Shown: positions 1 through 64,000, numbered from the stretch's first letter. The stretch is DNA of 64,000 bases from an uncultured Holophaga sp. (GCA_963664825.1 OY761614.1:2496001-2560000), one strand, 5' to 3'. Numbers and translations: made by a program. The notes: generated by a model from the sequence alone, not told the origin.

Positions 1-612
1 GAGCCCTCCGAGGCATTCCGCTCCCGCCTGGCCCGTGAGGACCAGGCGCTCGGCGCTCGCCTCCGGATATCCGAGATGCACCACGCAGGCGAAGCGGTCC
101 AGCTGGCTCTCGGGCAGGGGGAAGGTGCCGGCATGATCCATGGGATTTTGGGTGGCGATGACGAAGAAGGGCTCGGGCAGGCGATAGGTGCTGCGGTCCA
201 GGGTCAGCTGCCCCTCGACCATGACCTCCAGCAGGGAACTCTGGGTCTTGGGTCCGATGCGATTGAGCTCGTCCAGCAGCAGCACGTTGGTGAAGACCGG
301 TCCCGGGTGGAAGCGGAAGGCCTGGGAGGGCCCATCCCAGATATGGACTCCCAGCAGATCGGAGGGCAGGAGATCATTGGTGCCCTGGATGCGCTGGTAG
401 CTCCCGCCCATGAGGCGGCTGAGACCCTTGGCCAGGGTGGTCTTGCCCACGCCGGGCAGATCCTCCAGGAGCAGGTGGCCCCCGGAGAGCAGGACGGCCA
501 CGGCCCTCCGGACCTGGGAATCCTTGCCCACGATGACCCGAGAGAGGGCCTCGATGCCTGCGAGGGCACCCCCTCGCAGGGTTTCCAGAGATGGGGGTGG
601 GGCCTGGGGCAT
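1..612 (-). CDS. MoxR-family AAA+ ATPase (3' end runs off the window)
   Basis: Translated by hand from ATG at 612: GHLLLEDLPGVGKTTLA (Walker A), RIQGTNDLLPSD, LLDELNR, FVIATQNP, GTFPLPESQLDRF. Missing from the ORF track because its stop lies outside the window. Confidence 0.92.
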   Translation of the reverse strand, partial: MPQAPPPSLETLRGGALAGIEALSRVIVGKDSQVRRAVAVLLSGGHLLLEDLPGVGKTTLAKGLSRLMGGSYQRIQGTNDLLPSDLLGVHIWDGPSQAFRFHPGPVFTNVLLLDELNRIGPKTQSSLLEVMVEGQLTLDRSTYRLPEPFFVIATQNPMDHAGTFPLPESQLDRFACVVHLGYPEASAERLVLTGQAGAECLGGL

Positions 613-624
613 GGTGCCTGATTC

Positions 625-1857
625 CTAGTGGTCTTCGATGGGGATCTGGTGCTCCCGCAGGCGCTGGGCGAGGGTGCGGGGCGTGATGCCCAGTTCCGTT
701 GCGGCGGGCGTGATCTGGTTTCCATGGGCCTGGAGGGCCCGCAGCAGGAGCTGGGCTTCCGTGGCCTTGGAGGCTGCGGCCTGCATCGATTCAAGGGTGC
801 CGGGCGGGGGCCAGGGGATGCAGAGCGAGGCTTCGAGCCCACCGGCGGGCAGGCGGGGCAGGATTCCGAGGAGGTTGCCCTCCTGGGTGCGCAGGGCCTG
901 GGAGACGCACCAGGCCAGTTCTCGCACGTTCCCCTGCCATTCCCGGGTGAGGAGCTCCCGCTCCGCGCCCCGCTCGATCTGGGGGGCGGGGCGGCCTTCA
1001 CTCCGCGCCTGGGCCTCCAGGAACATGCGGAACAGGGGCAGGATATCCTCCCTCCGTTCCCGCAGGGGGGGCAGGGGGAAGCAGAGGACGCCCAGGCGGT
1101 CCCTCAGGGTGGGGGCCAGGGAGGCCAGATCCCGGGCCCCAGCCATCCAGTGGAGCCTCCGGCCGGCCTCGCTCTCCAGGGCCCGCAGGAGGCCTGGGAT
1201 GGCGGAGGCCGCGAGGGTTTCCAGGTCGGCCAGGAAGAGACTGCCGCCCTTGAGCAGGGCCAGCCGCGCCGGGTCGGGTCCCTCCGGGCCCAGGTTCTCG
1301 GAGGCGAGGGCGAAAAAGGGGGCGGCCCCGTGGCGGAGGCTGTGGAGTCGGCGGGCCGCGCGCTGCTTGCCGACGCCCCGCTCCCCCAGGAACAGGGCAT
1401 TCGCCCCGCTCTCGGCGGCCCTGGAAAGGCCTTCATCCATCGCCCGCATGGCCGGGCTCAGGGTGATCCAGGGCTCTCTGGGGTCCGGCGGCGGGGCGCC
1501 CACCAGGGCCCGCAGGCGCTCCAGCACATCGTTGAAGAGATCCAGATCGAAGGGCTTGCCCAGGAAATCATCGGCGCCGAGGCGGATGGCCTCGACGATA
1601 TCCTTGGGCTCCCCGAAGGCGCTCATGAGGACCACCCGCAGTCCCGGCTGAATGCGCTTGGCGCGTTTCAGAAGCTCCAGGCCGCTGAATTCCGGCAGGC
1701 GCAGATCGGTCACCATGGCCTCGAAGGGCTCGCGCCGCAGGGTTTCGAAGGCCTCCAATGGATTGCCCACCGCCACCACGTCCCAGGCCGAGCCCTCCAG
1801 GGCCTGGACGAGGAGACGCCGGAAGCTATCCTTGTCTTCCACGATGAGGAGGCGCAT
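625..1857 (-). CDS. NtrC-like response regulator (receiver, degenerate AAA, Fis-type HTH)
   Basis: Receiver domain (IVEDK, TDLRLP, KPFD), GERGVGK, LPPLRERREDI, WQGNVREL and C-terminal HTH; no GAFTGA motif. Confidence 0.85.
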   Translation of the reverse strand: MRLLIVEDKDSFRRLLVQALEGSAWDVVAVGNPLEAFETLRREPFEAMVTDLRLPEFSGLELLKRAKRIQPGLRVVLMSAFGEPKDIVEAIRLGADDFLGKPFDLDLFNDVLERLRALVGAPPPDPREPWITLSPAMRAMDEGLSRAAESGANALFLGERGVGKQRAARRLHSLRHGAAPFFALASENLGPEGPDPARLALLKGGSLFLADLETLAASAIPGLLRALESEAGRRLHWMAGARDLASLAPTLRDRLGVLCFPLPPLRERREDILPLFRMFLEAQARSEGRPAPQIERGAERELLTREWQGNVRELAWCVSQALRTQEGNLLGILPRLPAGGLEASLCIPWPPPGTLESMQAAASKATEAQLLLRALQAHGNQITPAATELGITPRTLAQRLREHQIPIEDH

Positions 1858-1891
1858 GCCCCCAGGCTATCAGTCTTCGCCGCGGGTATCC

Positions 1892-3247
1892 CTATCCGCA
1901 TTCCGCGATGAAATGACGGGACTGGATTGCGGCCTGAGCCTCGAAGAGTTCCGTCCCTTCGATCAGGGGCAGATCCTGCTCCCGCGCCCATCGCGCGAAG
2001 GCCGTGTCCGTCGTGTAGACCCATTCCGCGGCCCAGCGTAGCGAGGGCAGAGCCGCCTCCAGCAGCTCGGGGAAGGGGCAAGGGTCCGTTTCTTCCATGC
2101 CCAGGCTCGTGGCCTGGACAAGTCCCACGGGTTTGGCGATGGCCACCCTGGCGGGTCCCAGGGGGCTGCGGCGGGAGGCCTGGAGGCATTCGAAGCCGAG
2201 GCGCTCCAGGACCTCCCGGGAGCTTGCCGCCACGCCTCCATCCCCCAGGAGGAGCACGGGGCCCTTCGGCATTTTGGACACCCGCTGTGCAAAGGCCTCG
2301 GCATCCGTGTTGGCGCCCTGCCAGGGCTCGCCTGGGGCCCTGCGCCAGAGGGTATTGAGGGGGCCCTGCATGCCCATCCGCCCGGGCAGCGTCTCCTTGA
2401 GGGGGGCCGTCAGGCTGGCCCCGAGGATGCCCAACTCCTCCAGGGCCTCCATGGCCTCCCCGGGATCTCCCGTCTGTAGGGGCAGGTAGAGCAGATCCTT
2501 GAAGTTCCTCTGGAACCTCGCATTGTGGAAGGCCGGGCCCCGGGAGTGGAGCACCGGGTCCCCCAAGACGCCGCAGAGGGATAAACCCCCATGGAGGCGG
2601 TGGAGGCGCCAGCTCCGCATCCTCGAAAAGGGCAGCTGGCCCGAAGCCGCGGGGGGGCCGTCATCGGGCGCGCAGAAGGTGAAGGCCCCGCCCCAGGCGG
2701 CCTGGAGGCAGCGGCTGGGCAGGCCCTTGGGGCCCATGAGGAAGGCCGAGAGAGCTAGGCCATGGTTCTTGGCGTGGGCCAGGGCGGGCTTCAGGCGGGC
2801 ATTATCCGAGAGGCGCGAGGCGAGGCCCACCCACTTGAAGGCGTCCCCCGGGGGCAGCGCCTCCAGGCGGGCCTCCAGATCAAAGACCCCCTCGGGCACA
2901 TGCACGCTCCGCAGCAGGCGCGTGTGGGCCCGGTGGAGGCGGAGTTCTTCGGGAAGATCCACGTCCCATTCCAGATCCAGCCAGGCTGGGCGCGCTTCCA
3001 GGGCCGAGTAGAGCCTTGCCAGGCGCTCGGTCTCCGTGCCCTGCCACTGCCCCCCTTCGCGGCTCCGCCGACAGCTCACGAGGCAGCGCCGGGCCAAGGC
3101 GGTCACCAGATCCGCGGTCTGGAATTCCGGGAAGAGATCGAGCCGCAGTTCGGGCAAGGCCTCTGGAGGAAGGCTCTTGGCGCAGGCCCAGGCCTCCTCC
3201 CAGGAGGGGTGGGTGAGGGAAACGATATAGAAGGGGGGTGCGTTCAA
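1892..3247 (-). CDS. Bifunctional type I 3-dehydroquinate dehydratase / shikimate dehydrogenase (AroD-AroE fusion)
   Basis: ELRLD, CRRSREGG and LDLE in the N-terminal half; GDPVLHSRGP, SLTAPLK, NTD and LLGDGG in the C-terminal half. Confidence 0.85.
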   Translation of the reverse strand: MNAPPFYIVSLTHPSWEEAWACAKSLPPEALPELRLDLFPEFQTADLVTALARRCLVSCRRSREGGQWQGTETERLARLYSALEARPAWLDLEWDVDLPEELRLHRAHTRLLRSVHVPEGVFDLEARLEALPPGDAFKWVGLASRLSDNARLKPALAHAKNHGLALSAFLMGPKGLPSRCLQAAWGGAFTFCAPDDGPPAASGQLPFSRMRSWRLHRLHGGLSLCGVLGDPVLHSRGPAFHNARFQRNFKDLLYLPLQTGDPGEAMEALEELGILGASLTAPLKETLPGRMGMQGPLNTLWRRAPGEPWQGANTDAEAFAQRVSKMPKGPVLLLGDGGVAASSREVLERLGFECLQASRRSPLGPARVAIAKPVGLVQATSLGMEETDPCPFPELLEAALPSLRWAAEWVYTTDTAFARWAREQDLPLIEGTELFEAQAAIQSRHFIAECG

Positions 3248-3452
3248 GGTGGGCTCGACGGGAGACAGGTGAAGTCCCTCCTAGGTTCGCAGAAGCGCCT
3301 CCGGAGGGGCAGGCGGAAGCGCGATGAAATCGGGAAGCCGGAGCCTGGAAAATTTGCTATGGCCAGAAAGGGTGTTGGATTAACCTTCTGCCTAACTCAA
3401 GACCGCTAGTGAATTTCACAGTCCTGTTCCACCGACTCCGGCGGAGGTCGTC

Positions 3453-4778
3453 ATGCTCATGTTCTGGATCCAGTTCGCCCTGGTGCTCAGTGCCATCCTG
3501 CTGGGCATCCGCCGGGGAGGCGTCGCCCTCGGGCTCATTGGCGGCATGGGGGTGGCCCTGCTCGTGCTCGGATTCCGGGTGGCGCCCTCGGAGCCTCCCA
3601 TCGCGGTGATGCTCATCATCCTGGCGGTGGTGACGGCTTCGGCCACGCTACAGGTGGCCGGGGGCCTCGATTATCTCGTGCAGCTCACCGAGCGGATGCT
3701 GCGAGCCAATCCCAAGTACGTCACGATCCTGGCGCCCCTTTCGACCTTCTTCCTCACCGTCTGCGTGGGCACGGGACATGCGGTCTACGCCCTTCTCCCG
3801 GTCATCGCCGATGTGGCCCTGAAGACCAAGATCCGTCCGGAGCGGCCCATGGCCATCTCCAGCGTGGCCTCCCAGATGGGCATCACCGCAAGCCCCGTGG
3901 CCGCGGCGGTGACGACCTTCCTGGCCATTGCCGCCAAGAGCGGGCATCCCGTGGGCCTCTTCGACATCATCAAGGTGACCCTGCCCGCCGGCGTCATCGG
4001 CGTGCTGGCGGCGGCGGCCTGGAGCTTCAATCGCGGCAAGGATCTGGACAAGGATCCCGAGTACCAGAAGCGCCTGGAGGATCCTGCATTCCGGAAGGAC
4101 CTGGAACTTTCGGTGACCACCCTGGATAAGCGGATCAGCACGAGCGCCAAGCTCTCCGTGGTCCTCTTCTTCGGCGGCGTGCTCACCATCATCCTGTTCG
4201 CCCTGTTCCCCGGCCTGCTGCCCCTGGTGGGCGGTAAGCCCGTGCCCATGACGACAGCTGTCCAATTCGTGATGCTCTCCTTCGGGGCCTTCATTCTCTT
4301 TGCCACCAACGTCAAGGCCACCGACATCGCCCATTCCAGCGTCTTCATCGCCGGGATGATCGCGGTGGTCTCTATATTTGGCATCGCGTGGATGAGCGAT
4401 ACCTTCGTGAGCGCCAACAAAAACTTCCTGGTGAGCAAGATCAGCGTGATGGTCAAATTCGCGCCCTGGACCTTCGCCCTGGCCATGTTCGCGGTCTCGG
4501 CCTTCGTGAAGAGCCAAGCCGCCACCCTCACCATCATGCTGCCCTTCGGCCTGGCCCTGGGGCTTCCCATTCCCCTGCTGCTGGGGCTCATGCCGGCCAG
4601 CTACGCCTACTTCTTCTTCGCCTTCTACCCCAGCGATCTGGCGGCCATCAACATGGATCGCTCGGGCACCACCCGGATCGGGAAGTACCTGCTCAACCAC
4701 AGTTTCATGATCCCCGGCTTCATCGGCGTCTCCGTTTCCACGGTGGTGGCCTACTTGATCTCCAGGGCCCTCTTCTGA
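3453..4778 (+). CDS. Anaerobic C4-dicarboxylate transporter, Dcu family
   Basis: Polytopic membrane protein with GTGH, IRPERPMA, SQMGITASPVAAA, YPSDLAAI and GTTRIGKYLLNHSF. Confidence 0.93.
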   Translation: MLMFWIQFALVLSAILLGIRRGGVALGLIGGMGVALLVLGFRVAPSEPPIAVMLIILAVVTASATLQVAGGLDYLVQLTERMLRANPKYVTILAPLSTFFLTVCVGTGHAVYALLPVIADVALKTKIRPERPMAISSVASQMGITASPVAAAVTTFLAIAAKSGHPVGLFDIIKVTLPAGVIGVLAAAAWSFNRGKDLDKDPEYQKRLEDPAFRKDLELSVTTLDKRISTSAKLSVVLFFGGVLTIILFALFPGLLPLVGGKPVPMTTAVQFVMLSFGAFILFATNVKATDIAHSSVFIAGMIAVVSIFGIAWMSDTFVSANKNFLVSKISVMVKFAPWTFALAMFAVSAFVKSQAATLTIMLPFGLALGLPIPLLLGLMPASYAYFFFAFYPSDLAAINMDRSGTTRIGKYLLNHSFMIPGFIGVSVSTVVAYLISRALF

Positions 4779-5575
4779 TTGGATGCTGCCTGGCGCCTCT
4801 TGGCCTCCTGCCAGGCCCCCTCCAGGCGCTCCAGGTTCTGCTCCTCCCATCCGCCATTCCGCAGGGCGAAGTCCTCCACCTCTTGGAAGCGGCCCTTGAA
4901 GCGCCGCATCTGGCGCCGCAGGGCGCGATCGGGATCCACGCCCATCTTCCGGGCCCACTGGACCAGAGAGAAGAGCACATCGCCGAATTCCTCTTCCACC
5001 CGCTCGGCGCCGCTTTCGGCCTGGAGTTCGCCGATCTCCTCCTTCACCTTGTCCAGGACCCCTTCCATATCGGGCCATTCGAAGCCGACCTTGGCGCAGC
5101 GCTTCCCCATCTCCATGGCCTCTTCCAGGGGCGATAGGGACTTGGCGATGCCCTCCATGAGGCGTGGCGACGTGTCCTGGCCCCGTTCGGCCTTTTCCTC
5201 CCGCTTGATGGCCTTCCAGTTGACGAGGACCTCCTCGGCATCTTCCACATCGCATTCCCCGAAGACGTGGGGATGGCGCCGGATGAGCTTCTCCACGATC
5301 ATCCGCTCCACGTCGTGGATATCCCAGGCCCCGCGCTCCTGGGCGAGCTGGGCGTGGAAGACCACCTGGAGCCAGAGATCCCCCAGTTCCTCGCAGAGGT
5401 GGCGCTCGGTCTCCGGGTCCCCGGGCTCGTGGGCGGCCAGGGCATCCAGGACCTCGGCGGCCTCCTCCCGCAGATACTTGGCCAGGGTCTGGTGATCCTG
5501 CTTCAGATCCCAGGGACATCCCGTCTTCGGATCTCGGAGCATGAACATGAGGGCGGGGAGCGTGGTGGGAGTCAT
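4751..5575 (-). CDS. mazG: Nucleoside triphosphate pyrophosphohydrolase MazG
   Basis: GCPWDLKQ, EELGDL, KLIRRHPHVFG and a second EEFGDVLF repeat. Confidence 0.93.
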   Translation of the reverse strand: MTPTTLPALMFMLRDPKTGCPWDLKQDHQTLAKYLREEAAEVLDALAAHEPGDPETERHLCEELGDLWLQVVFHAQLAQERGAWDIHDVERMIVEKLIRRHPHVFGECDVEDAEEVLVNWKAIKREEKAERGQDTSPRLMEGIAKSLSPLEEAMEMGKRCAKVGFEWPDMEGVLDKVKEEIGELQAESGAERVEEEFGDVLFSLVQWARKMGVDPDRALRRQMRRFKGRFQEVEDFALRNGGWEEQNLERLEGAWQEAKRRQAASNQKRALEIK

Positions 5576-5584
5576 GCTCCCAGT

Positions 5585-7540
5585 CTAACCCTTCAGTTCT
5601 TCGAAGCCGCAGAGGCGCCCCGCGAAGGCGCTGGCGGCGACCGTGGCGGGGCTGGCGAGCCAGACCTGACCGGGGCCGCTGCGGCCGGGGAAGTTGCGGT
5701 TCACGGCAGAGACTGTCACCTGATCGGCTCGGGTGCTGACCCCGGGGCCCGCATGGATGCAGGCCCCGCAGCTGGGGCCCAGGAGGCGGGCCCCCGCCTC
5801 CTCCAGGGCACTGATCCAGCCCATCTGGAGGGCATGGCGCCGCACGTCCTCGCTGCCGAATTGGATGAAGAACTGGACATGGAGGGGGACCGTGAGTCCA
5901 TGATCGAGGGCCCAGCGGACGACTTCGTAGACGCGCTCCAAGTCCTCGCGCTTGCCTCCGGTGCAGCTCCCCGCATAGGCGAGATCGATGTGGACCGGTG
6001 CGGCCAGATCCCGCAGGGCGATTCCGTTCCCGGGGTCCCCCGGCCGGGCGACCATGGCGAAGATTGCCTGGCAGTCGACCTCCAGGGTGTGGGCGAATTC
6101 CGCATCCGGGTCGCTCTGCATCCAGTCTTCGAGGGGGATATCCGAGTGGCGTCGTTCCCAGAGGAAACGCACCGTCTGGGCGTCCGGGGCCACGATGCCC
6201 GTGAATCCGCCGATCTCCGCGGCCATATTGGTGAGGGTCGCCCGTTCATCCGTATTGAGCCATTCCAGGGCCTCTCCCTGGTATTCCACCACATGGCCCA
6301 GGGCTCCGCCCTCCTGGATGAAGGGCAGGCGCAGCAGATGCAGGACGAGATCCTTGGCCGAAACGCCGGGTCGCAGGCGGTGGTTCAGCTTCACTCGCAG
6401 CGTGGGTGGCACCGTCACACGGACGTCTCCCGTAACGAAGGCGTTGGCGATATCTGTCGTGCCCACGCCGAAGGCGAGGCTTCCCAGGGCGCCACAGTGG
6501 GGCGTATGGGAATCCGTGCCGACGATCACCTGGCCTGGCATGGCGTAGCGCTCGGCCATGAGGATGTGGGAGATGCCCTCCGCGCTGCCGTCGGACTGCT
6601 CTCCATGGAGCCTGATATCGTGGCGGGCACAGAAGGCCTCCTGGGAATGCCTGAGGCGCTCGGCCACTTCCAGGAGTCCCTGGGCCTGGCGTTCCTCGTT
6701 CATCACCCGGTCCAGGAAATTGAGATGATCCCGGAAGGCCAGGATCCGCTGGGGATCCTTCAGCTTCACATGCTCGCCGAAGGCCTCCTGCAGGAAGCTG
6801 GCGGCCATGGGCGTCACGTACTCGTGGGAGAAACGCCAATGGGTGTTGACGAAGATGCCGTCCCCGGGCCTCACCGCTTCCACGCCGAGGGCCCCCGAGA
6901 CGGGATCTACAACGGTGTTGCGCGCCAGGATCTTCTCCACCAGCGTCATGGGGCGCTTCCCGTGCTGGGGCAGGGGCACCTGCAGCTCGCCCTTCATGCG
7001 GGCGCGATTGAAGGCGAAGAGGCCTCCCTGCTCCAGGATGGCGCGCGTGATGGGGTCGAGGCCGGCGGTGAGTTCCTCTATGGGGATGGATTCTCCCGCC
7101 CGGATGCGCGCGATCAGGCCGAAGTCTGTGCTGGTGAAGAGGCCCAGGTTCTGGCAGTTCTGCTGATAGGGGTGTTCGAAACTCTCGGCCAGGACGAGTC
7201 GGATACCCGCGCACCATTCGGCGTAGGGGCTGGCCTCCCGGCTGGAGCCCTTGCCGCGCCGCTTGCCGGCCACGCTCACCTGGAAGTGGCCCCGCTTCAC
7301 CGCGCCCTCGCTGATGGGGAACTGGTCCTCACACCTCAGGCCGATGTAGGGGAAGTCGCCCAGCCGCTCCTCGAAGAAGTAGCAGACCCAGTTCGGCGCG
7401 ATCTCGTCGGCCCCGATCTGGTCCCTCAGGGGCAGGGCCTCTTCCAGCGAGAGATCCTCTCCCGCCAGCTGCCGCTGGAGCTTATCGGGATCCCCGCACA
7501 GGAAGAGAACCCGCCCCTGGATTTTCACCGCAATGGACAT
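5585..7540 (-). CDS. Aconitase-family hydratase with swivel domain fused N-terminally (LeuD-LeuC-like)
   Basis: N-terminal GKGSSREASP (swivel); C-terminal GTDSHT, GSCTGG, CGAC and NRNFPGRSG. Start placed at MSIAVK. Confidence 0.85.
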   Translation of the reverse strand: MSIAVKIQGRVLFLCGDPDKLQRQLAGEDLSLEEALPLRDQIGADEIAPNWVCYFFEERLGDFPYIGLRCEDQFPISEGAVKRGHFQVSVAGKRRGKGSSREASPYAEWCAGIRLVLAESFEHPYQQNCQNLGLFTSTDFGLIARIRAGESIPIEELTAGLDPITRAILEQGGLFAFNRARMKGELQVPLPQHGKRPMTLVEKILARNTVVDPVSGALGVEAVRPGDGIFVNTHWRFSHEYVTPMAASFLQEAFGEHVKLKDPQRILAFRDHLNFLDRVMNEERQAQGLLEVAERLRHSQEAFCARHDIRLHGEQSDGSAEGISHILMAERYAMPGQVIVGTDSHTPHCGALGSLAFGVGTTDIANAFVTGDVRVTVPPTLRVKLNHRLRPGVSAKDLVLHLLRLPFIQEGGALGHVVEYQGEALEWLNTDERATLTNMAAEIGGFTGIVAPDAQTVRFLWERRHSDIPLEDWMQSDPDAEFAHTLEVDCQAIFAMVARPGDPGNGIALRDLAAPVHIDLAYAGSCTGGKREDLERVYEVVRWALDHGLTVPLHVQFFIQFGSEDVRRHALQMGWISALEEAGARLLGPSCGACIHAGPGVSTRADQVTVSAVNRNFPGRSGPGQVWLASPATVAASAFAGRLCGFEELKG

Positions 7541-7620
7541 GGTGCCAGGATCGCACAAACACCCCCTGGTACGCACGAAGGCCTCCGGTTTCGGAGGCCT
7601 TCTGGGAAAAGAAAGAGGGG

Positions 7621-7968
7621 CTACTCCCCTTCGCTTTCGAGTTTGTCGGAGAGTTCATCGAGGTGGGCCAGGAGGCGCTTGGCCATGTCCTCATCTTCCA
7701 GGATGGAGAAGTCGTCGTCCTTCACCTCGAAGATCTCGATATTGAGATTGGGATCCTCCGGGGCATTCTCGTCTTCGGTATAGGCCTGGACCTCGGCGAG
7801 GGGGGCCATGATGCAGAAGTGGCGACCCTCGAAGTCGAGTTCGTCGAGGACGGCAAACTCTTCCTTTTCTCCATTCTCGTCCTCGAGTTCGACGACCTCG
7901 ATTTCCTGCTCTTCGTGGTCGTGATCGTGGTCGCAGTCAGGTCCGTGGACGTGCTTCTCTTGGGCCAT
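7621..7968 (-). CDS. DUF1292-like acidic protein with His-rich N-terminus
   Basis: HVHGPDCDHDHDH followed by LEDENGEKEEFAVLD. Confidence 0.75.
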   Translation of the reverse strand: MAQEKHVHGPDCDHDHDHEEQEIEVVELEDENGEKEEFAVLDELDFEGRHFCIMAPLAEVQAYTEDENAPEDPNLNIEIFEVKDDDFSILEDEDMAKRLLAHLDELSDKLESEGE

Positions 7969-8038
7969 TCCGGGCTCCTTGCAAGAGTCCTAGATTAAGC
8001 CATGGCCCCCTCGCCTTCCAGGGGAAATTCCTGGGTTC

Positions 8039-8737
8039 CTAGGAACCCCAATCCACCCGGGCCTCGCCTGAACCCGTCACCACGGCCTGGACCCATTTCC
8101 GCGTGGGCAGTTCCACCCGGATCTTGTCGCCCATGGCTCCGGGCCCCCTGGCTGTGGCATCCGCCGAGATGATCAGGGAACCCGATTTGACGGAGAGCCG
8201 CACGCGCTCCCCGGCGTTGACCAGGGGGATGGGCTCCAGATCCGCCTGAGTCAGGGTGTGGCCCGTGGCGACGGCATTGCGCAGGCGGTAGCCTGCGGGA
8301 AAGCTCGTGAGGGCGCCCGTGGGCGGGTTTCCTTCGAAATTGATCTCCTCCAGCTGATCCTCGGTGGGCACGGTTTTGCGCCTCAGGGGTTCGGTCACCT
8401 TCAGGAGCTTGCCCGTCCAGCGCCCTTCGAGTTCAATGCGGGTGCTGCCGGCCAGGCGTCCATCGACCCGGACCCTGAAGACGGCGAAGAAGGCGCCCGT
8501 GGGTTCCCGCTTGCTCAGATAGGAAGGCTCGAACTGGACCTCTGTGCCCTTCATCCGGGGCAGGAGGGGGGGCTTGGTGGCGCGGATCACGTATTGACCC
8601 GCGCTGCCCTTGGCCTGGGCCTGGGCATATTCGACGGCCTCCCGGGCCAGGCGCTCGGGAAGGGGCAGGGCCTTCTCGTCGTCCCCGGCCGAAAGGACCA
8701 GGCAGGCGAAAAGGAGGAGGGCGGTCGGGAGTCTCAT
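8039..8737 (-). CDS. flgA: Flagellar P-ring chaperone FlgA
   Basis: Signal peptide, C-terminal LVNAGERV...GAMGDKIRV; lies downstream of flgG. Confidence 0.82.
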   Translation of the reverse strand: MRLPTALLLFACLVLSAGDDEKALPLPERLAREAVEYAQAQAKGSAGQYVIRATKPPLLPRMKGTEVQFEPSYLSKREPTGAFFAVFRVRVDGRLAGSTRIELEGRWTGKLLKVTEPLRRKTVPTEDQLEEINFEGNPPTGALTSFPAGYRLRNAVATGHTLTQADLEPIPLVNAGERVRLSVKSGSLIISADATARGPGAMGDKIRVELPTRKWVQAVVTGSGEARVDWGS

Positions 8738-8742
8738 GACGG

Positions 8743-9531
8743 TTAGCGCTTGAGGTTGGTCACGGTCTGCAGCATCGAATCGACGGTCTGGATGGTCTTG
8801 GAATTGGCTTCGTAGGCCCGCTGGCCGATGATCATGTTCACCATCTCCTCGGCCACGTCCACGTTGGACATCTCCAGGAAACCCTGCTGGATCGTTCCCA
8901 GCCCGTCCAGGCCCGGCGTGCCTTCGATGGCGTCTCCGCTGGCCAGTGTGGGCTGGACGAGGTTGTGCCCCAGTTGATTGAGTCCGGTGGGATTGATGAA
9001 CTTCACTAGGGTGATCTGGCCCACCTGCTGGGGCTGGGTCTGGCCGGGCTGGGTCACGCTCACGGTGCCATCGGCGGCGATGGTGACGCTGGTGGCGTCC
9101 TGGGGGACGGTGATCTGAGGATCCATGGCGTAGCCACTGGCGGTGACCAGGGCGCCATTCTGATCGACGGAAAAGGCACCATCCCGGGTGTAGGCCTGGG
9201 TGCCATCGGGCATGGTGACCCGGAAGAACCCGTCGCCCTCGATGGCCATATCGAAGCGGCCCCCGGTGGTGCGGAAGTTCCCGGTGGTGTACTGGTGCAC
9301 CACGCTCTGGAGCCTGGCCCCGTGGCCCAATTGGATGCCCGCGGGCAGCGTGGTGCTATTGGAGCTGCTGGTGCCCGCCAGATTGATGGTCTGGTAGAGC
9401 AGATCCTGGAACTCGGCCCGGGCCTTCTTGAAACCCGTGGTGTTGGTGTTGGCCAGGTTGTTGGAGATGGTGTCCATATTGGATTGCTGGACGGACATTC
9501 CGGCGGCTGCAGACCACATTGCTCTCATCAT
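8743..9531 (-). CDS. flgG: Flagellar distal rod protein FlgG
   Basis: ISNNLANTNTTGFK, FQDLLYQ, YTRDGAF, LEMSNVDVAEEMVNMIIGQRAYEANSK. Confidence 0.95.
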   Translation of the reverse strand: MMRAMWSAAAGMSVQQSNMDTISNNLANTNTTGFKKARAEFQDLLYQTINLAGTSSSNSTTLPAGIQLGHGARLQSVVHQYTTGNFRTTGGRFDMAIEGDGFFRVTMPDGTQAYTRDGAFSVDQNGALVTASGYAMDPQITVPQDATSVTIAADGTVSVTQPGQTQPQQVGQITLVKFINPTGLNQLGHNLVQPTLASGDAIEGTPGLDGLGTIQQGFLEMSNVDVAEEMVNMIIGQRAYEANSKTIQTVDSMLQTVTNLKR

Positions 9532-9559
9532 GGCTATGGCTCCTTGGTGGAAATTGAAC

Positions 9560-10303
9560 TTACTGCCCTCTGGCGACGTCGTTGATGCTGCGGGAGTCCA
9601 GATCATTGGTGATCGTGGAAGCCACCTTGAGGCTCATCTCGAAGAGACGGTTCAGGCGGATCATGTCGACCATCGTGCTGGCCATGTCCACAGAGCTCTG
9701 TTCCAGCTGACCCTGGGTCACGGTGGCCGTGGCGGGCGCTTCCTCCATGCCTGTGGGATCGTAGCGGCCCGAGCCCACCCGGGGCAGGGCCGCCGGCGTC
9801 TTGTAGGCCTTCAGATCCAGCTGGCCCAGCACGGTCTGCCCCTGCTGAAGGGTGCCATCGGATCCGATGGTGAAGGCTCCGCCCTGGGGGTTGATTTGAA
9901 GCGCTTGGCCCTTTTTGCCTAGCACGGCCAGGCCATCCAGGGTCTGGAGTTCGCCCTTGGGGCCCAGTTTGAAGCGCCCATCGCGGGTGGCCTGGGGGCC
10001 CTGGGCGGTCTGGACCATGAAGAAGGCGTTGCCCTCGATGGCCAGATCCAGGCTGCGGCCCGTGGCCTTGAAGGCGCCCTGGGAGAAGTCCATCCCCCGC
10101 TGGGCCAGGACCGTGCCGTCATTGACCGACTGGGTGAGGGGCAGGTTACGACCGCTGCTCTGGGCCTTGTTGAACACGGAGAAGAAGCTCCGCTCCGTCT
10201 TGTAGCCCACGGTGCTGGTGTTGGCCAGATTATTGGACAGGGTCTCCAGCTGGAAGGACCTAGCCTTCAGGCTGCCAGCGGCGACGTAGTATGCAGGATC
10301 CAT
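9560..10303 (-). CDS. flgF: Flagellar rod protein FlgF
   Basis: SNNLANTSTVGYK, TGRSLDLAIEG, TRDGRF; precedes flgG. Confidence 0.88.
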   Translation of the reverse strand: MDPAYYVAAGSLKARSFQLETLSNNLANTSTVGYKTERSFFSVFNKAQSSGRNLPLTQSVNDGTVLAQRGMDFSQGAFKATGRSLDLAIEGNAFFMVQTAQGPQATRDGRFKLGPKGELQTLDGLAVLGKKGQALQINPQGGAFTIGSDGTLQQGQTVLGQLDLKAYKTPAALPRVGSGRYDPTGMEEAPATATVTQGQLEQSSVDMASTMVDMIRLNRLFEMSLKVASTITNDLDSRSINDVARGQ

Positions 10304-10326
10304 CTGGGCACCTCTCGCCCATATAG

Positions 10327-10342
10327 AGCCAAAGCCGTGCCA
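10327..10342 (-). promoter_or_regulatory. Putative sigma54 (-24/-12) promoter of flgF-flgG-flgA
   Basis: Minus strand reads TGGCACGGCTTTGGCT (GG-N10-GC), about 24 nt before the flgF ATG. Confidence 0.6.
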
Positions 10343-10356
10343 AGCCTAACTGGCCT

Positions 10357-10794
10357 TTAGGTCTTGGACCTCCGGCCTTCGCCCTCCACCCAGGCTTCCC
10401 GCCCCTCGGCATAGCGTTCCCGCTTCCAGATGGGCACGCACGCTTTGATTCGGTCCATGATCCAGAGGGCGGCTTCGAAGGCCTCCTTGCGATGGACTGA
10501 AGCGGTGACCACGACCACGGCGGCTTCGGTGAGGGGTACCGGGCCGATGCGGTGATGGATCAGGCAGCGCAGCAGGCTGAAGCGCTCCAGGGCCTCGGCC
10601 CGGAGCCTTTCGAGTTCGGCCACGGCCATGGGGACATAGGCCTCATAGGCGAGGCCCTCGACATCAAGCCCTGCGTGATGATCCCGGGCGCAGCCTTCGA
10701 AGACTACGATGGCGCCTGCGCCAGGATCCGTGGCCTCGGCCCGGAGCCTGGGCGGGTCCAGGGGTGCCTCAATCACGGCCACGGGTGCCATCAT
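10357..10794 (-). CDS. moaE: Molybdopterin synthase catalytic subunit
   Basis: [35 protein letters not shown]. Confidence 0.92.
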
Positions 10795-10921
10795 TCCCTC
10801 AGAACCTCCCCCGGGTAGCGTGCCACAATTCCGCCCCTCTGGGCCGTCCAGGCTCCTGATCGACTCCTCCGAGGGATTTGACGGGGCGATCCTTTTTCGG
10901 GATGGTGGGACTGGAGCTTCC

Positions 10922-11383
10922 ATGTCCCTGCATCCGAAGGTCGAACTCTACTGCGATGGCGCCTGCCTGGGAAACCCCGGCCCCGGGGGCTGGGCCTACC
11001 TGCTCCGGTTCCGCACGGCCACCGGCGCCAAGGAGAAGGAAGGATCGGGGGGGGATCTGGAGACCACCAACAACCGCATGGAACTCCTGGCCGCCATCCG
11101 GGGTCTGGAATCCCTGGCCAAGCCCTGCGAGGTCGAGCTCTTCTCCGATAGCCAGTACGTGGTCAAGGGCATCACCAGCTGGCTGGCGGGTTGGAAGCGT
11201 GCGGGGTGGCGGAAGGCCGACAAACAGCCGGTCCTGAATGCCGAAATCTGGCAGGTCCTGGATGCTCAGCTTCAGCGGCATCGCGTGAAGGCCGCCTGGG
11301 TGCGGGGCCATGCCGGGCATGCGGAGAACGAGCGGGTGGATACCCTGGCCCGGGAAGCCGCCGAAAAAATGGCCCGGGGTTGA
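10922..11383 (+). CDS. rnhA: Ribonuclease HI
   Basis: [40 protein letters not shown]. Confidence 0.96.
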
Positions 11384-11413
11384 CCCGGGCCATTCCAGGA
11401 AAGGGATTGTCGA

Positions 11414-13243
11414 CTACCTCGGCTTGCCGAAGTTGTAATCCACGGTGAGCCAGGCGTTGACGGCCTTGCCGCCCCGGGTGGCGGGGGCGTAGGCACTCTC
11501 GTAGGCGGCCTGCTTGGCCGCGTCGTTGTAGCCGACGGCGCTATCGACGCCCTTATCGATGACGACCTTCACGGGCCTTCCGCTGGCGTCCACGTAGACC
11601 TTCACGGAAACGTGGATATCGCTGCCCCGGAGGGAAGGGGGCAGGAAATTCTTGTTGAGGAGGCGGGGTTGGTTGGGCGCGGCGCGCCGGGTCATGAAGG
11701 CCGAGGTCTCTGGAACCGCGGCAGCGGCCTGGGGCTGAGGCGCGGGTTGGGCTTGGGGCTGAGGAGCGGCTTGGACGGCCTGCTGGGGTGCCGGAATGGC
11801 GCTGGGCTGGTTCTTGGGAAGACTCCGCGGGAGCTGGCCGGGATTGAGTTGGGCGGGCAGGTTAGAGGGGGGCAGGGCGGTGGGGGGTGGGGCCATGGGG
11901 CGAGCCTGGGCCTGGGCCTGGCGCGCCGTCGCCTGTTGGGCCTGTTGCTGGGTCTCCACCTTCTTCCGCTGCAGATCAGCCTGCTGTTTGTTGGCTTCGT
12001 CCAGTTTGGCCTGGGCCTTTTTCTTTTCCTCGGTGGTCTTGGCTTCCTTCAGCTCCTTACCGGCCTCCTCTTTCTTGCTCTGGGCCAGTTGTTCCTGACG
12101 GTTGATATCGGCCAGCTTGGCGGTGAATTCCGCATTCTCCCGCTGGGCCATGGCCAGTTCTTCGGTCCTCTTGTTCAAGGCCTTGGAATCGGAGCAGGAT
12201 TTAAAGCCGAGGATGCCCACCAGCGCGGCCACGCCCACGCCGCCCCAGACGACGAACTTGGTGTAGCTCTTCCCGCCGACCGTCTCGAAGAGCTTACCTT
12301 GGCTGGGTTCGCTCTCCAGGAAGGGGGAGAAATCCGCGGTCTGGTCGGCCTTCATGGCCTGGGTATCGAACTCATTTTCCTCACGAAAGAGGGTGTGCAT
12401 GAAGAAGGCCATATTGAAGGTCGTCGGGCTGTAGTCGCCGTCGTAGAGCACCCGCTCCAGTTCTGAACTCAGTGCGCTGGGGCTCTCGAAGACCTTGTCC
12501 ACTCCCAGCAGGCGCTTCAGGAGGGCCAGGATCTCCTGGGGGACGGGCTCATCCTCCTGGGCGGCCTTGAGCGTGGTCTTGGCCAATGTCGGGGAGAGCA
12601 GTTCGGGGCTGGGGAGCTTGTCCAGGGTCAGGAGCTCGTAGAACACCGCCCCCAAGGCGAAGAGATCATTCTGGAGGGGGGTCGTTCCGGCCGCGCTGCG
12701 ATAGCGGGAAAGGGTCGCCGAGGCGATGGGGCACTTGGGAAGCAGCGCCTGGAGGCTGGCGGCGATGGGGGCGTCCAGGAGTTCCGTGGCACCCTCGAAG
12801 CTGACCCACACGCTATGGGGCGACAAGGTGCCGTGGCTCACACCCTTGGCGTGGAGCTGAATCAACGACTGGGCCACGCCCTGGAGTACGGAGAGCGCGT
12901 GATCGACGCCCAGGGGAATCTGCTCATGCTTGGCCTTTTCCAGCATCTGGGCCAGGCTGCGGCCCTGAATGTAATCGCAGACCACATGCGGCGTGCGGCC
13001 GCCCTCGACCTTGTAGCCGTGGCCGAAGCCGCGCTGGCCGGCAAGCAGAGAGACCACCCGATGGACCTCCTCGGTGCGGGCGCCGATGCCGGCTTCGATG
13101 ACTTCCTCGGTGAAGGTCCGGATGAGCACGTGGTGCTCGAAGCTGCTGCCGGAGAGACTGAGGCCCCGATGGATCTTCCCGAAGGGATCCGCGGCGAGTT
13201 CATTGGCCAGCAGATAGTTACCGAGTCGGGTGTAGGAGGCCAT
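11414..13243 (-). CDS. Membrane protein: Ser/Thr kinase-like (probable pseudokinase), TM helix, coiled coil, Pro/Gln linker, TonB C-terminal domain
   Basis: LGNYLL, YIQGRSL, HGTLSPHSV, DLFALGAVFYELLT; TM FVVWGGVGVAALVGILGF; C-terminal VKVYVDASG...PATRGGKAVNAW...YNF. Confidence 0.75.
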   Translation of the reverse strand: MASYTRLGNYLLANELAADPFGKIHRGLSLSGSSFEHHVLIRTFTEEVIEAGIGARTEEVHRVVSLLAGQRGFGHGYKVEGGRTPHVVCDYIQGRSLAQMLEKAKHEQIPLGVDHALSVLQGVAQSLIQLHAKGVSHGTLSPHSVWVSFEGATELLDAPIAASLQALLPKCPIASATLSRYRSAAGTTPLQNDLFALGAVFYELLTLDKLPSPELLSPTLAKTTLKAAQEDEPVPQEILALLKRLLGVDKVFESPSALSSELERVLYDGDYSPTTFNMAFFMHTLFREENEFDTQAMKADQTADFSPFLESEPSQGKLFETVGGKSYTKFVVWGGVGVAALVGILGFKSCSDSKALNKRTEELAMAQRENAEFTAKLADINRQEQLAQSKKEEAGKELKEAKTTEEKKKAQAKLDEANKQQADLQRKKVETQQQAQQATARQAQAQARPMAPPPTALPPSNLPAQLNPGQLPRSLPKNQPSAIPAPQQAVQAAPQPQAQPAPQPQAAAAVPETSAFMTRRAAPNQPRLLNKNFLPPSLRGSDIHVSVKVYVDASGRPVKVVIDKGVDSAVGYNDAAKQAAYESAYAPATRGGKAVNAWLTVDYNFGKPR

Positions 13244-13302
13244 CGAGTGCTCCAATAAAGAGATGCTTGGAAGATAACTCTGATTAGGAAGAATTCCTAG
13301 AT

Positions 13303-13980
13303 CTAGGAGGGCGTTTCCCAAAGGTCACCCACGGCACGCCAGGTCTGGATCCAGATATTGGCTGTGGCGTTGACGCCGTTGGAAAAGGAGAGCTGAAGCT
13401 GGGCGAAGGGGACCGAAAGGGTGTCCCAGGGGCCCTTGGGCCTTCCCGAAGTCTCGTCGAAGCATTCCAGCAGCATCCGGTGGCGCTCCCACTTGGTCTT
13501 CGACCAGTCCAGCAGGGCGGGCCTCGGATCCAGGGGGGCCGTGACGGCCCAGAAGGCTTCCCGGCTCACCACCAGGCGCCGCAGATGCTCGTCGCCATAA
13601 GCCTGGAACCGTTCCCGGAGGGGCGTCATGCCTCGGTTGGCCGAAGGGTCGGTGAGGAGCTGGACCATGTGAGCCAGGGTTCCCAGCTCCCGGACCAGTT
13701 GGGCGGGCCTGCGATGCTCCTCGCTCATGCGGACGACGCGTCGGAACTGTTCTTCCACCTCCTCGACCGTGGGAGCCTGGTCGCTGGAGATACCCCGGGC
13801 CCCCTGGGCGAGCTCAAGGGGGTGGGCCCGCAGATACACCGCCATGCCGCCGGGGAGGAGACCCGTGGCGAATTCCGTCTGGGCTTCATGGAAGCGGGGG
13901 CTCCAGGCCTGAAGGGCGCAGGGCACGGCCAGGGCTGCCGAGAGGAGGGCGGGGAGCAGGCGGCGGGGCATTGAAATCAC
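13303..13980 (-). CDS. Secreted protein, possibly a degenerate Zn-dependent phospholipase C / P1-nuclease fold
   Basis: Signal peptide ending LQA, mature start WSPRFH, internal LGTLAHMVQLLTDP. Confidence 0.5.
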   Translation of the reverse strand: MISMPRRLLPALLSAALAVPCALQAWSPRFHEAQTEFATGLLPGGMAVYLRAHPLELAQGARGISSDQAPTVEEVEEQFRRVVRMSEEHRRPAQLVRELGTLAHMVQLLTDPSANRGMTPLRERFQAYGDEHLRRLVVSREAFWAVTAPLDPRPALLDWSKTKWERHRMLLECFDETSGRPKGPWDTLSVPFAQLQLSFSNGVNATANIWIQTWRAVGDLWETPS

Positions 13981-14043
13981 GGGACCTCGCAGGTGGGAAG
14001 CTTATAGGTTAACCCCTCGGACCACCTTGGCTACACTTCCCGG

Positions 14044-16359
14044 GTGCTCACCCGTCAACGACTCTGGCAGCGCCTCAGCGGGGCTCCCCTTTGGAGCCTC
14101 CCCTGGGCCCTGGCCTTGGCCTGCGCGCTGCCCTGGCTGCTGCCCGAATCCTGGGGGGGGCTTCTGCCGGGATGGCTGTTGCCCCTGGGTTGTCTCCTGA
14201 CGCTAGCCTCCTTGCCGCTGTTGGTTTTTCGCCGGGCCTCGGTGCTGCCCTTGGCCCTGGGCCTTGGAATGTTGACGCTGCTGGGCTTGCGGGGGATGGC
14301 TCGGGCAGAACAGGCCCTTCCCACCGGCTTCCTGGCCCTGGAGGGACAGATCTCGGCGCCTTGGAATCTGCAGGCGGAGCGCCGCATGAGCCGGATCCGG
14401 CTCCAGCAGCCCCGGGCCATGGCCGGGCTGGAACTGCCCCTCAGCCTCCCGGGGGAAGGGAACCCGGCCCCGGAACCTGGGACGCCGGTGCGGTTTCGGG
14501 CCGAACTGCTTCGTGTGGAGGCGGGCCCGAGCTTTCTCGGGGAGCGCCCCCTTTGGCGGGCCCGGGGGGACGGCACGCCTCGGCGGATCCACCTCCGTTC
14601 CGCCGACCTCATGGAGGTCCTGGGCCCCCCCAGGCCCTCCCCGCTGCTCCGGCTCCAGACCTTCATCCATGGGCGCTTCCTGGCCCTTCCCCTGGGGGAG
14701 GGACCGGCCCGGGATCTCTGGGGCGCACTCACCCTGGGCTATCCCCCCGCCCGGCCGGACGTATTCAGCGCCTTCGCCGAAAGCGGTACCATCCATACGC
14801 TGGTGGTATCGGGGCTCCAGGTGACGCTGGTGATGGCCTTCCTGGAGGTCCTCTGGAGACGGCTCTTCCGGCGGGGTTCCACCGCGGCTTCCATCCTGGT
14901 GGGGCTCCTCTATTGCGCGGTGGTGGGCTTTTCCGCACCGGTCTGGCGAGGGCTCCTCATGGGCTTCGCTTGGGCTCTGGGGCGGCGCAGTGGGTGGGAA
15001 CTCCCGCCCGTGCTCACCCTGCACGGCGCCCTCCTCCTGTGGCTGCTGTTGCACCCCTCGGCGGGGGCCGATCCGGGATTCCTGCTGGCCTGGTTCGCCC
15101 TGCTGGGGCTGCTCTGGTGTGCAGAACCCCTGGCGGGCCTCCTGGGACCCTTCCTGGGCCGCAGATCCCTCCTCGCGGCGCGCTTCATCGCCCCTTGGCT
15201 GACCACGCTGCCCCTGTTGGCCCTCCTCCATGGCGGGGCCCCGATCTGGGGCGCCCTGGCCAATGTGCTGGTGTTGCCCCTGGTGGCCCTGATCACGCCC
15301 CTCTGCCTGGTGCTCACGGTGCTGCCTGTGCCCGGCCTGGTCCAGATTCTCGGGAGCCTGCTGGCCTGGACCGGCAGCGTGCTGGTGCCCTTTTTCGCCC
15401 GGATTCAGCCGCTGGCCACGGGGATCCTCTGGCCCTGGATTGCCCTCTGCCTGGGTTGGATCGCCCTCGCCCAGCTCCACGCCCGCTTTCGGCGAAGTCG
15501 GGCACTGACGTTGGCCCTGGTGGCGACATCTCTTTTGCTGCTGGCCTTTCGGGGTACGGGGCGTAGAACGCAATCCTTCAGTCTAGAGGCCCCGGATATC
15601 GGCCAGGGGGATGCGCTCTTGCTGCGGGTGCCGGGAGGCGACGCGACCCTGGTGGACACGGGGCCCACTCCATGGGCGGCCCGGCGCCTGGTGCGGGTGC
15701 TCAGTGGGCGGGGCGTGCGGGAACCGCTCCACCTCGTGCTGACCCATCCCCACAGCGATCATGCCGGTGGATGGGCCACTCTGGCCAGGCTCTGGCCCAT
15801 CGTTTCCCTGACCCTTCCCGATACGGCCAATCCCCTGGAACTCTGGGCCCCCGTGGCCCCGCGGGGAGGGTTGGAGGAAGCTCGGCGCGTCCTCCGGGGC
15901 GAGGGCTGGTTCCGGGGCGCGGCCCATTTTGAAGTGCGCTGGCCCCCGAAGCCCTTCGATTTGCCCGATGCCAATATGATTTCCCAGGTGCTCCGCGTGA
16001 GCTGGCAGGACCGGGAACTGTGGCTGATGGGGGACGCCATGGCCATCCAGGAGCGAGATCTGATGGATCTGGGGGACCCCGGGCCCGGAGGGGCCCATCG
16101 GCTCCTGAAGGCCGGGCACCACGGCAGCGCATCGGCTTCGGATGCCGCCTGGATCGCCGCCCTCTCGCCCGAACTCGTGCTCTTCACCGTGGGGCGGCGC
16201 AATCCCTTCGAGTTCCCCTCCCCCCGGACGCTGGAGACCCTCGGACAGACGCCGCACTTCAGCACAGGCCCCAGTGGCGGTGTGCGCGTGGTGGTCGTGC
16301 CCGGAGGGTGGCGCGTGGAGACGGGGGCAGGTGCCACCCATGTGCCGTTGAGGCCCTGA
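14044..16359 (+). CDS. comEC: ComEC/Rec2 competence protein
   Basis: GTIHTLVVSGLQ competence domain, DIGQGDA, LTHPHSDHAGG, LKAGHHGS. Confidence 0.9.
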   Translation: MLTRQRLWQRLSGAPLWSLPWALALACALPWLLPESWGGLLPGWLLPLGCLLTLASLPLLVFRRASVLPLALGLGMLTLLGLRGMARAEQALPTGFLALEGQISAPWNLQAERRMSRIRLQQPRAMAGLELPLSLPGEGNPAPEPGTPVRFRAELLRVEAGPSFLGERPLWRARGDGTPRRIHLRSADLMEVLGPPRPSPLLRLQTFIHGRFLALPLGEGPARDLWGALTLGYPPARPDVFSAFAESGTIHTLVVSGLQVTLVMAFLEVLWRRLFRRGSTAASILVGLLYCAVVGFSAPVWRGLLMGFAWALGRRSGWELPPVLTLHGALLLWLLLHPSAGADPGFLLAWFALLGLLWCAEPLAGLLGPFLGRRSLLAARFIAPWLTTLPLLALLHGGAPIWGALANVLVLPLVALITPLCLVLTVLPVPGLVQILGSLLAWTGSVLVPFFARIQPLATGILWPWIALCLGWIALAQLHARFRRSRALTLALVATSLLLLAFRGTGRRTQSFSLEAPDIGQGDALLLRVPGGDATLVDTGPTPWAARRLVRVLSGRGVREPLHLVLTHPHSDHAGGWATLARLWPIVSLTLPDTANPLELWAPVAPRGGLEEARRVLRGEGWFRGAAHFEVRWPPKPFDLPDANMISQVLRVSWQDRELWLMGDAMAIQERDLMDLGDPGPGGAHRLLKAGHHGSASASDAAWIAALSPELVLFTVGRRNPFEFPSPRTLETLGQTPHFSTGPSGGVRVVVVPGGWRVETGAGATHVPLRP

Positions 16360-16363
16360 GGAA

Positions 16364-16957
16364 TCAGAAGACTCCGCGGGTCCTTAACGCCTCGACGAGT
16401 TCGCGGCTCACCCGGGCATGCTGGGCTTCCCATTCCTCGTGGGCGTGGGGGCCCACGCGGTTGGCCACGGCCAGGGCCGCGGCGACGGGCACATCGGCGG
16501 CGTGGCAGGCGGCAAAAATCCCGCTGAGCTCCAGGTGCTCGGCGGCGGCGATCTGGGAGAACGCTCGGGCGCCTTCCGCGGTCTTCGTGATGGCAGGGGG
16601 GACGGCGACACAGTGGCCAGGGAGGGGCAGGGGCCAGTTGGAGGCCCAGCGTGTGCGTTCACGCTCAGGGCGGTAGGCGCGGCCCTCCAGTTCTTCCAGG
16701 GAAATGGAGACGGCTTCGGTGGCGCTGATCCGGTCGCCGATTCCGAGACGCGCATCGTAGGCCCCGCAGGTGCCCAGGAAGAGCACCCGCTCCGGTCGGA
16801 GCTCCGCAATCATGCGGGTGACCGTTACGGCCGACGTCAGTGCCCCTAGACCCGTGCAGGCCACCCGCCATCCCGCAGGAGGGGCCGCGTCCAGGCCCGC
16901 CAGTTCCGGCGGGAAGGCCGCCAGGAGCAGGGAAATGCGGATCGGCGAATCGGCCAT
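16364..16957 (-). CDS. Purine nucleoside phosphorylase family protein (futalosine hydrolase / MTA-SAH nucleosidase-like)
   Basis: TGLG, FLGTCGAY, EHLELSG, VANRVG. Confidence 0.7.
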   Translation of the reverse strand: MADSPIRISLLLAAFPPELAGLDAAPPAGWRVACTGLGALTSAVTVTRMIAELRPERVLFLGTCGAYDARLGIGDRISATEAVSISLEELEGRAYRPERERTRWASNWPLPLPGHCVAVPPAITKTAEGARAFSQIAAAEHLELSGIFAACHAADVPVAAALAVANRVGPHAHEEWEAQHARVSRELVEALRTRGVF

Positions 16958-16985
16958 GGCCAGGAAGGGTCTCCTCTTGGGGGAG

Positions 16986-17315
16986 CTATTTCTTGAGGGG
17001 GATGAAAAAGGAATCCGGGAGCCCCATGCGCATCACGAACTGGTCCCAGGTGAGCCTATTCTTCACCTTCTCGCCTTCATCCAGGACGATGCGGCAGGTG
17101 TGGTTCTCCGCGGCGCATTCGATGGCGGCGTGCTTCTCGAAGCGGACGATTTTGAGGGCCTTGCCCTCCTTGAACACCGTGATGCCCTTCAGAAATTTCT
17201 TCTGGAATTTGGGCATCAGCAGGTCCTTGTAGGTCCTGAGGGCGCCGTAGGGCGATTGGAAGGAGGCGAGTTCTTCTCCTGTATCGCGCGTGAACAGCTT
17301 GAAGGTGATCTTCAT
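16986..17315 (-). CDS. Hypothetical basic protein coupled to ettA
   Basis: ATGA overlap with the ettA stop; GC3-rich codon usage. Confidence 0.7.
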   Translation of the reverse strand: MKITFKLFTRDTGEELASFQSPYGALRTYKDLLMPKFQKKFLKGITVFKEGKALKIVRFEKHAAIECAAENHTCRIVLDEGEKVKNRLTWDQFVMRMGLPDSFFIPLKK

Positions 17316-18997
17316 CGCGTGAGCTTCCGGTATTTAATGCGGTGGGGTTCGAAGGGCTTCAGGCCCAGGATATCCTTCCGGTATTCCTCGTACTGGGTGT
17401 AGTTGCCATCGAAGTATTCCACGCGGCTATCGCCCTCGAAGGCCAGGATGTGGGTGGCCAGGCGATCCAGGAACCAGCGGTCATGGCTGATGATGACGGC
17501 GCTGCCGGCGAAATTCTCGATGGCTTCTTCCAGCGCGCGCATGGTGTTCACGTCGAGATCATTGGTGGGCTCGTCGAAGAGCAGCACGTTGCCGCCGCTC
17601 TTGAGCAGGAGGGCCAGGTTGAGGCGGTTCTGCTGGCCGCCGGAGAGCTCCTTCACCTTCTTCTGCTGGGCCTCCCCGGTGAAGCCGAAGCGGCTCAGCC
17701 AGGCCCGGGCGTTCACCAGCTTGCCCCCCAGCTCAATCTGCTCCCGGCCGTCTGAGATGGCTTCAAACACGCTCTTCTCCAGGTTCAGGTTGGAGCGCAG
17801 CTGATCGACGTAGGTGAGCTTCACCGTGTCGCCCAGGGAGATCTCTCCGGCATCGGTGGATTCCTGTCCCGTGAGCATGCGGAAAAGGGTGGTCTTGCCC
17901 GCGCCGTTGGCGCCGATGACCCCCAGGATGCCGCCCCGGGGTATCTCGAAGTCCAGATTGTCGAAGAGCACCTTGTCGCCATAGGCCTTGGAGACGCCCT
18001 TGAATTCGGCCACCACGTCCCCCAGGCGGGGGCCCGCCGGGATGTAGATCTCCAGTTCCTGTTCCCTCTCGGCCCCTTCGGCTCCGGCGAGTTTCTCGAA
18101 GTTGGCGATGCGGGCCTTGCTCTTGGTGTGCTGACCCTTGGGGGACATGCGGATCCACTCCAGTTCGCGCTCCAGTGTCTTCTCCCGCCGCTGGTCGGAT
18201 CGCTCTTCCCGGGCCAGGCGCGCCGATTTCTGCTCGAGCCAGGAGGAATAATTGCCCTTCCAGGGGATGCCCTCGCCCCGGTCCAGCTCCAGGATCCACT
18301 GGGCCACGTGGTCCAGGAAGTAGCGGTCATGGGTCACGGCGATGACCGTGCCCTCGTAGCGCTGGAGATGCTGCTCCAGCCAGGCCACAGTCTCGGCGTC
18401 CAGGTGGTTCGTCGGTTCGTCCAGCAGGAGGATATCGGGCTTCTGGAGCAGCAGGCGGCAGAGGGCCACCCGGCGCCGCTCGCCGCCCGATAGCACGCTG
18501 ATCTTGGTATCGGGATCCGGGCAGCGCAGGGCGTCCATGGCCTGTTCCAGCTGGGCGTCCAGATCCCAGCAATCCAGGGCGTCGATCTTCTCCTGCAGCT
18601 CTCCCTGGCGGGCCAGGAGCTTGTCGTAGTCGGCATCGGGATCGGCGAAGGCCTCCCCGATGGCGTTGTACTCCCGCAGGAGGGCAGCCTTCTCCCCCGC
18701 GCCTTCTTCTACGACTTCGCGCACGGTCTTGGTCTCGTCGAGCCGGGGCTCCTGCTCCAGCATCCCCGTTGTGTAGCCCTTGGAGAGCACGGCCTCGCCG
18801 TTGAAGTCCGGGTCCACGCCGGCCATGATGCGCAGCACCGTGGACTTGCCCGAGCCGTTGAGGCCCAGCACGCCGATCTTGGCCCCGTAGAAATAGGACA
18901 GCGAGATGTCCTTGATGACGGGCTTGCTGTTGTAGATCTTGCTGACCCGCATCATCGAATAGATGATTTCGGGCTGGTCGCTCACGGGTTTGGCCAT
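17312..18997 (-). CDS. ettA: Energy-dependent translational throttle ABC-F protein
   Basis: SYFYGAKIGVLGLNGSGKS, LSGGERRRVALCRLLL, two ABC domains, C-terminal HRIKYRKL. Confidence 0.95.
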   Translation of the reverse strand: MAKPVSDQPEIIYSMMRVSKIYNSKPVIKDISLSYFYGAKIGVLGLNGSGKSTVLRIMAGVDPDFNGEAVLSKGYTTGMLEQEPRLDETKTVREVVEEGAGEKAALLREYNAIGEAFADPDADYDKLLARQGELQEKIDALDCWDLDAQLEQAMDALRCPDPDTKISVLSGGERRRVALCRLLLQKPDILLLDEPTNHLDAETVAWLEQHLQRYEGTVIAVTHDRYFLDHVAQWILELDRGEGIPWKGNYSSWLEQKSARLAREERSDQRREKTLERELEWIRMSPKGQHTKSKARIANFEKLAGAEGAEREQELEIYIPAGPRLGDVVAEFKGVSKAYGDKVLFDNLDFEIPRGGILGVIGANGAGKTTLFRMLTGQESTDAGEISLGDTVKLTYVDQLRSNLNLEKSVFEAISDGREQIELGGKLVNARAWLSRFGFTGEAQQKKVKELSGGQQNRLNLALLLKSGGNVLLFDEPTNDLDVNTMRALEEAIENFAGSAVIISHDRWFLDRLATHILAFEGDSRVEYFDGNYTQYEEYRKDILGLKPFEPHRIKYRKLTR

Positions 18998-19058
18998 GGG
19001 GAATCCTTGGAAAATGAGTGCGAATTTTCAGTCTATCGTTGGGCGGCGGTGTCCCGGG

Positions 19059-19925
19059 TCAATCCTTCAGTTGCCGGATGACCCACCTCGCCACCGGGAT
19101 GCTCAGTCCATTGCCCAGGAGCTTGTAGCGCTTCTCCAGTGAAAGGTCTTCCGGGAAACGGAAAGTCTCCGGCAGACCCAGGATCCGGGCCACTTCCGAG
19201 GGCGAGAAGCGCCGGATGCCGCTTCCCGTGACCAGGAACGAACCGCTGCCCACGAAGCGCGCGCCGTAGCCGCCGATGAAGCAGGCCGTGCGGTGATCCT
19301 CGGCCCGCACGAGATCGAGGCCGGGCTTGTGCCGGATGGTCTCGGTATCGAGGTAGAGGGAGGCATCCTCCACGCCATCCAGGAAGGGCGCGAGGGGCCT
19401 TGGCTCCTGCGAGGGCGGCCTGTGGCGGGAGAGCTTTGCTTTGGACGCGAGGACGAAGCTGCGCGGCCGCCGGTTGGGGATGCCGAATTGGGTGGGGCAG
19501 AGCCTGTATTCCTGGGTGTGAAAGCCGTGGCGCTGCAGCTTTGCCTTCAGCAGATCGTGGGCATCGGAGCCCAGGAAACCTTCGACGTTTTCCAGTGCGA
19601 GGCGCTCCGGGGGCGCCGCCTCGAAGATCTCCAGGAGTCTCAGGAAGGCCCTGGAACGCGGGTCCTGGAGCCCCTGGCGGTTTCCCATGCGGCAGAAGGG
19701 CTGGCAGGGCGGGCTCAGGATCCAGGTGTCGGCCCCGAAGGCCAGGAGGGCGTCTCCTGGCAGTGTGGCCAGTTCCCGGGCCTGGGGCCTGTCCCCGTGG
19801 TTCAAGGCATAGGTGGCATTGGCCGCTGGGCTGATATCGAAGGCGGCGACCACGCTGCCCGCCTCTCCCAGGGCATAGCGCCAGCCACCGAGGCCGCTGA
19901 AGAGTTCGAGGGCCTTGAGTGTCAC
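19059..19925 (-). CDS. Dnmt2-like cytosine-5 methyltransferase
   Basis: LELFSGLGG, LSPPCQPF, ENVEGF, GIPNRRPR, CFIGGYG, LLGNGL. Confidence 0.8.
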   Translation of the reverse strand: MTLKALELFSGLGGWRYALGEAGSVVAAFDISPAANATYALNHGDRPQARELATLPGDALLAFGADTWILSPPCQPFCRMGNRQGLQDPRSRAFLRLLEIFEAAPPERLALENVEGFLGSDAHDLLKAKLQRHGFHTQEYRLCPTQFGIPNRRPRSFVLASKAKLSRHRPPSQEPRPLAPFLDGVEDASLYLDTETIRHKPGLDLVRAEDHRTACFIGGYGARFVGSGSFLVTGSGIRRFSPSEVARILGLPETFRFPEDLSLEKRYKLLGNGLSIPVARWVIRQLKD

Positions 19926-19978
19926 GGCGTGGGTTCTCCCGCGGGCGACGAAGGCTTCCCGCTTCTGGAACGGTGGGA

Positions 19979-20956
19979 CTACAGAGCCAGGATCGGCACC
20001 AGATCGGTGAGGATCTGGGGCGGTGTGGGCTTGGTGTCGTGGACGTGGGCCAGGGGGATGGAAACCAGTTCTCCGGCCTGGGTGCCCAAGTAAAAGGCGC
20101 TCTCGCCTGCGGTGAGGCGCTTGACGGCTTCAGAGCCCCAGAGGCTGCCCCAGATGCGATCGATGGCGGTGGGACTGCCTCCGCGCTGGATATGGCCCAG
20201 GACGACCACGCGCAGATCCAGGCTGTAGTCCTTGCGAAGCCGCTCACCAATGGCGTAGGGATTGCCCAATTGATCGCCTTCGGCCATCACAACGATGCTG
20301 GAGCGCTTGCCCCGCTCCCAGCCCGCCTTGAGCTGGGTCACCAGGGTTTCGTAGGTGTCCTTTTCGGATTCGGGATAGAGCACGGCCTCGGCGCCGCAGG
20401 CGATGGCTGTGTGGACGGCGATCATGCCTGAACTCCGCCCCATGACTTCCACCAGGAAGATGCGCTCGTGGGAACTGGCCGTATCGCGGATCTTGTCGAT
20501 GGCTTCGATGGCGGTATTGAGGGCCGTGTCGAAGCCCAGGGTCCGTTCCGTGCCGGGCAGATCGTTGTCGATGGTGCCTGGGATCCCTGCGCAGGGGATT
20601 CCAAATTCCTCGCTGAGGAGATGGGCGCCGGTGAAGCTGCCGTCCCCGCCGATGACCACCAGGGCGTCGATGCCCGCCGACTTCATGTCCCGGGCGACCT
20701 GGGCCCGGACGGACTTGACCTTGAAGGCCTGACAGCGGGCCGTATTGAGGATGGTGCCTCCCCGCTGCAGGATATTCGAACAGTTGCGGCTGGTGAGGGG
20801 GCGCCAATCCTGGTCCACCAGACCCTGGAAGCCCCGGTAGATGCCGTAGACATCCACGCCGAGATCGAGGGATTGCCGGACCACGGCCCGGATCGCGGCG
20901 TTCATTCCGGGGGCATCCCCTCCGGAGGTCAAAACTCCAATGCGATTGGGCTTCAT
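19979..20956 (-). CDS. pfkA: ATP-dependent 6-phosphofructokinase
   Basis: LTSGGDAPGMNAA, IGGDGSF, PGTIDND, EVMGR, LGHIQRGG. Confidence 0.96.
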   Translation of the reverse strand: MKPNRIGVLTSGGDAPGMNAAIRAVVRQSLDLGVDVYGIYRGFQGLVDQDWRPLTSRNCSNILQRGGTILNTARCQAFKVKSVRAQVARDMKSAGIDALVVIGGDGSFTGAHLLSEEFGIPCAGIPGTIDNDLPGTERTLGFDTALNTAIEAIDKIRDTASSHERIFLVEVMGRSSGMIAVHTAIACGAEAVLYPESEKDTYETLVTQLKAGWERGKRSSIVVMAEGDQLGNPYAIGERLRKDYSLDLRVVVLGHIQRGGSPTAIDRIWGSLWGSEAVKRLTAGESAFYLGTQAGELVSIPLAHVHDTKPTPPQILTDLVPILAL

Positions 20957-20977
20957 GGTGACACCTTGCTTATCAGA

Positions 20978-20999
20978 ACGCCCCGCAAAGGCGGGGCGT
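20978..20999 (-). terminator. Hairpin downstream of tRNA-Asn (probable terminator)
   Basis: Perfect 9-bp stem ACGCCCCGC-aaag-GCGGGGCGT. Confidence 0.55.
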
Positions 21000-21007
21000 C
21001 TTTCTAG

Positions 21008-21082
21008 TGGCTCCGGAGGAGGGATTTGAACCCCCGACCCATCGGTTAACAGCCGATTGCTCTACCACTGAGCTACTCCGGA
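21008..21082 (-). tRNA. tRNA-Asn (GTT)
   Basis: TCCGGAG acceptor stem, AGCTCAGTGGTAGAGC D-arm, CTGTTAA anticodon loop, GGTTCAAATCC T-arm, encoded CCA. Confidence 0.97.
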
Positions 21083-21134
21083 AAGGAGGAATTCCTATTG
21101 TAGCGCGGAGCGGCCAGGGATCAAGCCCCGGGTT

Positions 21135-21719
21135 TCAGACCTTCTGCAGATCCATGAGGATCTGGCGGGCGCAGGCCTTGAGGGTGGCAATGACACCGGT
21201 GCCGATATTGGCGACGGCCTCGATCACGGGTTCGTTTCGGAAGCGGAGCAGGCGCTCCATCTCCTCTACGGGGGCGGCAGTGGGCATATCGCGCTTGTTG
21301 AGCTGGAGGACATACGGGATGCTGCGGATATCAAACCCGTTTTCCTTCAAGTTCGTGGCCAGGTTGGCGATGGATTCGATATTGGCCTCCATGCGCTGGT
21401 GCTGGCTATCGGCCACGAAGATCATGCCGTCGCAGCCCCGGAGGATCAGCTTGCGGCTGGCATCGTAGAAGACCTGGCCGGGCACCGTATAGAGGTGGAA
21501 GCGGACCTTGAAGCCCTTCACGGTGCCCATGTCCAGGGGCAGGAAGTCGAAGAAGAGGGTGCGATCGGTCTCGGTGGCCAGGCTCACCAGCTTGCCCCGC
21601 TTCTCGGGGTTGGCCTGTTCGAAGATCCATTGGATATTCGTCGTCTTCCCGCACAAGCCGGGGCCGTAGTAGACAATCTTGCAGTTGATCTCGCGAGAGG
21701 CGTAGTTGATGAACGTCAT
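21135..21719 (-). CDS. mglA: MglA-family small GTPase
   Basis: KIVYYGPGLCGKTTN, DRTLFFDFLPL, YTVPGQVFY, NKRD. Confidence 0.95.
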   Translation of the reverse strand: MTFINYASREINCKIVYYGPGLCGKTTNIQWIFEQANPEKRGKLVSLATETDRTLFFDFLPLDMGTVKGFKVRFHLYTVPGQVFYDASRKLILRGCDGMIFVADSQHQRMEANIESIANLATNLKENGFDIRSIPYVLQLNKRDMPTAAPVEEMERLLRFRNEPVIEAVANIGTGVIATLKACARQILMDLQKV

Positions 21720-21731
21720 GGCCGCTCCCGG

Positions 21732-22226
21732 TCAATCGCCGAAGAGCTTATCGATATCTTCATCGGTGATTTCCGAGAAGGGGCTCTCGAAATTGGATTC
21801 ACCCGCCACGTTCTGGGCCCGCTGTTCCACCTTTTCGAAGATCTCCTGGAGGTCCCGGCTGGCCTTCTTGACCCGCAGCCGCACCAGGGCCAGGCTGCTG
21901 TTCATATCGAAGATCACCACCAGGATCCCGCGCTTGCCCACGATGGAGATGTGCAGGTTGTCCTTTTCTCCCTCGTGGAAGAGCAGGGTGAATTCCTTTT
22001 CCCCGATGAGCTTGGCGAGGCCATCGGTGGCGGCCACATTGCCGGCGGTGAGGGAGGCGAGGCTGGTGGCATCAATGCTGCGCACATCGCCCGAAGCGGC
22101 GATCTGCTGGCCGTTCTTGTCCACAAGGAACACGACCTTGCTCGAGGAATCCACCTGCAGGCGAGAGATGATCTCCTGCAGCAGCTTGTATTCCTCCTCG
22201 AACATGACCAGATCGAGTTTGGCCAC
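21732..22226 (-). CDS. mglB: MglB roadblock-domain GAP
   Basis: LVDKNGQ, SLASLTAGNVAATDGLAKLIGE, ITDEDIDKLF; directly upstream of mglA. Confidence 0.93.
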   Translation of the reverse strand: MAKLDLVMFEEEYKLLQEIISRLQVDSSSKVVFLVDKNGQQIAASGDVRSIDATSLASLTAGNVAATDGLAKLIGEKEFTLLFHEGEKDNLHISIVGKRGILVVIFDMNSSLALVRLRVKKASRDLQEIFEKVEQRAQNVAGESNFESPFSEITDEDIDKLFGD

Positions 22227-22297
22227 ACGGACCTCCCAGTATTGCGTTCCAAGGAGCATACCGCACTTGACTCGGCATGGCTCCGGGCGGGTTGGCC

Positions 22298-23140
22298 TCA
22301 GTAGCCGCTGCTCTGTGCGTTGGTCTGCGCGCTTCCACCCTTGATGACGGTCAGGGAACTGGAAAGCCCCAGTCGCGTCGCGCCGGCCAGGACCATGCGG
22401 AGCGCGTCCTCGTAGTTGCGCACGGCACCGGAGGCCTTCACGCCTGCCCGGACACCCACTGTTTCTCGCATGATCCGGACATCGGCTTCGGTGGCCCCGC
22501 CGGTGGAGAAACCCGTGGAGGTCTTCACGAAATCCAAGCCTTCTTCGGCGGCGATGCGCGAAGCCTGGACCTTCTCTTCATCGTTCAGCAGGCAGTTTTC
22601 CAGGATGACTTTCAGGACGGCAGTAGGCACGGCCTCGCGCAGGGTGCGGTATTCCCGGCGGATGGATTCCCAGTCCCCGGCCTTGGCCAGCCCCACGGCC
22701 AGGACCATATCGACTTCGCGAGCGCCGTTGGCGACGGCTTCCCGGGCCTCTTCGACCTTGGTGCGAGTGGTGTTGGCTCCCAAGGGGAAGCCGATCACCG
22801 TGCAGACCCGCACGACGCTGCCCTCGAGACGCCGGGCGCAGCGCGTCACCCAGTAGGGGTTCACGCAGACCGAAGCGAACTCGTGCTTCAGCGCCTCGTC
22901 ACAGAGCTGATCGATCTCGGCGACCCAGGCGGCGGGCTTCAGGAGGGTGTGGTCGATGAGGGGCCCCAGATCCACATGGGCGGGCAGCTGTGCGGCGGGG
23001 ATTTCCTTCAGGCCCTCCCGGGTGCGGAGGAGGCAGAGGCCATCCCGGCAGCCCAGCAGCTGGGGACGCTCCTTGGGCGGGCGATTCCCCGAGAGGCGGG
23101 AGAGGACTTCGGCGGCGAGAGCGTGGAGTTGTGTTTGCAT
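22298..23140 (-). CDS. deoC: Deoxyribose-phosphate aldolase
   Basis: IDHTLLKP, VIGFPLG, KVILE, FVKTSTGF, VKASG. Confidence 0.95.
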   Translation of the reverse strand: MQTQLHALAAEVLSRLSGNRPPKERPQLLGCRDGLCLLRTREGLKEIPAAQLPAHVDLGPLIDHTLLKPAAWVAEIDQLCDEALKHEFASVCVNPYWVTRCARRLEGSVVRVCTVIGFPLGANTTRTKVEEAREAVANGAREVDMVLAVGLAKAGDWESIRREYRTLREAVPTAVLKVILENCLLNDEEKVQASRIAAEEGLDFVKTSTGFSTGGATEADVRIMRETVGVRAGVKASGAVRNYEDALRMVLAGATRLGLSSSLTVIKGGSAQTNAQSSGY

Positions 23141-23264
23141 GCTCTTATTATCGCTCGTATGAGCCCGGGCCTGCAAATCGACAACTCTCCCTGGAGTCCA
23201 GTCTTGGCTCGAGGCCTGCCCCATGCTAAGCTTGTCATTCCCTGTCCACAGGGAAGCCGTTCCT

Positions 23265-23354
23265 GGAGAGTTGTCCGAGTGGCTGAAGGAGCACGATTGG
23301 AAATCGTGTAACGGGGTGACCCGTTCAAGAGTTCGAATCTCTTACTCTCCGCCA
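23265..23354 (+). tRNA. tRNA-Ser (GGA); probable integration site of the downstream element
   Basis: GGAGAGT acceptor stem, TTGGAAA anticodon loop, long variable arm, GTTCGAATC, encoded CCA. Confidence 0.97.
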
Positions 23355-23364
23355 GACTTACGAA

Positions 23365-23396
23365 GAAAAAGCCCCCTCGAATCAGGGGGCTTTTTC
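23365..23396. terminator. Bidirectional intrinsic terminator after tRNA-Ser
   Basis: AAAAAGCCCCCT-cgaatc-AGGGGGCTTTTT. Confidence 0.85.
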
Positions 23397-23402
23397 CTGC
23401 AC

Positions 23403-23424
23403 GTCCTACAAGTGTCCTACAAGT
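23403..23424. repeat. Tandem 11-bp direct repeat, candidate integrase arm-type sites
   Basis: GTCCTACAAGT occurs twice, about 50 bp from the tRNA 3' end. Confidence 0.6.
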
Positions 23425-23469
23425 CAGCAAGGGGCTGCATTGAGCGCAGTCCCTCAGATATGTGTCCCC

Positions 23470-23736
23470 CTACCGATCCGAGTCTTGTGTCACTTCCTGC
23501 TTGCGAGCGGCTTCCAGGTTGGCAACCAGGGCCTTGATCTCCTCCACGGTCTTCCCGGCGATTCGGGCCGCGTTGATCGCCTGGACCTCATGCTCTGGCC
23601 AGCCAACGGAACGGCTCCCGATCAGGACAGGGTGCGTGAAGAGACCTTTGGCGATGTCCTCTTGGTGGGACGTTCGGGAACGCCCGCGCCGTCGCAACAC
23701 TTCGGGAAGACGCAGGATGATGTAATCGTCTGACAT
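23470..23736 (-). CDS. AlpA-family regulator / excisionase
   Basis: ILRLPEVLRRRGRSRTS...GLFTHPVLIGSRSVGWPEHEV; GGAGG RBS. Confidence 0.88.
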   Translation of the reverse strand: MSDDYIILRLPEVLRRRGRSRTSHQEDIAKGLFTHPVLIGSRSVGWPEHEVQAINAARIAGKTVEEIKALVANLEAARKQEVTQDSDR

Positions 23737-23874
23737 GATTTCTGCCTCCTTTGTTGTGGAATGGGCCTGTGTAGCCCATGCGCTACAAGCGAGAAGGTAA
23801 GGGGAAGCAGGCGCGGGGGGCAACTCCGTTCCGACCCACTCTGGAATCCAAGAGATGAGGCATCACCCAGCCAC

Positions 23875-23902
23875 AAAAAAAGCCCCTCAAGAAGAGGGGC
23901 CT
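23875..23902 (-). terminator. Intrinsic terminator
   Basis: AGGCCCCTC-ttctt-GAGGGGC followed by T7 on the minus strand. Confidence 0.85.
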
Positions 23903-23988
23903 AACTAGCACTGTGAAGGATTGCGTTCTCCGATCACAGTGGCCTCCCTGCGGAGGACTTAAGCCCGATGCCGAAGCAGAGCGGAGAC
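23875..23988 (-). ncRNA. Predicted ~114-nt structured small RNA downstream of the PemK-like toxin
   Basis: Lies between a sigma70-like promoter (23995-24023) and an intrinsic terminator (23875-23902); contains three hairpins, one with a cUUCGg tetraloop. Confidence 0.65.
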
Positions 23989-23994
23989 AATTCA

Positions 23995-24023
23995 ACTGTA
24001 GGTTCCTAACGCGCACCAGTCAA
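23995..24023 (-). promoter_or_regulatory. Sigma70-type promoter overlapping the toxin stop codon
   Basis: TTGACT-N17-TACAGT on the minus strand. Confidence 0.65.
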
Positions 24024-24428
24024 GGGTTGAACAAGGATTCCCATCGCGCATGCAACACAACTTCGAATGTTTGCAAGCTCTTCCTTTGAAAAAATAAACG
24101 TGTGGTAGGTCCGACTACCGGTGCGGTCCTTCGAACACGGCAGATCCATCCGATCATATGACAGGGTGTAGACCATGTCTCCCTTAAGCCAACAGGTTGG
24201 AGAGGCGAATCGAGGGAGTGGAGGGTCGATTGTCAGCAATCGGTGATAGGGCTTCACCTCATAGGGCACGGTTGTGCTGAGCGGAACAACCGTACACAAC
24301 TTAACCCCGTCCCTGCGCCTTGGTGAGATGACTACACACAGTCTCGGTTTCACCATCTCTGGCTCAACGAAACCTCGGAAATCGCAGATGACCACTGTTC
24401 CAGGCTTTGGATCAAATGGAAGTGACAT
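24006..24428 (-). CDS. PemK/MazF-family toxin (endoribonuclease fold)
   Basis: PGTVVICDFRGFVEPEMVKPRLCVVISP...CTVVPLSTT...WLKGDMVYTLSYDRM. Confidence 0.82.
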   Translation of the reverse strand: MSLPFDPKPGTVVICDFRGFVEPEMVKPRLCVVISPRRRDGVKLCTVVPLSTTVPYEVKPYHRLLTIDPPLPRFASPTCWLKGDMVYTLSYDRMDLPCSKDRTGSRTYHTFIFSKEELANIRSCVACAMGILVQPLTGAR

Positions 24429-24603
24429 CTGGAAAGTCTACAACTAATCGATCATCTACCCAACCCGCTTCCATGACAATCTCCACGTCTCCAGGGTGTT
24501 CCGTGCGGTTTGTGGATACCTGCTCACCCTCATAGAGCACGAAGAGCTTCCCGCCTTTGGGAAGACTTCTCCGAAGTTTCTTCAGTTGTTCCTTGATTCC
24601 CAT
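24412..24603 (-). CDS. Hypothetical 63-aa protein overlapping the toxin start
   Basis: GAGG RBS; 17-nt overlap with the toxin gene. Confidence 0.55.
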   Translation of the reverse strand: MGIKEQLKKLRRSLPKGGKLFVLYEGEQVSTNRTEHPGDVEIVMEAGWVDDRLVVDFPDVTSI

Positions 24604-24647
24604 GGATTCCTCTTTTCGTGGCTATCGATGCGCCCATCCAAGCTTCC

Positions 24648-25565
24648 CTATGCCCGGACAGGAGCACCTGGCTTGAACCCAGCTCCTGTCTGGCGGTTGG
24701 GAAGGTTGACGGTCATTTCGGGAAGGGCTTCCAGCATCGCCAGAACCTCATCTTCCTGGTCCTCGGCTTTCGTAGTGGAAGCCTGCTCTCGTTCGTCGGC
24801 GTTCAACTTGATCCGGGACATGCGGGCCTTGACCTTCTCTTCATGCTGCTGAAGCATCAGGCCCAGGGCGATTCGTGCCGTGGCATCGCGGTTTCCAGCC
24901 AGTTCGTTAGCGGCGATCTCACCAGTTCGGAGCGCGACATCCCCCCGGTAAAAGGCCTCCTCGGCTTCCACAAGCGGCCCGATAGGCAGCGAGTCCAGGA
25001 AGAACGGAAGTTTTTTCAGGACCAGTGAGGCACAGTAAACCCGGCCCCATTGGCGATTCAGCGCGGCCTCCGTGGCCCAAAGGTTAGCCACTCCGAGAGG
25101 CATCGCGGCAAGCTCGGCTCGGAGGTTCGCCCGTACCGTGGCCTCCTGGGATTCCCAAAGGGCGCGGCCCGAGGTCGTGGTGTCTGGGGGGGCGGGCAGC
25201 ACACTCTGTTTACTCAGCACATTGATAGGGGAGGTCCAGATAGGCCGGGTTTCCTGAAATTCGGCATAGCGCGTCTTGAGTTCAGCCAGCAGGGCAGGCA
25301 CACGGGTTCCCCTGCGGATCTGGGCGATCTGTTCGGCCTTCCACTGTCCAGAGCGGGAAGCATCGTTCTGGGCAGCGTCTACGGCCTTCTGTTCGGCCGC
25401 TCTGGCGGCTTCGATCTCACCAGTGAGATTTGCCAGGGCGGTGCTGGCAGCTTGCAGTCCACTAAGCTCTGTAATGACCATTGCGTTCTCCGTGCGGGGA
25501 AGTCCCGTATAACCAAGGTCGCCCATCCGAATGCCTGATGTTGCCAAGAACTGTCCAAACGTCAT
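24648..25565 (-). CDS. Hypothetical alpha-helical phage protein (305 aa)
   Basis: Long Ala/Glu-rich ORF with ATGA overlap to the upstream gene. Confidence 0.65.
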   Translation of the reverse strand: MTFGQFLATSGIRMGDLGYTGLPRTENAMVITELSGLQAASTALANLTGEIEAARAAEQKAVDAAQNDASRSGQWKAEQIAQIRRGTRVPALLAELKTRYAEFQETRPIWTSPINVLSKQSVLPAPPDTTTSGRALWESQEATVRANLRAELAAMPLGVANLWATEAALNRQWGRVYCASLVLKKLPFFLDSLPIGPLVEAEEAFYRGDVALRTGEIAANELAGNRDATARIALGLMLQQHEEKVKARMSRIKLNADEREQASTTKAEDQEDEVLAMLEALPEMTVNLPNRQTGAGFKPGAPVRA

Positions 25566-25861
25566 GCAGCGGTAGACACGCGGCGGCGCTTGAGTTCCCG
25601 AGAATAGAGCCGGTCAACCTTCCAACGTGGAATGTCCATGGCGCAAGCAATGGCAAGGGCAGACTCACCCTTGCATCGGCGCTCATAGACCACGCGGGCG
25701 AGTAAATCCGTCTCGATGCGATGGGGGAAGTTCACCCGCTGGCCAAGGAAGCGCCGTATCAGGGCAAGGTAAACCCTTTGGCCTAGGTCATCCCCAAGCA
25801 TCCCAACCAAGAGCGGCAAGGCGTCCTCAGCCCGTGGGGTGTCAGGATCGCGGGGCTTCAT
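25562..25861 (-). CDS. Mor/C-like transcription activator
   Basis: LIRRFLGQRVNFP followed by a C-terminal HTH (ALAIACAMDIPRWKVDRL). Confidence 0.6.
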   Translation of the reverse strand: MKPRDPDTPRAEDALPLLVGMLGDDLGQRVYLALIRRFLGQRVNFPHRIETDLLARVVYERRCKGESALAIACAMDIPRWKVDRLYSRELKRRRVSTAA

Positions 25862-25865
25862 GGTG

Positions 25866-27098
25866 TCAGATCCCCAGGATCTTGATGGTTCCGGCGAAGC
25901 ACGGATTCAGCGGGAACTCGGAATGGACTAGGTAGCCAAGGGCATCGGGCAAATGGTCCAGGCCTAGGCGCTTGTCCGGCTCCATCGTGTCCTCTCGATA
26001 GGTGAGCCCTTCCAGGCAGTGAATCAGCTTCTCGCAGCGCTTGGCGATGAAGAGGCGGTGCTGCTCTTTCGCATTCAGGAAGAGGGCGTTCACTTCATTG
26101 ATGCGATCCGAGACGCTGGGAGCCTTGGGCGGGGCAATGACGCGGAATCCAGCCTGCCGAAGGATGGCAAAGTCTGTCTGCCCAACGTCTGCCGAGGTCT
26201 TCCGGGCGTTCCCGCTGGGGTCGGGATACACGTTGATGGATCGGCCCGGATAGCGCTTCTTGAGTTCATCGGCCATGCGCTGGGTGTTCGAGTTCGAGAG
26301 GCTGATTTCGTCCAGGATGTGGAGCTGATCCCCGGCCTTCACTCCCACCACTGCCGATAGGGGCGTGATGTTGAAGTCCATGCCCACCAGGAGCGCCCCG
26401 CCCGTGTCTTTCAGGTCTTCTCGGATATGAATGGCCCGGTCGAAGTTCTGATAGACCAGGCCGGTCATGCTCTCAAAGCTGGCCTCGTATTCCTGTTTGA
26501 AGCTCCTGGGGTCCAGTTCGGCGCGGGCGGCTTCGATCTCTTCCGGGGGCACCCGTCCGCCCTGGAGCGTGGTGAACTGGAAGGCTTCCCAGCCGTCCAT
26601 GATGAAAGCCCGCGTCCAGAGGGTGTGGAAATGGTTGAAGCCCTTCGGCGTCCCGATGAACAAGGCCCATCCTTGCCGGTCACTGAGGGCGGGCCTCAGC
26701 ACCTCGAACCACGCATCGGGGCTCATGTCTGCGAATTCGTCCAGGACAAGGCCATCCAAGCCCACGCCACGCAAGGAATCGTAATTGTCGGCACCTCGCA
26801 GGGCGATGACGCTTCCGTTCCGCAGTTCGATGGATAGGTCTGTCTCGTTGATCTTCCCGGCGTTGTTCTTCGGGATGAGCCCCTTGAGGATTTTCCAGCC
26901 GATTTGAGCGGCTTGGCGGTAGGAGGGGGCCACGAACCAAACGACGCGGCCTGGAGCCTCCAGGGCGGTCTTGAGGGCCGTTGCAATGGCAAGGTGAGTC
27001 TTCCCGAATCTGCGACCGGCGCACACAACCCGGAACCGGGCGGGGGATCGGAAGACCTGGGCTTGGGCTTCGGATAATCGGATGGGGTCTGAATTCAT
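25866..27098 (-). CDS. Phage terminase large subunit
   Basis: CAGRRFGKT (Walker A), LRGVGLDGLVLDEFA (Walker B), FIGTPKG, GMDFN, YPDPSG, DHLPDALGY. Confidence 0.93.
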   Translation of the reverse strand: MNSDPIRLSEAQAQVFRSPARFRVVCAGRRFGKTHLAIATALKTALEAPGRVVWFVAPSYRQAAQIGWKILKGLIPKNNAGKINETDLSIELRNGSVIALRGADNYDSLRGVGLDGLVLDEFADMSPDAWFEVLRPALSDRQGWALFIGTPKGFNHFHTLWTRAFIMDGWEAFQFTTLQGGRVPPEEIEAARAELDPRSFKQEYEASFESMTGLVYQNFDRAIHIREDLKDTGGALLVGMDFNITPLSAVVGVKAGDQLHILDEISLSNSNTQRMADELKKRYPGRSINVYPDPSGNARKTSADVGQTDFAILRQAGFRVIAPPKAPSVSDRINEVNALFLNAKEQHRLFIAKRCEKLIHCLEGLTYREDTMEPDKRLGLDHLPDALGYLVHSEFPLNPCFAGTIKILGI

Positions 27099-27404
27099 CG
27101 TGTCCTCTTGACGGAAGTTGAGACAGGAGCGAACATTGGTTGAGAATCTGACGGCTTGTAAGTGCCCTGTTTGGATTCAATTGAGAATGATGAATAGCGG
27201 ATTTTCGATAACAATGATTACGTAACCCTGTTCATCATCGAAAACCCGCGTCAATGCTCACTTTCATCATTGGTTGAGATTGAGAATCAACGGATTCGTG
27301 TTATCTTCGTTGAGCCATTCCTAAAAACTGGCTGAAATCTGAGTGATTCGGACTCATGGGAAGTAAGCCAGAGGGAGGTTCATGGTTCCCCCTGGCTCAC
27401 TCAT

Positions 27405-27836
27405 TCAGGAAGCCTTGTTTCCGAGTGTCGGCGTGGGTTCCGCCGTCACATCGATACAGGGCACCTCGATAATCAGAGGCGCGGGAAGGCTGTTCTCAAG
27501 CTCGATATCGACCTTGTCCTTCCACCCGGCCCGGTTCTTCAGGAAGAACTGGATCGCCTGCACATTGCCACTCACAGCGGCTTCGAAGAGGCTGTTGACC
27601 ACTTCCGCAATGCCCTGAGCCGTTCCCCGCTTGATTGCTTCCATCAATTCTATGTTTGATTTCTTACGATTGATGAGGGTTTGAACGCAAATACCAAGAG
27701 CGTCACATATTTGCTGTTGAGTAAGGCCCCTTGATGCCAGTGTCTCCACTTTCTTGATGTCGATTGGGATCATGGGGTATCCACGCTTCCCCCCTTTGGG
27801 TTTCGGTGGAGCCTTCTTCCTGGGTTTCGGCGTCAT
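27405..27836 (-). CDS. Probable terminase small subunit (HTH)
   Basis: GLTQQQICDALGICVQTL HTH and GNVQAIQFFLKNRAGWKD; upstream of TerL. Confidence 0.72.
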   Translation of the reverse strand: MTPKPRKKAPPKPKGGKRGYPMIPIDIKKVETLASRGLTQQQICDALGICVQTLINRKKSNIELMEAIKRGTAQGIAEVVNSLFEAAVSGNVQAIQFFLKNRAGWKDKVDIELENSLPAPLIIEVPCIDVTAEPTPTLGNKAS

Positions 27837-28561
27837 GATGCTTTCCTGTGTGAGTTCTGGAGCCTGAGATCCGGCATCTTGGTGAGCTGGACTATCGGGG
27901 CGAGGTCTTGGAGTCTGGAGAAGGTGCGGGGCCCGTAGCGATCCACAAGCCCCTTCGCGTCCAGGTTGCTTGTCCAGCAGGTTGCCCCCTGGTGACGGTG
28001 CCGCTCATCAATGACCCGTGCCAGGAGCTGGCCTACCCAATCCTGGGCGGTGACGGCTTCGGCTCCGATGTCATCGAGAATCAGGAGGCGCCCAGGGTCC
28101 AAGAGGGTATCCAGGATCCACGTTTCCACTTCCCCGGCGGTGTAGCGGTTGAAGAGCTGGGCCCTTGCCTTGGCTGTGGATTCTGGCCAGTTGATCCAGG
28201 ATGGCCATGGACGAAGGTAGATCCCCTGTTCTTCAACCGCCCGTCGGATGGGTTGGGCGTTCCCGGCTTCTATCAAGCGGGTCATGTGCTCCTCGGTGGC
28301 CCTTTCGGCGATACGGCGGACCATGGCAGAGACGGCGAAGGTTTTCCCGATGCCGAAGCCTCCGCACAGGCCGAAGCTCCATTGCTTGGGAAGAGACTTC
28401 TTGATGAGGTCGGGAACGTGGTCCCATCGTGCCGTGCGTTCATGGGGGGCTATGCCCACGGCCCTGAGATATGCCTCTACGAAGGCGGGACGCTGGTCCT
28501 GGAAGGCTTTCAGGAGTTCCTCGGGAATGGGTTCAAGCGCTCTTTCCATCACCCTCTCCAA
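27833..28561 (-). CDS. DnaC/IstB-like helicase-loader ATPase
   Basis: GGFGIGKT, LLILDDIGAE, IDERH, TSNL, RTFSRL. Confidence 0.85.
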   Translation of the reverse strand: MERVMERALEPIPEELLKAFQDQRPAFVEAYLRAVGIAPHERTARWDHVPDLIKKSLPKQWSFGLCGGFGIGKTFAVSAMVRRIAERATEEHMTRLIEAGNAQPIRRAVEEQGIYLRPWPSWINWPESTAKARAQLFNRYTAGEVETWILDTLLDPGRLLILDDIGAEAVTAQDWVGQLLARVIDERHRHQGATCWTSNLDAKGLVDRYGPRTFSRLQDLAPIVQLTKMPDLRLQNSHRKAS

Positions 28562-29420
28562 AGAATGCAGCGTTCTGTTTCACGTAGTCCTCACCCGCTT
28601 GGCCTTTGAGGGATGGGGCCCCTGCCTTCTGGGTGGTGCCCTTGTCCTTCGCCCTGGCCAGCCAAGAGGAGATGAACTTCCCCATCCCGGCATAGGTCTT
28701 TTGCCGTGTGGGGTTCTGTTCGAGCCAGAACTTCATGCCGCGGGCCTCTGAGAGCGGGTTCAGTTCCGGGAAGGCTTCCTTCCAGTCGTCCAGCTTCGAC
28801 TGGGTGAGGTGATAGTGCTTCCCCTTCTGGCAAGGCAGAGCCAGGAGCACGGGATCGGGGTTCGACCCATGATTTTCCCCTCCCTGGCTGGGGGCAGAAT
28901 CCGAGCGAAGCAAAGGATTAAAAGATGAAGATGAAGATGAAGAGCCGTCTCCAAAGGGGGGCATTGGTGGGGGCATTGGTGACGGGTTGGGTGAGTCATC
29001 GGGGGGTTGTCCACCTTCACTGATAAACCGGCTGGCCTTCCCTCGGTTCTGCCTCACGTATTCGTCTCGAACCATGCGACTGGAATACCAGAGTGGCCCC
29101 GGCTGCTCTGGTATCAGCTCCACAGGGAACCCACGCTGCCCCGCATGGCAAGGGGTGAACACGAAGACATCACACATCGTCCCTTCGTCGGCTCCCTTGA
29201 TGACGTTCTTGTTCACGAGAGCGACAAGGATTGATGCCTTGCAGCCGATGGCCTGGGCCAGTTCCTTCAAGGGCCAGCGCACAATCCCGTATTCGTCGCT
29301 GTCATGTGCGAGGCAAAGGAAGTCCATGTTGACCCCCTTCTCCTCATGGGTGCAGCGGCGCAAGTTGGTATTGGCCGCGTAATCGCCAGGGTAAAACTGG
29401 AAGCTAGGTCGTCTCGCCAT
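28533..29420 (-). CDS. Phage replication initiator (replisome organiser type)
   Basis: N-terminal MARRPSFQFYPGDY, low-complexity linker, C-terminal W...NPTRQKT...FISSWL; adjacent to DnaC. Confidence 0.75.
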   Translation of the reverse strand: MARRPSFQFYPGDYAANTNLRRCTHEEKGVNMDFLCLAHDSDEYGIVRWPLKELAQAIGCKASILVALVNKNVIKGADEGTMCDVFVFTPCHAGQRGFPVELIPEQPGPLWYSSRMVRDEYVRQNRGKASRFISEGGQPPDDSPNPSPMPPPMPPFGDGSSSSSSSFNPLLRSDSAPSQGGENHGSNPDPVLLALPCQKGKHYHLTQSKLDDWKEAFPELNPLSEARGMKFWLEQNPTRQKTYAGMGKFISSWLARAKDKGTTQKAGAPSLKGQAGEDYVKQNAAFFGEGDGKSA

Positions 29421-29632
29421 CACCGCCTCCGCTGAAAGTAGTGGCCACCTCCCGAGCGGCGAACGGGTTGCGGCTTCGGGAGGTGACAGGGGGCGGGTTC
29501 GGGCTCCATGTGCAGGATCTCCTGATACCAGCGTTCGATGGAATCCGGGTCCATGGAGGTGCCGAAGGGCTCGGGATTGAGCGCGAGGTGTGGCCAGACG
29601 GCGGGCTGAAGAAGAAGTCTGGATCCGCTCAT
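29420..29632 (-). CDS. Hypothetical 70-aa protein
   Basis: Start and stop overlap both neighbours (ATGA and TGATG). Confidence 0.5.
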   Translation of the reverse strand: MSGSRLLLQPAVWPHLALNPEPFGTSMDPDSIERWYQEILHMEPEPAPCHLPKPQPVRRSGGGHYFQRRR

Positions 29633-30573
29633 TCCGGCGCTCCTGAAAGCGTTCGAGCCTTGATTGCGTCCAGATAGGCCGGGTCGTCATGGGGTAGCGT
29701 CCACCAACGCTCTTGATCCATCCAATCCCGATGGGTTTCAAAAACCAGGTGAGGCCATGACCAGCGCTTCTCGAAGGTCAATTCCTCACCATCGGGTTCG
29801 TCGGACACGGGGAATTGATCCCATGCAGCCTCCGCGAGGGGGAAGGACTCTTCTTTAAGCCCTCGAGTGACGAAGTTCCTATGGATCGGCCTCTTCGTGC
29901 CCATGACTTCACCTGCTCCGCTGGGGGCAATCTTCGTCACCACGACATACAGGTAGTCGTTTCCATCCACATTCCTACGGGACGATGACTCGAAAGATTC
30001 TGAGGGCATGATGAAGGCGTCCCATCGCACCCCATCCACCGCGCACTTTCCATGCGCCCCAAAGTTGGGGGCAGGGATCCAGGCTTCAACCGTGGCCACC
30101 TCGGGAGTGTCATTGGATGACACCCTCGGGGTGTTAACGGTTGACACCCGCTCGGATCGCATGTTTGAGACAAATTGATTGGAGACTCCGCATCGGCGGG
30201 CAATCTCCCGGTCTGACCATTGGCTCCACTCGGGGTCATCGAGGAGGGCGGAGGCGGCGCGGCGCTTGTCGGCATTGGTCCGGCGCAAGCCATGGGTCTG
30301 ATTGGCCCCCACGGCGAAGAGACGGGCATCGCGCTGGGTTCCCTGCCGGATCTCGGCGGGGATGTCCTGGAGCCCTGCAAGGCGGGCCCCTTCCACACGA
30401 TGGAAGCCGTCGGCAAGCCAGTAATCGGTGCCGTCATGGAACACGGTGACGGGCGGGAAGATGGCCCCGGCCTTCATCGCATCGGCGTATTCAGCACAGG
30501 TCGTTGAATCCAAGGCGGCGCGGGTTTGAGTGCCTCCATCCATGCGGATTGAACTGATTGGAAGGTCCCTCAT
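29629..30573 (-). CDS. ParB/Srx-like N-terminal domain plus HTH protein
   Basis: GTQTR, FPPVTVF, LADGFHR, WSDREIARRCGVS. Confidence 0.82.
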   Translation of the reverse strand: MRDLPISSIRMDGGTQTRAALDSTTCAEYADAMKAGAIFPPVTVFHDGTDYWLADGFHRVEGARLAGLQDIPAEIRQGTQRDARLFAVGANQTHGLRRTNADKRRAASALLDDPEWSQWSDREIARRCGVSNQFVSNMRSERVSTVNTPRVSSNDTPEVATVEAWIPAPNFGAHGKCAVDGVRWDAFIMPSESFESSSRRNVDGNDYLYVVVTKIAPSGAGEVMGTKRPIHRNFVTRGLKEESFPLAEAAWDQFPVSDEPDGEELTFEKRWSWPHLVFETHRDWMDQERWWTLPHDDPAYLDAIKARTLSGAPE

Positions 30574-30866
30574 TCCGCGACCTCATCCACTCGCAGCTTC
30601 CAGGACGGGCAAAGCGTGGTGAGGCACTTTCCGGGCTTCTTGGCCTGGCAGAAGTATTCCAGCGTCGTCGCGCCCGGGTATTCCTTTTGGAATGCGGCCG
30701 GGGCACCGACATCACGCTGTGCCTTAAACCGGCAGGTAGCGCAGGAGTGGGAGGCCGGGTTGTCATGACACCGGGCCTCATGGGCCTTGCAGGAGCTTGC
30801 GGAGGCATAGGGCCTGCCGTGTCCAGGGGCACAGTGTTCGCAGCGGTAAGCGGTGATGGTCTTCAT
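30570..30866 (-). CDS. Cys/His-rich putative Zn-binding phage protein
   Basis: YRCEHC...CKAHEARC...CATC; GGAGA RBS; ATGA overlap with parB. Confidence 0.65.
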   Translation of the reverse strand: MKTITAYRCEHCAPGHGRPYASASSCKAHEARCHDNPASHSCATCRFKAQRDVGAPAAFQKEYPGATTLEYFCQAKKPGKCLTTLCPSWKLRVDEVAE

Positions 30867-30915
30867 TGGTATCTCTCCGATTGGATGATTGATTTCGATT
30901 GAATGCGTGTGCTTC

Positions 30916-31332
30916 TCAGCCCGGGTCAACTTCAACGCCGAGCAGTTCCGCTTTCTGGCGTCTTCGCTCCATGAGGTTCTGAGCGTGGTAGAAATCTCGG
31001 ATCGCAAAGAGGGCTTCACGCTGGGTTGCTCGGGTCGCTCGGCGCGGGAGTAGAAGCACGGCGGGAGAGCCGTCAAGCAGCGTGTCACCAGGGACGAAGA
31101 GCCACCCTGGAAGGGAACCGCGGTCGCCTGCCAAGATCACCGAGTGTTCCTCTCCGGCTTCCCAGAGTTCGGGAATGATGCAGGTCTGAGGCGCTGGAAC
31201 CTTCCTATGGATTCGGCTGAAGGTATTGATCCCGATCCCATCCCAAGGACGGGAGAGGGGCAGTCCCTTTCTGGCCCCTTGGGTGATGGTGTTCAATTTC
31301 GAACAGGTCGAAGGCGTGGTGGTGGTCTTCAT
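30916..31332 (-). CDS. Hypothetical phage protein
   Basis: ATGA overlap with the upstream ORF. Confidence 0.55.
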   Translation of the reverse strand: MKTTTTPSTCSKLNTITQGARKGLPLSRPWDGIGINTFSRIHRKVPAPQTCIIPELWEAGEEHSVILAGDRGSLPGWLFVPGDTLLDGSPAVLLLPRRATRATQREALFAIRDFYHAQNLMERRRQKAELLGVEVDPG

Positions 31333-31685
31333 GCCGTCACCTTCCCAAGCAGCGCCGATCCCTCATAGATCAGCGACAGGGTGCGAAGCATGGTTTCAGC
31401 GACTGGCAGAACATCGGAGTCGCATATATCGACGCCCACCATGTGCGCCATCTCTTCCATGCGCTCCTTGTGGGCTTCGAATCGAGCGTAATGAAGATCC
31501 TGCTGAAGTTCCTCCTCAGTTGCTGTGTGGAGAAAGTCATCCACTGATAGGGTGCGGATTAGATCGAAGGCCAGCTCTCTCGGAATCTCCACCATCGAGA
31601 CATGGAGATCACGGTCACTGGATCTCCAGAGGATGTCGGGAGCGGGGCAGGCCTTCGGCGTGGTGGTGCTATTCGTGGTCGTCAT
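31329..31685 (-). CDS. Hypothetical phage protein
   Basis: GAGG RBS before MTTTNS; co-oriented with the operon. Confidence 0.55.
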   Translation of the reverse strand: MTTTNSTTTPKACPAPDILWRSSDRDLHVSMVEIPRELAFDLIRTLSVDDFLHTATEEELQQDLHYARFEAHKERMEEMAHMVGVDICDSDVLPVAETMLRTLSLIYEGSALLGKVTA

Positions 31686-31699
31686 TGTCGTGATCCTCT

Positions 31700-31942
31700 T
31701 CAGCAGGCTTCGGGAAGGTTGTGGCCGGGTTTGCGGAGCAACCAAGCCGAGACTTCGGGAATGTTGAAGAGGAGACGGCCACCCAGGCGCCGATGGGGAA
31801 GACCATCCTGCATGACGATCATGCGGTTGATGTTCGCCGTGCTGCCGAGGGCGGGAAGGGCCACTTGCAGGGCCTTGACGGTTGCCACCCACTCAGGGGG
31901 CACTACAGCCTTTTCAGGCTGGGGATTGAAGGGAAGGGACAT
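31700..31942 (-). CDS. Excisionase-like HTH protein
   Basis: GLPHRRLGGRLLFNIPEVSAWL (MerR/Xis-type wing). Confidence 0.7.
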   Translation of the reverse strand: MSLPFNPQPEKAVVPPEWVATVKALQVALPALGSTANINRMIVMQDGLPHRRLGGRLLFNIPEVSAWLLRKPGHNLPEAC

Positions 31943-32096
31943 TGATTTCTCCAACAAGTTTGGGCCTGTTGCGCCGGTTCCCCTTGGCCCATACTTGTTG
32001 GGTCCGGCGTAGTGCGTAGCTGTGCTGCTCGGGTTCCCCCTGATGCCCCTCGGTCTGCCAGGACCAAGGAAAACGGCATGGGGGGATGTTCTTTTA

Positions 32097-32549
32097 TTAG
32101 GCTATTTGGTTATCTTTCGTCTGTGCTCTGAGTTTGTATTCTGAGTTTGTAACAGAATTATACCTTCCTTCTTTGCCTGCATTTATCGCTACTCCGCGCC
32201 ATAATTCATCATCTTTGCACCTGCGATTTAGTGCTTCCATTTCTTCTGGGCCGTAATCTTTATTGAGTTTTTTGTATTTTTCTCGCTCGTGGATTGTGAG
32301 CAACATAACTCCTTCTTGCCAATCAATAAACTCTTGAGTGTTTCTAAAACCCATCTCGATGGCATATTTTTGATTTGCCATTCGCCATTGCTCTTCGGGC
32401 CTCGCAAGGGAAATTAAACGTAGGAGCGCTTGGGTCCTAGAAACGCCGAATCCACCCTCTTGAGACAGGAAGGCGGCGTATTGGTCAAGCCATTCCAGCG
32501 TCTCGGGGGGGAGCCGGAATGCGGCCTGGATTGTCTTGGGTTCGTCCAT
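32097..32549 (-). CDS. Putative ribbon-helix-helix regulator, low-GC gene
   Basis: QAAFRLPPETLEWLDQYA...SRTQALLRLI; AT-rich 3' half. Confidence 0.55.
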   Translation of the reverse strand: MDEPKTIQAAFRLPPETLEWLDQYAAFLSQEGGFGVSRTQALLRLISLARPEEQWRMANQKYAIEMGFRNTQEFIDWQEGVMLLTIHEREKYKKLNKDYGPEEMEALNRRCKDDELWRGVAINAGKEGRYNSVTNSEYKLRAQTKDNQIA

Positions 32550-32606
32550 GTTCCCAATGTAAACCAATCGGTCCCACTGTCAACATCCATGAACAATCTT
32601 TTTTTC

Positions 32607-32838
32607 TCATGGCTTTAAGTTCTTCTTCTTGCGTGACTTATCCCCGCCGAATCCCTCGATTGCTTCCCCGATCTGCTCAACCGCGGCCCGCAGCGGGTCC
32701 AGGTCGGCATGGGAATACCGCTCCGTGGTCTTGGAGCTGGCATGGCCCAGGAGCTTCTGACGAAGGGTGATGTTCTGATTGAGGGTCACTGAGAGGGTGC
32801 CGAAGGAATGCCGGAGGTCGTGCATCCGAACGTCTGGA
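32607..32838 (-). pseudogene. C-terminal fragment of a tyrosine integrase, cut by IS66
   Basis: PDVRMHDLRHSFGT...LLGHASSKTTERYSH; the upstream coding sequence is replaced by the IS end at 32839. Confidence 0.9.
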
Positions 32839-34466
32839 GTATCGATTCACCCCCCTTGTCCCTGTGACCACGTAAGCCGGTGGCAGGCAGCCATGATGGG
32901 CTGGTGATGTCCCGCTTGCCCTGGCAGCCTCAGGCTGGTTCCAGTGCCGGTAGGGGCTGGTTGGATCGGGCGGAGTGGAGGGCCCTGAGCAGCCAGTCGA
33001 AGTAGGGGACGCCGCGGATGCGGGCGGTGGTGCCCAGGCTCAGGAGGCGTTCGAAGAATCGCTTTCCGTCCGCGCTGGGCAGTCGCTGGAAGATCCGCTT
33101 GAGGATCACGAGGGGGCGCAGGGCCCGCTCGGCCGCATTGTTCGTCGGCTCCACGCCCTCGACCTTCAGGAACACCCAGAGCTTGTCCCATTTCCGGAGG
33201 AGGTCCTTCCCGAGGTTTCGGGCGGCCTTGTGATCCATCGCGCTGGCCTGGATCAGACCGCGTTTGAGCCGCGCCAGATTGATGGCGGTGCAGGCCCGGA
33301 GCTCTTTCCGGCTGATGTCGCCCGCCCGGAAGGTGTGCCACAGCGCAAAGATCTCCTCCTGCTCGGCGAGCAGTCGCTTTCCCAGTGCGGCCACCTCGGG
33401 CTTCTGGGATTCGCTCAGGGCGACGAACTCGCGGCGCAAATGGGCCCAGCAGAACTGGCGAACGGCAGATTTTAAGGCGTTGTAGGCGCCGTAGCGGTCC
33501 GTGCCAATCACGCCTTGGAAGTCCTCGGGAAGTATCGCCTTTAGGGCCCTCGCCCCACGGGTGTCACTGAAGTGGAAGAGGGCCGTACGGGCGGAAAGGG
33601 CCACCCAGATCCAGTCCCGGTCCTTCCGGCCGAAGCCGGTCTCGTCGAGGTTGAGCACATCCGCCGTACGGATCTGCTGGGAGAGGTCCTCCCAGGCGGG
33701 GAGTAGGTGGCTCCCCAGCGCCACACCGCTCTCGTGCAGCCAACCGCGTGAGACCGCTACGCCCGTCATCTCCGAGAGGAAACGCTGGAGCGGCGTCAGG
33801 CTCATGCGGCCCTCTGTGCGCAGATAGGCCGCCGCAGCCTGAAGGCGCGGGCCGATCCCGCCCGGCGCAGCCTCTGGGGGAAGCGGCGCCTGCACCTTCC
33901 TCTGGCAGTGCGGGCAGATCCCCTCCTCCAGCGCGTAGGCGATGACTTCTGTGAGGCGCTGAGCCAGATCCACCACCCGGTGCAGGCGCGTCCCGGTGAT
34001 GGCCCCTGAAGGAACCTCGCCTCGGCAGTGGGGGCAACAGGCGAGGGGCACCGAAACCGTACGGTCCTCGCTGCCTTCCGGCAGCATCACCCGAGCGGAT
34101 CCCTTCCGTCCCGGTTGGCCGCCGCGCTTGCGCCCCGTGGGCGGCGCCGGTGGCTTGGGTGGCGCCGCGGGTCCGTCCGAACTGGGGGGCTTGCTGCTGT
34201 TGCGACTGTCCTTCCCGAGGCGATCCTGGAGCGACTCCAGCAATTTTTCCAGGCGTTCCATCGCCTCCCGCAGGCAGACCATTTCCGCACGCAGTTCCCC
34301 GTTCTCGGCAGCCAGGGCCAGATAACGCGGATCAGTCAGAACAGGATCAAGCTCCATCCTTCAGAATCTGACTGGTTTGAGACCAAAGTACAAGCGAATT
34401 ATTCACTTGCGGTGATTTTATCCTCAATCACGAGTTGAGCCTGCATGGGGGGGGGTGAATCGATAC
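32839..34466 (-). mobile_element. IS66-family element (single ORF, ISBst12-like), copy 1, no TSD
   Basis: 1628 bp; TIR GTATCGATTCACCCCCC at both ends; flanks CGTCTGGA and TCCCCTTT do not match. Confidence 0.93.
32930..34357 (-). CDS. IS66-family transposase
   Basis: SRNSSKPPSSD, GGQPG, CPHC twice, DETG, TDRY, QFCWAHLRR, TNNAAERALR. Confidence 0.95.
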   Translation of the reverse strand: MELDPVLTDPRYLALAAENGELRAEMVCLREAMERLEKLLESLQDRLGKDSRNSSKPPSSDGPAAPPKPPAPPTGRKRGGQPGRKGSARVMLPEGSEDRTVSVPLACCPHCRGEVPSGAITGTRLHRVVDLAQRLTEVIAYALEEGICPHCQRKVQAPLPPEAAPGGIGPRLQAAAAYLRTEGRMSLTPLQRFLSEMTGVAVSRGWLHESGVALGSHLLPAWEDLSQQIRTADVLNLDETGFGRKDRDWIWVALSARTALFHFSDTRGARALKAILPEDFQGVIGTDRYGAYNALKSAVRQFCWAHLRREFVALSESQKPEVAALGKRLLAEQEEIFALWHTFRAGDISRKELRACTAINLARLKRGLIQASAMDHKAARNLGKDLLRKWDKLWVFLKVEGVEPTNNAAERALRPLVILKRIFQRLPSADGKRFFERLLSLGTTARIRGVPYFDWLLRALHSARSNQPLPALEPA

Positions 34467-34485
34467 TCCCCTTTTCTGAGGGGAG

Positions 34486-35754
34486 GTGCCCATGGAGGGC
34501 GCAATGGAAGTGGTGCACAGCGTGGCCTGTGGGCTGGACGTGCACGCGGCGGTGGTGGTGGCGTGCCTGGTGCGGACGGGCCTGAATGGAGGCCCGCACT
34601 ACGAGGAGCGTTCGTTCGGGACCGGGCTCGCGGAGCTGAAGGAGCTCCGGGATTGGCTTGTAGCCAGCGGGTGCCAGATGGCCGGGATGGAGGCGACCGG
34701 GGTGTACTGGATGCCAGTGCACGGTGTGCTGGAGGGAAAGGTGCCGGTGGTGGTGGGGAACCCGCAGCACATGAAGGGGCTCCGCGGGCATAAGACGGAC
34801 CGTAAGGACGCGAAGTGGATTGCGACGCTGGTGCGGCATGACCTGATCCGGGGGAGCTTCGTGCCGCCGCCCGAATTTCGGGACGCTCGGGAGCTGACAC
34901 GCTTCCGGCGGCAGCTGATCCAGGCCCGGACGGCGGTGCGGAACGAGATCCAGCGCCTCCTGGCGCGGCAGGGGATCACGTTCGGCACGGTGCTGAGCAA
35001 CGTGTTCGGAGCCTCGGGGATGGCGATCCTGGAGGCACTGGCCGAGGGGCGGAGCGTGCTGGAGGAACTGCCGAAGCTCGTGCATCGGTCGGTGCGGGTG
35101 AAGCTTCCGATGCTGAGCGCAGCCCTGGAGGCGCCCATGGCGGACATTCCGAGGTATCTGCTGATGACGCAGCTCCAGCGGCTGGAGGCGGTGGAGGAGG
35201 ACATCCAGACGATCGAGCAAAAGATCGCGGCGCACCTGGAGCCCCACAAGGCCAAGCTGGAACTGCTGATGACGATCCCCGGCGTGAGCCTGACCTCGGG
35301 GTGCATCATCCTGGCGGAGATCGGCGTGGATATGACCTGCTGGCCGACGGCGAAGCACCTGTCGGCGTGGGGCGGGGTGGCGCCAGGGTGCCGGGAGAGT
35401 GGCGGGAAGACGCATCGGGCCGGAACCCGGAAGGGGAATCCCTACCTGTGCAGCACGCTCGTGGAATGTGCCGGCGCAGCCGTGAAGAAGAAGGACTGCC
35501 ACCTGGGGCGAAAGTATCGGCACCTGGCGGCCCAGACCGGCAGCAAGAAGAAGGCACTCATCGCGATCGCCAGGAAACTGCTCGTGCTGGTGTACAACCT
35601 GCTGGGCCAAGGAGGACCTTATGAAGAGCCGAAGCCAAAGGACCTGACGGACGAGAAGCGGAGGAAGGCCGTCCAGAGGCATCTGCGAGAACTGGCCAAA
35701 CTGGGCGTTTCGGTGGACCTGCTCCCGATCGAACTCGAAATACAACATGCCTAG
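34486..35754 (+). CDS. IS110-family DEDD recombinase (start may be 34504)
   Basis: GLDVH, MEATGVYW, KTDRKDA, TIPGV, ESGGK, AIARKLL. Confidence 0.93.
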   Translation: MPMEGAMEVVHSVACGLDVHAAVVVACLVRTGLNGGPHYEERSFGTGLAELKELRDWLVASGCQMAGMEATGVYWMPVHGVLEGKVPVVVGNPQHMKGLRGHKTDRKDAKWIATLVRHDLIRGSFVPPPEFRDARELTRFRRQLIQARTAVRNEIQRLLARQGITFGTVLSNVFGASGMAILEALAEGRSVLEELPKLVHRSVRVKLPMLSAALEAPMADIPRYLLMTQLQRLEAVEEDIQTIEQKIAAHLEPHKAKLELLMTIPGVSLTSGCIILAEIGVDMTCWPTAKHLSAWGGVAPGCRESGGKTHRAGTRKGNPYLCSTLVECAGAAVKKKDCHLGRKYRHLAAQTGSKKKALIAIARKLLVLVYNLLGQGGPYEEPKPKDLTDEKRRKAVQRHLRELAKLGVSVDLLPIELEIQHA

Positions 35755-35987
35755 AAACAATCAGTTCGATTGACTTTCATGGCAGGCGGTGCGAGACATT
35801 GCATGTGGTTGATCCGGACAAGTGGTGATGAACGTGCGTGCTAAATGCTAATCAGAATGGGCGCTTGAATGTTGCGAATATGCTTGTTTATGGAGAACGT
35901 TGGAATTTTGGGAGTGCTGACCTTTAATCTTGTGACCGATGTGAAAATGGGCGGCGCGAAGATCGTGTTCAGATTGATTGAGAAGAC

Positions 35988-36110
35988 GCCTAACGATACG
36001 AGCTAACCGGCGCTGCCGAAGCGGCGCGGTGAGCGGGGATGAGAAATCGGAAAGAACGGCGAGGACGGTGCCTCGCAGAGGCAGCGTCTAGGTTGAGCGA
36101 CCGGTTAGGC
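35988..36110 (-). repeat. attC site
   Basis: GCCTAAC...GTTGAGCGACCGGTTAGGC; near-identical to 41012-41134. Confidence 0.92.
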
Positions 36111-36388
36111 GAGAACGCAGCGTTGGTGCGGGCCGCGATGGTTCGAAGCGATCCGATTGGATTGGCGTTCCTGGACCTGGAAGCTTGCATGGGCAAATCG
36201 GAGAAATGGGCCGAGAAGAGCCGTGCTGCTGAATTGGAAAGGCCGTTGGGCTAGGCGCGTGTTCGAATTGTCGGAGCGTACTCGGAACGATGATAGCGGT
36301 TTTATCGATTAAGTTGACGTGGCTGGATAGTTGGAAGGAAAGCGCTGGGAGAGTTTTGCAGTTCAGCAACGCCAGAAAGCCAGGAGAC
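36111..36388 (-). other. ORF-less gene cassette, copy 2
   Basis: No convincing RBS-ATG ORF; 12 substitutions relative to 41135-41412. Confidence 0.7.
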
Positions 36389-36511
36389 GCCTAACGATTG
36401 GAGTTAACCGGCGCTGCCGAAGCGGCGCGGTGGTGAGAGACGAGAAATCCGAACGCTGATCGAGGACGGTGACTCGCAGAGGCAGCGTCCGGGTTGAACG
36501 ATTGGTTAGGC
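36389..36511 (-). repeat. attC site
   Basis: GCCTAAC-N5-AGTTAACCGGCGCTGCC...GGCAGCGTCCGGGTTGAACGATTGGTTAGGC. Confidence 0.93.
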
Positions 36512-37093
36512 ATGCCGGGATGCACGCTTAAGTTGCTTGAGAAGGTCAAGGACATCTCCAGAACAACCGCTGCCGGAGAAATCGAGGGGGCCGACCCCCA
36601 GGGCCAAACCAACCAAGTCACAGTATTGCTGTATGTCTTCTATGAATTTGAGCAACTCTTGTTCTGATGTTTCTCCGAGTGGAGCGCCCTGAACTTGATG
36701 TGCATAGTCAAAATGGGCGATGAATTTATCGCGAGCGGGTTTTAGTTTTTCACCGTATTCAACGATAGAGCCGCCTGTCGTCGATATTTCTGAGGACAAC
36801 AAATCTATGCGCTTGAGTGCCCGATTCAATAGCTGGACAGTGATGTTGTAGTGAATACCATCTTTGCGTTTTGATTCGGGCGGATCAGAAAGTTTACATG
36901 CTTGAAGTATCCAATCTCGCTGAAGAATATTGGCAATGTCGGTAAAAAATGTCGGCGCTGTTTTAGAAAGAATTTCGCGAGATGATTCGTTGAATAATTC
37001 TATATAAGTGTTGTAGTCGCGCCTGAGGCGGATGCAGTGATCTCGGAGATGAGTGAAGATCTCGATGGCGTAATCGGATTCGCTCATTGGCAT
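36506..37093 (-). CDS. Cassette gene: HEPN (AbiU2-like) domain protein
   Basis: Helical protein with ARDKFIAHFD (R-x5-H) and LQACKLSDP; stop codon lies inside the attC. Confidence 0.7.
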   Translation of the reverse strand: MPMSESDYAIEIFTHLRDHCIRLRRDYNTYIELFNESSREILSKTAPTFFTDIANILQRDWILQACKLSDPPESKRKDGIHYNITVQLLNRALKRIDLLSSEISTTGGSIVEYGEKLKPARDKFIAHFDYAHQVQGAPLGETSEQELLKFIEDIQQYCDLVGLALGVGPLDFSGSGCSGDVLDLLKQLKRASRHA

Positions 37094-37215
37094 GCCTAAC
37101 GAGTGAGTTAACCGGCGCTACCGAAGCGGCGCGACGAGGGGAGTGTAGAAATCGGAGCGATTGGTGGTGATTGTAAGAACAAGAGGTAGCGTCCGGGTTG
37201 AACGATTGGTTAGGC
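37094..37215 (-). repeat. attC site
   Basis: Same family as 37501-37622 and 41413-41534. Confidence 0.93.
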
Positions 37216-37243
37216 CGAAATGGGATCAACAACAATGCCAGCT

Positions 37244-37462
37244 TTAAACACCTAATTCAGAACGTAGAGAAGTTAAATATTGAATCGCTGTGTCGAAAAT
37301 TGGCCCGGCACATGCCTTGCAAAAATTTTCGACGTCCCTAAGGCCGTGTTTGACAACGAGGTGCTGTTCGCCTGGAGCAATTTCACAAGAGTAGTGACAA
37401 GTCCTGGTGGCTTTGGCCTTGTCGATTTTGATATTGACGGTAATGTTTTTGCTTTTAGCCAT
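37244..37462 (-). CDS. Cassette gene: 72-aa putative Zn-finger protein
   Basis: AAGGAG RBS; RTCHYSCEI...FCKAC. Confidence 0.7.
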   Translation of the reverse strand: MAKSKNITVNIKIDKAKATRTCHYSCEIAPGEQHLVVKHGLRDVENFCKACAGPIFDTAIQYLTSLRSELGV

Positions 37463-37500
37463 GCTTCACTCCTTGAGAGTTGCAGGTTGGTTCGTGAGAG

Positions 37501-37622
37501 GCCTAACGAGTGAGTTAACCGGCGCTACCGAAGCGGCGCGACGATGGGAGTGTAGGAATCAGAGCGATTGGTGGTGGTTGTAAGAACAAGAGGTAGCGTC
37601 CGGGTTGAACGATTGGTTAGGG
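37501..37622 (-). repeat. attC site
   Basis: Ends GTTAGGG, which matches the CCCTAAC at 38036 at the other end of the same cassette. Confidence 0.93.
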
Positions 37623-37636
37623 CGAAGAGAGACATG

Positions 37637-38017
37637 CTAATTTAATTTGTAAAGGACTGTGAGTTTGAACTTTGCAGCATACGGTTTGCCGTCGATAAGA
37701 GCGGGAAGAAACCTGAATTGCATAGCGAAGGTTTCAGCACTGGCTCTTAATTCAACTGGACCTGATAAGATCTCTGTCTTGATTGGAATCCCCTTGTCAT
37801 CGAGAAGAATCATCACCTCGACTGTTCCGTGGATTCCGAGAGCCTTGGCTTCAGCAGGCTCATCAGGGGCTGGTGGTTGGTATTTAATCTCAACCTGAGT
37901 GAAAGCAAATTTCTTTCCATCCTTATCGTAGTAGGCCTTGGAGGGACGTACATCAGTGCTGGGCTTGGTGCAGGAGATGAGGCCCAAACACATGATGGTA
38001 AGGATTAGACAGCGCAT
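37637..38017 (-). CDS. Cassette gene: lipoprotein with TonB C-terminal domain
   Basis: Lipobox-like LISC; PAEAKALGIHGTVEV...FRFLPALIDGKP. Confidence 0.8.
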   Translation of the reverse strand: MRCLILTIMCLGLISCTKPSTDVRPSKAYYDKDGKKFAFTQVEIKYQPPAPDEPAEAKALGIHGTVEVMILLDDKGIPIKTEILSGPVELRASAETFAMQFRFLPALIDGKPYAAKFKLTVLYKLN

Positions 38018-38035
38018 TAGGTTCCTTAGAATGAG

Positions 38036-38158
38036 CCCTAACGATTGGAGTTAACCGGCACTACCGAAGCGGCGCGTTGAGGGGAGACGAGAAATCGGAA
38101 TGCTGGGAGGGGAAAGTGACTCGCAGAGGTAGCGTCCGAGTTGAACGATTGGTTAGGC
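38036..38158 (-). repeat. attC site
   Basis: CCCTAAC...GTTGAACGATTGGTTAGGC. Confidence 0.93.
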
Positions 38159-38173
38159 ACGATGCCGTATATA

Positions 38174-38452
38174 TCAATCTTGAGCTCTGCCGCCCTGGTC
38201 ATATGCAGCGCGTTTCCGCCACAATTTTTGCCCTTTCTCCCAAATAACATCGTCGCCTGTGAGTTTTTTGAACTCTTTCAGGACAGACTTGTCAATCGCG
38301 GTGCCTCCATTTTGATTGAAGTACCAATGGGGCTTACCGAATTTTGTCATTATCTGAACTACAGCAACCTCTTGATACAGGTAATGAACTTTGTTGAGCT
38401 CTTCGAGCATCCACTGAGCTACAGTTTTGGCATCAACTTCTTGCATGATCAC
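38174..38452 (-). CDS. Cassette gene 2 of 2: conserved hypothetical protein (resembles DUF6953)
   Basis: VAQWMLEEL...LYQ...NGGTAIDKSVLKEFKKLT...W; GTGA overlap with the upstream gene. Confidence 0.65.
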   Translation of the reverse strand: MIMQEVDAKTVAQWMLEELNKVHYLYQEVAVVQIMTKFGKPHWYFNQNGGTAIDKSVLKEFKKLTGDDVIWEKGQKLWRKRAAYDQGGRAQD

Positions 38453-38637
38453 TTCTCTTCGTTTGAGGCTTCAAGAACGCCCTCTATAAAATGATTGGAA
38501 TTTAACTTGGGACCCGCAAACCATTGGCAATGGTATTCAATTGGATCCATATCAGAATAGACATTTGCAACAGTCATTTTTGGGCCTCCAGATTTTAGGC
38601 AAACCTGCTGGCCTGTTTGGAATTTTGTCTTTTTCAT
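38449..38637 (-). CDS. Cassette gene 1 of 2: YodC/DUF2158-family protein
   Basis: FQTGQQVCLKSGGPKMTV...CQWF; AGGAGG RBS. Confidence 0.82.
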   Translation of the reverse strand: MKKTKFQTGQQVCLKSGGPKMTVANVYSDMDPIEYHCQWFAGPKLNSNHFIEGVLEASNEEK

Positions 38638-38661
38638 GAAGTACCTCCTGGTTGATAGAGT

Positions 38662-38786
38662 GCCTAACGAAAGGAGTTAACCGGACCAACAGCCGGTGGG
38701 ATGTTCGAGGGGGACGAGAAAGCGGGATGCATGGGGGAGATTGGAAGACTGTGGCTGTTGGGTCCGGGTTGAACGATTGGTTAGGC
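38662..38786 (-). repeat. attC site (variant subfamily)
   Basis: CCGGACCAACAGC...GCTGTTGGGTCCGG; near-identical to 42100-42224. Confidence 0.93.
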
Positions 38787-39053
38787 CGATGTTGACCATT
38801 TTCGTGATAGGTACCTAGCAAGAAAGAATGTGCCGATATTAAGACAGAAATGCGTAAGAGCCATTTGGAAAGCTTGAAGATGCGTTAGATATTCTTGATC
38901 GCCACCGAGATAGCCAAAGCCGATTGGTATCCGAAATTCCGGGATGTCGGTAACGAACCACACGCGACTTGGGAGAGCCAAGGAGAGGACGAGGAAGGTC
39001 CACCAACACACCCAAACAACCCTCTGTCTTCTCGTTCTTTGTAGGACGGGCAT
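38781..39053 (-). CDS. Cassette gene: small two-TM membrane protein
   Basis: Fills the cassette; stop codon lies inside the attC. Confidence 0.6.
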   Translation of the reverse strand: MPVLQRTRRQRVVWVCWWTFLVLSLALPSRVWFVTDIPEFRIPIGFGYLGGDQEYLTHLQAFQMALTHFCLNIGTFFLARYLSRKWSTSA

Positions 39054-39059
39054 TGTGAT

Positions 39060-39181
39060 GCCTAACGAGTGAGTTAACCGGCGCTACCGAAGCGGCGCGA
39101 CGAGTGGAGACGAGGAATCGGAATGGCCGATGAGGACGCTGCCTCGCAGAGGTAGCGTCCGGGTTGAACGATTTGTTAGGC
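39060..39181 (-). repeat. attC site
   Basis: GCCTAAC...GTTGAACGATTTGTTAGGC. Confidence 0.93.
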
Positions 39182-39198
39182 TGGTGCCGTGCATGAGG

Positions 39199-39345
39199 TC
39201 ATTGCTGGTGTTCGTTGAGTCGCTTTTCTAATTTGCGAACCTTGAAGAAGGCGATGACCCCAAGGATGCCACCGCCAAGGCAGACAACGCCGATAAGGCA
39301 GCCAGGAATCATCAAAACGAGTTCAGTAAGTCCGAGATTGCCCAC
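39199..39345 (-). CDS. Cassette gene: 48-aa single-TM peptide (not in the ORF track)
   Basis: AAGGAGG RBS and GTG start; MGNLGLTELVLMIPGCLIGVVCLGGGILGVIAFFKVRKLEKRLNEHQQ. Confidence 0.75.
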   Translation of the reverse strand: MGNLGLTELVLMIPGCLIGVVCLGGGILGVIAFFKVRKLEKRLNEHQQ

Positions 39346-39364
39346 TGGGCCTCCTTGAATTGCA

Positions 39365-39487
39365 GCCTAACGATCGGAGCTAACCGGCGCTGCCGAAGCG
39401 GCGCGGAGCGAGAGTGACGAGAAATCCGAACGATGGTGAGGACGGTGCCTCGCAGAGGCAGCGTCCGGGTTGAGCGATTGGTTAGGC
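39365..39487 (-). repeat. attC site
   Basis: GCCTAAC...GTTGAGCGATTGGTTAGGC. Confidence 0.93.
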
Positions 39488-39488
39488 A

Positions 39489-40046
39489 TTAGATGGCAAC
39501 AGGTTCGAGCATGAGTTCAATTTCAGGAGGCAAATTCCTTGGTTGCAAAATTGAACCGAGCTTTTTTTTGAGAAATGTAACGAGAATCCAAATAGAGATT
39601 CGCATGTCGGTAAGAACAAACCAGAATTTTTGATTATCAAGGGCTGATCCGCTTAATGATTCTGGATTCAGTTTTTCAGCATGGCTGGAAAACGAGTTCA
39701 ATTGAGCCGTGATTTCCTGAACGAGTCGCTCAAGCGAACGATCGGACCAAACGCCCCGAGACAAAGTTCGGATCTCTTTTCTAACTTCATAAAGGCTTGT
39801 CATTGCGTGTTTAGGGCACTCATCTTGGCCGCATTCGTAGAAAAGGCGACGTGAATCAATTTCATTAACAATATCGTGGACTTTGTTTAAATCTGGATCC
39901 TTGATTTCAATACTTCCAATCTTGAAGCAACCGTTTGCGGCGGCTTGTCGGAAAACGGAAACCAGATTTTTCATCAATCCTTCTGAACGAGCCAAGAGCA
40001 TTGCATCTGTGATATTCGCATCGACATGAAAATTTCTGAGGCTCAT
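39489..40046 (-). CDS. Cassette gene: hypothetical 185-aa protein
   Basis: AGGAG RBS; AT-rich; ends immediately before the attC. Confidence 0.75.
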   Translation of the reverse strand: MSLRNFHVDANITDAMLLARSEGLMKNLVSVFRQAAANGCFKIGSIEIKDPDLNKVHDIVNEIDSRRLFYECGQDECPKHAMTSLYEVRKEIRTLSRGVWSDRSLERLVQEITAQLNSFSSHAEKLNPESLSGSALDNQKFWFVLTDMRISIWILVTFLKKKLGSILQPRNLPPEIELMLEPVAI

Positions 40047-40064
40047 CTGGATCTCCTGGGTAAT

Positions 40065-40088
40065 GCCTAACTTTGAATTGGACGAACC
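40065..40088 (-). other. Internal attI-like site
   Basis: 22 of 24 nt identical to attI at 42641-42664; occupies the position where an attC would be expected. Confidence 0.7.
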
Positions 40089-40291
40089 CGACGAAGTGCT
40101 TCGTAGTTCGCCTAATCGGGGTTGAGTGGAAGTGTAAATGTTGACAGAACCGTGAAGCTAGAAAAAGGGGGAAGCGGAATAGGCAGACAGGAAATGGGCG
40201 GATGGGAGGGCGTTTTGGGAGGGGAGCCGAAGGAGACAAGTTTCATATGAGTACGCCCGAAATTTTAGGCAAATCGCGCCTCGGGTAAGCG

Positions 40292-40413
40292 GCCTAACGA
40301 GTGAGTTAACCGGCGCTACCGAAGCGGCGCGTTGAAGGGAGACGAGGAATCAGGGAGTTTGGTGGGGAAAGTGACTCGCAGAGGTAGCGTCCGGGTTGAA
40401 CGATTGGTTAGGC
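40292..40413 (-). repeat. attC site
   Basis: GCCTAAC...GTTGAACGATTGGTTAGGC. Confidence 0.93.
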
Positions 40414-40427
40414 AGCGCGGGAGACCC

Positions 40428-40988
40428 CTAGAGTGTATGAAGAAAATCGAGGTCGATTTGGAACGCCTTTGTTGTTGGATTGGCCGAAATCAACTCTGTG
40501 TAGATCGCTATCAAAGCGGACTTGGAAAGGCATGGCGGTGGTGGTTCGACTAGGGAACAATGACCACCAAGAATCCTCACTCGATAGACAAGCTGAATCG
40601 GCCTAACATCCTTCATTAGCTTTCTCGGGTTCGTACCGTAATTCCCCTTACCTTCTGTTCTTGCTAGTTGTGAGTAATCCACGGCAACGGAAAAAATACC
40701 TTTGCTGGAAGTTACCGTAGGCAAAACTTTATAACTATCGACAACGAAAAGTGGGTCGGCGTCAGGGAAGAAACACAAAGCCAGAGGCTCTTTTCGTATC
40801 TTGCGTTTAAGAGCATTCGTCATGTATATGTTGCCTTGATTTCTCGTTGGTATTTTGCCTTCAAACTCTTTCTGAATGATCCCCTGAACAAATGCGCTTG
40901 CTCGTTCTGAATTGCTGAGGGGTATGGCAAGCTGAGCGACGAGGCACTGGACCACAAGAATGGTTGGAATCAATTGATGGCCTTTCAT
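40428..40988 (-). CDS. Cassette gene: hypothetical exported protein
   Basis: N-terminal hydrophobic signal; fills the cassette. Confidence 0.7.
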   Translation of the reverse strand: MKGHQLIPTILVVQCLVAQLAIPLSNSERASAFVQGIIQKEFEGKIPTRNQGNIYMTNALKRKIRKEPLALCFFPDADPLFVVDSYKVLPTVTSSKGIFSVAVDYSQLARTEGKGNYGTNPRKLMKDVRPIQLVYRVRILGGHCSLVEPPPPCLSKSALIAIYTELISANPTTKAFQIDLDFLHTL

Positions 40989-41011
40989 ATTTGGGTAATC
41001 GTCGGGACGAT

Positions 41012-41134
41012 GCCTAACGATCGGAGCTAACCGGCGCTGCCGAAGCGGCGCGGTGAGCGGGGATGAGAAATCGGAAAGAATGGCGAGGACGGTGCCTCGC
41101 AGAGGCAGCGTCTAGGTTGAGCGACCGGTTAGGC
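41012..41134 (-). repeat. attC site
   Basis: Near-identical to 35988-36110. Confidence 0.92.
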
Positions 41135-41412
41135 GAGAACGCAGCGCTGGTGCGGGCCGCAATGGTTCGAAGCGATCCGATTGGGTTGGCGTTCCTGGAC
41201 CTGGAAGCTTGCATGGGCAAATCGGAGAAATGGGCTGAGAAGAGCCGTGTTGCTGAATTGGAAAGGCCGTTGGGCTAGGCGCGTGTTCGAATTGTTGGAG
41301 CGTACTCGGAACGATGATAGCGGTTTTATCGATTAAGTTGGCGTGGCTGGATAGCTGGAAGGAAAACGTCGGGAGAGTCTTGCAGTTCAGCAACGCCAGA
41401 AAGCCAGGAGAC
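41135..41412 (-). other. ORF-less gene cassette, copy 1
   Basis: Duplicate of 36111-36388. Confidence 0.7.
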
Positions 41413-41534
41413 GCCTAACGAGTGAGTTAACCGGCGCTACCGAAGCGGCGCGACGAGGGGAGTGTAGAAATCGGAGCGATTGGTGGTGGTTGTAAGAACC
41501 AGAGGTAGCGTCTGGGTTGAACGATTGGTTAGGC
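41413..41534 (-). repeat. attC site
   Basis: Same family as 37094-37215. Confidence 0.93.
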
Positions 41535-42068
41535 CGCTCTAGATAGTGAGATTAATTCGGATTTTATTGTTTTTACAGTGGTTAAAAAATTTGTTATCGC
41601 TTTTTGAGATGGCTCCAGAAGCTCAGTGTTGATTTTGACGCCATTTTCCATTGCTTTGGCATAATTAATGTTATACTTGGCCATCTCTCTGAAATATTCG
41701 ACAATTTTGTCCCAGTGTGGAATGAGTTCGGGAAAATTTGAATTGATCCTTATTTCAATTATGCCAAGTTGAATATCGCTGTCTGTTGCAATGCCATTTA
41801 CAGAGTCAAGATATTTTTGCCACGATATTTGTTCTTTTAGTAATGAAATAAAAGACAAGTGTCTTGTGACAGTAGATCCATTCCATATGTAAATAGAATT
41901 ATAAATTTGTTCTAGCATTTCAACACGCTGTCTCCTTTTCTCTCGCTTGTTTTCAATATCGAATTGGATTTGAAGGCGTTTGAGATTGGCTTTATTGGTC
42001 AGGTGAGAAGCAAGAAATGCTGAACCAGTAGCCAGGATAGTTGTGATCAAGGTCTGAATGAAAGACAT
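41529..42068 (-). CDS. Cassette gene: N-terminal TM plus helical domain, hypothetical
   Basis: GGAG RBS before MSFIQTLITT; very AT-rich; stop codon inside the attC. Confidence 0.75.
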   Translation of the reverse strand: MSFIQTLITTILATGSAFLASHLTNKANLKRLQIQFDIENKREKRRQRVEMLEQIYNSIYIWNGSTVTRHLSFISLLKEQISWQKYLDSVNGIATDSDIQLGIIEIRINSNFPELIPHWDKIVEYFREMAKYNINYAKAMENGVKINTELLEPSQKAITNFLTTVKTIKSELISLSRAA

Positions 42069-42099
42069 CGCTATTCTCCACATAGACTTTGACGTTGCG

Positions 42100-42224
42100 G
42101 CCTAACGAAAGGAGTTAACCGGACCAACAGCTGGTGGGATGAGCGAAGGGGACGAGAAAGCGGGATGCATGGGGGAGATTGGAAGATCGTGGCTGTTGGG
42201 TCCGGGTTGAACGATTGGTTAGGC
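42100..42224 (-). repeat. attC site (variant subfamily)
   Basis: Near-identical to 38662-38786. Confidence 0.93.
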
Positions 42225-42239
42225 CGTGAGGAAGACTCT

Positions 42240-42617
42240 TTATATTGTCCAACCAACTGAAGCTGCATCTTTTTGTAGCGAGGCGATGCGAGCTTGTTCT
42301 TTTGTAATTCTGGCTGTATACCAATCACGCATTAGTTCCGCATCTTGCTGCGTATCTATGATGAAGTAGCCTCGCGTGCCATGATCGAACGAGCCAATGA
42401 AATAACCATTTTCGCGAGAATTTTTCAATAACCCTTGCTGAAAAGCGTTTTGAGAAAGTGTGTAACCGCAAGCTGCGAGGTGAATTTCGATCATCTCCCA
42501 TGGTTGCGCATTAGCGCTCCCGACAGCATTCGCAATGAGGAAATCTAAGATGCACTTATGGACTACGCTTGTGCGTGGATCGTTTGCTTTTCTTTGAACT
42601 GCTGGAAGAAGTGACAT
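42240..42617 (-). CDS. First cassette gene: 125-aa hypothetical protein, possibly winged-helix-like
   Basis: AAGGAG RBS before MSLLPAVQRK; ILDFL...GYFIGS...GYFII. Confidence 0.75.
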   Translation of the reverse strand: MSLLPAVQRKANDPRTSVVHKCILDFLIANAVGSANAQPWEMIEIHLAACGYTLSQNAFQQGLLKNSRENGYFIGSFDHGTRGYFIIDTQQDAELMRDWYTARITKEQARIASLQKDAASVGWTI

Positions 42618-42640
42618 TTTTTCTCCTTGGATAAAGTGAG

Positions 42641-42664
42641 GCCTAACTTTAAATTGGACGTACC
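42641..42664 (-). other. attI site
   Basis: Minus strand GGTACGTCCAATTTAAAG/TTAGGC between the first cassette and intI; no attC-type partner arm. Confidence 0.85.
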
Positions 42665-42899
42665 ACGGAACGGGTAGGGTGGTACGTGTTTGCGGGGGAG
42701 AGGGGAGGGGGGGCGGTACGCATTTGGGGGGACTTAGGCGAACGGAGGGAGGGGGCTTGACGGGCGAAAAAAAAGCGTCATCCTTCCAACGCGCTGAGTT
42801 GTGTGGCATGAACGGTTTCCAAGCTTAGCGCATTAGGCGAACCCATGCAGGGGGGTGTTTGCCATGGGTGACGAGATTAGGCAGACAGGAAAGGAGGGG

Positions 42900-43883
42900 A
42901 TGGAGGCCGGAACCGGCCCCGCGCGCCGCTTCCTCGATGGGCTCCGGGAGGAACTCCGGGTCCGGCACTACAGCCTCCGGACGGAGGATGCCTACGTGGA
43001 TTGGGTGCGTCGCTTCATCCTCTTCCACGGGAAGCGCCATCCGAGGGAGATGGGGGCCCCGGAGGTCCAGGCCTTCCTGAGCCATCTGGCGATGGCGCGA
43101 AACGTGGCGCCCTCCACCCAGAACCAAGCCAAGGCCGCCCTGCTGTTCCTGTACCGGGTGGTCCTCGGCGACAGGCTCCCCTGGATGCGGGAGATCGCCC
43201 AGGCCAAGGAACATGCGCGCCTCCCGGTGGTCCTGACCCCCGGCGAGGTGAGGATCCTCTTCGATCAGATGGAGGGCACCATGGCCCTCATCGCCCGGGT
43301 GCTGTATGGAACCGGCCTGCGCTTGATGGAGGGGCTGCGACTGCGGGTGAAGGACCTCGAGTTTGAGCGCCGGGAGATCATTGTGAGGGAAGGCAAGGGG
43401 GGCAAGGATCGGGTCACCATGCTTCCCGAAAGCCTCCTGGTGCCTCTCCAGCGGCACCTGCTGAAGGTCCGGGCCCTGCATGAGCAGGACCTGGCCGAGG
43501 GCTTCGGCGAGGTGTGGCTGCCCGACGCCCTGGAGGTGAAGAGTTCCACGGCGGCGAGGGCCTGGGGCTGGCAGTGGGTGTTCCCCTCGGCCCAGCGTGC
43601 GGCCGATCCCAGGTCGGGCGCGATCCGCCGCCACCACATCCATCCGGAAAGCGTCCAGAAGGCGGTGCGGATCGCGGGACGGGCCGGCGAGCTGGTCAAG
43701 CCGGTCACGCCCCATGTGCTGCGCCATTCCTTCGCCACCCACCTGCTGGCGGCGGGCCATGATATCCGCACCGTCCAGGAGCTGCTGGGGCACAAGGACG
43801 TGGAGACCACCATGATCTACACCCATGTCCTCAATCGGGGCGGCCTGGGGGTTCCCAGTCCCCTGGACATCCTGGGAGGCTGA
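42900..43883 (+). CDS. intI: Integron integrase
   Basis: [33 protein letters not shown], IntI-specific insertion (WGWQWVFPS...[11 protein letters not shown]), [16 protein letters not shown]...TMIYTHV. Start could be 42864. Confidence 0.97.
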
Positions 43884-43894
43884 TACGCGGCCCT

Positions 43895-44215
43895 TCAGGA
43901 ATGAACGGGCCGGATGAAGGAGATGATATTGGAACCGGGCGTGGGCGCCTCCGTGGGGTTGAGTTCGGCAGCGGGCCTGACTTCCCGTTCCAGATCCTCC
44001 ACCCGGTAGCTATTGACCGCGCCATTCCCCCAGCGCACCAGGTAGGGCCGTGCCGCAGCGCGGGGATCGTGGGGCCGATTCTCATCGGCCTCGATCACGA
44101 TTCCCGGCTTGCCTCCGCCCTGGCTCTTGGGCACCCATCCCGAGACCCCCCCATAGAGCGAAACGGCGGTGGGGGTCAGTTGGACGCGGTCGTCGAGTTT
44201 GAATTCCAGGGTCAT
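43895..44215 (-). CDS. Hypothetical protein (SH3-like beta-rich)
   Basis: FKLDDRVQL...GIVIE...YLVRWGNG...YRVEDL. Confidence 0.6.
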   Translation of the reverse strand: MTLEFKLDDRVQLTPTAVSLYGGVSGWVPKSQGGGKPGIVIEADENRPHDPRAAARPYLVRWGNGAVNSYRVEDLEREVRPAAELNPTEAPTPGSNIISFIRPVHS

Positions 44216-44302
44216 GGAGGGACCTTCCCTTCTCACCTCCATTATCGCGGAATGAGCGGGGAAGGTGGGGGCCCGAGGGGCAGGTAAGCGGAAAGCTGTG
44301 GC

Positions 44303-45721
44303 TCAGTAGCGGTAGCTCTCGGTCTTGTAGGGGCCTTCCAGGGGCACATTGATATAGGCGGCCTGTTTTTCCGTGAGCTGGGTGAGGCGGGCATTCAGCT
44401 TGCGAAGCTGGAGGCGGGCCACCCTCTCGTCCAGGTGCTTGGGCAGGGTGTAGACGCCCACCGGGTACTGGCCCTGCTTGGTCCACAGCTCGATCTGGGC
44501 CAGTGTCTGGTTGGCGAAGGAACTGGACATGACGTAGCTGGGGTGGCCCGTGGCGCACCCCAGGTTCACGAGACGGCCCTTGGCCAGCAGGATGAGGCGC
44601 TTGGCGGGGCGTCCGTCCAGGGGGGGGAAGATCACGTGATCCACCTGGGGCTTGATCTCCTCCCAGGGGTACTGCTCGATGCTGGCCACATCGATCTCGC
44701 TATCGAAGTGGCCGATGTTGCAGACGATGGCCTGGTCCTTCATGGTGGCCATGTGGTCATGGGTGATGACGTGGTAGTTGCCGGTGGCCGTCACGAAGAT
44801 ATCGGCCAGGGGGGCGGCCTCTTCCATGGTCACGACCCGGTATCCCTCCATGGCGGCCTGCAGGGCGCAGATGGGATCGATTTCGGTCACCCACACCTGG
44901 GCGCGCAGGGCGCTTAGCGCCTGGGCGCAGCCCTTGCCCACATCGCCGTAGCCGCAGACCAGGGCGACCTTCCCCGCGATCATCACGTCCGTGGCGCGCT
45001 TGATGCCGTCCACCAGGGACTCCCGGCAGCCGTAGAGATTATCGAACTTGGATTTGGTGACGCTATCGTTGACGTTGATGGCGGGGAACTTCAGCTCGCC
45101 CTTCTTGTGCATCTCGTAGAGGCGATGGACACCGGTTGTCGTCTCCTCCGTGACGCCCTTGATGGCTTTGAGCTGGCGGGAATACCAGGTGGCGTCCGTG
45201 GCCAGGCGCTTCTTGATGGAGGCGAAGAGCACCCGGGCCTCTTCGCTATCCGGGTGGTCCAGCACGTGGAGGTCCTGCTCGGCGCGAGCCCCCAGATGGA
45301 CCAGGAGGGTGGCATCGCCCCCATCGTCCAGGATCATATTGGGTGTGCCTTCCCTGAATTCAAAAATCCGGTGGGTGTAATCCCAGTAGTCCTCCAGGCT
45401 TTCGCCCTTGATGGCAAAGACCGGCGTGCCGCCCGCGGCGATGGCGGCCGCGGCGTGGTCCTGGGTGCTGTAGATATTGCAAGAGGCCCAGCGCACCTCG
45501 GCCCCCAGGGCCTTCAGCGTCTCGATGAGCACGGCTGTCTGGATGGTCATGTGCAGCGATCCCGCGATGCGGGCGCCCTTGAGGGGCTGCTGGCCTGCGT
45601 ATTCCTCGCGGATCACCATGAGCGCCGGCATCTCGGATTCGGCGATGGCTATCTCCTTGCGTCCCCAGGCCGAGAGGGAGAGATCGGCGACGATGTGCTG
45701 GGTCTGAGGGGCTGCGCTCAT
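44303..45721 (-). CDS. ahcY: Adenosylhomocysteinase
   Basis: [54 protein letters not shown]. Confidence 0.97.
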
Positions 45722-45786
45722 GGGGTCTCCTTCGAGAATGGCCGGAGGGGGCTGCTCACCCGATTCCAAACCAGCCAGGTTTGTCC

Positions 45787-45871
45787 GGTGAGCGCGGTTG
45801 GATCAGGTTGACCCGCAGGTCAGGTTCCGAGCCTAGGACGCCTCATGGGCATCTCGCAGCGCTCCTCGGAC
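45787..45871 (-). promoter_or_regulatory. SAH riboswitch
   Basis: CCGAGGAGCGCTGCGA...AGGCTCGG...CAACCGCGCTC upstream of ahcY, matching the SAH aptamer consensus and its pseudoknot pairing. Confidence 0.88.
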
Positions 45872-45954
45872 AGGACTCTGATGATAATCGATTCCGGATT
45901 GCGACAAGGGGGAGAGTCCCGGAGGTGGTACATTCGCCCTGATCGGGGGCTGGA

Positions 45955-46683
45955 ATGAAACGCGCTTTGAACCTGCTTATCCTCACCGGGCTCCTGGCCT
46001 TCATTCCCACGGGCCTTGCCCAGGGACAGGCCGCTCCCCCCAATCCCGCATCCAGGTTCCTGCCCGTAGACGTCCTCGACCCCTGCCGGGTGCTGCCCCC
46101 GCCTCCGGAGCCGGGCACCTTGGCCGCCCTGGGCGACCTGGAGACGATCCTGCGGACCCAGGCGGGGCGAACGGCCGAGCAGGTGGCCCTGGCCAAGGCC
46201 GTGGACGGGGGCGGGCCCTTCGATTTCGCCCAGGTGCTGGGCTCCTGGTTCACGGCCTCGAACCTTCCCCGGATCGATGGCTTCCTGAAGCGGATCGGGG
46301 ATGAAATGCAGCCCTTGAGCAATCGAGCCAAGAACTGTCACTTCCGGCCCCGCCCTCCCCTGGTGGATTCCCGGGTCCAGCCCTGCGTGCCCTTCAGCAA
46401 ACACAGCAGCTCCTATCCCAGCGGCCATTCCCTCTATCTCTTCGTTCAGGCCGGCGTATTGGCGGAACTCTTCCCCGAGGCCCGGGAGGCGCTCCTGGCC
46501 TACGCCCATCGCGCGGCCTGGACCCGGATCCAGGCGGGTGTGCACTTTCCCACCGACGTGGTGGGAGGTCGCCTGCTGGCGGAAGCCATCCTGGCGGAGC
46601 TGAAGAAGAACCCCGCCTTCCGGGAGGCCCTGGAGGCCTGTCGGGCCGAAGCCGCTCCCTTCCGCTTGAAGAAGGCGGCATGA
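45955..46683 (+). CDS. Secreted PAP2 / class A acid phosphatase
   Basis: Signal peptide; K...RPRP, SYPSGHS, RIQAGVHFPTDV. Confidence 0.9.
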   Translation: MKRALNLLILTGLLAFIPTGLAQGQAAPPNPASRFLPVDVLDPCRVLPPPPEPGTLAALGDLETILRTQAGRTAEQVALAKAVDGGGPFDFAQVLGSWFTASNLPRIDGFLKRIGDEMQPLSNRAKNCHFRPRPPLVDSRVQPCVPFSKHSSSYPSGHSLYLFVQAGVLAELFPEAREALLAYAHRAAWTRIQAGVHFPTDVVGGRLLAEAILAELKKNPAFREALEACRAEAAPFRLKKAA

Positions 46684-46710
46684 AAATGGGGCCGCGAGGC
46701 CCCCTTTCAT
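46680..46710. terminator. Hairpin between convergent genes
   Basis: ATGAAA..GGGGCC-gcga-GGCCCC-TTTCAT. Confidence 0.55.
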
Positions 46711-46725
46711 GGGATGGGGAAAGAC

Positions 46726-48609
46726 TTACTTCACGGTGATGACGCGGGTGATGGCGCTGCTGACGCCGAGGGCGTCCTGAGCCGTGAAGGTGACCGTAAA
46801 GGTGCCCGTGGTGGCATAGGCGTGGGACGTGCTCAGGCCGGTGGCTGTGGCGCCGTCTCCGAAGGTCCAGCTGCTGTTCGCGACCGTGCTATTGGAACTG
46901 GTGGCGGCGGCCTGGAAGGTCTGGAGCGTCCCGCTGGAGAGGGTGCAGTCCCAGCTGGGGTTGATCACATGCACATTGGGTTTGGCCGTATTTTCGAAGG
47001 AGGTGCCCCATCCGACCACATCGACGGAGGCCAGGAAGGTCGCGGGGAGGGGGCTGGCGGGGGAGGGGAAGAAGGATAGGCCCGTCAGCTCTTCGATCCG
47101 GGCCACGCTGGTGACGTATTTCCAGAGATCGGCGTTGGCCGGCGTGTAGTCATGGGGGGCCAGGACGGCCAGCACCTTGGGGGCGCCGGGGGCGGTCTCC
47201 CGCACGATGATCTTGTAGAAGGCCGTGGGGATGGCGATATTCTTGGTGGAGAAGCGGGCGGGATCCGAGGTGAATACGGGCCCTGTGTAGACCCAGATGC
47301 GCTTGAAGGTGTCGGCGAGTCCCGGCACCCAGGTGGAGCCGCCGCTGCCGCCGACCACCTGCTCGAGGTTGTTCCAGAAGTTGTTGTTGTGGGTGGCCGA
47401 CTGGGGGCAGATGTTGGAAAGGCGGCAGGTGTCGGTGCCCGCCTGGGCGCCATAGCGATAGGCCAGGTCCGACATCATGGCCTGGTGGCCACGGGTCCAG
47501 CCGCTGCCCGAGTAGTCCGAGTCCGTCACCTGGGGGGAAGCCAGGCGATCGTCGGCCACGAAGGTGCGGGTGCCATTCGAGAAGGTCGTGATGAACTTGA
47601 AGTCGGCGTAGGCGGTCCAGATGGGATTCTTCAGGGTCTCGTCGTAGCCGAGCCGGAAGGCCCCGTTGGGGAAGGCCGTGCCCTGGTGGTAGGAGGGCAG
47701 GACGGTCTGGGGCCGGTTCGGCACCGTGATCGGATCGCCGGCGTAGGTGGGATTGGGGGCCATCACCGTAAGAGTGGCGTTCTCGCTGGTGACTGAGGTG
47801 CTGCCGTTGCCCACCAGGACGCTATACATGGCCGAGATCTCGTTGAGATCGGTGGCGCTGACGGTATAGCTCGCGGAGGTGGCCCCGGAGATGGCGGTGC
47901 CATTCTTCCGCCACTGGTAGGTGAGGTTGCTGCCGCTGGCCAGTACCGTGAAGGTGGCGCCATCCGGAGCCGAAACGGTCTGGCTCTTGGGTTGGGTCGT
48001 GATGCCGAAGGCGTTGGTGAGGACGGTGAGGGTGGCCGCCTGGCTGGTGAGGGACTGGGTGCCGCTGGTCACCGTCACCTGGAAGGTGGCGCCGTTATCG
48101 GCGCTGGTGGTGGCCGGTGTGGTGTAGGAGGCGGAGGTGGCGCCGGAGAGGGCGGTGCCGTTCTTGGTCCACTGGTAGGTGAGGCTGGAGCCCGTGGCGA
48201 CCACCTGGAAGGTGGCGGTGGCCGGAGCGGTGACGGTCCGGCTGGCGGGCTGGGTGGTGATGGCGAGGGCCGATGCGGACGTCACGGTGAGGAGGACGGA
48301 TTTACTGGTGATGGCGCCGTAGCCATTGGTGATGTAGACCTGGTATTTGGTGCCGTTATCGGCGCTGATGGTGGCGGCGGTGGTGTAGGTCCTCGAGGTG
48401 GCGCCTGCGATATTGACCCCGTTCTTCCGCCACTGGTATTTCAGGGTGCTGGTGCCCGCGGCGGTCACGGAGAAGGTGGCCTTGGCCCCGGCGGCGACCG
48501 TCACTGCGGCGGGCTGGGTGGTGATGGAAGGGGCCGTCCCGGCCTGAAGCAGGGCGGGGACGGACATGCAGAGGGCTGCGCCTAGGGTGTAGGCGGTGTG
48601 GAAGGACAT
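46726..48609 (-). CDS. Secreted DNA/RNA non-specific endonuclease with three Ig-like repeats and a PKD domain
   Basis: Three ITTQP...YQW.KNG repeats; YSGSGWTRGH, SNICPQ, IPTAFYKII; C-terminal WTFGDG. Confidence 0.88.
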   Translation of the reverse strand: MSFHTAYTLGAALCMSVPALLQAGTAPSITTQPAAVTVAAGAKATFSVTAAGTSTLKYQWRKNGVNIAGATSRTYTTAATISADNGTKYQVYITNGYGAITSKSVLLTVTSASALAITTQPASRTVTAPATATFQVVATGSSLTYQWTKNGTALSGATSASYTTPATTSADNGATFQVTVTSGTQSLTSQAATLTVLTNAFGITTQPKSQTVSAPDGATFTVLASGSNLTYQWRKNGTAISGATSASYTVSATDLNEISAMYSVLVGNGSTSVTSENATLTVMAPNPTYAGDPITVPNRPQTVLPSYHQGTAFPNGAFRLGYDETLKNPIWTAYADFKFITTFSNGTRTFVADDRLASPQVTDSDYSGSGWTRGHQAMMSDLAYRYGAQAGTDTCRLSNICPQSATHNNNFWNNLEQVVGGSGGSTWVPGLADTFKRIWVYTGPVFTSDPARFSTKNIAIPTAFYKIIVRETAPGAPKVLAVLAPHDYTPANADLWKYVTSVARIEELTGLSFFPSPASPLPATFLASVDVVGWGTSFENTAKPNVHVINPSWDCTLSSGTLQTFQAAATSSNSTVANSSWTFGDGATATGLSTSHAYATTGTFTVTFTAQDALGVSSAITRVITVK

Positions 48610-48802
48610 GGGAACTCCCAGGATGGATTGGAAAGATCGATCCTTCCTTGTATCCCAAATCCCTCCTTCGGCCCATGGAAATATCGTAAATTTTTTTATC
48701 GCGACCATATTTTCTTAGTCCGTGCCCGGAATTCATGGCCCCTCGAGGCATCCTTTCCGCAGGCGCAGGATTCGAGTGGCATCGGGCCGGGGGCAGGGGC
48801 CC

Positions 48803-49921
48803 TCATTCCCTCAGGAAGTGGCAGGTGTAGCCATCGGGATGCTTCTGGAGGTAGTCCTGGTGGTGCTCCTCGGCCTTCCACCAGGGGCCCGCGGGGCTGA
48901 TCTCGGTGACCAGGGGGCCCTTCCACTTCCCGGAGGCCTCCACCTCGGCCTTCACCTTCTCGGCGGTGCGCTTCTGTGTGTCGTCATGGAAGAAGATGGC
49001 GCTGCGGTAGGAACTGCCCCGATCGTTGCCCTGGCGGTTGAGGGTCGTGGGGTCGTGCATGCGGAAGAAGAAGCGCAGGAGGGTCTCGAAGCTGGTCCTT
49101 GCAGGATCGAAGCGGATCTGGACGGCTTCGGCGTGGCTCTCGTGGTGCTCGTAGGTGGCGTTGGCCACGGTACCGCCGGTGTAGCCCACTTCGATTTCCA
49201 GGACGCCGGGTTGCTGGCGGAGCAGTTCCTCCATGCCCCAGAAGCAGCCGCCGGCGAGGGTCGCCAACTCTGTCCGGGGGGGACCGCCCGGCCCCTGGAG
49301 GGGGGCCTCTGCGTCCCCCCCGGAATTGCTTTGCCTGGGCGCGGGCTTCCCGAAGAGGGGCAGGGCGCTGCCGTAGCCTTCCTTCTCCAGAGCCTCCAGG
49401 GGGATGAAGCGCAGGGAGGCTGAATTGATGCAGTAGCGCAGGCCGCCCCGGTCGGCGGGACCGTCGTCGAAGACATGGCCCAGGTGGGAATCGGCCTCCC
49501 GGGAGCGCACCTCCGTGCGGGCCATGCCATGGGAGAGATCGGGCCTTTCCACCACCTCCGAGCCATCCACGGGCTTGGTGAAACTGGGCCATCCGCAGCC
49601 CGAATCGAACTTGTCCTTGGAGGAGAAGAGGGCCTTGCCGCTCACGATATCGACGTAGAGGCCCTCCCGGTGCTCGTTCCAAAATTCGTTCTGGAAGGCG
49701 GGTTCGGTGGCGGCCTCCTGGGTGACCCGGTATTGCAGGGGGCTCAGCTGATATTTGCGTTCGTCCTGGGTGGGTTTGGGGGGCACGGATGTCTCCTGGT
49801 GTGAGCGTCGAGGGGCATCATGGATGGATGCCGACTGGGAATGGGCGGAGAACGCGGAGAACCCGAGCCCGGCCGCCAGGGCACCGACCACCAGCAGAGC
49901 CCATATCTTCTGCGATGTCAT
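48803..49921 (-). CDS. msrAB: Exported bifunctional methionine sulfoxide reductase (MsrB-MsrA)
   Basis: Signal peptide; GCGWPSF, HLGHVF, RYCINS, then AGGCFWG and AEEHHQDYL. Confidence 0.93.
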
Positions 49922-50121
49922 GAGGCCCTCCCCTTCCTGGGTTGGATGCAGGAGGCTTCCCCTGTGTGAGGGGCCAAAAAAGGTTCTTCTCTGTGCCCGC
50001 TCTTTTTCGCGCCCTTCGCTTCCTTGGCGCTATTCGCGTTCCTTATGGATGCCTGGGGTGAGTGAAGCGATCCCCCGGCCCGTGGTACCGTGGGGGACAT
50101 TCCCTGTCAGATGGAGCCCCT

Positions 50122-51663
50122 GTGACTGATTTGACCTCCCCCCCCTCGCCTCTGCGAGAGATCACCCAGCCCTTTCGAGATCTGATCCATGCCCCCAGGG
50201 CCCTGTGGGCGGTGAACCTGAGCTACATGCTGGAGGGCTTCGCCTACTTCGGCACGCTCACCTACCTGGCCATGTACTTCAACCAGATCGTGGGCCTCAG
50301 TGATAAGCACGCGGGCTGGATGGTGGGGGCCCTCACCTCGGGCATCACCTTCTCCATGCTGATATTCGGTTCCCGGGTGGATGCCTGGGGGCTGCGCCGC
50401 ACCCTCATCGTGGCCATCTGCCTGATGTTTTTGGGGCGCGTCCTGCTGGCCCTGACGCCGGGGCTGGGGCTCACGGGCGGGAGCCTGGGCTCCTCCATGA
50501 ACCTGACGGCTCTCGGCGGCATCCTCCTCATCGTCTCGGGCTTCGGTATGTATCAGCCGGCCATCTACGCGGGCACCCGCCAGATCACCACAGCCGCCAC
50601 CTCGGGCATGGCCTTCGCCATGCTCTATGCCGTCAATAACCTGGGGGGCTGGCTGCCCTCCTTCATGTCGCCCGTGCGTCGGGCCTTCGGCATGAATGGC
50701 GCCATCGGCTTCTATGCCTTCACGACCCTGTTGGGGTTGACGCTCCTGATCTCCCTGCTGACCCGGAAGACCCTGGAGAAGGCCACGGCCGAGGCGAAGG
50801 CTGCTGCAACGCCCCAGACCGAGACCGAAAGGGCCGCCGCCCAGGACGCCCGGGACACAAAGGCCGCCGAGGATCACGCCCGCAGGGTCCCCGTGCATCT
50901 CTGGGTCTGCCTATCCCTGCTGGTCCTGCTCGTGGTGTTGGTGCCCTCCTGGAAGGGGCGGGAGCTCCTGTGGGGGGTGGAGGCCCTCTGCGTCGCGGCC
51001 TTCTTCCTGCTCCCTTCGGGAAAACGGAAGGGCATCCTGCGCTGGCTGGCCAACCATCCCCTTGGGGATCTGAAGTTCTTCGCCTTCATCTTCGCCCTCA
51101 TCCCCGTGCAGACGCTCTTCGCCTACAACTGGCTGGTGATCCCCCAGTACGTGGCCCGGGCCTTTGCCCATTCGACAGTGGGCCAGAACTTCGAGGTGGC
51201 CGCGAACCTGAACGCCCTCCTGATCTTCATCCTCTGTCCCATCGTGGCGGCCCTCTCGGTGCGGACCAAGGTCTACAACATGATGATCGCGGGGACAGCC
51301 GTGATGGCGGCACCCGCCTTCATCCTTTCCCTGGGGCCCACCGTCTGGGGCCTCTTCGCCTACATCCTGGTGCTCAGCATCGGCGAGGCCATGTGGCAGC
51401 CGCGCTTCCTCCAGTACGCCGCCGAGATCGCCCCCGAGGGCCGTACGGGGGCCTACATGGGCGTGGCCCAGTTCCCCTGGTTCCTCACCAAGATGCTCGT
51501 GCCCATCTATTCCGGCATCGCCCTGGCGCGCTGGTGTCCTGAGAAGGGCCCCCAGGCCACGGGCACCATGTGGTTCTTCTTCGGATGCCTGGCCTGCGTG
51601 AGCACCGTCGTGCTCATCCTGGCCAAGGGCTGGCTGGGGAAGGATTTCAAGACCCAGGCCTAG
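50122..51663 (+). CDS. MFS transporter (POT/peptide-like)
   Basis: Multiple TM helices; LEGFAYFG, DAWGLRR, GEAMWQPR, APEGRTGAYMG. Confidence 0.82.
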   Translation: MTDLTSPPSPLREITQPFRDLIHAPRALWAVNLSYMLEGFAYFGTLTYLAMYFNQIVGLSDKHAGWMVGALTSGITFSMLIFGSRVDAWGLRRTLIVAICLMFLGRVLLALTPGLGLTGGSLGSSMNLTALGGILLIVSGFGMYQPAIYAGTRQITTAATSGMAFAMLYAVNNLGGWLPSFMSPVRRAFGMNGAIGFYAFTTLLGLTLLISLLTRKTLEKATAEAKAAATPQTETERAAAQDARDTKAAEDHARRVPVHLWVCLSLLVLLVVLVPSWKGRELLWGVEALCVAAFFLLPSGKRKGILRWLANHPLGDLKFFAFIFALIPVQTLFAYNWLVIPQYVARAFAHSTVGQNFEVAANLNALLIFILCPIVAALSVRTKVYNMMIAGTAVMAAPAFILSLGPTVWGLFAYILVLSIGEAMWQPRFLQYAAEIAPEGRTGAYMGVAQFPWFLTKMLVPIYSGIALARWCPEKGPQATGTMWFFFGCLACVSTVVLILAKGWLGKDFKTQA

Positions 51664-52946
51664 CCCAGCAGTACGCTCTTCAGCAGCATCAGGTTCAGGC
51701 CGATCACCACCACGGCCGTGGTCCAGAGCAGGGCCTTCCCCGCTCCTGAATTGGCGTAGGCGCCCATGACCCTGCGGGAGGAGGTGAGGCTGAGCTGGAG
51801 GAGGATGGTGATGGGGAGCTGGAGGCTGAGGAGCACCTGGCTCAACAGCAGGGCCTTGAAGCTATTGGTCACGAAAAAGATCACCGCCAGGGCGGGCAGC
51901 AGTGTGACCAGCAGACCGGCTCTTGTATGGCCGTCACGGATATCGAAGGTGCGGCCGAAGATCCCCGTGAAGATGCTGCCCCCGGCCATGCCCGCGGTGA
52001 TCGAAGAGGCCACCCCTGCCGCCAGCAGGGCCAGGGCGAAGACCATGGCCGCCGCCGGGCCCAGGATGGGCCGCAGCATGGCTTCGGCCTGTTCCAGGGA
52101 AGCCACCGGCACCCCTTGATGAAAGAAGGTGGCCGCGGCCAGCAGGATCATCGCGCTATTGATGGCCCAGCCCGCGAGCATGGAAAACAGCGTATCGAAG
52201 AACTCGAAGCGCAGATGGTGGCGGATGGCTTCATCCCCCTGGAGGCTCCACTTGCGGCTCTGGATGAATTCCGAGTGCAGGAAGAGATTGTGGGGCATCA
52301 CCACCGCCCCCAGCACGCTCATGACGATGGTCATGGAACCCAGGGGCAGGCTGGGTCTCACCCAGCCTGTGATAGCCGCGCTCCAGTGGGTTTGGACCAG
52401 CATCAGCTCGAAGAGGAATCCCAGTCCGATGAGGGAGACGAAGCCCACGATGAGCTTCTCGATGCGGCCATAGGTGTTGAGGAAGAGCAGGACGCCCACC
52501 ACCAGGGCCGTGAGGCAGGCGCCGAGCCTGAGGGGCAGGTGGAAGAGCATCCCCAGGGCGATGGCGCCCCCCAGGATCTCGGCGAAGGCCGTGGCTTGGG
52601 CCGCCAGCACGGCCGACGCGAGCGCGGGCCGGGAAATCCACGTGGGCATGTGCAGGGTCGCCGATTCCGCCAGGCAGAGTCCCGTGACGATGCCCAGATG
52701 GGCCGCGTTGTGCTGGAGCAGGATGAGCATGAAGGTGGAGAGGGTCACGACCCAGAGCAGCTGGTAGCCGAAGCCTGAGCCCGCGGCCACGTTGGAGGCC
52801 CAGTTGCCCGGATCGATGAAGCCCACGGCCACCAGCATGCCTGGGCCCAGGAAGCGCAAGGGGCTCCAGGCCTCGGGAAAGGGGCTGCGCAGGCGGTGGT
52901 GTTCACGGAACTCGGCCCAGGTCTTCATGAAACCTCTGATGTTCAA
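51660..52946 (-). CDS. mntH: NRAMP-family divalent metal transporter
   Basis: GPGMLVAVGFIDPGNW and GAVVMPHNLFLHS. Confidence 0.9.
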   Translation of the reverse strand: MNIRGFMKTWAEFREHHRLRSPFPEAWSPLRFLGPGMLVAVGFIDPGNWASNVAAGSGFGYQLLWVVTLSTFMLILLQHNAAHLGIVTGLCLAESATLHMPTWISRPALASAVLAAQATAFAEILGGAIALGMLFHLPLRLGACLTALVVGVLLFLNTYGRIEKLIVGFVSLIGLGFLFELMLVQTHWSAAITGWVRPSLPLGSMTIVMSVLGAVVMPHNLFLHSEFIQSRKWSLQGDEAIRHHLRFEFFDTLFSMLAGWAINSAMILLAAATFFHQGVPVASLEQAEAMLRPILGPAAAMVFALALLAAGVASSITAGMAGGSIFTGIFGRTFDIRDGHTRAGLLVTLLPALAVIFFVTNSFKALLLSQVLLSLQLPITILLQLSLTSSRRVMGAYANSGAGKALLWTTAVVVIGLNLMLLKSVLLG

Positions 52947-52980
52947 GAGTATGGGCCCGTCCTACTCCACCTTCTATCCG

Positions 52981-53153
52981 TTCAACCCGGATTTAGCGTT
53001 TGGTTCTGTCGATGCGTTCCCAACGGGCGACACATTACGGCATTTCGAGTCGCGGCACGGCACAGTTTGGGCTTTGCCCAAGCCTGTGCCGCACCGCTCT
53101 ACGCCGCCAGCCTGTCGTCTGTCGGCTACTCGAAATGCACAATTCGGGTTCAA
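52981..53153 (-). promoter_or_regulatory. Structured leader upstream of mntH (candidate cis-regulatory RNA)
   Basis: Nested inverted repeats, including a perfect 11-bp stem and a 14-bp stem with G-U pairs on the sense strand. Confidence 0.45.
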
Positions 53154-53235
53154 GCCGTGGCTGGAGCTCGAGAGGCGGAGCGATGATCGAGGCGGGCAGT
53201 GCCGCGGCCGGAGAGAAGGGCCTGCGCACCTGGTA

Positions 53236-54885
53236 TCAGGCATCCAGAATCTCTCTGACCCTGCCCAGCAGATCGATCCGGGTGAAGGGTTTTTGGAGAA
53301 AGCCTGCACCTCGGCCTGGCAGATCCTGGAGGCTGATGGTGCCTGCGGGGTAGCCCGACAGGAAGAGGGGGCGAATCTCGGGACGGGAGCAGCGAATGCG
53401 TTCGAAGAGCTCACGGCCATTGAGCTCGGGCATCACGAGATCCGTGACGAGCATGGCGATGGGCTCTGCGTGGGTCGCTGCCAGGCGCAGGGCCTCCAGG
53501 GGGCTGGAGGCAGCCAGCACTCGGTAGCCTGCGTCCTCCAGGAGGCGCAGGGCCAATTCCAGGAGGGCCACCTCGTCTTCCACCAGGAGCAGGGTCTCCT
53601 GTCCACCCACCAGGGAGGCCTTGGGCACCAGTGCCATGGGCCCTTCGCCCAGGTGCCGGGGCAGGTGAACCCGGAAGGTGGTGCCTACGCCCACGACGCT
53701 GTAGACGCTGATGAAGCCATTGTTCTGTCGGACGATGCCGTAGACCGTGGCCAGGCCCAGCCCTGTCCCCTGGCCCAGGGCCTTGGTGGTGAAAAAGGGA
53801 TCGAAGATCCTCGCCTGGACCTCCGGCGTCATTCCGTGGCCGTTGTCCGTCACCGTGAGCACCACGAATTCCCCCGGGCTCGCATCGGGGTGCTGATGGG
53901 TGTAGGTCTCATCCAGCTGGGCGCTGGCCGTTTCCAGGGTGATGGTGCCGCCGGGGCTCAGCGCATCCCGGGCGTTTACGGCGAGGTTGGTCACGATCTG
54001 GTCCAGCTGGGTGGGATCGGCCCACACATTCAACGGGGTCTTGGAGGGTTTCCAGGCCAGGGTGTGCTGCTCTCCGATGATCCGCCGCAGCATCTTCTGG
54101 GCGCCCTCCACGATCATATTGAGGTCCACGATCTGAGGCTGGATGGGCTGCTTGCGGGCGAAGGCGAGCAGTTGGCGGGTGAGGTCCGCGGAATGGAAGG
54201 CGGCCCTGCGGATCTGCTCCAGGTCCTTGGCGAGGGGACTTCCCCCCGGGGCGTCCTCCAACAGCAGATCCGTATAGCCGATGATGACTCCCAGCATGTT
54301 GTTGGTGTCGTGGGCCACTCCTCCAGCGAGCTGGCCCAGGGCGTCCAGTTTCTGCGCCTGGTGGAGCATCTCCTCCAGACGGAGCCGTTCGGAGATATCC
54401 CGTACCACGGCCACGATGGCCTCCTGCTCGAACCAGAGGGCCTGGCGCAGGGAGATCTCCACATCGAACTCGCGATCCGGGGTCGTGGGCCGCCGCCCCT
54501 TCCAGCGGAAGAGCGCGTAGCCATCCCGGCGCAGGGCGTTCCATAGCTCCTGAAGCCTGCCTTCGAGATTCGCCTCTCCCATCATCTGGGCGGAGTAATC
54601 CTGGATGCGGTAATTCCGGCAGGATTGCCAATCCACGCCGAACATATTCAGCATGGCGTCGTTCACTTCCAGCACCCGGCCCTGGAAGTCGTGGATGATC
54701 ACGGCATCGTGCAGACTGTTGAAGATCGCCCGCAGGTTCGCCTCGGACTGATGGAGACTCTCCTGGGCCGTCTCCAGCTGGGTAATCCGGGTCAGCAGCT
54801 CGGGATAGTAGGTCCTCCGGGAGGAATCCTCCCCCAGGCCGATGATGCTCTCTCGCATCCGGTTCCAGTTGCGCCGTTCCTTCAT
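53236..54885 (-). CDS. PAS-domain hybrid sensor kinase / receiver (ErcS-like N-terminus)
   Basis: [50 protein letters not shown]-terminal receiver. Confidence 0.9.
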
Positions 54886-55801
54886 CTACATCGCCTCGCC
54901 GTAGATGGCTTGGAGGTCACCCTGGGTGGGAGGCCTGGGATTGGTGGCGTTGCAGGGATCCTCGATGGCCTTGTCCGCGAGGCGGGGAAGGTCCGAGGCA
55001 TGGACTCCCCGGGCCCTGAGGCCCTGCTCGATGCCACATTCCCGGCGCAGATCCATGACCTGGGACATGAGGCGCGTCCGGAGCTCCCGGGCGTTGAGCC
55101 CCTTCGGATCGCAGCCCAGGGCTTCGGCGATGCGACGGAAGCGCTCCGGCGCCACGGAGAAGTTGTAGTCCATCACGTAGGGCAGGAGGAGGGCGTTGCA
55201 TTCGCCATGGGGCAGATCCTTGAAGCCGCCCAGGCTGTGGGCCATGGCATGGACGCACCCCAGGCTGGCATTGGAGAAGGCCAAGCCGGCCTGGAGGCTG
55301 GCCAGCATGATGTGAGCCCTCAGCGTCAGGTCCTCCGGGGAGGCCACGCTGGCCCGGAGATGCCGGGCAACGAGCTGGATCGCTTCCAGGGCATGGACAT
55401 CGGTGATGGGAGAATGGGCGTTGGAGACGAAGGCCTCGATGGCATGGACCAGGGCGTCCATGCCGGTGCAGGCCGTGAGATAGGGATCCATCGTCAAAAG
55501 AGTGCGCGGGTCGATGAGCGCCACGTCGGGCACGACAGCCTTGCTGATGATGGCGATCTTCACATGCTCCTGGGTATTGTTGATGATGGCGAACTGGGAG
55601 ACATCTGCGGAAGAGCCGCCTGTGGTCGGGATGCAGATCAGGGGAGGCATGGGCGCCGGAACCTGGTCCACGCCTTCGTAATCCAGGATATTGCCACCAT
55701 TGGCGGCCACGATGCCGATGCCCTTGGCGCAGTCCATGGCACTGCCGCCCCCGATGGCCACCAGGAAATCGCTGGCGCTCTCGAGGAAGACCTGGGCGCC
55801 G

Positions 55802-57429
55802 GTATCGATTCACCCCCCCCCATGCAGGCTCAACTCGTGATTGAGGATAAAATCACCGCAAGTGAATAATTCGCTTGTACTTTGGTCTCAAACCAGTCAG
55901 ATTCTGAAGGATGGAGCTTGATCCTGTTCTGACTGATCCGCGTTATCTGGCCCTGGCTGCCGAGAACGGGGAACTGCGTGCGGAAATGGTCTGCCTGCGG
56001 GAGGCGATGGAACGCCTGGAAAAATTGCTGGAGTCGCTCCAGGATCGCCTCGGGAAGGACAGTCGCAACAGCAGCAAGCCCCCCAGTTCGGACGGACCCG
56101 CGGCGCCACCCAAGCCACCGGCGCCGCCCACGGGGCGCAAGCGCGGCGGCCAACCGGGACGGAAGGGATCCGCTCGGGTGATGCTGCCGGAAGGCAGCGA
56201 GGACCGTACGGTTTCGGTGCCCCTCGCCTGTTGCCCCCACTGCCGAGGCGAGGTTCCTTCAGGGGCCATCACCGGGACGCGCCTGCACCGGGTGGTGGAT
56301 CTGGCTCAGCGCCTCACAGAAGTCATCGCCTACGCGCTGGAGGAGGGGATCTGCCCGCACTGCCAGAGGAAGGTGCAGGCGCCGCTTCCCCCAGAGGCTG
56401 CGCCGGGCGGGATCGGCCCGCGCCTTCAGGCTGCGGCGGCCTATCTGCGCACAGAGGGCCGCATGAGCCTGACGCCGCTCCAGCGTTTCCTCTCGGAGGT
56501 GACGGGCGTAGCGGTCTCACGCGGTTGGCTGCACGAGAGCGGTGTGGCGCTGGGGAGCCACCTACTCCCCGCCTGGGAGGACCTCTCCCAGCAGATCCGT
56601 ACGGCGGATGTGCTCAACCTCGACGAGACCGGCTTCGGCCGGAAGGACCGGGACTGGATCTGGGTGGCCCTTTCCGCCCGTACGGCCCTCTTCCACTTCA
56701 GTGACACCCGTGGGGCGAGGGCCCTAAAGGCGATACTTCCCGAGGACTTCCAAGGCGTGATTGGCACGGACCGCTACGGCGCCTACAACGCCTTAAAATC
56801 TGCCGTTCGCCAGTTCTGCTGGGCCCATTTGCGCCGCGAGTTCGTCGCCCTGAGCGAATCCCAGAAGCCCGAGGTGGCCGCACTGGGAAAGCGACTGCTC
56901 GCCGAGCAGGAGGAGATCTTTGCGCTGTGGCACACCTTCCGGGCGGGCGACATCAGCCGGAAAGAGCTCCGGGCCTGCACCGCCATCAATCTGGCGCGGC
57001 TCAAACGCGGTCTGATCCAGGCCAGCGCGATGGATCACAAGGCCGCCCGAAACCTCGGGAAGGACCTCCTCCGGAAATGGGACAAGCTCTGGGTGTTCCT
57101 GAAGGTCGAGGGCGTGGAGCCGACGAACAATGCGGCCGAGCGGGCCCTGCGCCCCCTCGTGATCCTCAAGCGGATCTTCCAGCGACTGCCCAGCGCGGAC
57201 GGAAAGCGATTCTTCGAACGCCTCCTGAGCCTGGGCACCACCGCCCGCATCCGCGGCGTCCCCTACTTCGACTGGCTGCTCAGGGCCCTCCACTCCGCCC
57301 GATCCAACCAGCCCCTACCGGCACTGGAACCAGCCTGAGGCTGCCAGGGCAAGCGGGACATCACCAGCCCATCATGGCTGCCTGCCACCGGCTTACGTGG
57401 TCACAGGGACAAGGGGGGTGAATCGATAC
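55802..57429 (+). mobile_element. IS66-family element, copy 2, with 8-bp TSD GGGCGCCG
   Basis: 1628 bp with the same TIRs as copy 1; TSD at 55794-55801 and 57430-57437. Confidence 0.96.
55911..57338 (+). CDS. IS66-family transposase
   Basis: Protein identical to 32930-34357 apart from one M/V change. Confidence 0.95.
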   Translation: MELDPVLTDPRYLALAAENGELRAEMVCLREAMERLEKLLESLQDRLGKDSRNSSKPPSSDGPAAPPKPPAPPTGRKRGGQPGRKGSARVMLPEGSEDRTVSVPLACCPHCRGEVPSGAITGTRLHRVVDLAQRLTEVIAYALEEGICPHCQRKVQAPLPPEAAPGGIGPRLQAAAAYLRTEGRMSLTPLQRFLSEVTGVAVSRGWLHESGVALGSHLLPAWEDLSQQIRTADVLNLDETGFGRKDRDWIWVALSARTALFHFSDTRGARALKAILPEDFQGVIGTDRYGAYNALKSAVRQFCWAHLRREFVALSESQKPEVAALGKRLLAEQEEIFALWHTFRAGDISRKELRACTAINLARLKRGLIQASAMDHKAARNLGKDLLRKWDKLWVFLKVEGVEPTNNAAERALRPLVILKRIFQRLPSADGKRFFERLLSLGTTARIRGVPYFDWLLRALHSARSNQPLPALEPA

Positions 57430-57815
57430 GGGCGCCGAGCATGGCCTCGGTGTCCCTTGGGTTGGGCGATACCCCCAGGAAGCGCGTGACGTGGAGGCCT
57501 TCGGCTTCCAGCAGAGCCGCGCATTCCTCCGTCCACCCGGCGGCGCCAACGCCCGGGTCCGAGACCAGGAGGACCCTGCGACCTCCCAGCTTGCGGGCAT
57601 AGCGACCCACCAGTTTCCGTGCATCGAAGCCGAAGATGAATTCCGGTGCCACGAATTTGCGGAGTTCGCCGAAAACAGAATCATCCATCGCCTACCCCAT
57701 GAGGAACCAAGGCTCCTTGAGGAATCCTTAACGGCCTCCAAGGGAGGGGGCTTGAATCCCGCTCATCGCATTGTGCCTCGGACTTCCCCCATACTGGTGG
57801 GAACCTGGAGCCCCC

Positions 57816-59087
57816 ATGACGACCTGGACCCTCGACCCCTCCGAAAAGCAGGCACTGCTCGCCCGTTTCCTCCGCTACGTGCAGGTGGATACCCAAAGCG
57901 ATGAAGAGGCCACCTGCTTCCCCTCCACGGAAAAGCAGAAGGATCTGGCGCGCATCCTGGTGGACGAGCTGAAGACCCTCGGCTGCGGGGACGCCGCCAT
58001 GGACGAGTGGGGCTATGTCTTCGCCACGGTGCCGGCCCATCTGCCCCTGGGCCATGCCCCCGTGCCTGCGGTGGGCTTCCTGGCCCACCTGGACACCTAC
58101 GCGGGAACCCCTGGGGGGGGCGTGAAGCCTCAGATCATCGAGGCCTATGGGGGCGGCGATATCGCCCTTCCGGGCAGCGGCGAGACGATCCCCATGGCCA
58201 CCAATCCCGCCCTGGCCCGCTGCCTGGGCCACACCCTGGTCCACACCGATGGCACGACCCTGCTGGGGGCCGATGACAAGGCCGGCATCGCCGAGATCAT
58301 GACCCTCATCGCCTGGCTGGGAGCCCATCCGGAATTTCCCCACGGGGAGCTGCGCATCGGCTTCACCCCCGACGAAGAGGTGGGCCGGGGCACCGAGCAT
58401 TTCGATGTGGCGGCCTTCCGGGCGAAGTACGCCTACACCCTGGACGGTTCGGATCTGGGGGAGATCGAGGACGAGACCTTCTGCGCCGATACGGCGATCG
58501 TCACCATCCAGGGCCACGATGTGCATCCGGGATACGCCAAGGGGGTGATGATCAACGCCGTGCGGGTGGCATCCAGCATCGTCGATGGCCTGCCCGCAGA
58601 GGGCCTGCCTGAAAATACCGAGGGCAGGGAACCCTACCTCCACCCCTTGGACCTGAAGGGCGATGTGACCAAGGCCGAAGTGAAGCTCTTGGTGCGGGCC
58701 TTCACGGAAGAGGAACTGCACCAGCGGGAAGCGTCCCTGCGCCGGGTGATCGGGCAGGTCGAGGCGCGTTTCCCCGGCGCCCGTATCTCCCTTGAGATCA
58801 AGGAGTCCTACCGCAACATGGGCGACAAGATCGCCGAGGATCCCAAGGTGCTGGACTATGCCATGGAGGCCGTGCGGCGCCAGGGCATTCCTCTGGTGCG
58901 CAAGGCCATTCGCGGGGGTACGGACGGCGCGAGGCTCTCCTTCATGGGCATCCTGACGCCCAATATTTTTGCCGGGGGCCAGAGCTTCCATTCCCTTCAG
59001 GAATGGGTGTCGCTGGAATGGATGGCCGCCGCCGTGGGCGTCTCCATCCAGCTGCTGACGGCATGGGCGGAAGGCTCCGAAGCCTAG
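57816..59087 (+). CDS. pepT: Peptidase T (tripeptidase)
   Basis: RFLRYVQVDTQSD, AHLDT, LGADDKAG, FTPDEEVG, IRGGTDG. Confidence 0.94.
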   Translation: MTTWTLDPSEKQALLARFLRYVQVDTQSDEEATCFPSTEKQKDLARILVDELKTLGCGDAAMDEWGYVFATVPAHLPLGHAPVPAVGFLAHLDTYAGTPGGGVKPQIIEAYGGGDIALPGSGETIPMATNPALARCLGHTLVHTDGTTLLGADDKAGIAEIMTLIAWLGAHPEFPHGELRIGFTPDEEVGRGTEHFDVAAFRAKYAYTLDGSDLGEIEDETFCADTAIVTIQGHDVHPGYAKGVMINAVRVASSIVDGLPAEGLPENTEGREPYLHPLDLKGDVTKAEVKLLVRAFTEEELHQREASLRRVIGQVEARFPGARISLEIKESYRNMGDKIAEDPKVLDYAMEAVRRQGIPLVRKAIRGGTDGARLSFMGILTPNIFAGGQSFHSLQEWVSLEWMAAAVGVSIQLLTAWAEGSEA

Positions 59088-59088
59088 G

Positions 59089-59610
59089 GTGTTCCTCTTC
59101 CGCATCCTGCTGATCCTGGCCAGCATCCCCGGGGTCATCGTCCACGAACTGGGCCATCAGATCCTGTGTCACCTCACGGGCACCCGCGTCATCCGGGTCT
59201 GCTACTTCCGCTTCGGCGTTCCCGCCGGATACGTGATGCACGAGCGGCCCCGGAGCTGGTGGCGGCACATGTTCATCTCCATGGGCCCCTTTTTCGTGAA
59301 CACGACGACCAGCGTGGCGCTGGGCTGGCTGGCCCTGAGCGGGCGCCTGCCGGGGGCATCGGTCTGGACTTCGAAGGTGCTGCCCCTGTGGCTGGCGGTG
59401 GCCATCGCCATGCACGCCTTCCCCAGTTTTGGGGATGCCCAATCCTTCCTGGACGCCGTGTGGACCAAGGGGGCGGGCTTTTTCGCCAAACTGCTGGGAA
59501 CGCCCGTGGCGCTGGTGATGTTCCTGGGGGCCTTCCTGGGGAACTACGGCCTGGACCTGGCATTCGGGCTGGGGGTGGGCCTGGCCCTGCCCTGGTACCT
59601 GCTCCGTTGA
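59089..59610 (+). CDS. Putative membrane zinc metalloprotease
   Basis: PGVIVHELGH (HExxH), GPFF, PSFGD; hydrophobic. Confidence 0.7.
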   Translation: MFLFRILLILASIPGVIVHELGHQILCHLTGTRVIRVCYFRFGVPAGYVMHERPRSWWRHMFISMGPFFVNTTTSVALGWLALSGRLPGASVWTSKVLPLWLAVAIAMHAFPSFGDAQSFLDAVWTKGAGFFAKLLGTPVALVMFLGAFLGNYGLDLAFGLGVGLALPWYLLR

Positions 59611-59670
59611 ACCTATTTTGTGCGTGATCCCAGTTGTAGAATGACGGCCTATTTCTATCCAGGAGTTCCC

Positions 59671-61302
59671 ATGAACCAGCTGCCCCTCACTGAGCGCCCC
59701 TCCTGGAAGGCCCTCTCGGCCCATTACTCAGAGGTGAAGGGCCTCCACCTCCGGGAGCTCTTCGCCAGGGATTCCAGCCGGGGTGAGCGTTTCACCTGCG
59801 AGGGGGCGGGCATCTTCCTGGACTATTCCAAGAACCGCATCACCGACGAGACCCTCCGCCTGCTGCTGAAGCTCGCGGAGGAAGCCCGCCTCCAGGGGCG
59901 CATCGAGGCCATGTTTCGGGGGGACCGCATCAACCTCACCGAGGACCGCTCCGTGCTGCACACGGCCCTGCGGGCCCCTGCGGGCCAGCGCATCGAGGTC
60001 GATGGCCGGGATGTGGTCGGTGATGTCCACGCCGTGCTTTCCCGCATGGGGGCCTTCTGCGAGCGGGTGCGTTCCGGATCCTGGTTGGGCCACACGGGAC
60101 GCCCCATCCGCGCCATCGTCAATATCGGCATCGGGGGCTCGGATCTGGGGCCCGTCATGGCCTTCGAGGCCCTCAAGCACTACACCACGCGGGAGCTGGT
60201 CTTCCGCTTCGTGTCCAACGTGGATGGCACGGACTTCGCCGAGGCCACGGGGGATCTGGATCCGGAGGAAACGCTCTTCATTATCTCGTCAAAAACGTTC
60301 ACCACACAGGAGACCATGACCAATGCCCGCACGGCTCGGGCCTGGTGCCTGGAGGCCCTGAAGGACGAGGCCGCCATCGCGCGGCACTTCGTGGCCGTCT
60401 CCACCAACGCCAGGCTGGTCTCGGAATTCGGGATCGATACGGCCAATATGTTCGGCTTCTGGGACTGGGTGGGGGGCCGCTATTCCATGGATAGCGCCAT
60501 CGGGCTGTCCACCATGCTCGCCATCGGCCCGGAGCATTTCCGCGAGCTGCTCTCGGGCTTCCACGCCATGGACGAGCACTTCCGCACCGCGCCCTTCGAG
60601 CAGAACCTGCCGGTACTCATGGGCCTCATCGGCCTCTGGTACACCTGTTTCTTCGATGCCCAGGCGGTGGCCGTCCTGCCCTACGAACAGTATCTGAAGC
60701 GCTTCCCGGCCTACTTGCAGCAGCTCGTCATGGAGAGCAACGGGAAGAGCACAACGCTTTCCGGGGAAAGGGTCGAGCACCAGACCAGCGCCATCTACTT
60801 CGGGGAGCCCGGCACCAACGGCCAGCACTCCTTCTATCAGATGATCCACCAGGGCACCAAGCTGATCCCCTGCGATTTTCTGGTCTTTGCCCAGGGCCTG
60901 AACCCCCTGGGGCGCCACCACGACTTGCTCTTCTCCAATGTGCTGGCCCAGGCCGAGGCCCTGGCCTTCGGCAAGACCCTCGACGAGGTGAAGGCCGAAG
61001 GCATCCCGGAGGCCTTGGCGCCCCACCGCTGCTTCGAGGGCAACAGGCCCTCCAATCTGCTCATGGCCGAGCGCCTCACGCCCGCCACCCTGGGGGCGCT
61101 GGTGGCCCTCTACGAGCACCTGGTCTTCACCCAGGGCGCCATCTGGTCCATCGATTCCTTCGATCAATGGGGCGTGGAATTGGGCAAGGTCCTGGCCCAG
61201 CGGATTCAGCCCGAACTCGAGGCCGCCGCAGCACCCGAGCTGAAGCACGATAGCTCGACCAACGCGCTGATCCGGAGGTACCGGAGCCTGAGGGCCCGCT
61301 GA
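59671..61302 (+). CDS. pgi: Glucose-6-phosphate isomerase
   Basis: [43 protein letters not shown]. Confidence 0.97.
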
Positions 61303-61334
61303 AGGGGGCTTTCCCACCTGGACTCGTATCTGGT

Positions 61335-61973
61335 CTACACCGTCTCGAGCGTGAACACCGTGGCGCCTTCCTCTTGACCCGCAGGGACGAATCCCATGCG
61401 GAGGAGGTAGGCGTCGTGCTGGCGGTCATGGGAACGGGCCAGCAGCCTGCGGAAGCCCCGCTTCTGGAACTGGTCGCGGTTCTGGATGAAGAGGAATTCG
61501 CCGGGCTTGAAGTCCCGGTAGGCGGGCACGACGAAATCCAGATTGACCTCCAGCACACCGTCGGGGCCAGGGGTGCCGATGAAGACGCAGGCGGGCATCA
61601 GGTTGCGCAGCACGTAGAAGCTCAGCCGGTTCCCATCCGAGCGGAAATCGAAGCTGGGGAAGAAGCGGGTGATCTCGGCCCGGTATTCCTTGAAGAAGCA
61701 CTGGAGGTAATCGGATCCGGGCGGCACGGTGATGAGGTGGAGCCGCTCCTTGGTGGCGTAGATCTGCACCAGATAGTAGATATCGGCACAGGCGATGAAG
61801 CCGTTGAGCACGCCCACGGGGTAGGCCTTGATGAGGAACCCGTACACCGAGAAGGCGGCGGCGCCGAGCATGTTGTACCAGCGGAGCTTGACGATGGAAC
61901 TCATCGTCAGCGAGAGGGCTAGCACCACCGAAGCGATGTAGGCGAACCAGTCGAGCCAGGCGATGTGGGGCAT
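61335..61973 (-). CDS. Membrane protein (YgjV-like TM region plus soluble C-terminal domain)
   Basis: SLTMSSIVKLRWYN...YGFLI; LDFVVPAYRDFKPG. Confidence 0.65.
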   Translation of the reverse strand: MPHIAWLDWFAYIASVVLALSLTMSSIVKLRWYNMLGAAAFSVYGFLIKAYPVGVLNGFIACADIYYLVQIYATKERLHLITVPPGSDYLQCFFKEYRAEITRFFPSFDFRSDGNRLSFYVLRNLMPACVFIGTPGPDGVLEVNLDFVVPAYRDFKPGEFLFIQNRDQFQKRGFRRLLARSHDRQHDAYLLRMGFVPAGQEEGATVFTLETV

Positions 61974-62059
61974 TCGAACGCTCCATGGGGAAGGGGAATT
62001 TCAGTGGGGGGCTTCTTTGTCGTTCGTGGTGAATCTGTTCTTTTGAACGCGAAGCCGCA

Positions 62060-62803
62060 TCAGTCTTGAGATCGGGGTTCCAGCAGGAGGCGGATGGCCT
62101 CCTGGGCCACGCGCAGTCCGAAGATGGCGGGCATGTAGGAGATGGTCCCCAGCGGGGTGCGTGGGCGGCCGGGCCCGATGTGGGCGTCGATATCGACGGG
62201 GTTGGGGGGCCGTGTATTCTCGCAGATCTCCAGGGAGTAGATGCAGAGGATGCCCTTGCTGATGCCCCGGCGGCGCATGCGCTGGCGGATCACGGTGGCC
62301 AGGGGGCAGTTGCGGGTCTTGGAGAGATCTCCGGCGAAGACCTGGCCTCCGTCCATGCGCCCTCCGGCACCCATGCTGGAGACGATGGGCAGGCCGCCTT
62401 CGAAGGCGGCCTGGAGCAGGGCGCACTTGGCGTTCACGGAATCGATGGCATCGATGACCAGGTCCACCTCGGGCAGCAGGAGTTCGGCCACGGAATCGTT
62501 ATTGAGGAAGGCCCGGCGGGCATCCACTTCGCATCCAGGGTTGATGTCCTTCACCCGGTTGGCGGCTGCCTCCACTTTGGGAAGGCCCAGGGTCGAGTGC
62601 AGGCCCAGGAGCTGGCGGTTGAGGTTGGTGGGGTTCACCACATCGTGGTCCACCAAACGCAGGTAGCCCACCCCCGCCCGGGCCAGGGCCTCACAGGCGA
62701 AAGAACCCACGCCCCCCAGGCCATAGATGGCCACCCGGGACCGACTGAGCCGCGCGTAGGCCTCTTCCCCCAGCAGTTGCTCCGTGCGGGCGAACCATCT
62801 CAT
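62060..62803 (-). CDS. tcdA: tRNA threonylcarbamoyladenosine dehydratase (ThiF family)
   Basis: GLGGVGS, LARAGVG, TNLNRQ, IDAID, SSMGAG. Confidence 0.85.
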   Translation of the reverse strand: MRWFARTEQLLGEEAYARLSRSRVAIYGLGGVGSFACEALARAGVGYLRLVDHDVVNPTNLNRQLLGLHSTLGLPKVEAAANRVKDINPGCEVDARRAFLNNDSVAELLLPEVDLVIDAIDSVNAKCALLQAAFEGGLPIVSSMGAGGRMDGGQVFAGDLSKTRNCPLATVIRQRMRRRGISKGILCIYSLEICENTRPPNPVDIDAHIGPGRPRTPLGTISYMPAIFGLRVAQEAIRLLLEPRSQD

Positions 62804-63591
62804 GGCCGCAGCCCTCCGAAAATTCGTTCCGAATTTTTGTAAGCCAGGGCCGTGAGGGATGCCAGATCGGTCCCCCGAATACGCGCCGCGGCTTCCAACA
62901 CCAGGTGGATATGGGCGGGCTCGCTCAGTGCACAGCCCCCCCAGCCGGGCAGGTCCCTAGGGAAGAGGCTGGGCGCGTCCGTCTCGAAGAGCAGGCTCGA
63001 TTCGGCCACGGCCTGGACGGCCTTGGCGGCGCGGGCGTGCTGGGGCTTGGCCAGGGAGCATCCGAAGGAGAGATGGAAGCCCAGGTCCTGGACTTCCCGG
63101 GCCACCTCGACCGAACCGGAGAAGGCGTGGATCACGGCCCCGGCTTCCGGCAGGCCCTCCTCCCGGGCGATTGTCTGGAGGCGCGCCCAGGCGCGGCGGC
63201 AGTGGATGGAAAGGGGCCGGTTCCATTTCCGGGCCAGCCGCAGCTGGCTCCGGAAGACGGCCTCCTGGAGAGAGCGATCCGCATTTTCCACCGCGAAATC
63301 CAGGCCACATTCGCCGATGCCCATCGGTCCTTCCTTCAGCTGGCCCTCCAGGCGCTCCAGCCATCCGGGGCCTGCCCCTTGGGCGTACCAGGGATGGAGG
63401 CCGAGCATGAGCAGGACGCTGGGGTGGCGCTGGGAGAGTTCCAGCACCCTGGCCCAGTCCGCCTCCCGGGTGCCGCAGCAGACCAGGTGGGTGACACCCG
63501 CCTGCTGAGCGCGGGCCAGCAGGGGGGCCAGGTCTTCGCCGAAGCGGGGATCCTGGAGATGGCAGTGGGTGTCGAAGCAGGCCGGGGTCAC
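62800..63591 (-). CDS. tatD: TatD-family hydrolase
   Basis: DTHCHL, GLHPW, IGECGLD, IHCR, IHAFSG, ETDAP. Confidence 0.9.
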   Translation of the reverse strand: MTPACFDTHCHLQDPRFGEDLAPLLARAQQAGVTHLVCCGTREADWARVLELSQRHPSVLLMLGLHPWYAQGAGPGWLERLEGQLKEGPMGIGECGLDFAVENADRSLQEAVFRSQLRLARKWNRPLSIHCRRAWARLQTIAREEGLPEAGAVIHAFSGSVEVAREVQDLGFHLSFGCSLAKPQHARAAKAVQAVAESSLLFETDAPSLFPRDLPGWGGCALSEPAHIHLVLEAAARIRGTDLASLTALAYKNSERIFGGLRP

Positions 63592-63600
63592 AGGGCCTCG

Positions 63601-64000
<400 letters not shown>

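Follow-up and report, generated by a model that had tools for sequence, protein, structure and literature searches.

A gene for a PemK/MazF-fold putative toxin in a prophage-like remnant of an uncultured Holophaga sp. is accompanied by a small structured non-coding RNA, and toxin and RNA move together between phyla. Comparative sequence evidence strongly supports this RNA as the partner of an orphan PemK family. The best reading of the data is a new family of RNA-antitoxin (type III-like) systems, which is none of ToxIN, CptIN, TenpIN or AbiF. The RNA family is real, conserved and apparently undescribed: no account of the toxin-RNA pairing was found in the open-licence PMC/bioRxiv literature, and subscription journals may hold a prior report. 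Antitoxin activity of the RNA and a role of the cassette in anti-phage defence are what we infer from the findings below.

The locus in its genomic surroundings

The window (the whole stretch of DNA that was analysed, 64 kb) holds toxin gene, promoter, RNA and terminator within a cassette of about 550 bp (Table 1), and its source genome has one toxin gene and one RNA copy. The cassette sits near one end of the element, by tRNA-Ser. The surrounding prophage-like remnant (23470-34357) carries AlpA, terminase subunits, and replication-like and ParB-like genes; it is bounded by tRNA-Ser and an IS66 transposase (32933-34357). An att repeat was not found within the window, and no repeat of at least 12 nt of the tRNA-Ser 3' region occurs elsewhere in it. 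The ORF-free structured unit on the minus strand, described in a first-pass annotation of the locus together with its terminator, is present, and so is the promoter that the same annotation had placed across the toxin stop codon.

Table 1. Features of the toxin-RNA cassette and of the element that carries it (window coordinates).
Feature	Position	Strand	Remarks
PemK/MazF-fold putative toxin ORF, 140 aa	24006..24428	-	Pfam PF02452 PemK_toxin, E 2.3e-9
Sigma70-type promoter of the RNA, TTGACT-17-TACAGT, spanning the toxin stop codon	23995..24023	-	
Structured non-coding RNA core, candidate RNA antitoxin, predicted +1 = 23988	23903..23988	-	Model R1, 81.2 bits (the window sequence is part of the R1 training set)
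P1 hairpin: 4-bp base stem, internal loop, 3-bp upper stem with UUCG loop	23964..23985	-	
Unpaired linker CUUAA, then G and bulged U (consensus YUAAG-W-CC)	23957..23963	-	Candidate toxin contact
P2 hairpin; G-C pair across the bulged base closes the stem	23942..23958	-	
P3, 8-bp stem with P4 on top	23909..23941	-	
P4: 3-bp stem, 8-nt loop GA-NNN-CAA	23918..23931	-	
Intrinsic terminator	23875..23902	-	Hairpin 23902-23880 and U-run
63-aa ORF, 17-nt overlap with toxin start	24412..24603	-	No family
AlpA-family regulator, end of prophage-like element	23470..23736	-	PF05930
tRNA-Ser(GGA), element edge, probable integration site	23265..23354	+	
Terminase large subunit, prophage-like element	25866..27098	-	PF03237, PF17289

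The toxin protein

Judged by its sequence and predicted structure, the 140-aa protein is a YifN-like PemK/MazF-fold RNase and putative toxin that keeps the MazF active-site residues. Its AlphaFold2 model (pLDDT 86.5) aligns with S. aureus MazF at Z 14.1 (rmsd 2.4, 114 residues aligned), with CptN at Z 10.1 (rmsd 4.2, 115 aligned), with ToxN at Z 6.7 (rmsd 5.4, 106 aligned) and 5.8, and with AbiQ at Z 6.2; identity to CptN, ToxN and AbiQ in these alignments is 8-11%. The Foldseek matches listed are MazF-family chains, and a profile search of the PDB with the toxin returned MazF chains only. PADLOC reported nothing for the toxin, and Pfam reported PF02452 only. Profile alignment places E24, R29 and S51/T52 of the toxin at E24, R29 and T52/T53 of E. 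coli MazF, where we take R29 and T52 to be catalytic.

The family comprises 781 clusters at 50% identity with E<=1e-10, and the database names of its members are YifN/PemK or 'type II PemK/MazF'. E24, K27, R29, S51, K82, D84 and R93 are present in all 146 of 146 unique homologs, W80 and R106 in 145, and T52 in 134. The median pI of these 146 proteins is 9.4.

Fold and covariation of the RNA

None of 200 shuffled sequences folds as well as the 116-nt unit (z -3.56), whose conserved part, three hairpins ahead of the terminator, is about 86 nt long. The main covariation test is based on a sequence-only alignment of 62 RNAs. In this alignment the architecture P1-linker-P2-P3(P4) is paired in 96.3% of cells, and double changes affect 18 of its 23 pairs; the covariation score is 0.536 versus 0.195 for shuffled alignments and at most 0.138 for slid registers. 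Double changes rise to 22 of 23 pairs in a model-fitted alignment of 100 RNAs, and the 18 column pairs with the strongest corrected mutual information are all nested pairs of the RNA model. A conserved structure beside homologs of the toxin, anticipated by the first-pass annotation, is thereby found.

The base stem of P1 (23985-23982/23967-23964) is paired in 98% of cells with double changes in three of four pairs, and the upper part of P1 is absent in several clades. P2 is paired in 99% of cells (double changes in four of five pairs). In P3, double changes affect seven of eight pairs in the sequence-only and eight of eight in the model-fitted alignment, and in P4 three of three. Hairpins 2 and 3 had been drawn correctly in the first-pass annotation. 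Hairpin 1 had been drawn there in a register (GCUC/GGGC) that is paired in 74.6% of cells versus 73.1% after shuffling, and the real pairs are those of the base stem given above. The proposed pseudoknot or switch between UCUCCG and CGGAGA fails in the same way (63% paired versus 61% shuffled; covariation 0.131 versus 0.117, where a pseudoknot built of invariant bases would give no covariation signal), and the GGA of CGGAGA is one arm of the conserved P4.

The most conserved sequence of the RNA is the YUAAG-W-CC linker region, and we regard the linker between P1 and P2 as a candidate site of toxin contact. A weak extra covariation joins the second A of the linker with one pair of P2, which may reflect a base triple or a clade effect. 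For the window copy alone, ViennaRNA prefers to pair the 5' end with the 3' arm of hairpin 2 and assigns pair probabilities of 0.02-0.15 to P1 and P2. The RNA model rests on covariation; we count this predicted ensemble against the local fold of the window copy and not against the family model. No match at the Rfam gathering score was obtained for the window, 20 toxin loci, 20 stand-alone loci or the yifN RNA. A likeness to the twister-sister ribozyme was considered and dropped, since the strand order differs and Rfam gives no hit.

Transcription signals and gene arrangement

Between 22500 and 26000 of the window there are three promoter-like sites versus 0.9 expected, so that the window promoter is weak evidence on its own. 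A sigma70-like promoter, defined by a -10 box that ends 3-8 nt ahead of the first base of the RNA, precedes 77 of 132 unique toxin-linked RNAs versus 2.3% of random positions. A terminator follows 109 of the same 132, versus 4% of random positions.

Among 131 unique toxin-RNA pairs the RNA lies downstream of the toxin in 124, upstream in four and convergent in three; locus L053 is a fifth upstream case besides these. At the convergent loci (L011, L073 and L124) the RNA cores do not reach into the coding region, their ends being 23-31 nt beyond the stop codon, and at L026 and L039 the RNA overlaps the extended 3' end of the toxin gene. These mixed positions exclude a role as 3'-UTR and argue that the molecule acts as a free RNA. 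Comparative evidence thus upholds the first-pass view that an orphan PemK family has as its partner a single-copy RNA with a promoter of its own. The upstream and convergent pairs show that the downstream position proposed there does not hold for every locus.

At one locus, L113, two RNA copies (1426-1510 and 2459-2530) lie on either side of the toxin at a distance of about 1 kb, and both run into the same terminator and sequence beyond it, which suggests duplication or stacking of cassettes. The E. coli plasmid p5217 (L319:926-991) carries a toxin homolog with a convergent, reduced RNA that lacks P4 and has promoter-like and terminator-like signals of its own.

Linkage of toxin and RNA

The toxin loci examined were the 80 top-ranking of 560 matches in genomes and the 80 top-ranking of 123 in viruses. 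Model R1 or R2 detects an RNA at E<0.01 at 157 of these 160, and at the other three (L008, L106 and L108) the contig ends at or just past the toxin stop codon. Many of the 160 loci had been used to train the two covariance models, and the E-values are rough; independent genome samples therefore matter.

In the order to which the window belongs, six of 133 genomes have the toxin, and the same six have a strong RNA match adjoining it; three weak RNA matches lie elsewhere. A sample around a Legionellaceae locus covered 400 genomes of its class (one more was left unscored) and gave nine further toxin genes, seven with RNA, one at a contig end and one broken and without RNA. In the family Rhodobacteraceae, eight of 151 genomes have the toxin. 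Five of these carry the RNA (one being the centre genome of the sample), one toxin lies at a contig end, and two are broken and without RNA; two or three other genomes of this sample have the RNA and no toxin remnant. Pooling the two proteobacterial samples, the RNA accompanies 12 of 17 toxin genes, two lie at contig ends, and all three that lack the RNA are broken. The RNA, for its part, survives beside partial toxin genes and without a toxin. It is the toxin that depends on the RNA and not the reverse, the pattern of a toxin with its antidote.

Mapped on a quick toxin tree of 141 columns, the RNA subtype changes 8 times, versus about 39.5 times when shuffled, and it is almost uniform in a toxin clade of 58 rows which spans several phyla. 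This result shows co-inheritance, not co-evolution.

Distribution and genomic context

The cassette is carried by prophages, among them Vibrio prophages that also have the RNA, and by plasmids (71 records). A scan of 95 proteins placed many cassettes among housekeeping genes. Clear, known defence genes were found within 2 kb at about 9 of 51 loci, a count from 150 of 418 neighbouring proteins and without a background control. The genomic context allows a role in defence and does not establish it.

Some individual sites may be recorded here. In six alphaproteobacterial loci (L028, L042, L046, L059, L070 and L080) the cassette sits directly behind dnaN, a fixed chromosomal site. At L023:741-2037 it has a piece of a type IIG restriction-modification gene on either side. 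The Rfam family sRNA-Xcc1 is matched about 1 kb from the cassette at two prophage loci (L142:3475-3559 and L153:3483-3568).

Stand-alone copies of the RNA

A DNA pattern for P1 and the linker matched 79 genome loci and 76 viral loci, with a toxin within 1.2 kb at 51 of the former and 16 of the latter. Of the 88 toxin-free loci, 75 (16 genome, 59 viral; near-duplicates and five loci with short upstream flanks included) are matched by model R2 at E<=0.001; the 59 viral ones are out of 60 toxin-free viral loci. The other 13 of the 88 were dropped as chance or weak matches (nine unscored, four at E>0.01). Conservation of P1 and the linker is no evidence here, because the pattern selects for them. 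P2 and P3 do count, since nothing was asked of P2 beyond its first CC.

The stand-alone set comprises 62 unique RNAs, of which 11 have a sigma70 promoter and 14 a terminator; the P4 loop is present in 14 of them versus 121 of 132 toxin-linked RNAs. About 18 are full-length relics, some behind a BstA, endolysin or integrase gene. Among 43 short copies, P2 has at least four pairs in 42, and a P3-like hairpin with a different tip mostly comes next. A metagenome scan of at least 120 stretches gave a similar picture for P4, found in 34 of 40 toxin-linked versus 5 of 31 toxin-free copies (those with enough flank that passed a crude P2 filter). A second RNA subtype also has a short stand-alone viral copy in one of two matches.

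Neighbours of the short stand-alone copies are genes for ribonucleotide reductase, single-strand binding protein, tail fibre, terminase or repressor. Stand-alone copies often begin just past a stop codon or a tRNA, and pairs of them surround one gene at L172 and L253. Three lie about 5 nt after tRNA-Tyr (L248, L257 and L292), and two are beside other tRNAs (L244 and L278). At L329 (G113:C1:1443481-1443566), a short-type RNA directly follows an apparent tRNA 3' end in a genome that has a toxin cassette elsewhere. A permuted tmRNA match (L251:494-692) lies near a stand-alone RNA and tRNA-Met on a viral contig. Full-length RNA with terminator and without toxin is found at L176 (BstA), L255 (phrog_5137), L282 (phrog_6324), L254 (endolysin) and L245 (integrase), where exchange of cargo at one slot is possible.

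Among cultured phages, blastn found no full stand-alone copy. Synechococcus phage S-CBS2 (L493:1201-1261) has an exact P1 between terL and a sigma factor gene, with one further hairpin but without linker and P2, and is a lead only. Two other matches were rejected: an 18-nt match to the YifN-type RNA in E. coli jumbo phages, which is intergenic, upstream of an opposite-strand gene and without R2 hit, and Kompost-2, a 20-nt fragment at E 0.25.

The yifN locus of E. coli

YifN proteins form a clade about 30% identical to the window protein. In E. coli K-12, yifN is a pseudogene that matches the toxin profile in two frames. It is followed by a promoter-like TTGACA-17-GATAAT, two hairpins joined by CCUAAG, and a terminator. 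Of 5426 complete E. coli genomes, 4016 have the locus; strain S51 has an intact copy of the gene. A corresponding RNA unit lies behind YifN-clade genes at 12 of 13 loci (Enterobacterales, Legionellaceae and Trinickia); at the thirteenth it was not visible in the stretch examined. Model R2 gives no score for the YifN-clade RNA, and joint alignment with the main family is poor. The YifN-clade RNA is therefore a positional and architectural counterpart and not a proven homolog, with position and layout as the grounds on which homology may be argued.

Expression evidence for the RNA comes from this distant clade only. According to Romero et al. (2014; PMC4681348), a 79-nt small RNA behind E. coli yifN, ecr3777(d+), was detected by RNA-seq and northern blot and is among five northern-positive RNAs. 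It corresponds to L318:1410-1481, between yifN and ppiC of K-12. Its 5' end at 3959981 (offset 1977 from GlmZ) compares with 3959980 as predicted here. In Table S9 of that paper, the probe labelled ecr3777(d+) has no match to the yifN locus, the probe labelled ecr2775(u+) reads as exactly complementary to the yifN-locus RNA, and both RNAs are among the five positives; the labels of these two probes appear to be swapped.

Proposed mechanism

We consider it likely that the RNA is a direct antitoxin, made from its own promoter, which binds the MazF-fold RNase via the linker, and that loss of its transcription frees the toxin. The toxin would be a translation-blocking endoribonuclease, probably a dimer as MazF, and would usually be expressed by read-through from upstream transcription. 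The RNA would be made in excess from a near-consensus promoter, and would bind and block the basic toxin via the YUAAG linker held between P1 and P2. A stop of host transcription, as on takeover by a phage, or loss of the element would let the RNA decay, upon which the toxin would arrest the cell, with abortive infection or addiction as the outcome. Stand-alone P1-linker-P2-P3 copies in phages could be decoys which keep the toxin inhibited. Based on this, we tentatively put forward a wider hypothesis, which we hold to be possible and no firmer than that: an independent family of RNA antitoxins may have arisen inside the type II MazF clade, spread over many phyla, with a reduced form at yifN, directed against phages and countered by widespread phage decoys that retain the core for toxin binding but do without the P4 loop.

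Alternative explanations

A type II system, in which the toxin is held in check by the 63-aa protein or by one from another locus and the RNA is a by-product or a cis element, would suit a fold closest to type II MazF and the labels of the homologs, as well as the overlap of the 63-aa ORF with the toxin start. As the first-pass annotation had stated, there is no AbrB/MazE-type antitoxin among the neighbours of the window toxin. Upstream sequence was available for 141 unique loci; a same-strand ORF is close by at 114 of them, and the largest family of such ORFs covers 9. From one locus to the next the upstream genes bear no relation to each other (dnaN, repressors, integrases, transposases). 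A small HTH-like ORF lies upstream in one subclade of 9 loci, which would fit such a system, but members of this subclade also carry the RNA. A tblastn comparison of the 63-aa ORF with the other toxin loci gave no match below E 1, and the ESM Atlas returned unnamed clusters only. What is conserved beside the homologs is the RNA structure, and the 63-aa ORF is without counterpart at these loci, which agrees with the RNA antitoxin first proposed. A complex prediction for the toxin dimer with the 63-aa protein (score 0.14) was counted neither for nor against, and a protein partner acting in trans is unlikely given that the cassette crosses phyla. Overall, we judge a type II system to be highly unlikely. 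We attach hardly any probability to silencing of the toxin mRNA by an antitoxin that pairs with it (type I or CreTA-like). The three convergent copies could be read in this way, but their cores have no coding overlap. Moreover, among 40 sampled loci cognate RNA-mRNA pairing is no better than non-cognate (the latter better in 47% of comparisons; longest perfect complement 7.8 versus 7.5 nt), and the same conserved RNA letters accompany toxins with diverged mRNAs. There is no conserved protein antitoxin, and no antisense pairing.

The RNA might instead be a cofactor, sensor or specificity element of an RNP nuclease, needed for action or as a trigger and not a blocker. Tight linkage and the extra invariant basic residues of the toxin would fit any stable RNP, and the P4 loop, kept when toxin-linked and lost in phage copies, could sense. 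However, a cofactor should vanish with a broken gene, whereas this RNA persists beside partial toxins or none, and it is the toxins lacking RNA that are broken. No variable guide-like segment is evident in the RNA, and to our knowledge MazF-fold RNases are active without RNA cofactors. This explanation appears unlikely to us. The stand-alone copies raise a further one, namely that phages use the P1-linker-P2-P3 core generally, between genes and after tRNAs, as a module for RNA processing or self-cleavage, and that the toxin cassette has borrowed it. Their positions after tRNA-Tyr and beside other tRNAs, past stop codons and in pairs around genes speak for it, and these features, mostly without a promoter, fit a processing element as well as a decoy. 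Against it, neither an Rfam ribozyme nor another Rfam family is matched, and at toxin loci the RNA has a full transcription unit of its own, from promoter to terminator, which in some cases faces the gene. Some clades do without the P1 internal loop and some without the P4 loop, which leaves no constant catalytic core. We regard such a module as distinctly improbable, and direct inhibition of the toxin by the RNA as the preferred reading.

Relation to known systems

The type III systems ToxIN, CptIN and TenpIN are described in PMC5086642 and PMC12283969 by tandem repeats, a pseudoknot and an operon of RNA, terminator and toxin. Together with AbiQ they share with the present system a MazF/Kid-fold endoribonuclease (here by fold and residues) and a non-coding RNA, and further homes in prophages and on plasmids and an RNA type that tracks the toxin tree (PMC5086642, PMC12283969). 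Type III in the broad sense means an RNA antitoxin that binds the toxin protein; the cassette has a dedicated linked RNA and no protein antitoxin, and its RNA would have to bind and inhibit the toxin directly. Its prophage and plasmid homes and some defence neighbours would allow abortive infection or stabilisation of the element. The hallmarks (tandem repeats, pseudoknot, upstream RNA in one operon) are mostly absent. The present toxin is not a member of the ToxN, CptN or TenpN families by sequence and is structurally nearer to type II MazF than to CptN, ToxN and AbiQ. Its RNA is one unit per locus, except at L113, instead of tandem repeats, shows no pseudoknot covariation in place of the H-type pseudoknot, and is usually downstream with its own promoter. 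The type III order of promoter, RNA, terminator and toxin is found in one clade and not in the window. A search by the usual rule of repeats, terminator and toxin would miss a system with a single, usually downstream unit.

MazEF, PemIK and Kis-Kid share the toxin fold and active-site residues. In contrast to these systems, the neighbour that is obligate here is an RNA and there is no conserved adjacent protein antitoxin, and the toxin has extra invariant basic and aromatic residues. With regard to type I and other antisense systems, the present RNA is not complementary to the toxin mRNA. The Rfam pemK RNA motif lies upstream of pemK genes in Bacillota and resembles the present RNA as a structured RNA tied to PemK-family genes. 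It presumably differs in toxin clade, position and hosts, and Rfam searches gave no match between it and the present RNA.

AbiF is an RNase neutralised by a small structured cis-encoded RNA (AbiFr, RCd22) via direct binding (bioRxiv 10.1101/2025.04.15.648962; PMC12737573), and an abiF RNA is predicted in a cyanophage genome (PMC9964418). AbiF differs from the present toxin as a HEPN nuclease of another fold, and the present RNA is unmatched by abiF RF03085. The pseudo-ToxI of phage PhiTE is a phage RNA which resembles the host RNA antitoxin and allows escape from abortive infection (PMC3475682). It becomes effective upon repeat expansion in rare mutants of one phage, whereas near-complete single copies occur here in dozens of unrelated viral contigs, with a putative role as decoys. 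The RNA ecr3777(d+) (PMC4681348) shares the position by a homologous toxin, promoter and terminator of its own, and the layout hairpin-YUAAG-hairpin; it is shorter, lacks P3 and P4, and is neither given a function nor linked to the toxin in the excerpted parts of that paper.

RNA antitoxins are known from few families, and the present one would add to these. A toxin annotated as an ordinary type II MazF would actually be controlled by RNA, and with 781 clusters many 'orphan' PemK genes would be explained. It would also show that toxins of one fold can pass directly from a protein antitoxin to an RNA, here a single unrepeated one, and it offers a candidate function for E. coli yifN and its orphan small RNA. 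If the decoy role is true, few cases of RNA-based counter-defence would be as broad as that of the stand-alone copies in phages.

Another region of the window

Outside the prophage-like remnant, the region 36000-43880 of the window has a low GC content (48-51%) and ends in an integron-type tyrosine integrase (42855-43880, plus strand). It contains short minus-strand genes, including one for a HEPN AbiU2 protein (36509-37093), and a near-duplicated stretch (about 36100-36400 and about 41100-41400). This region looks like an integron with cassettes.
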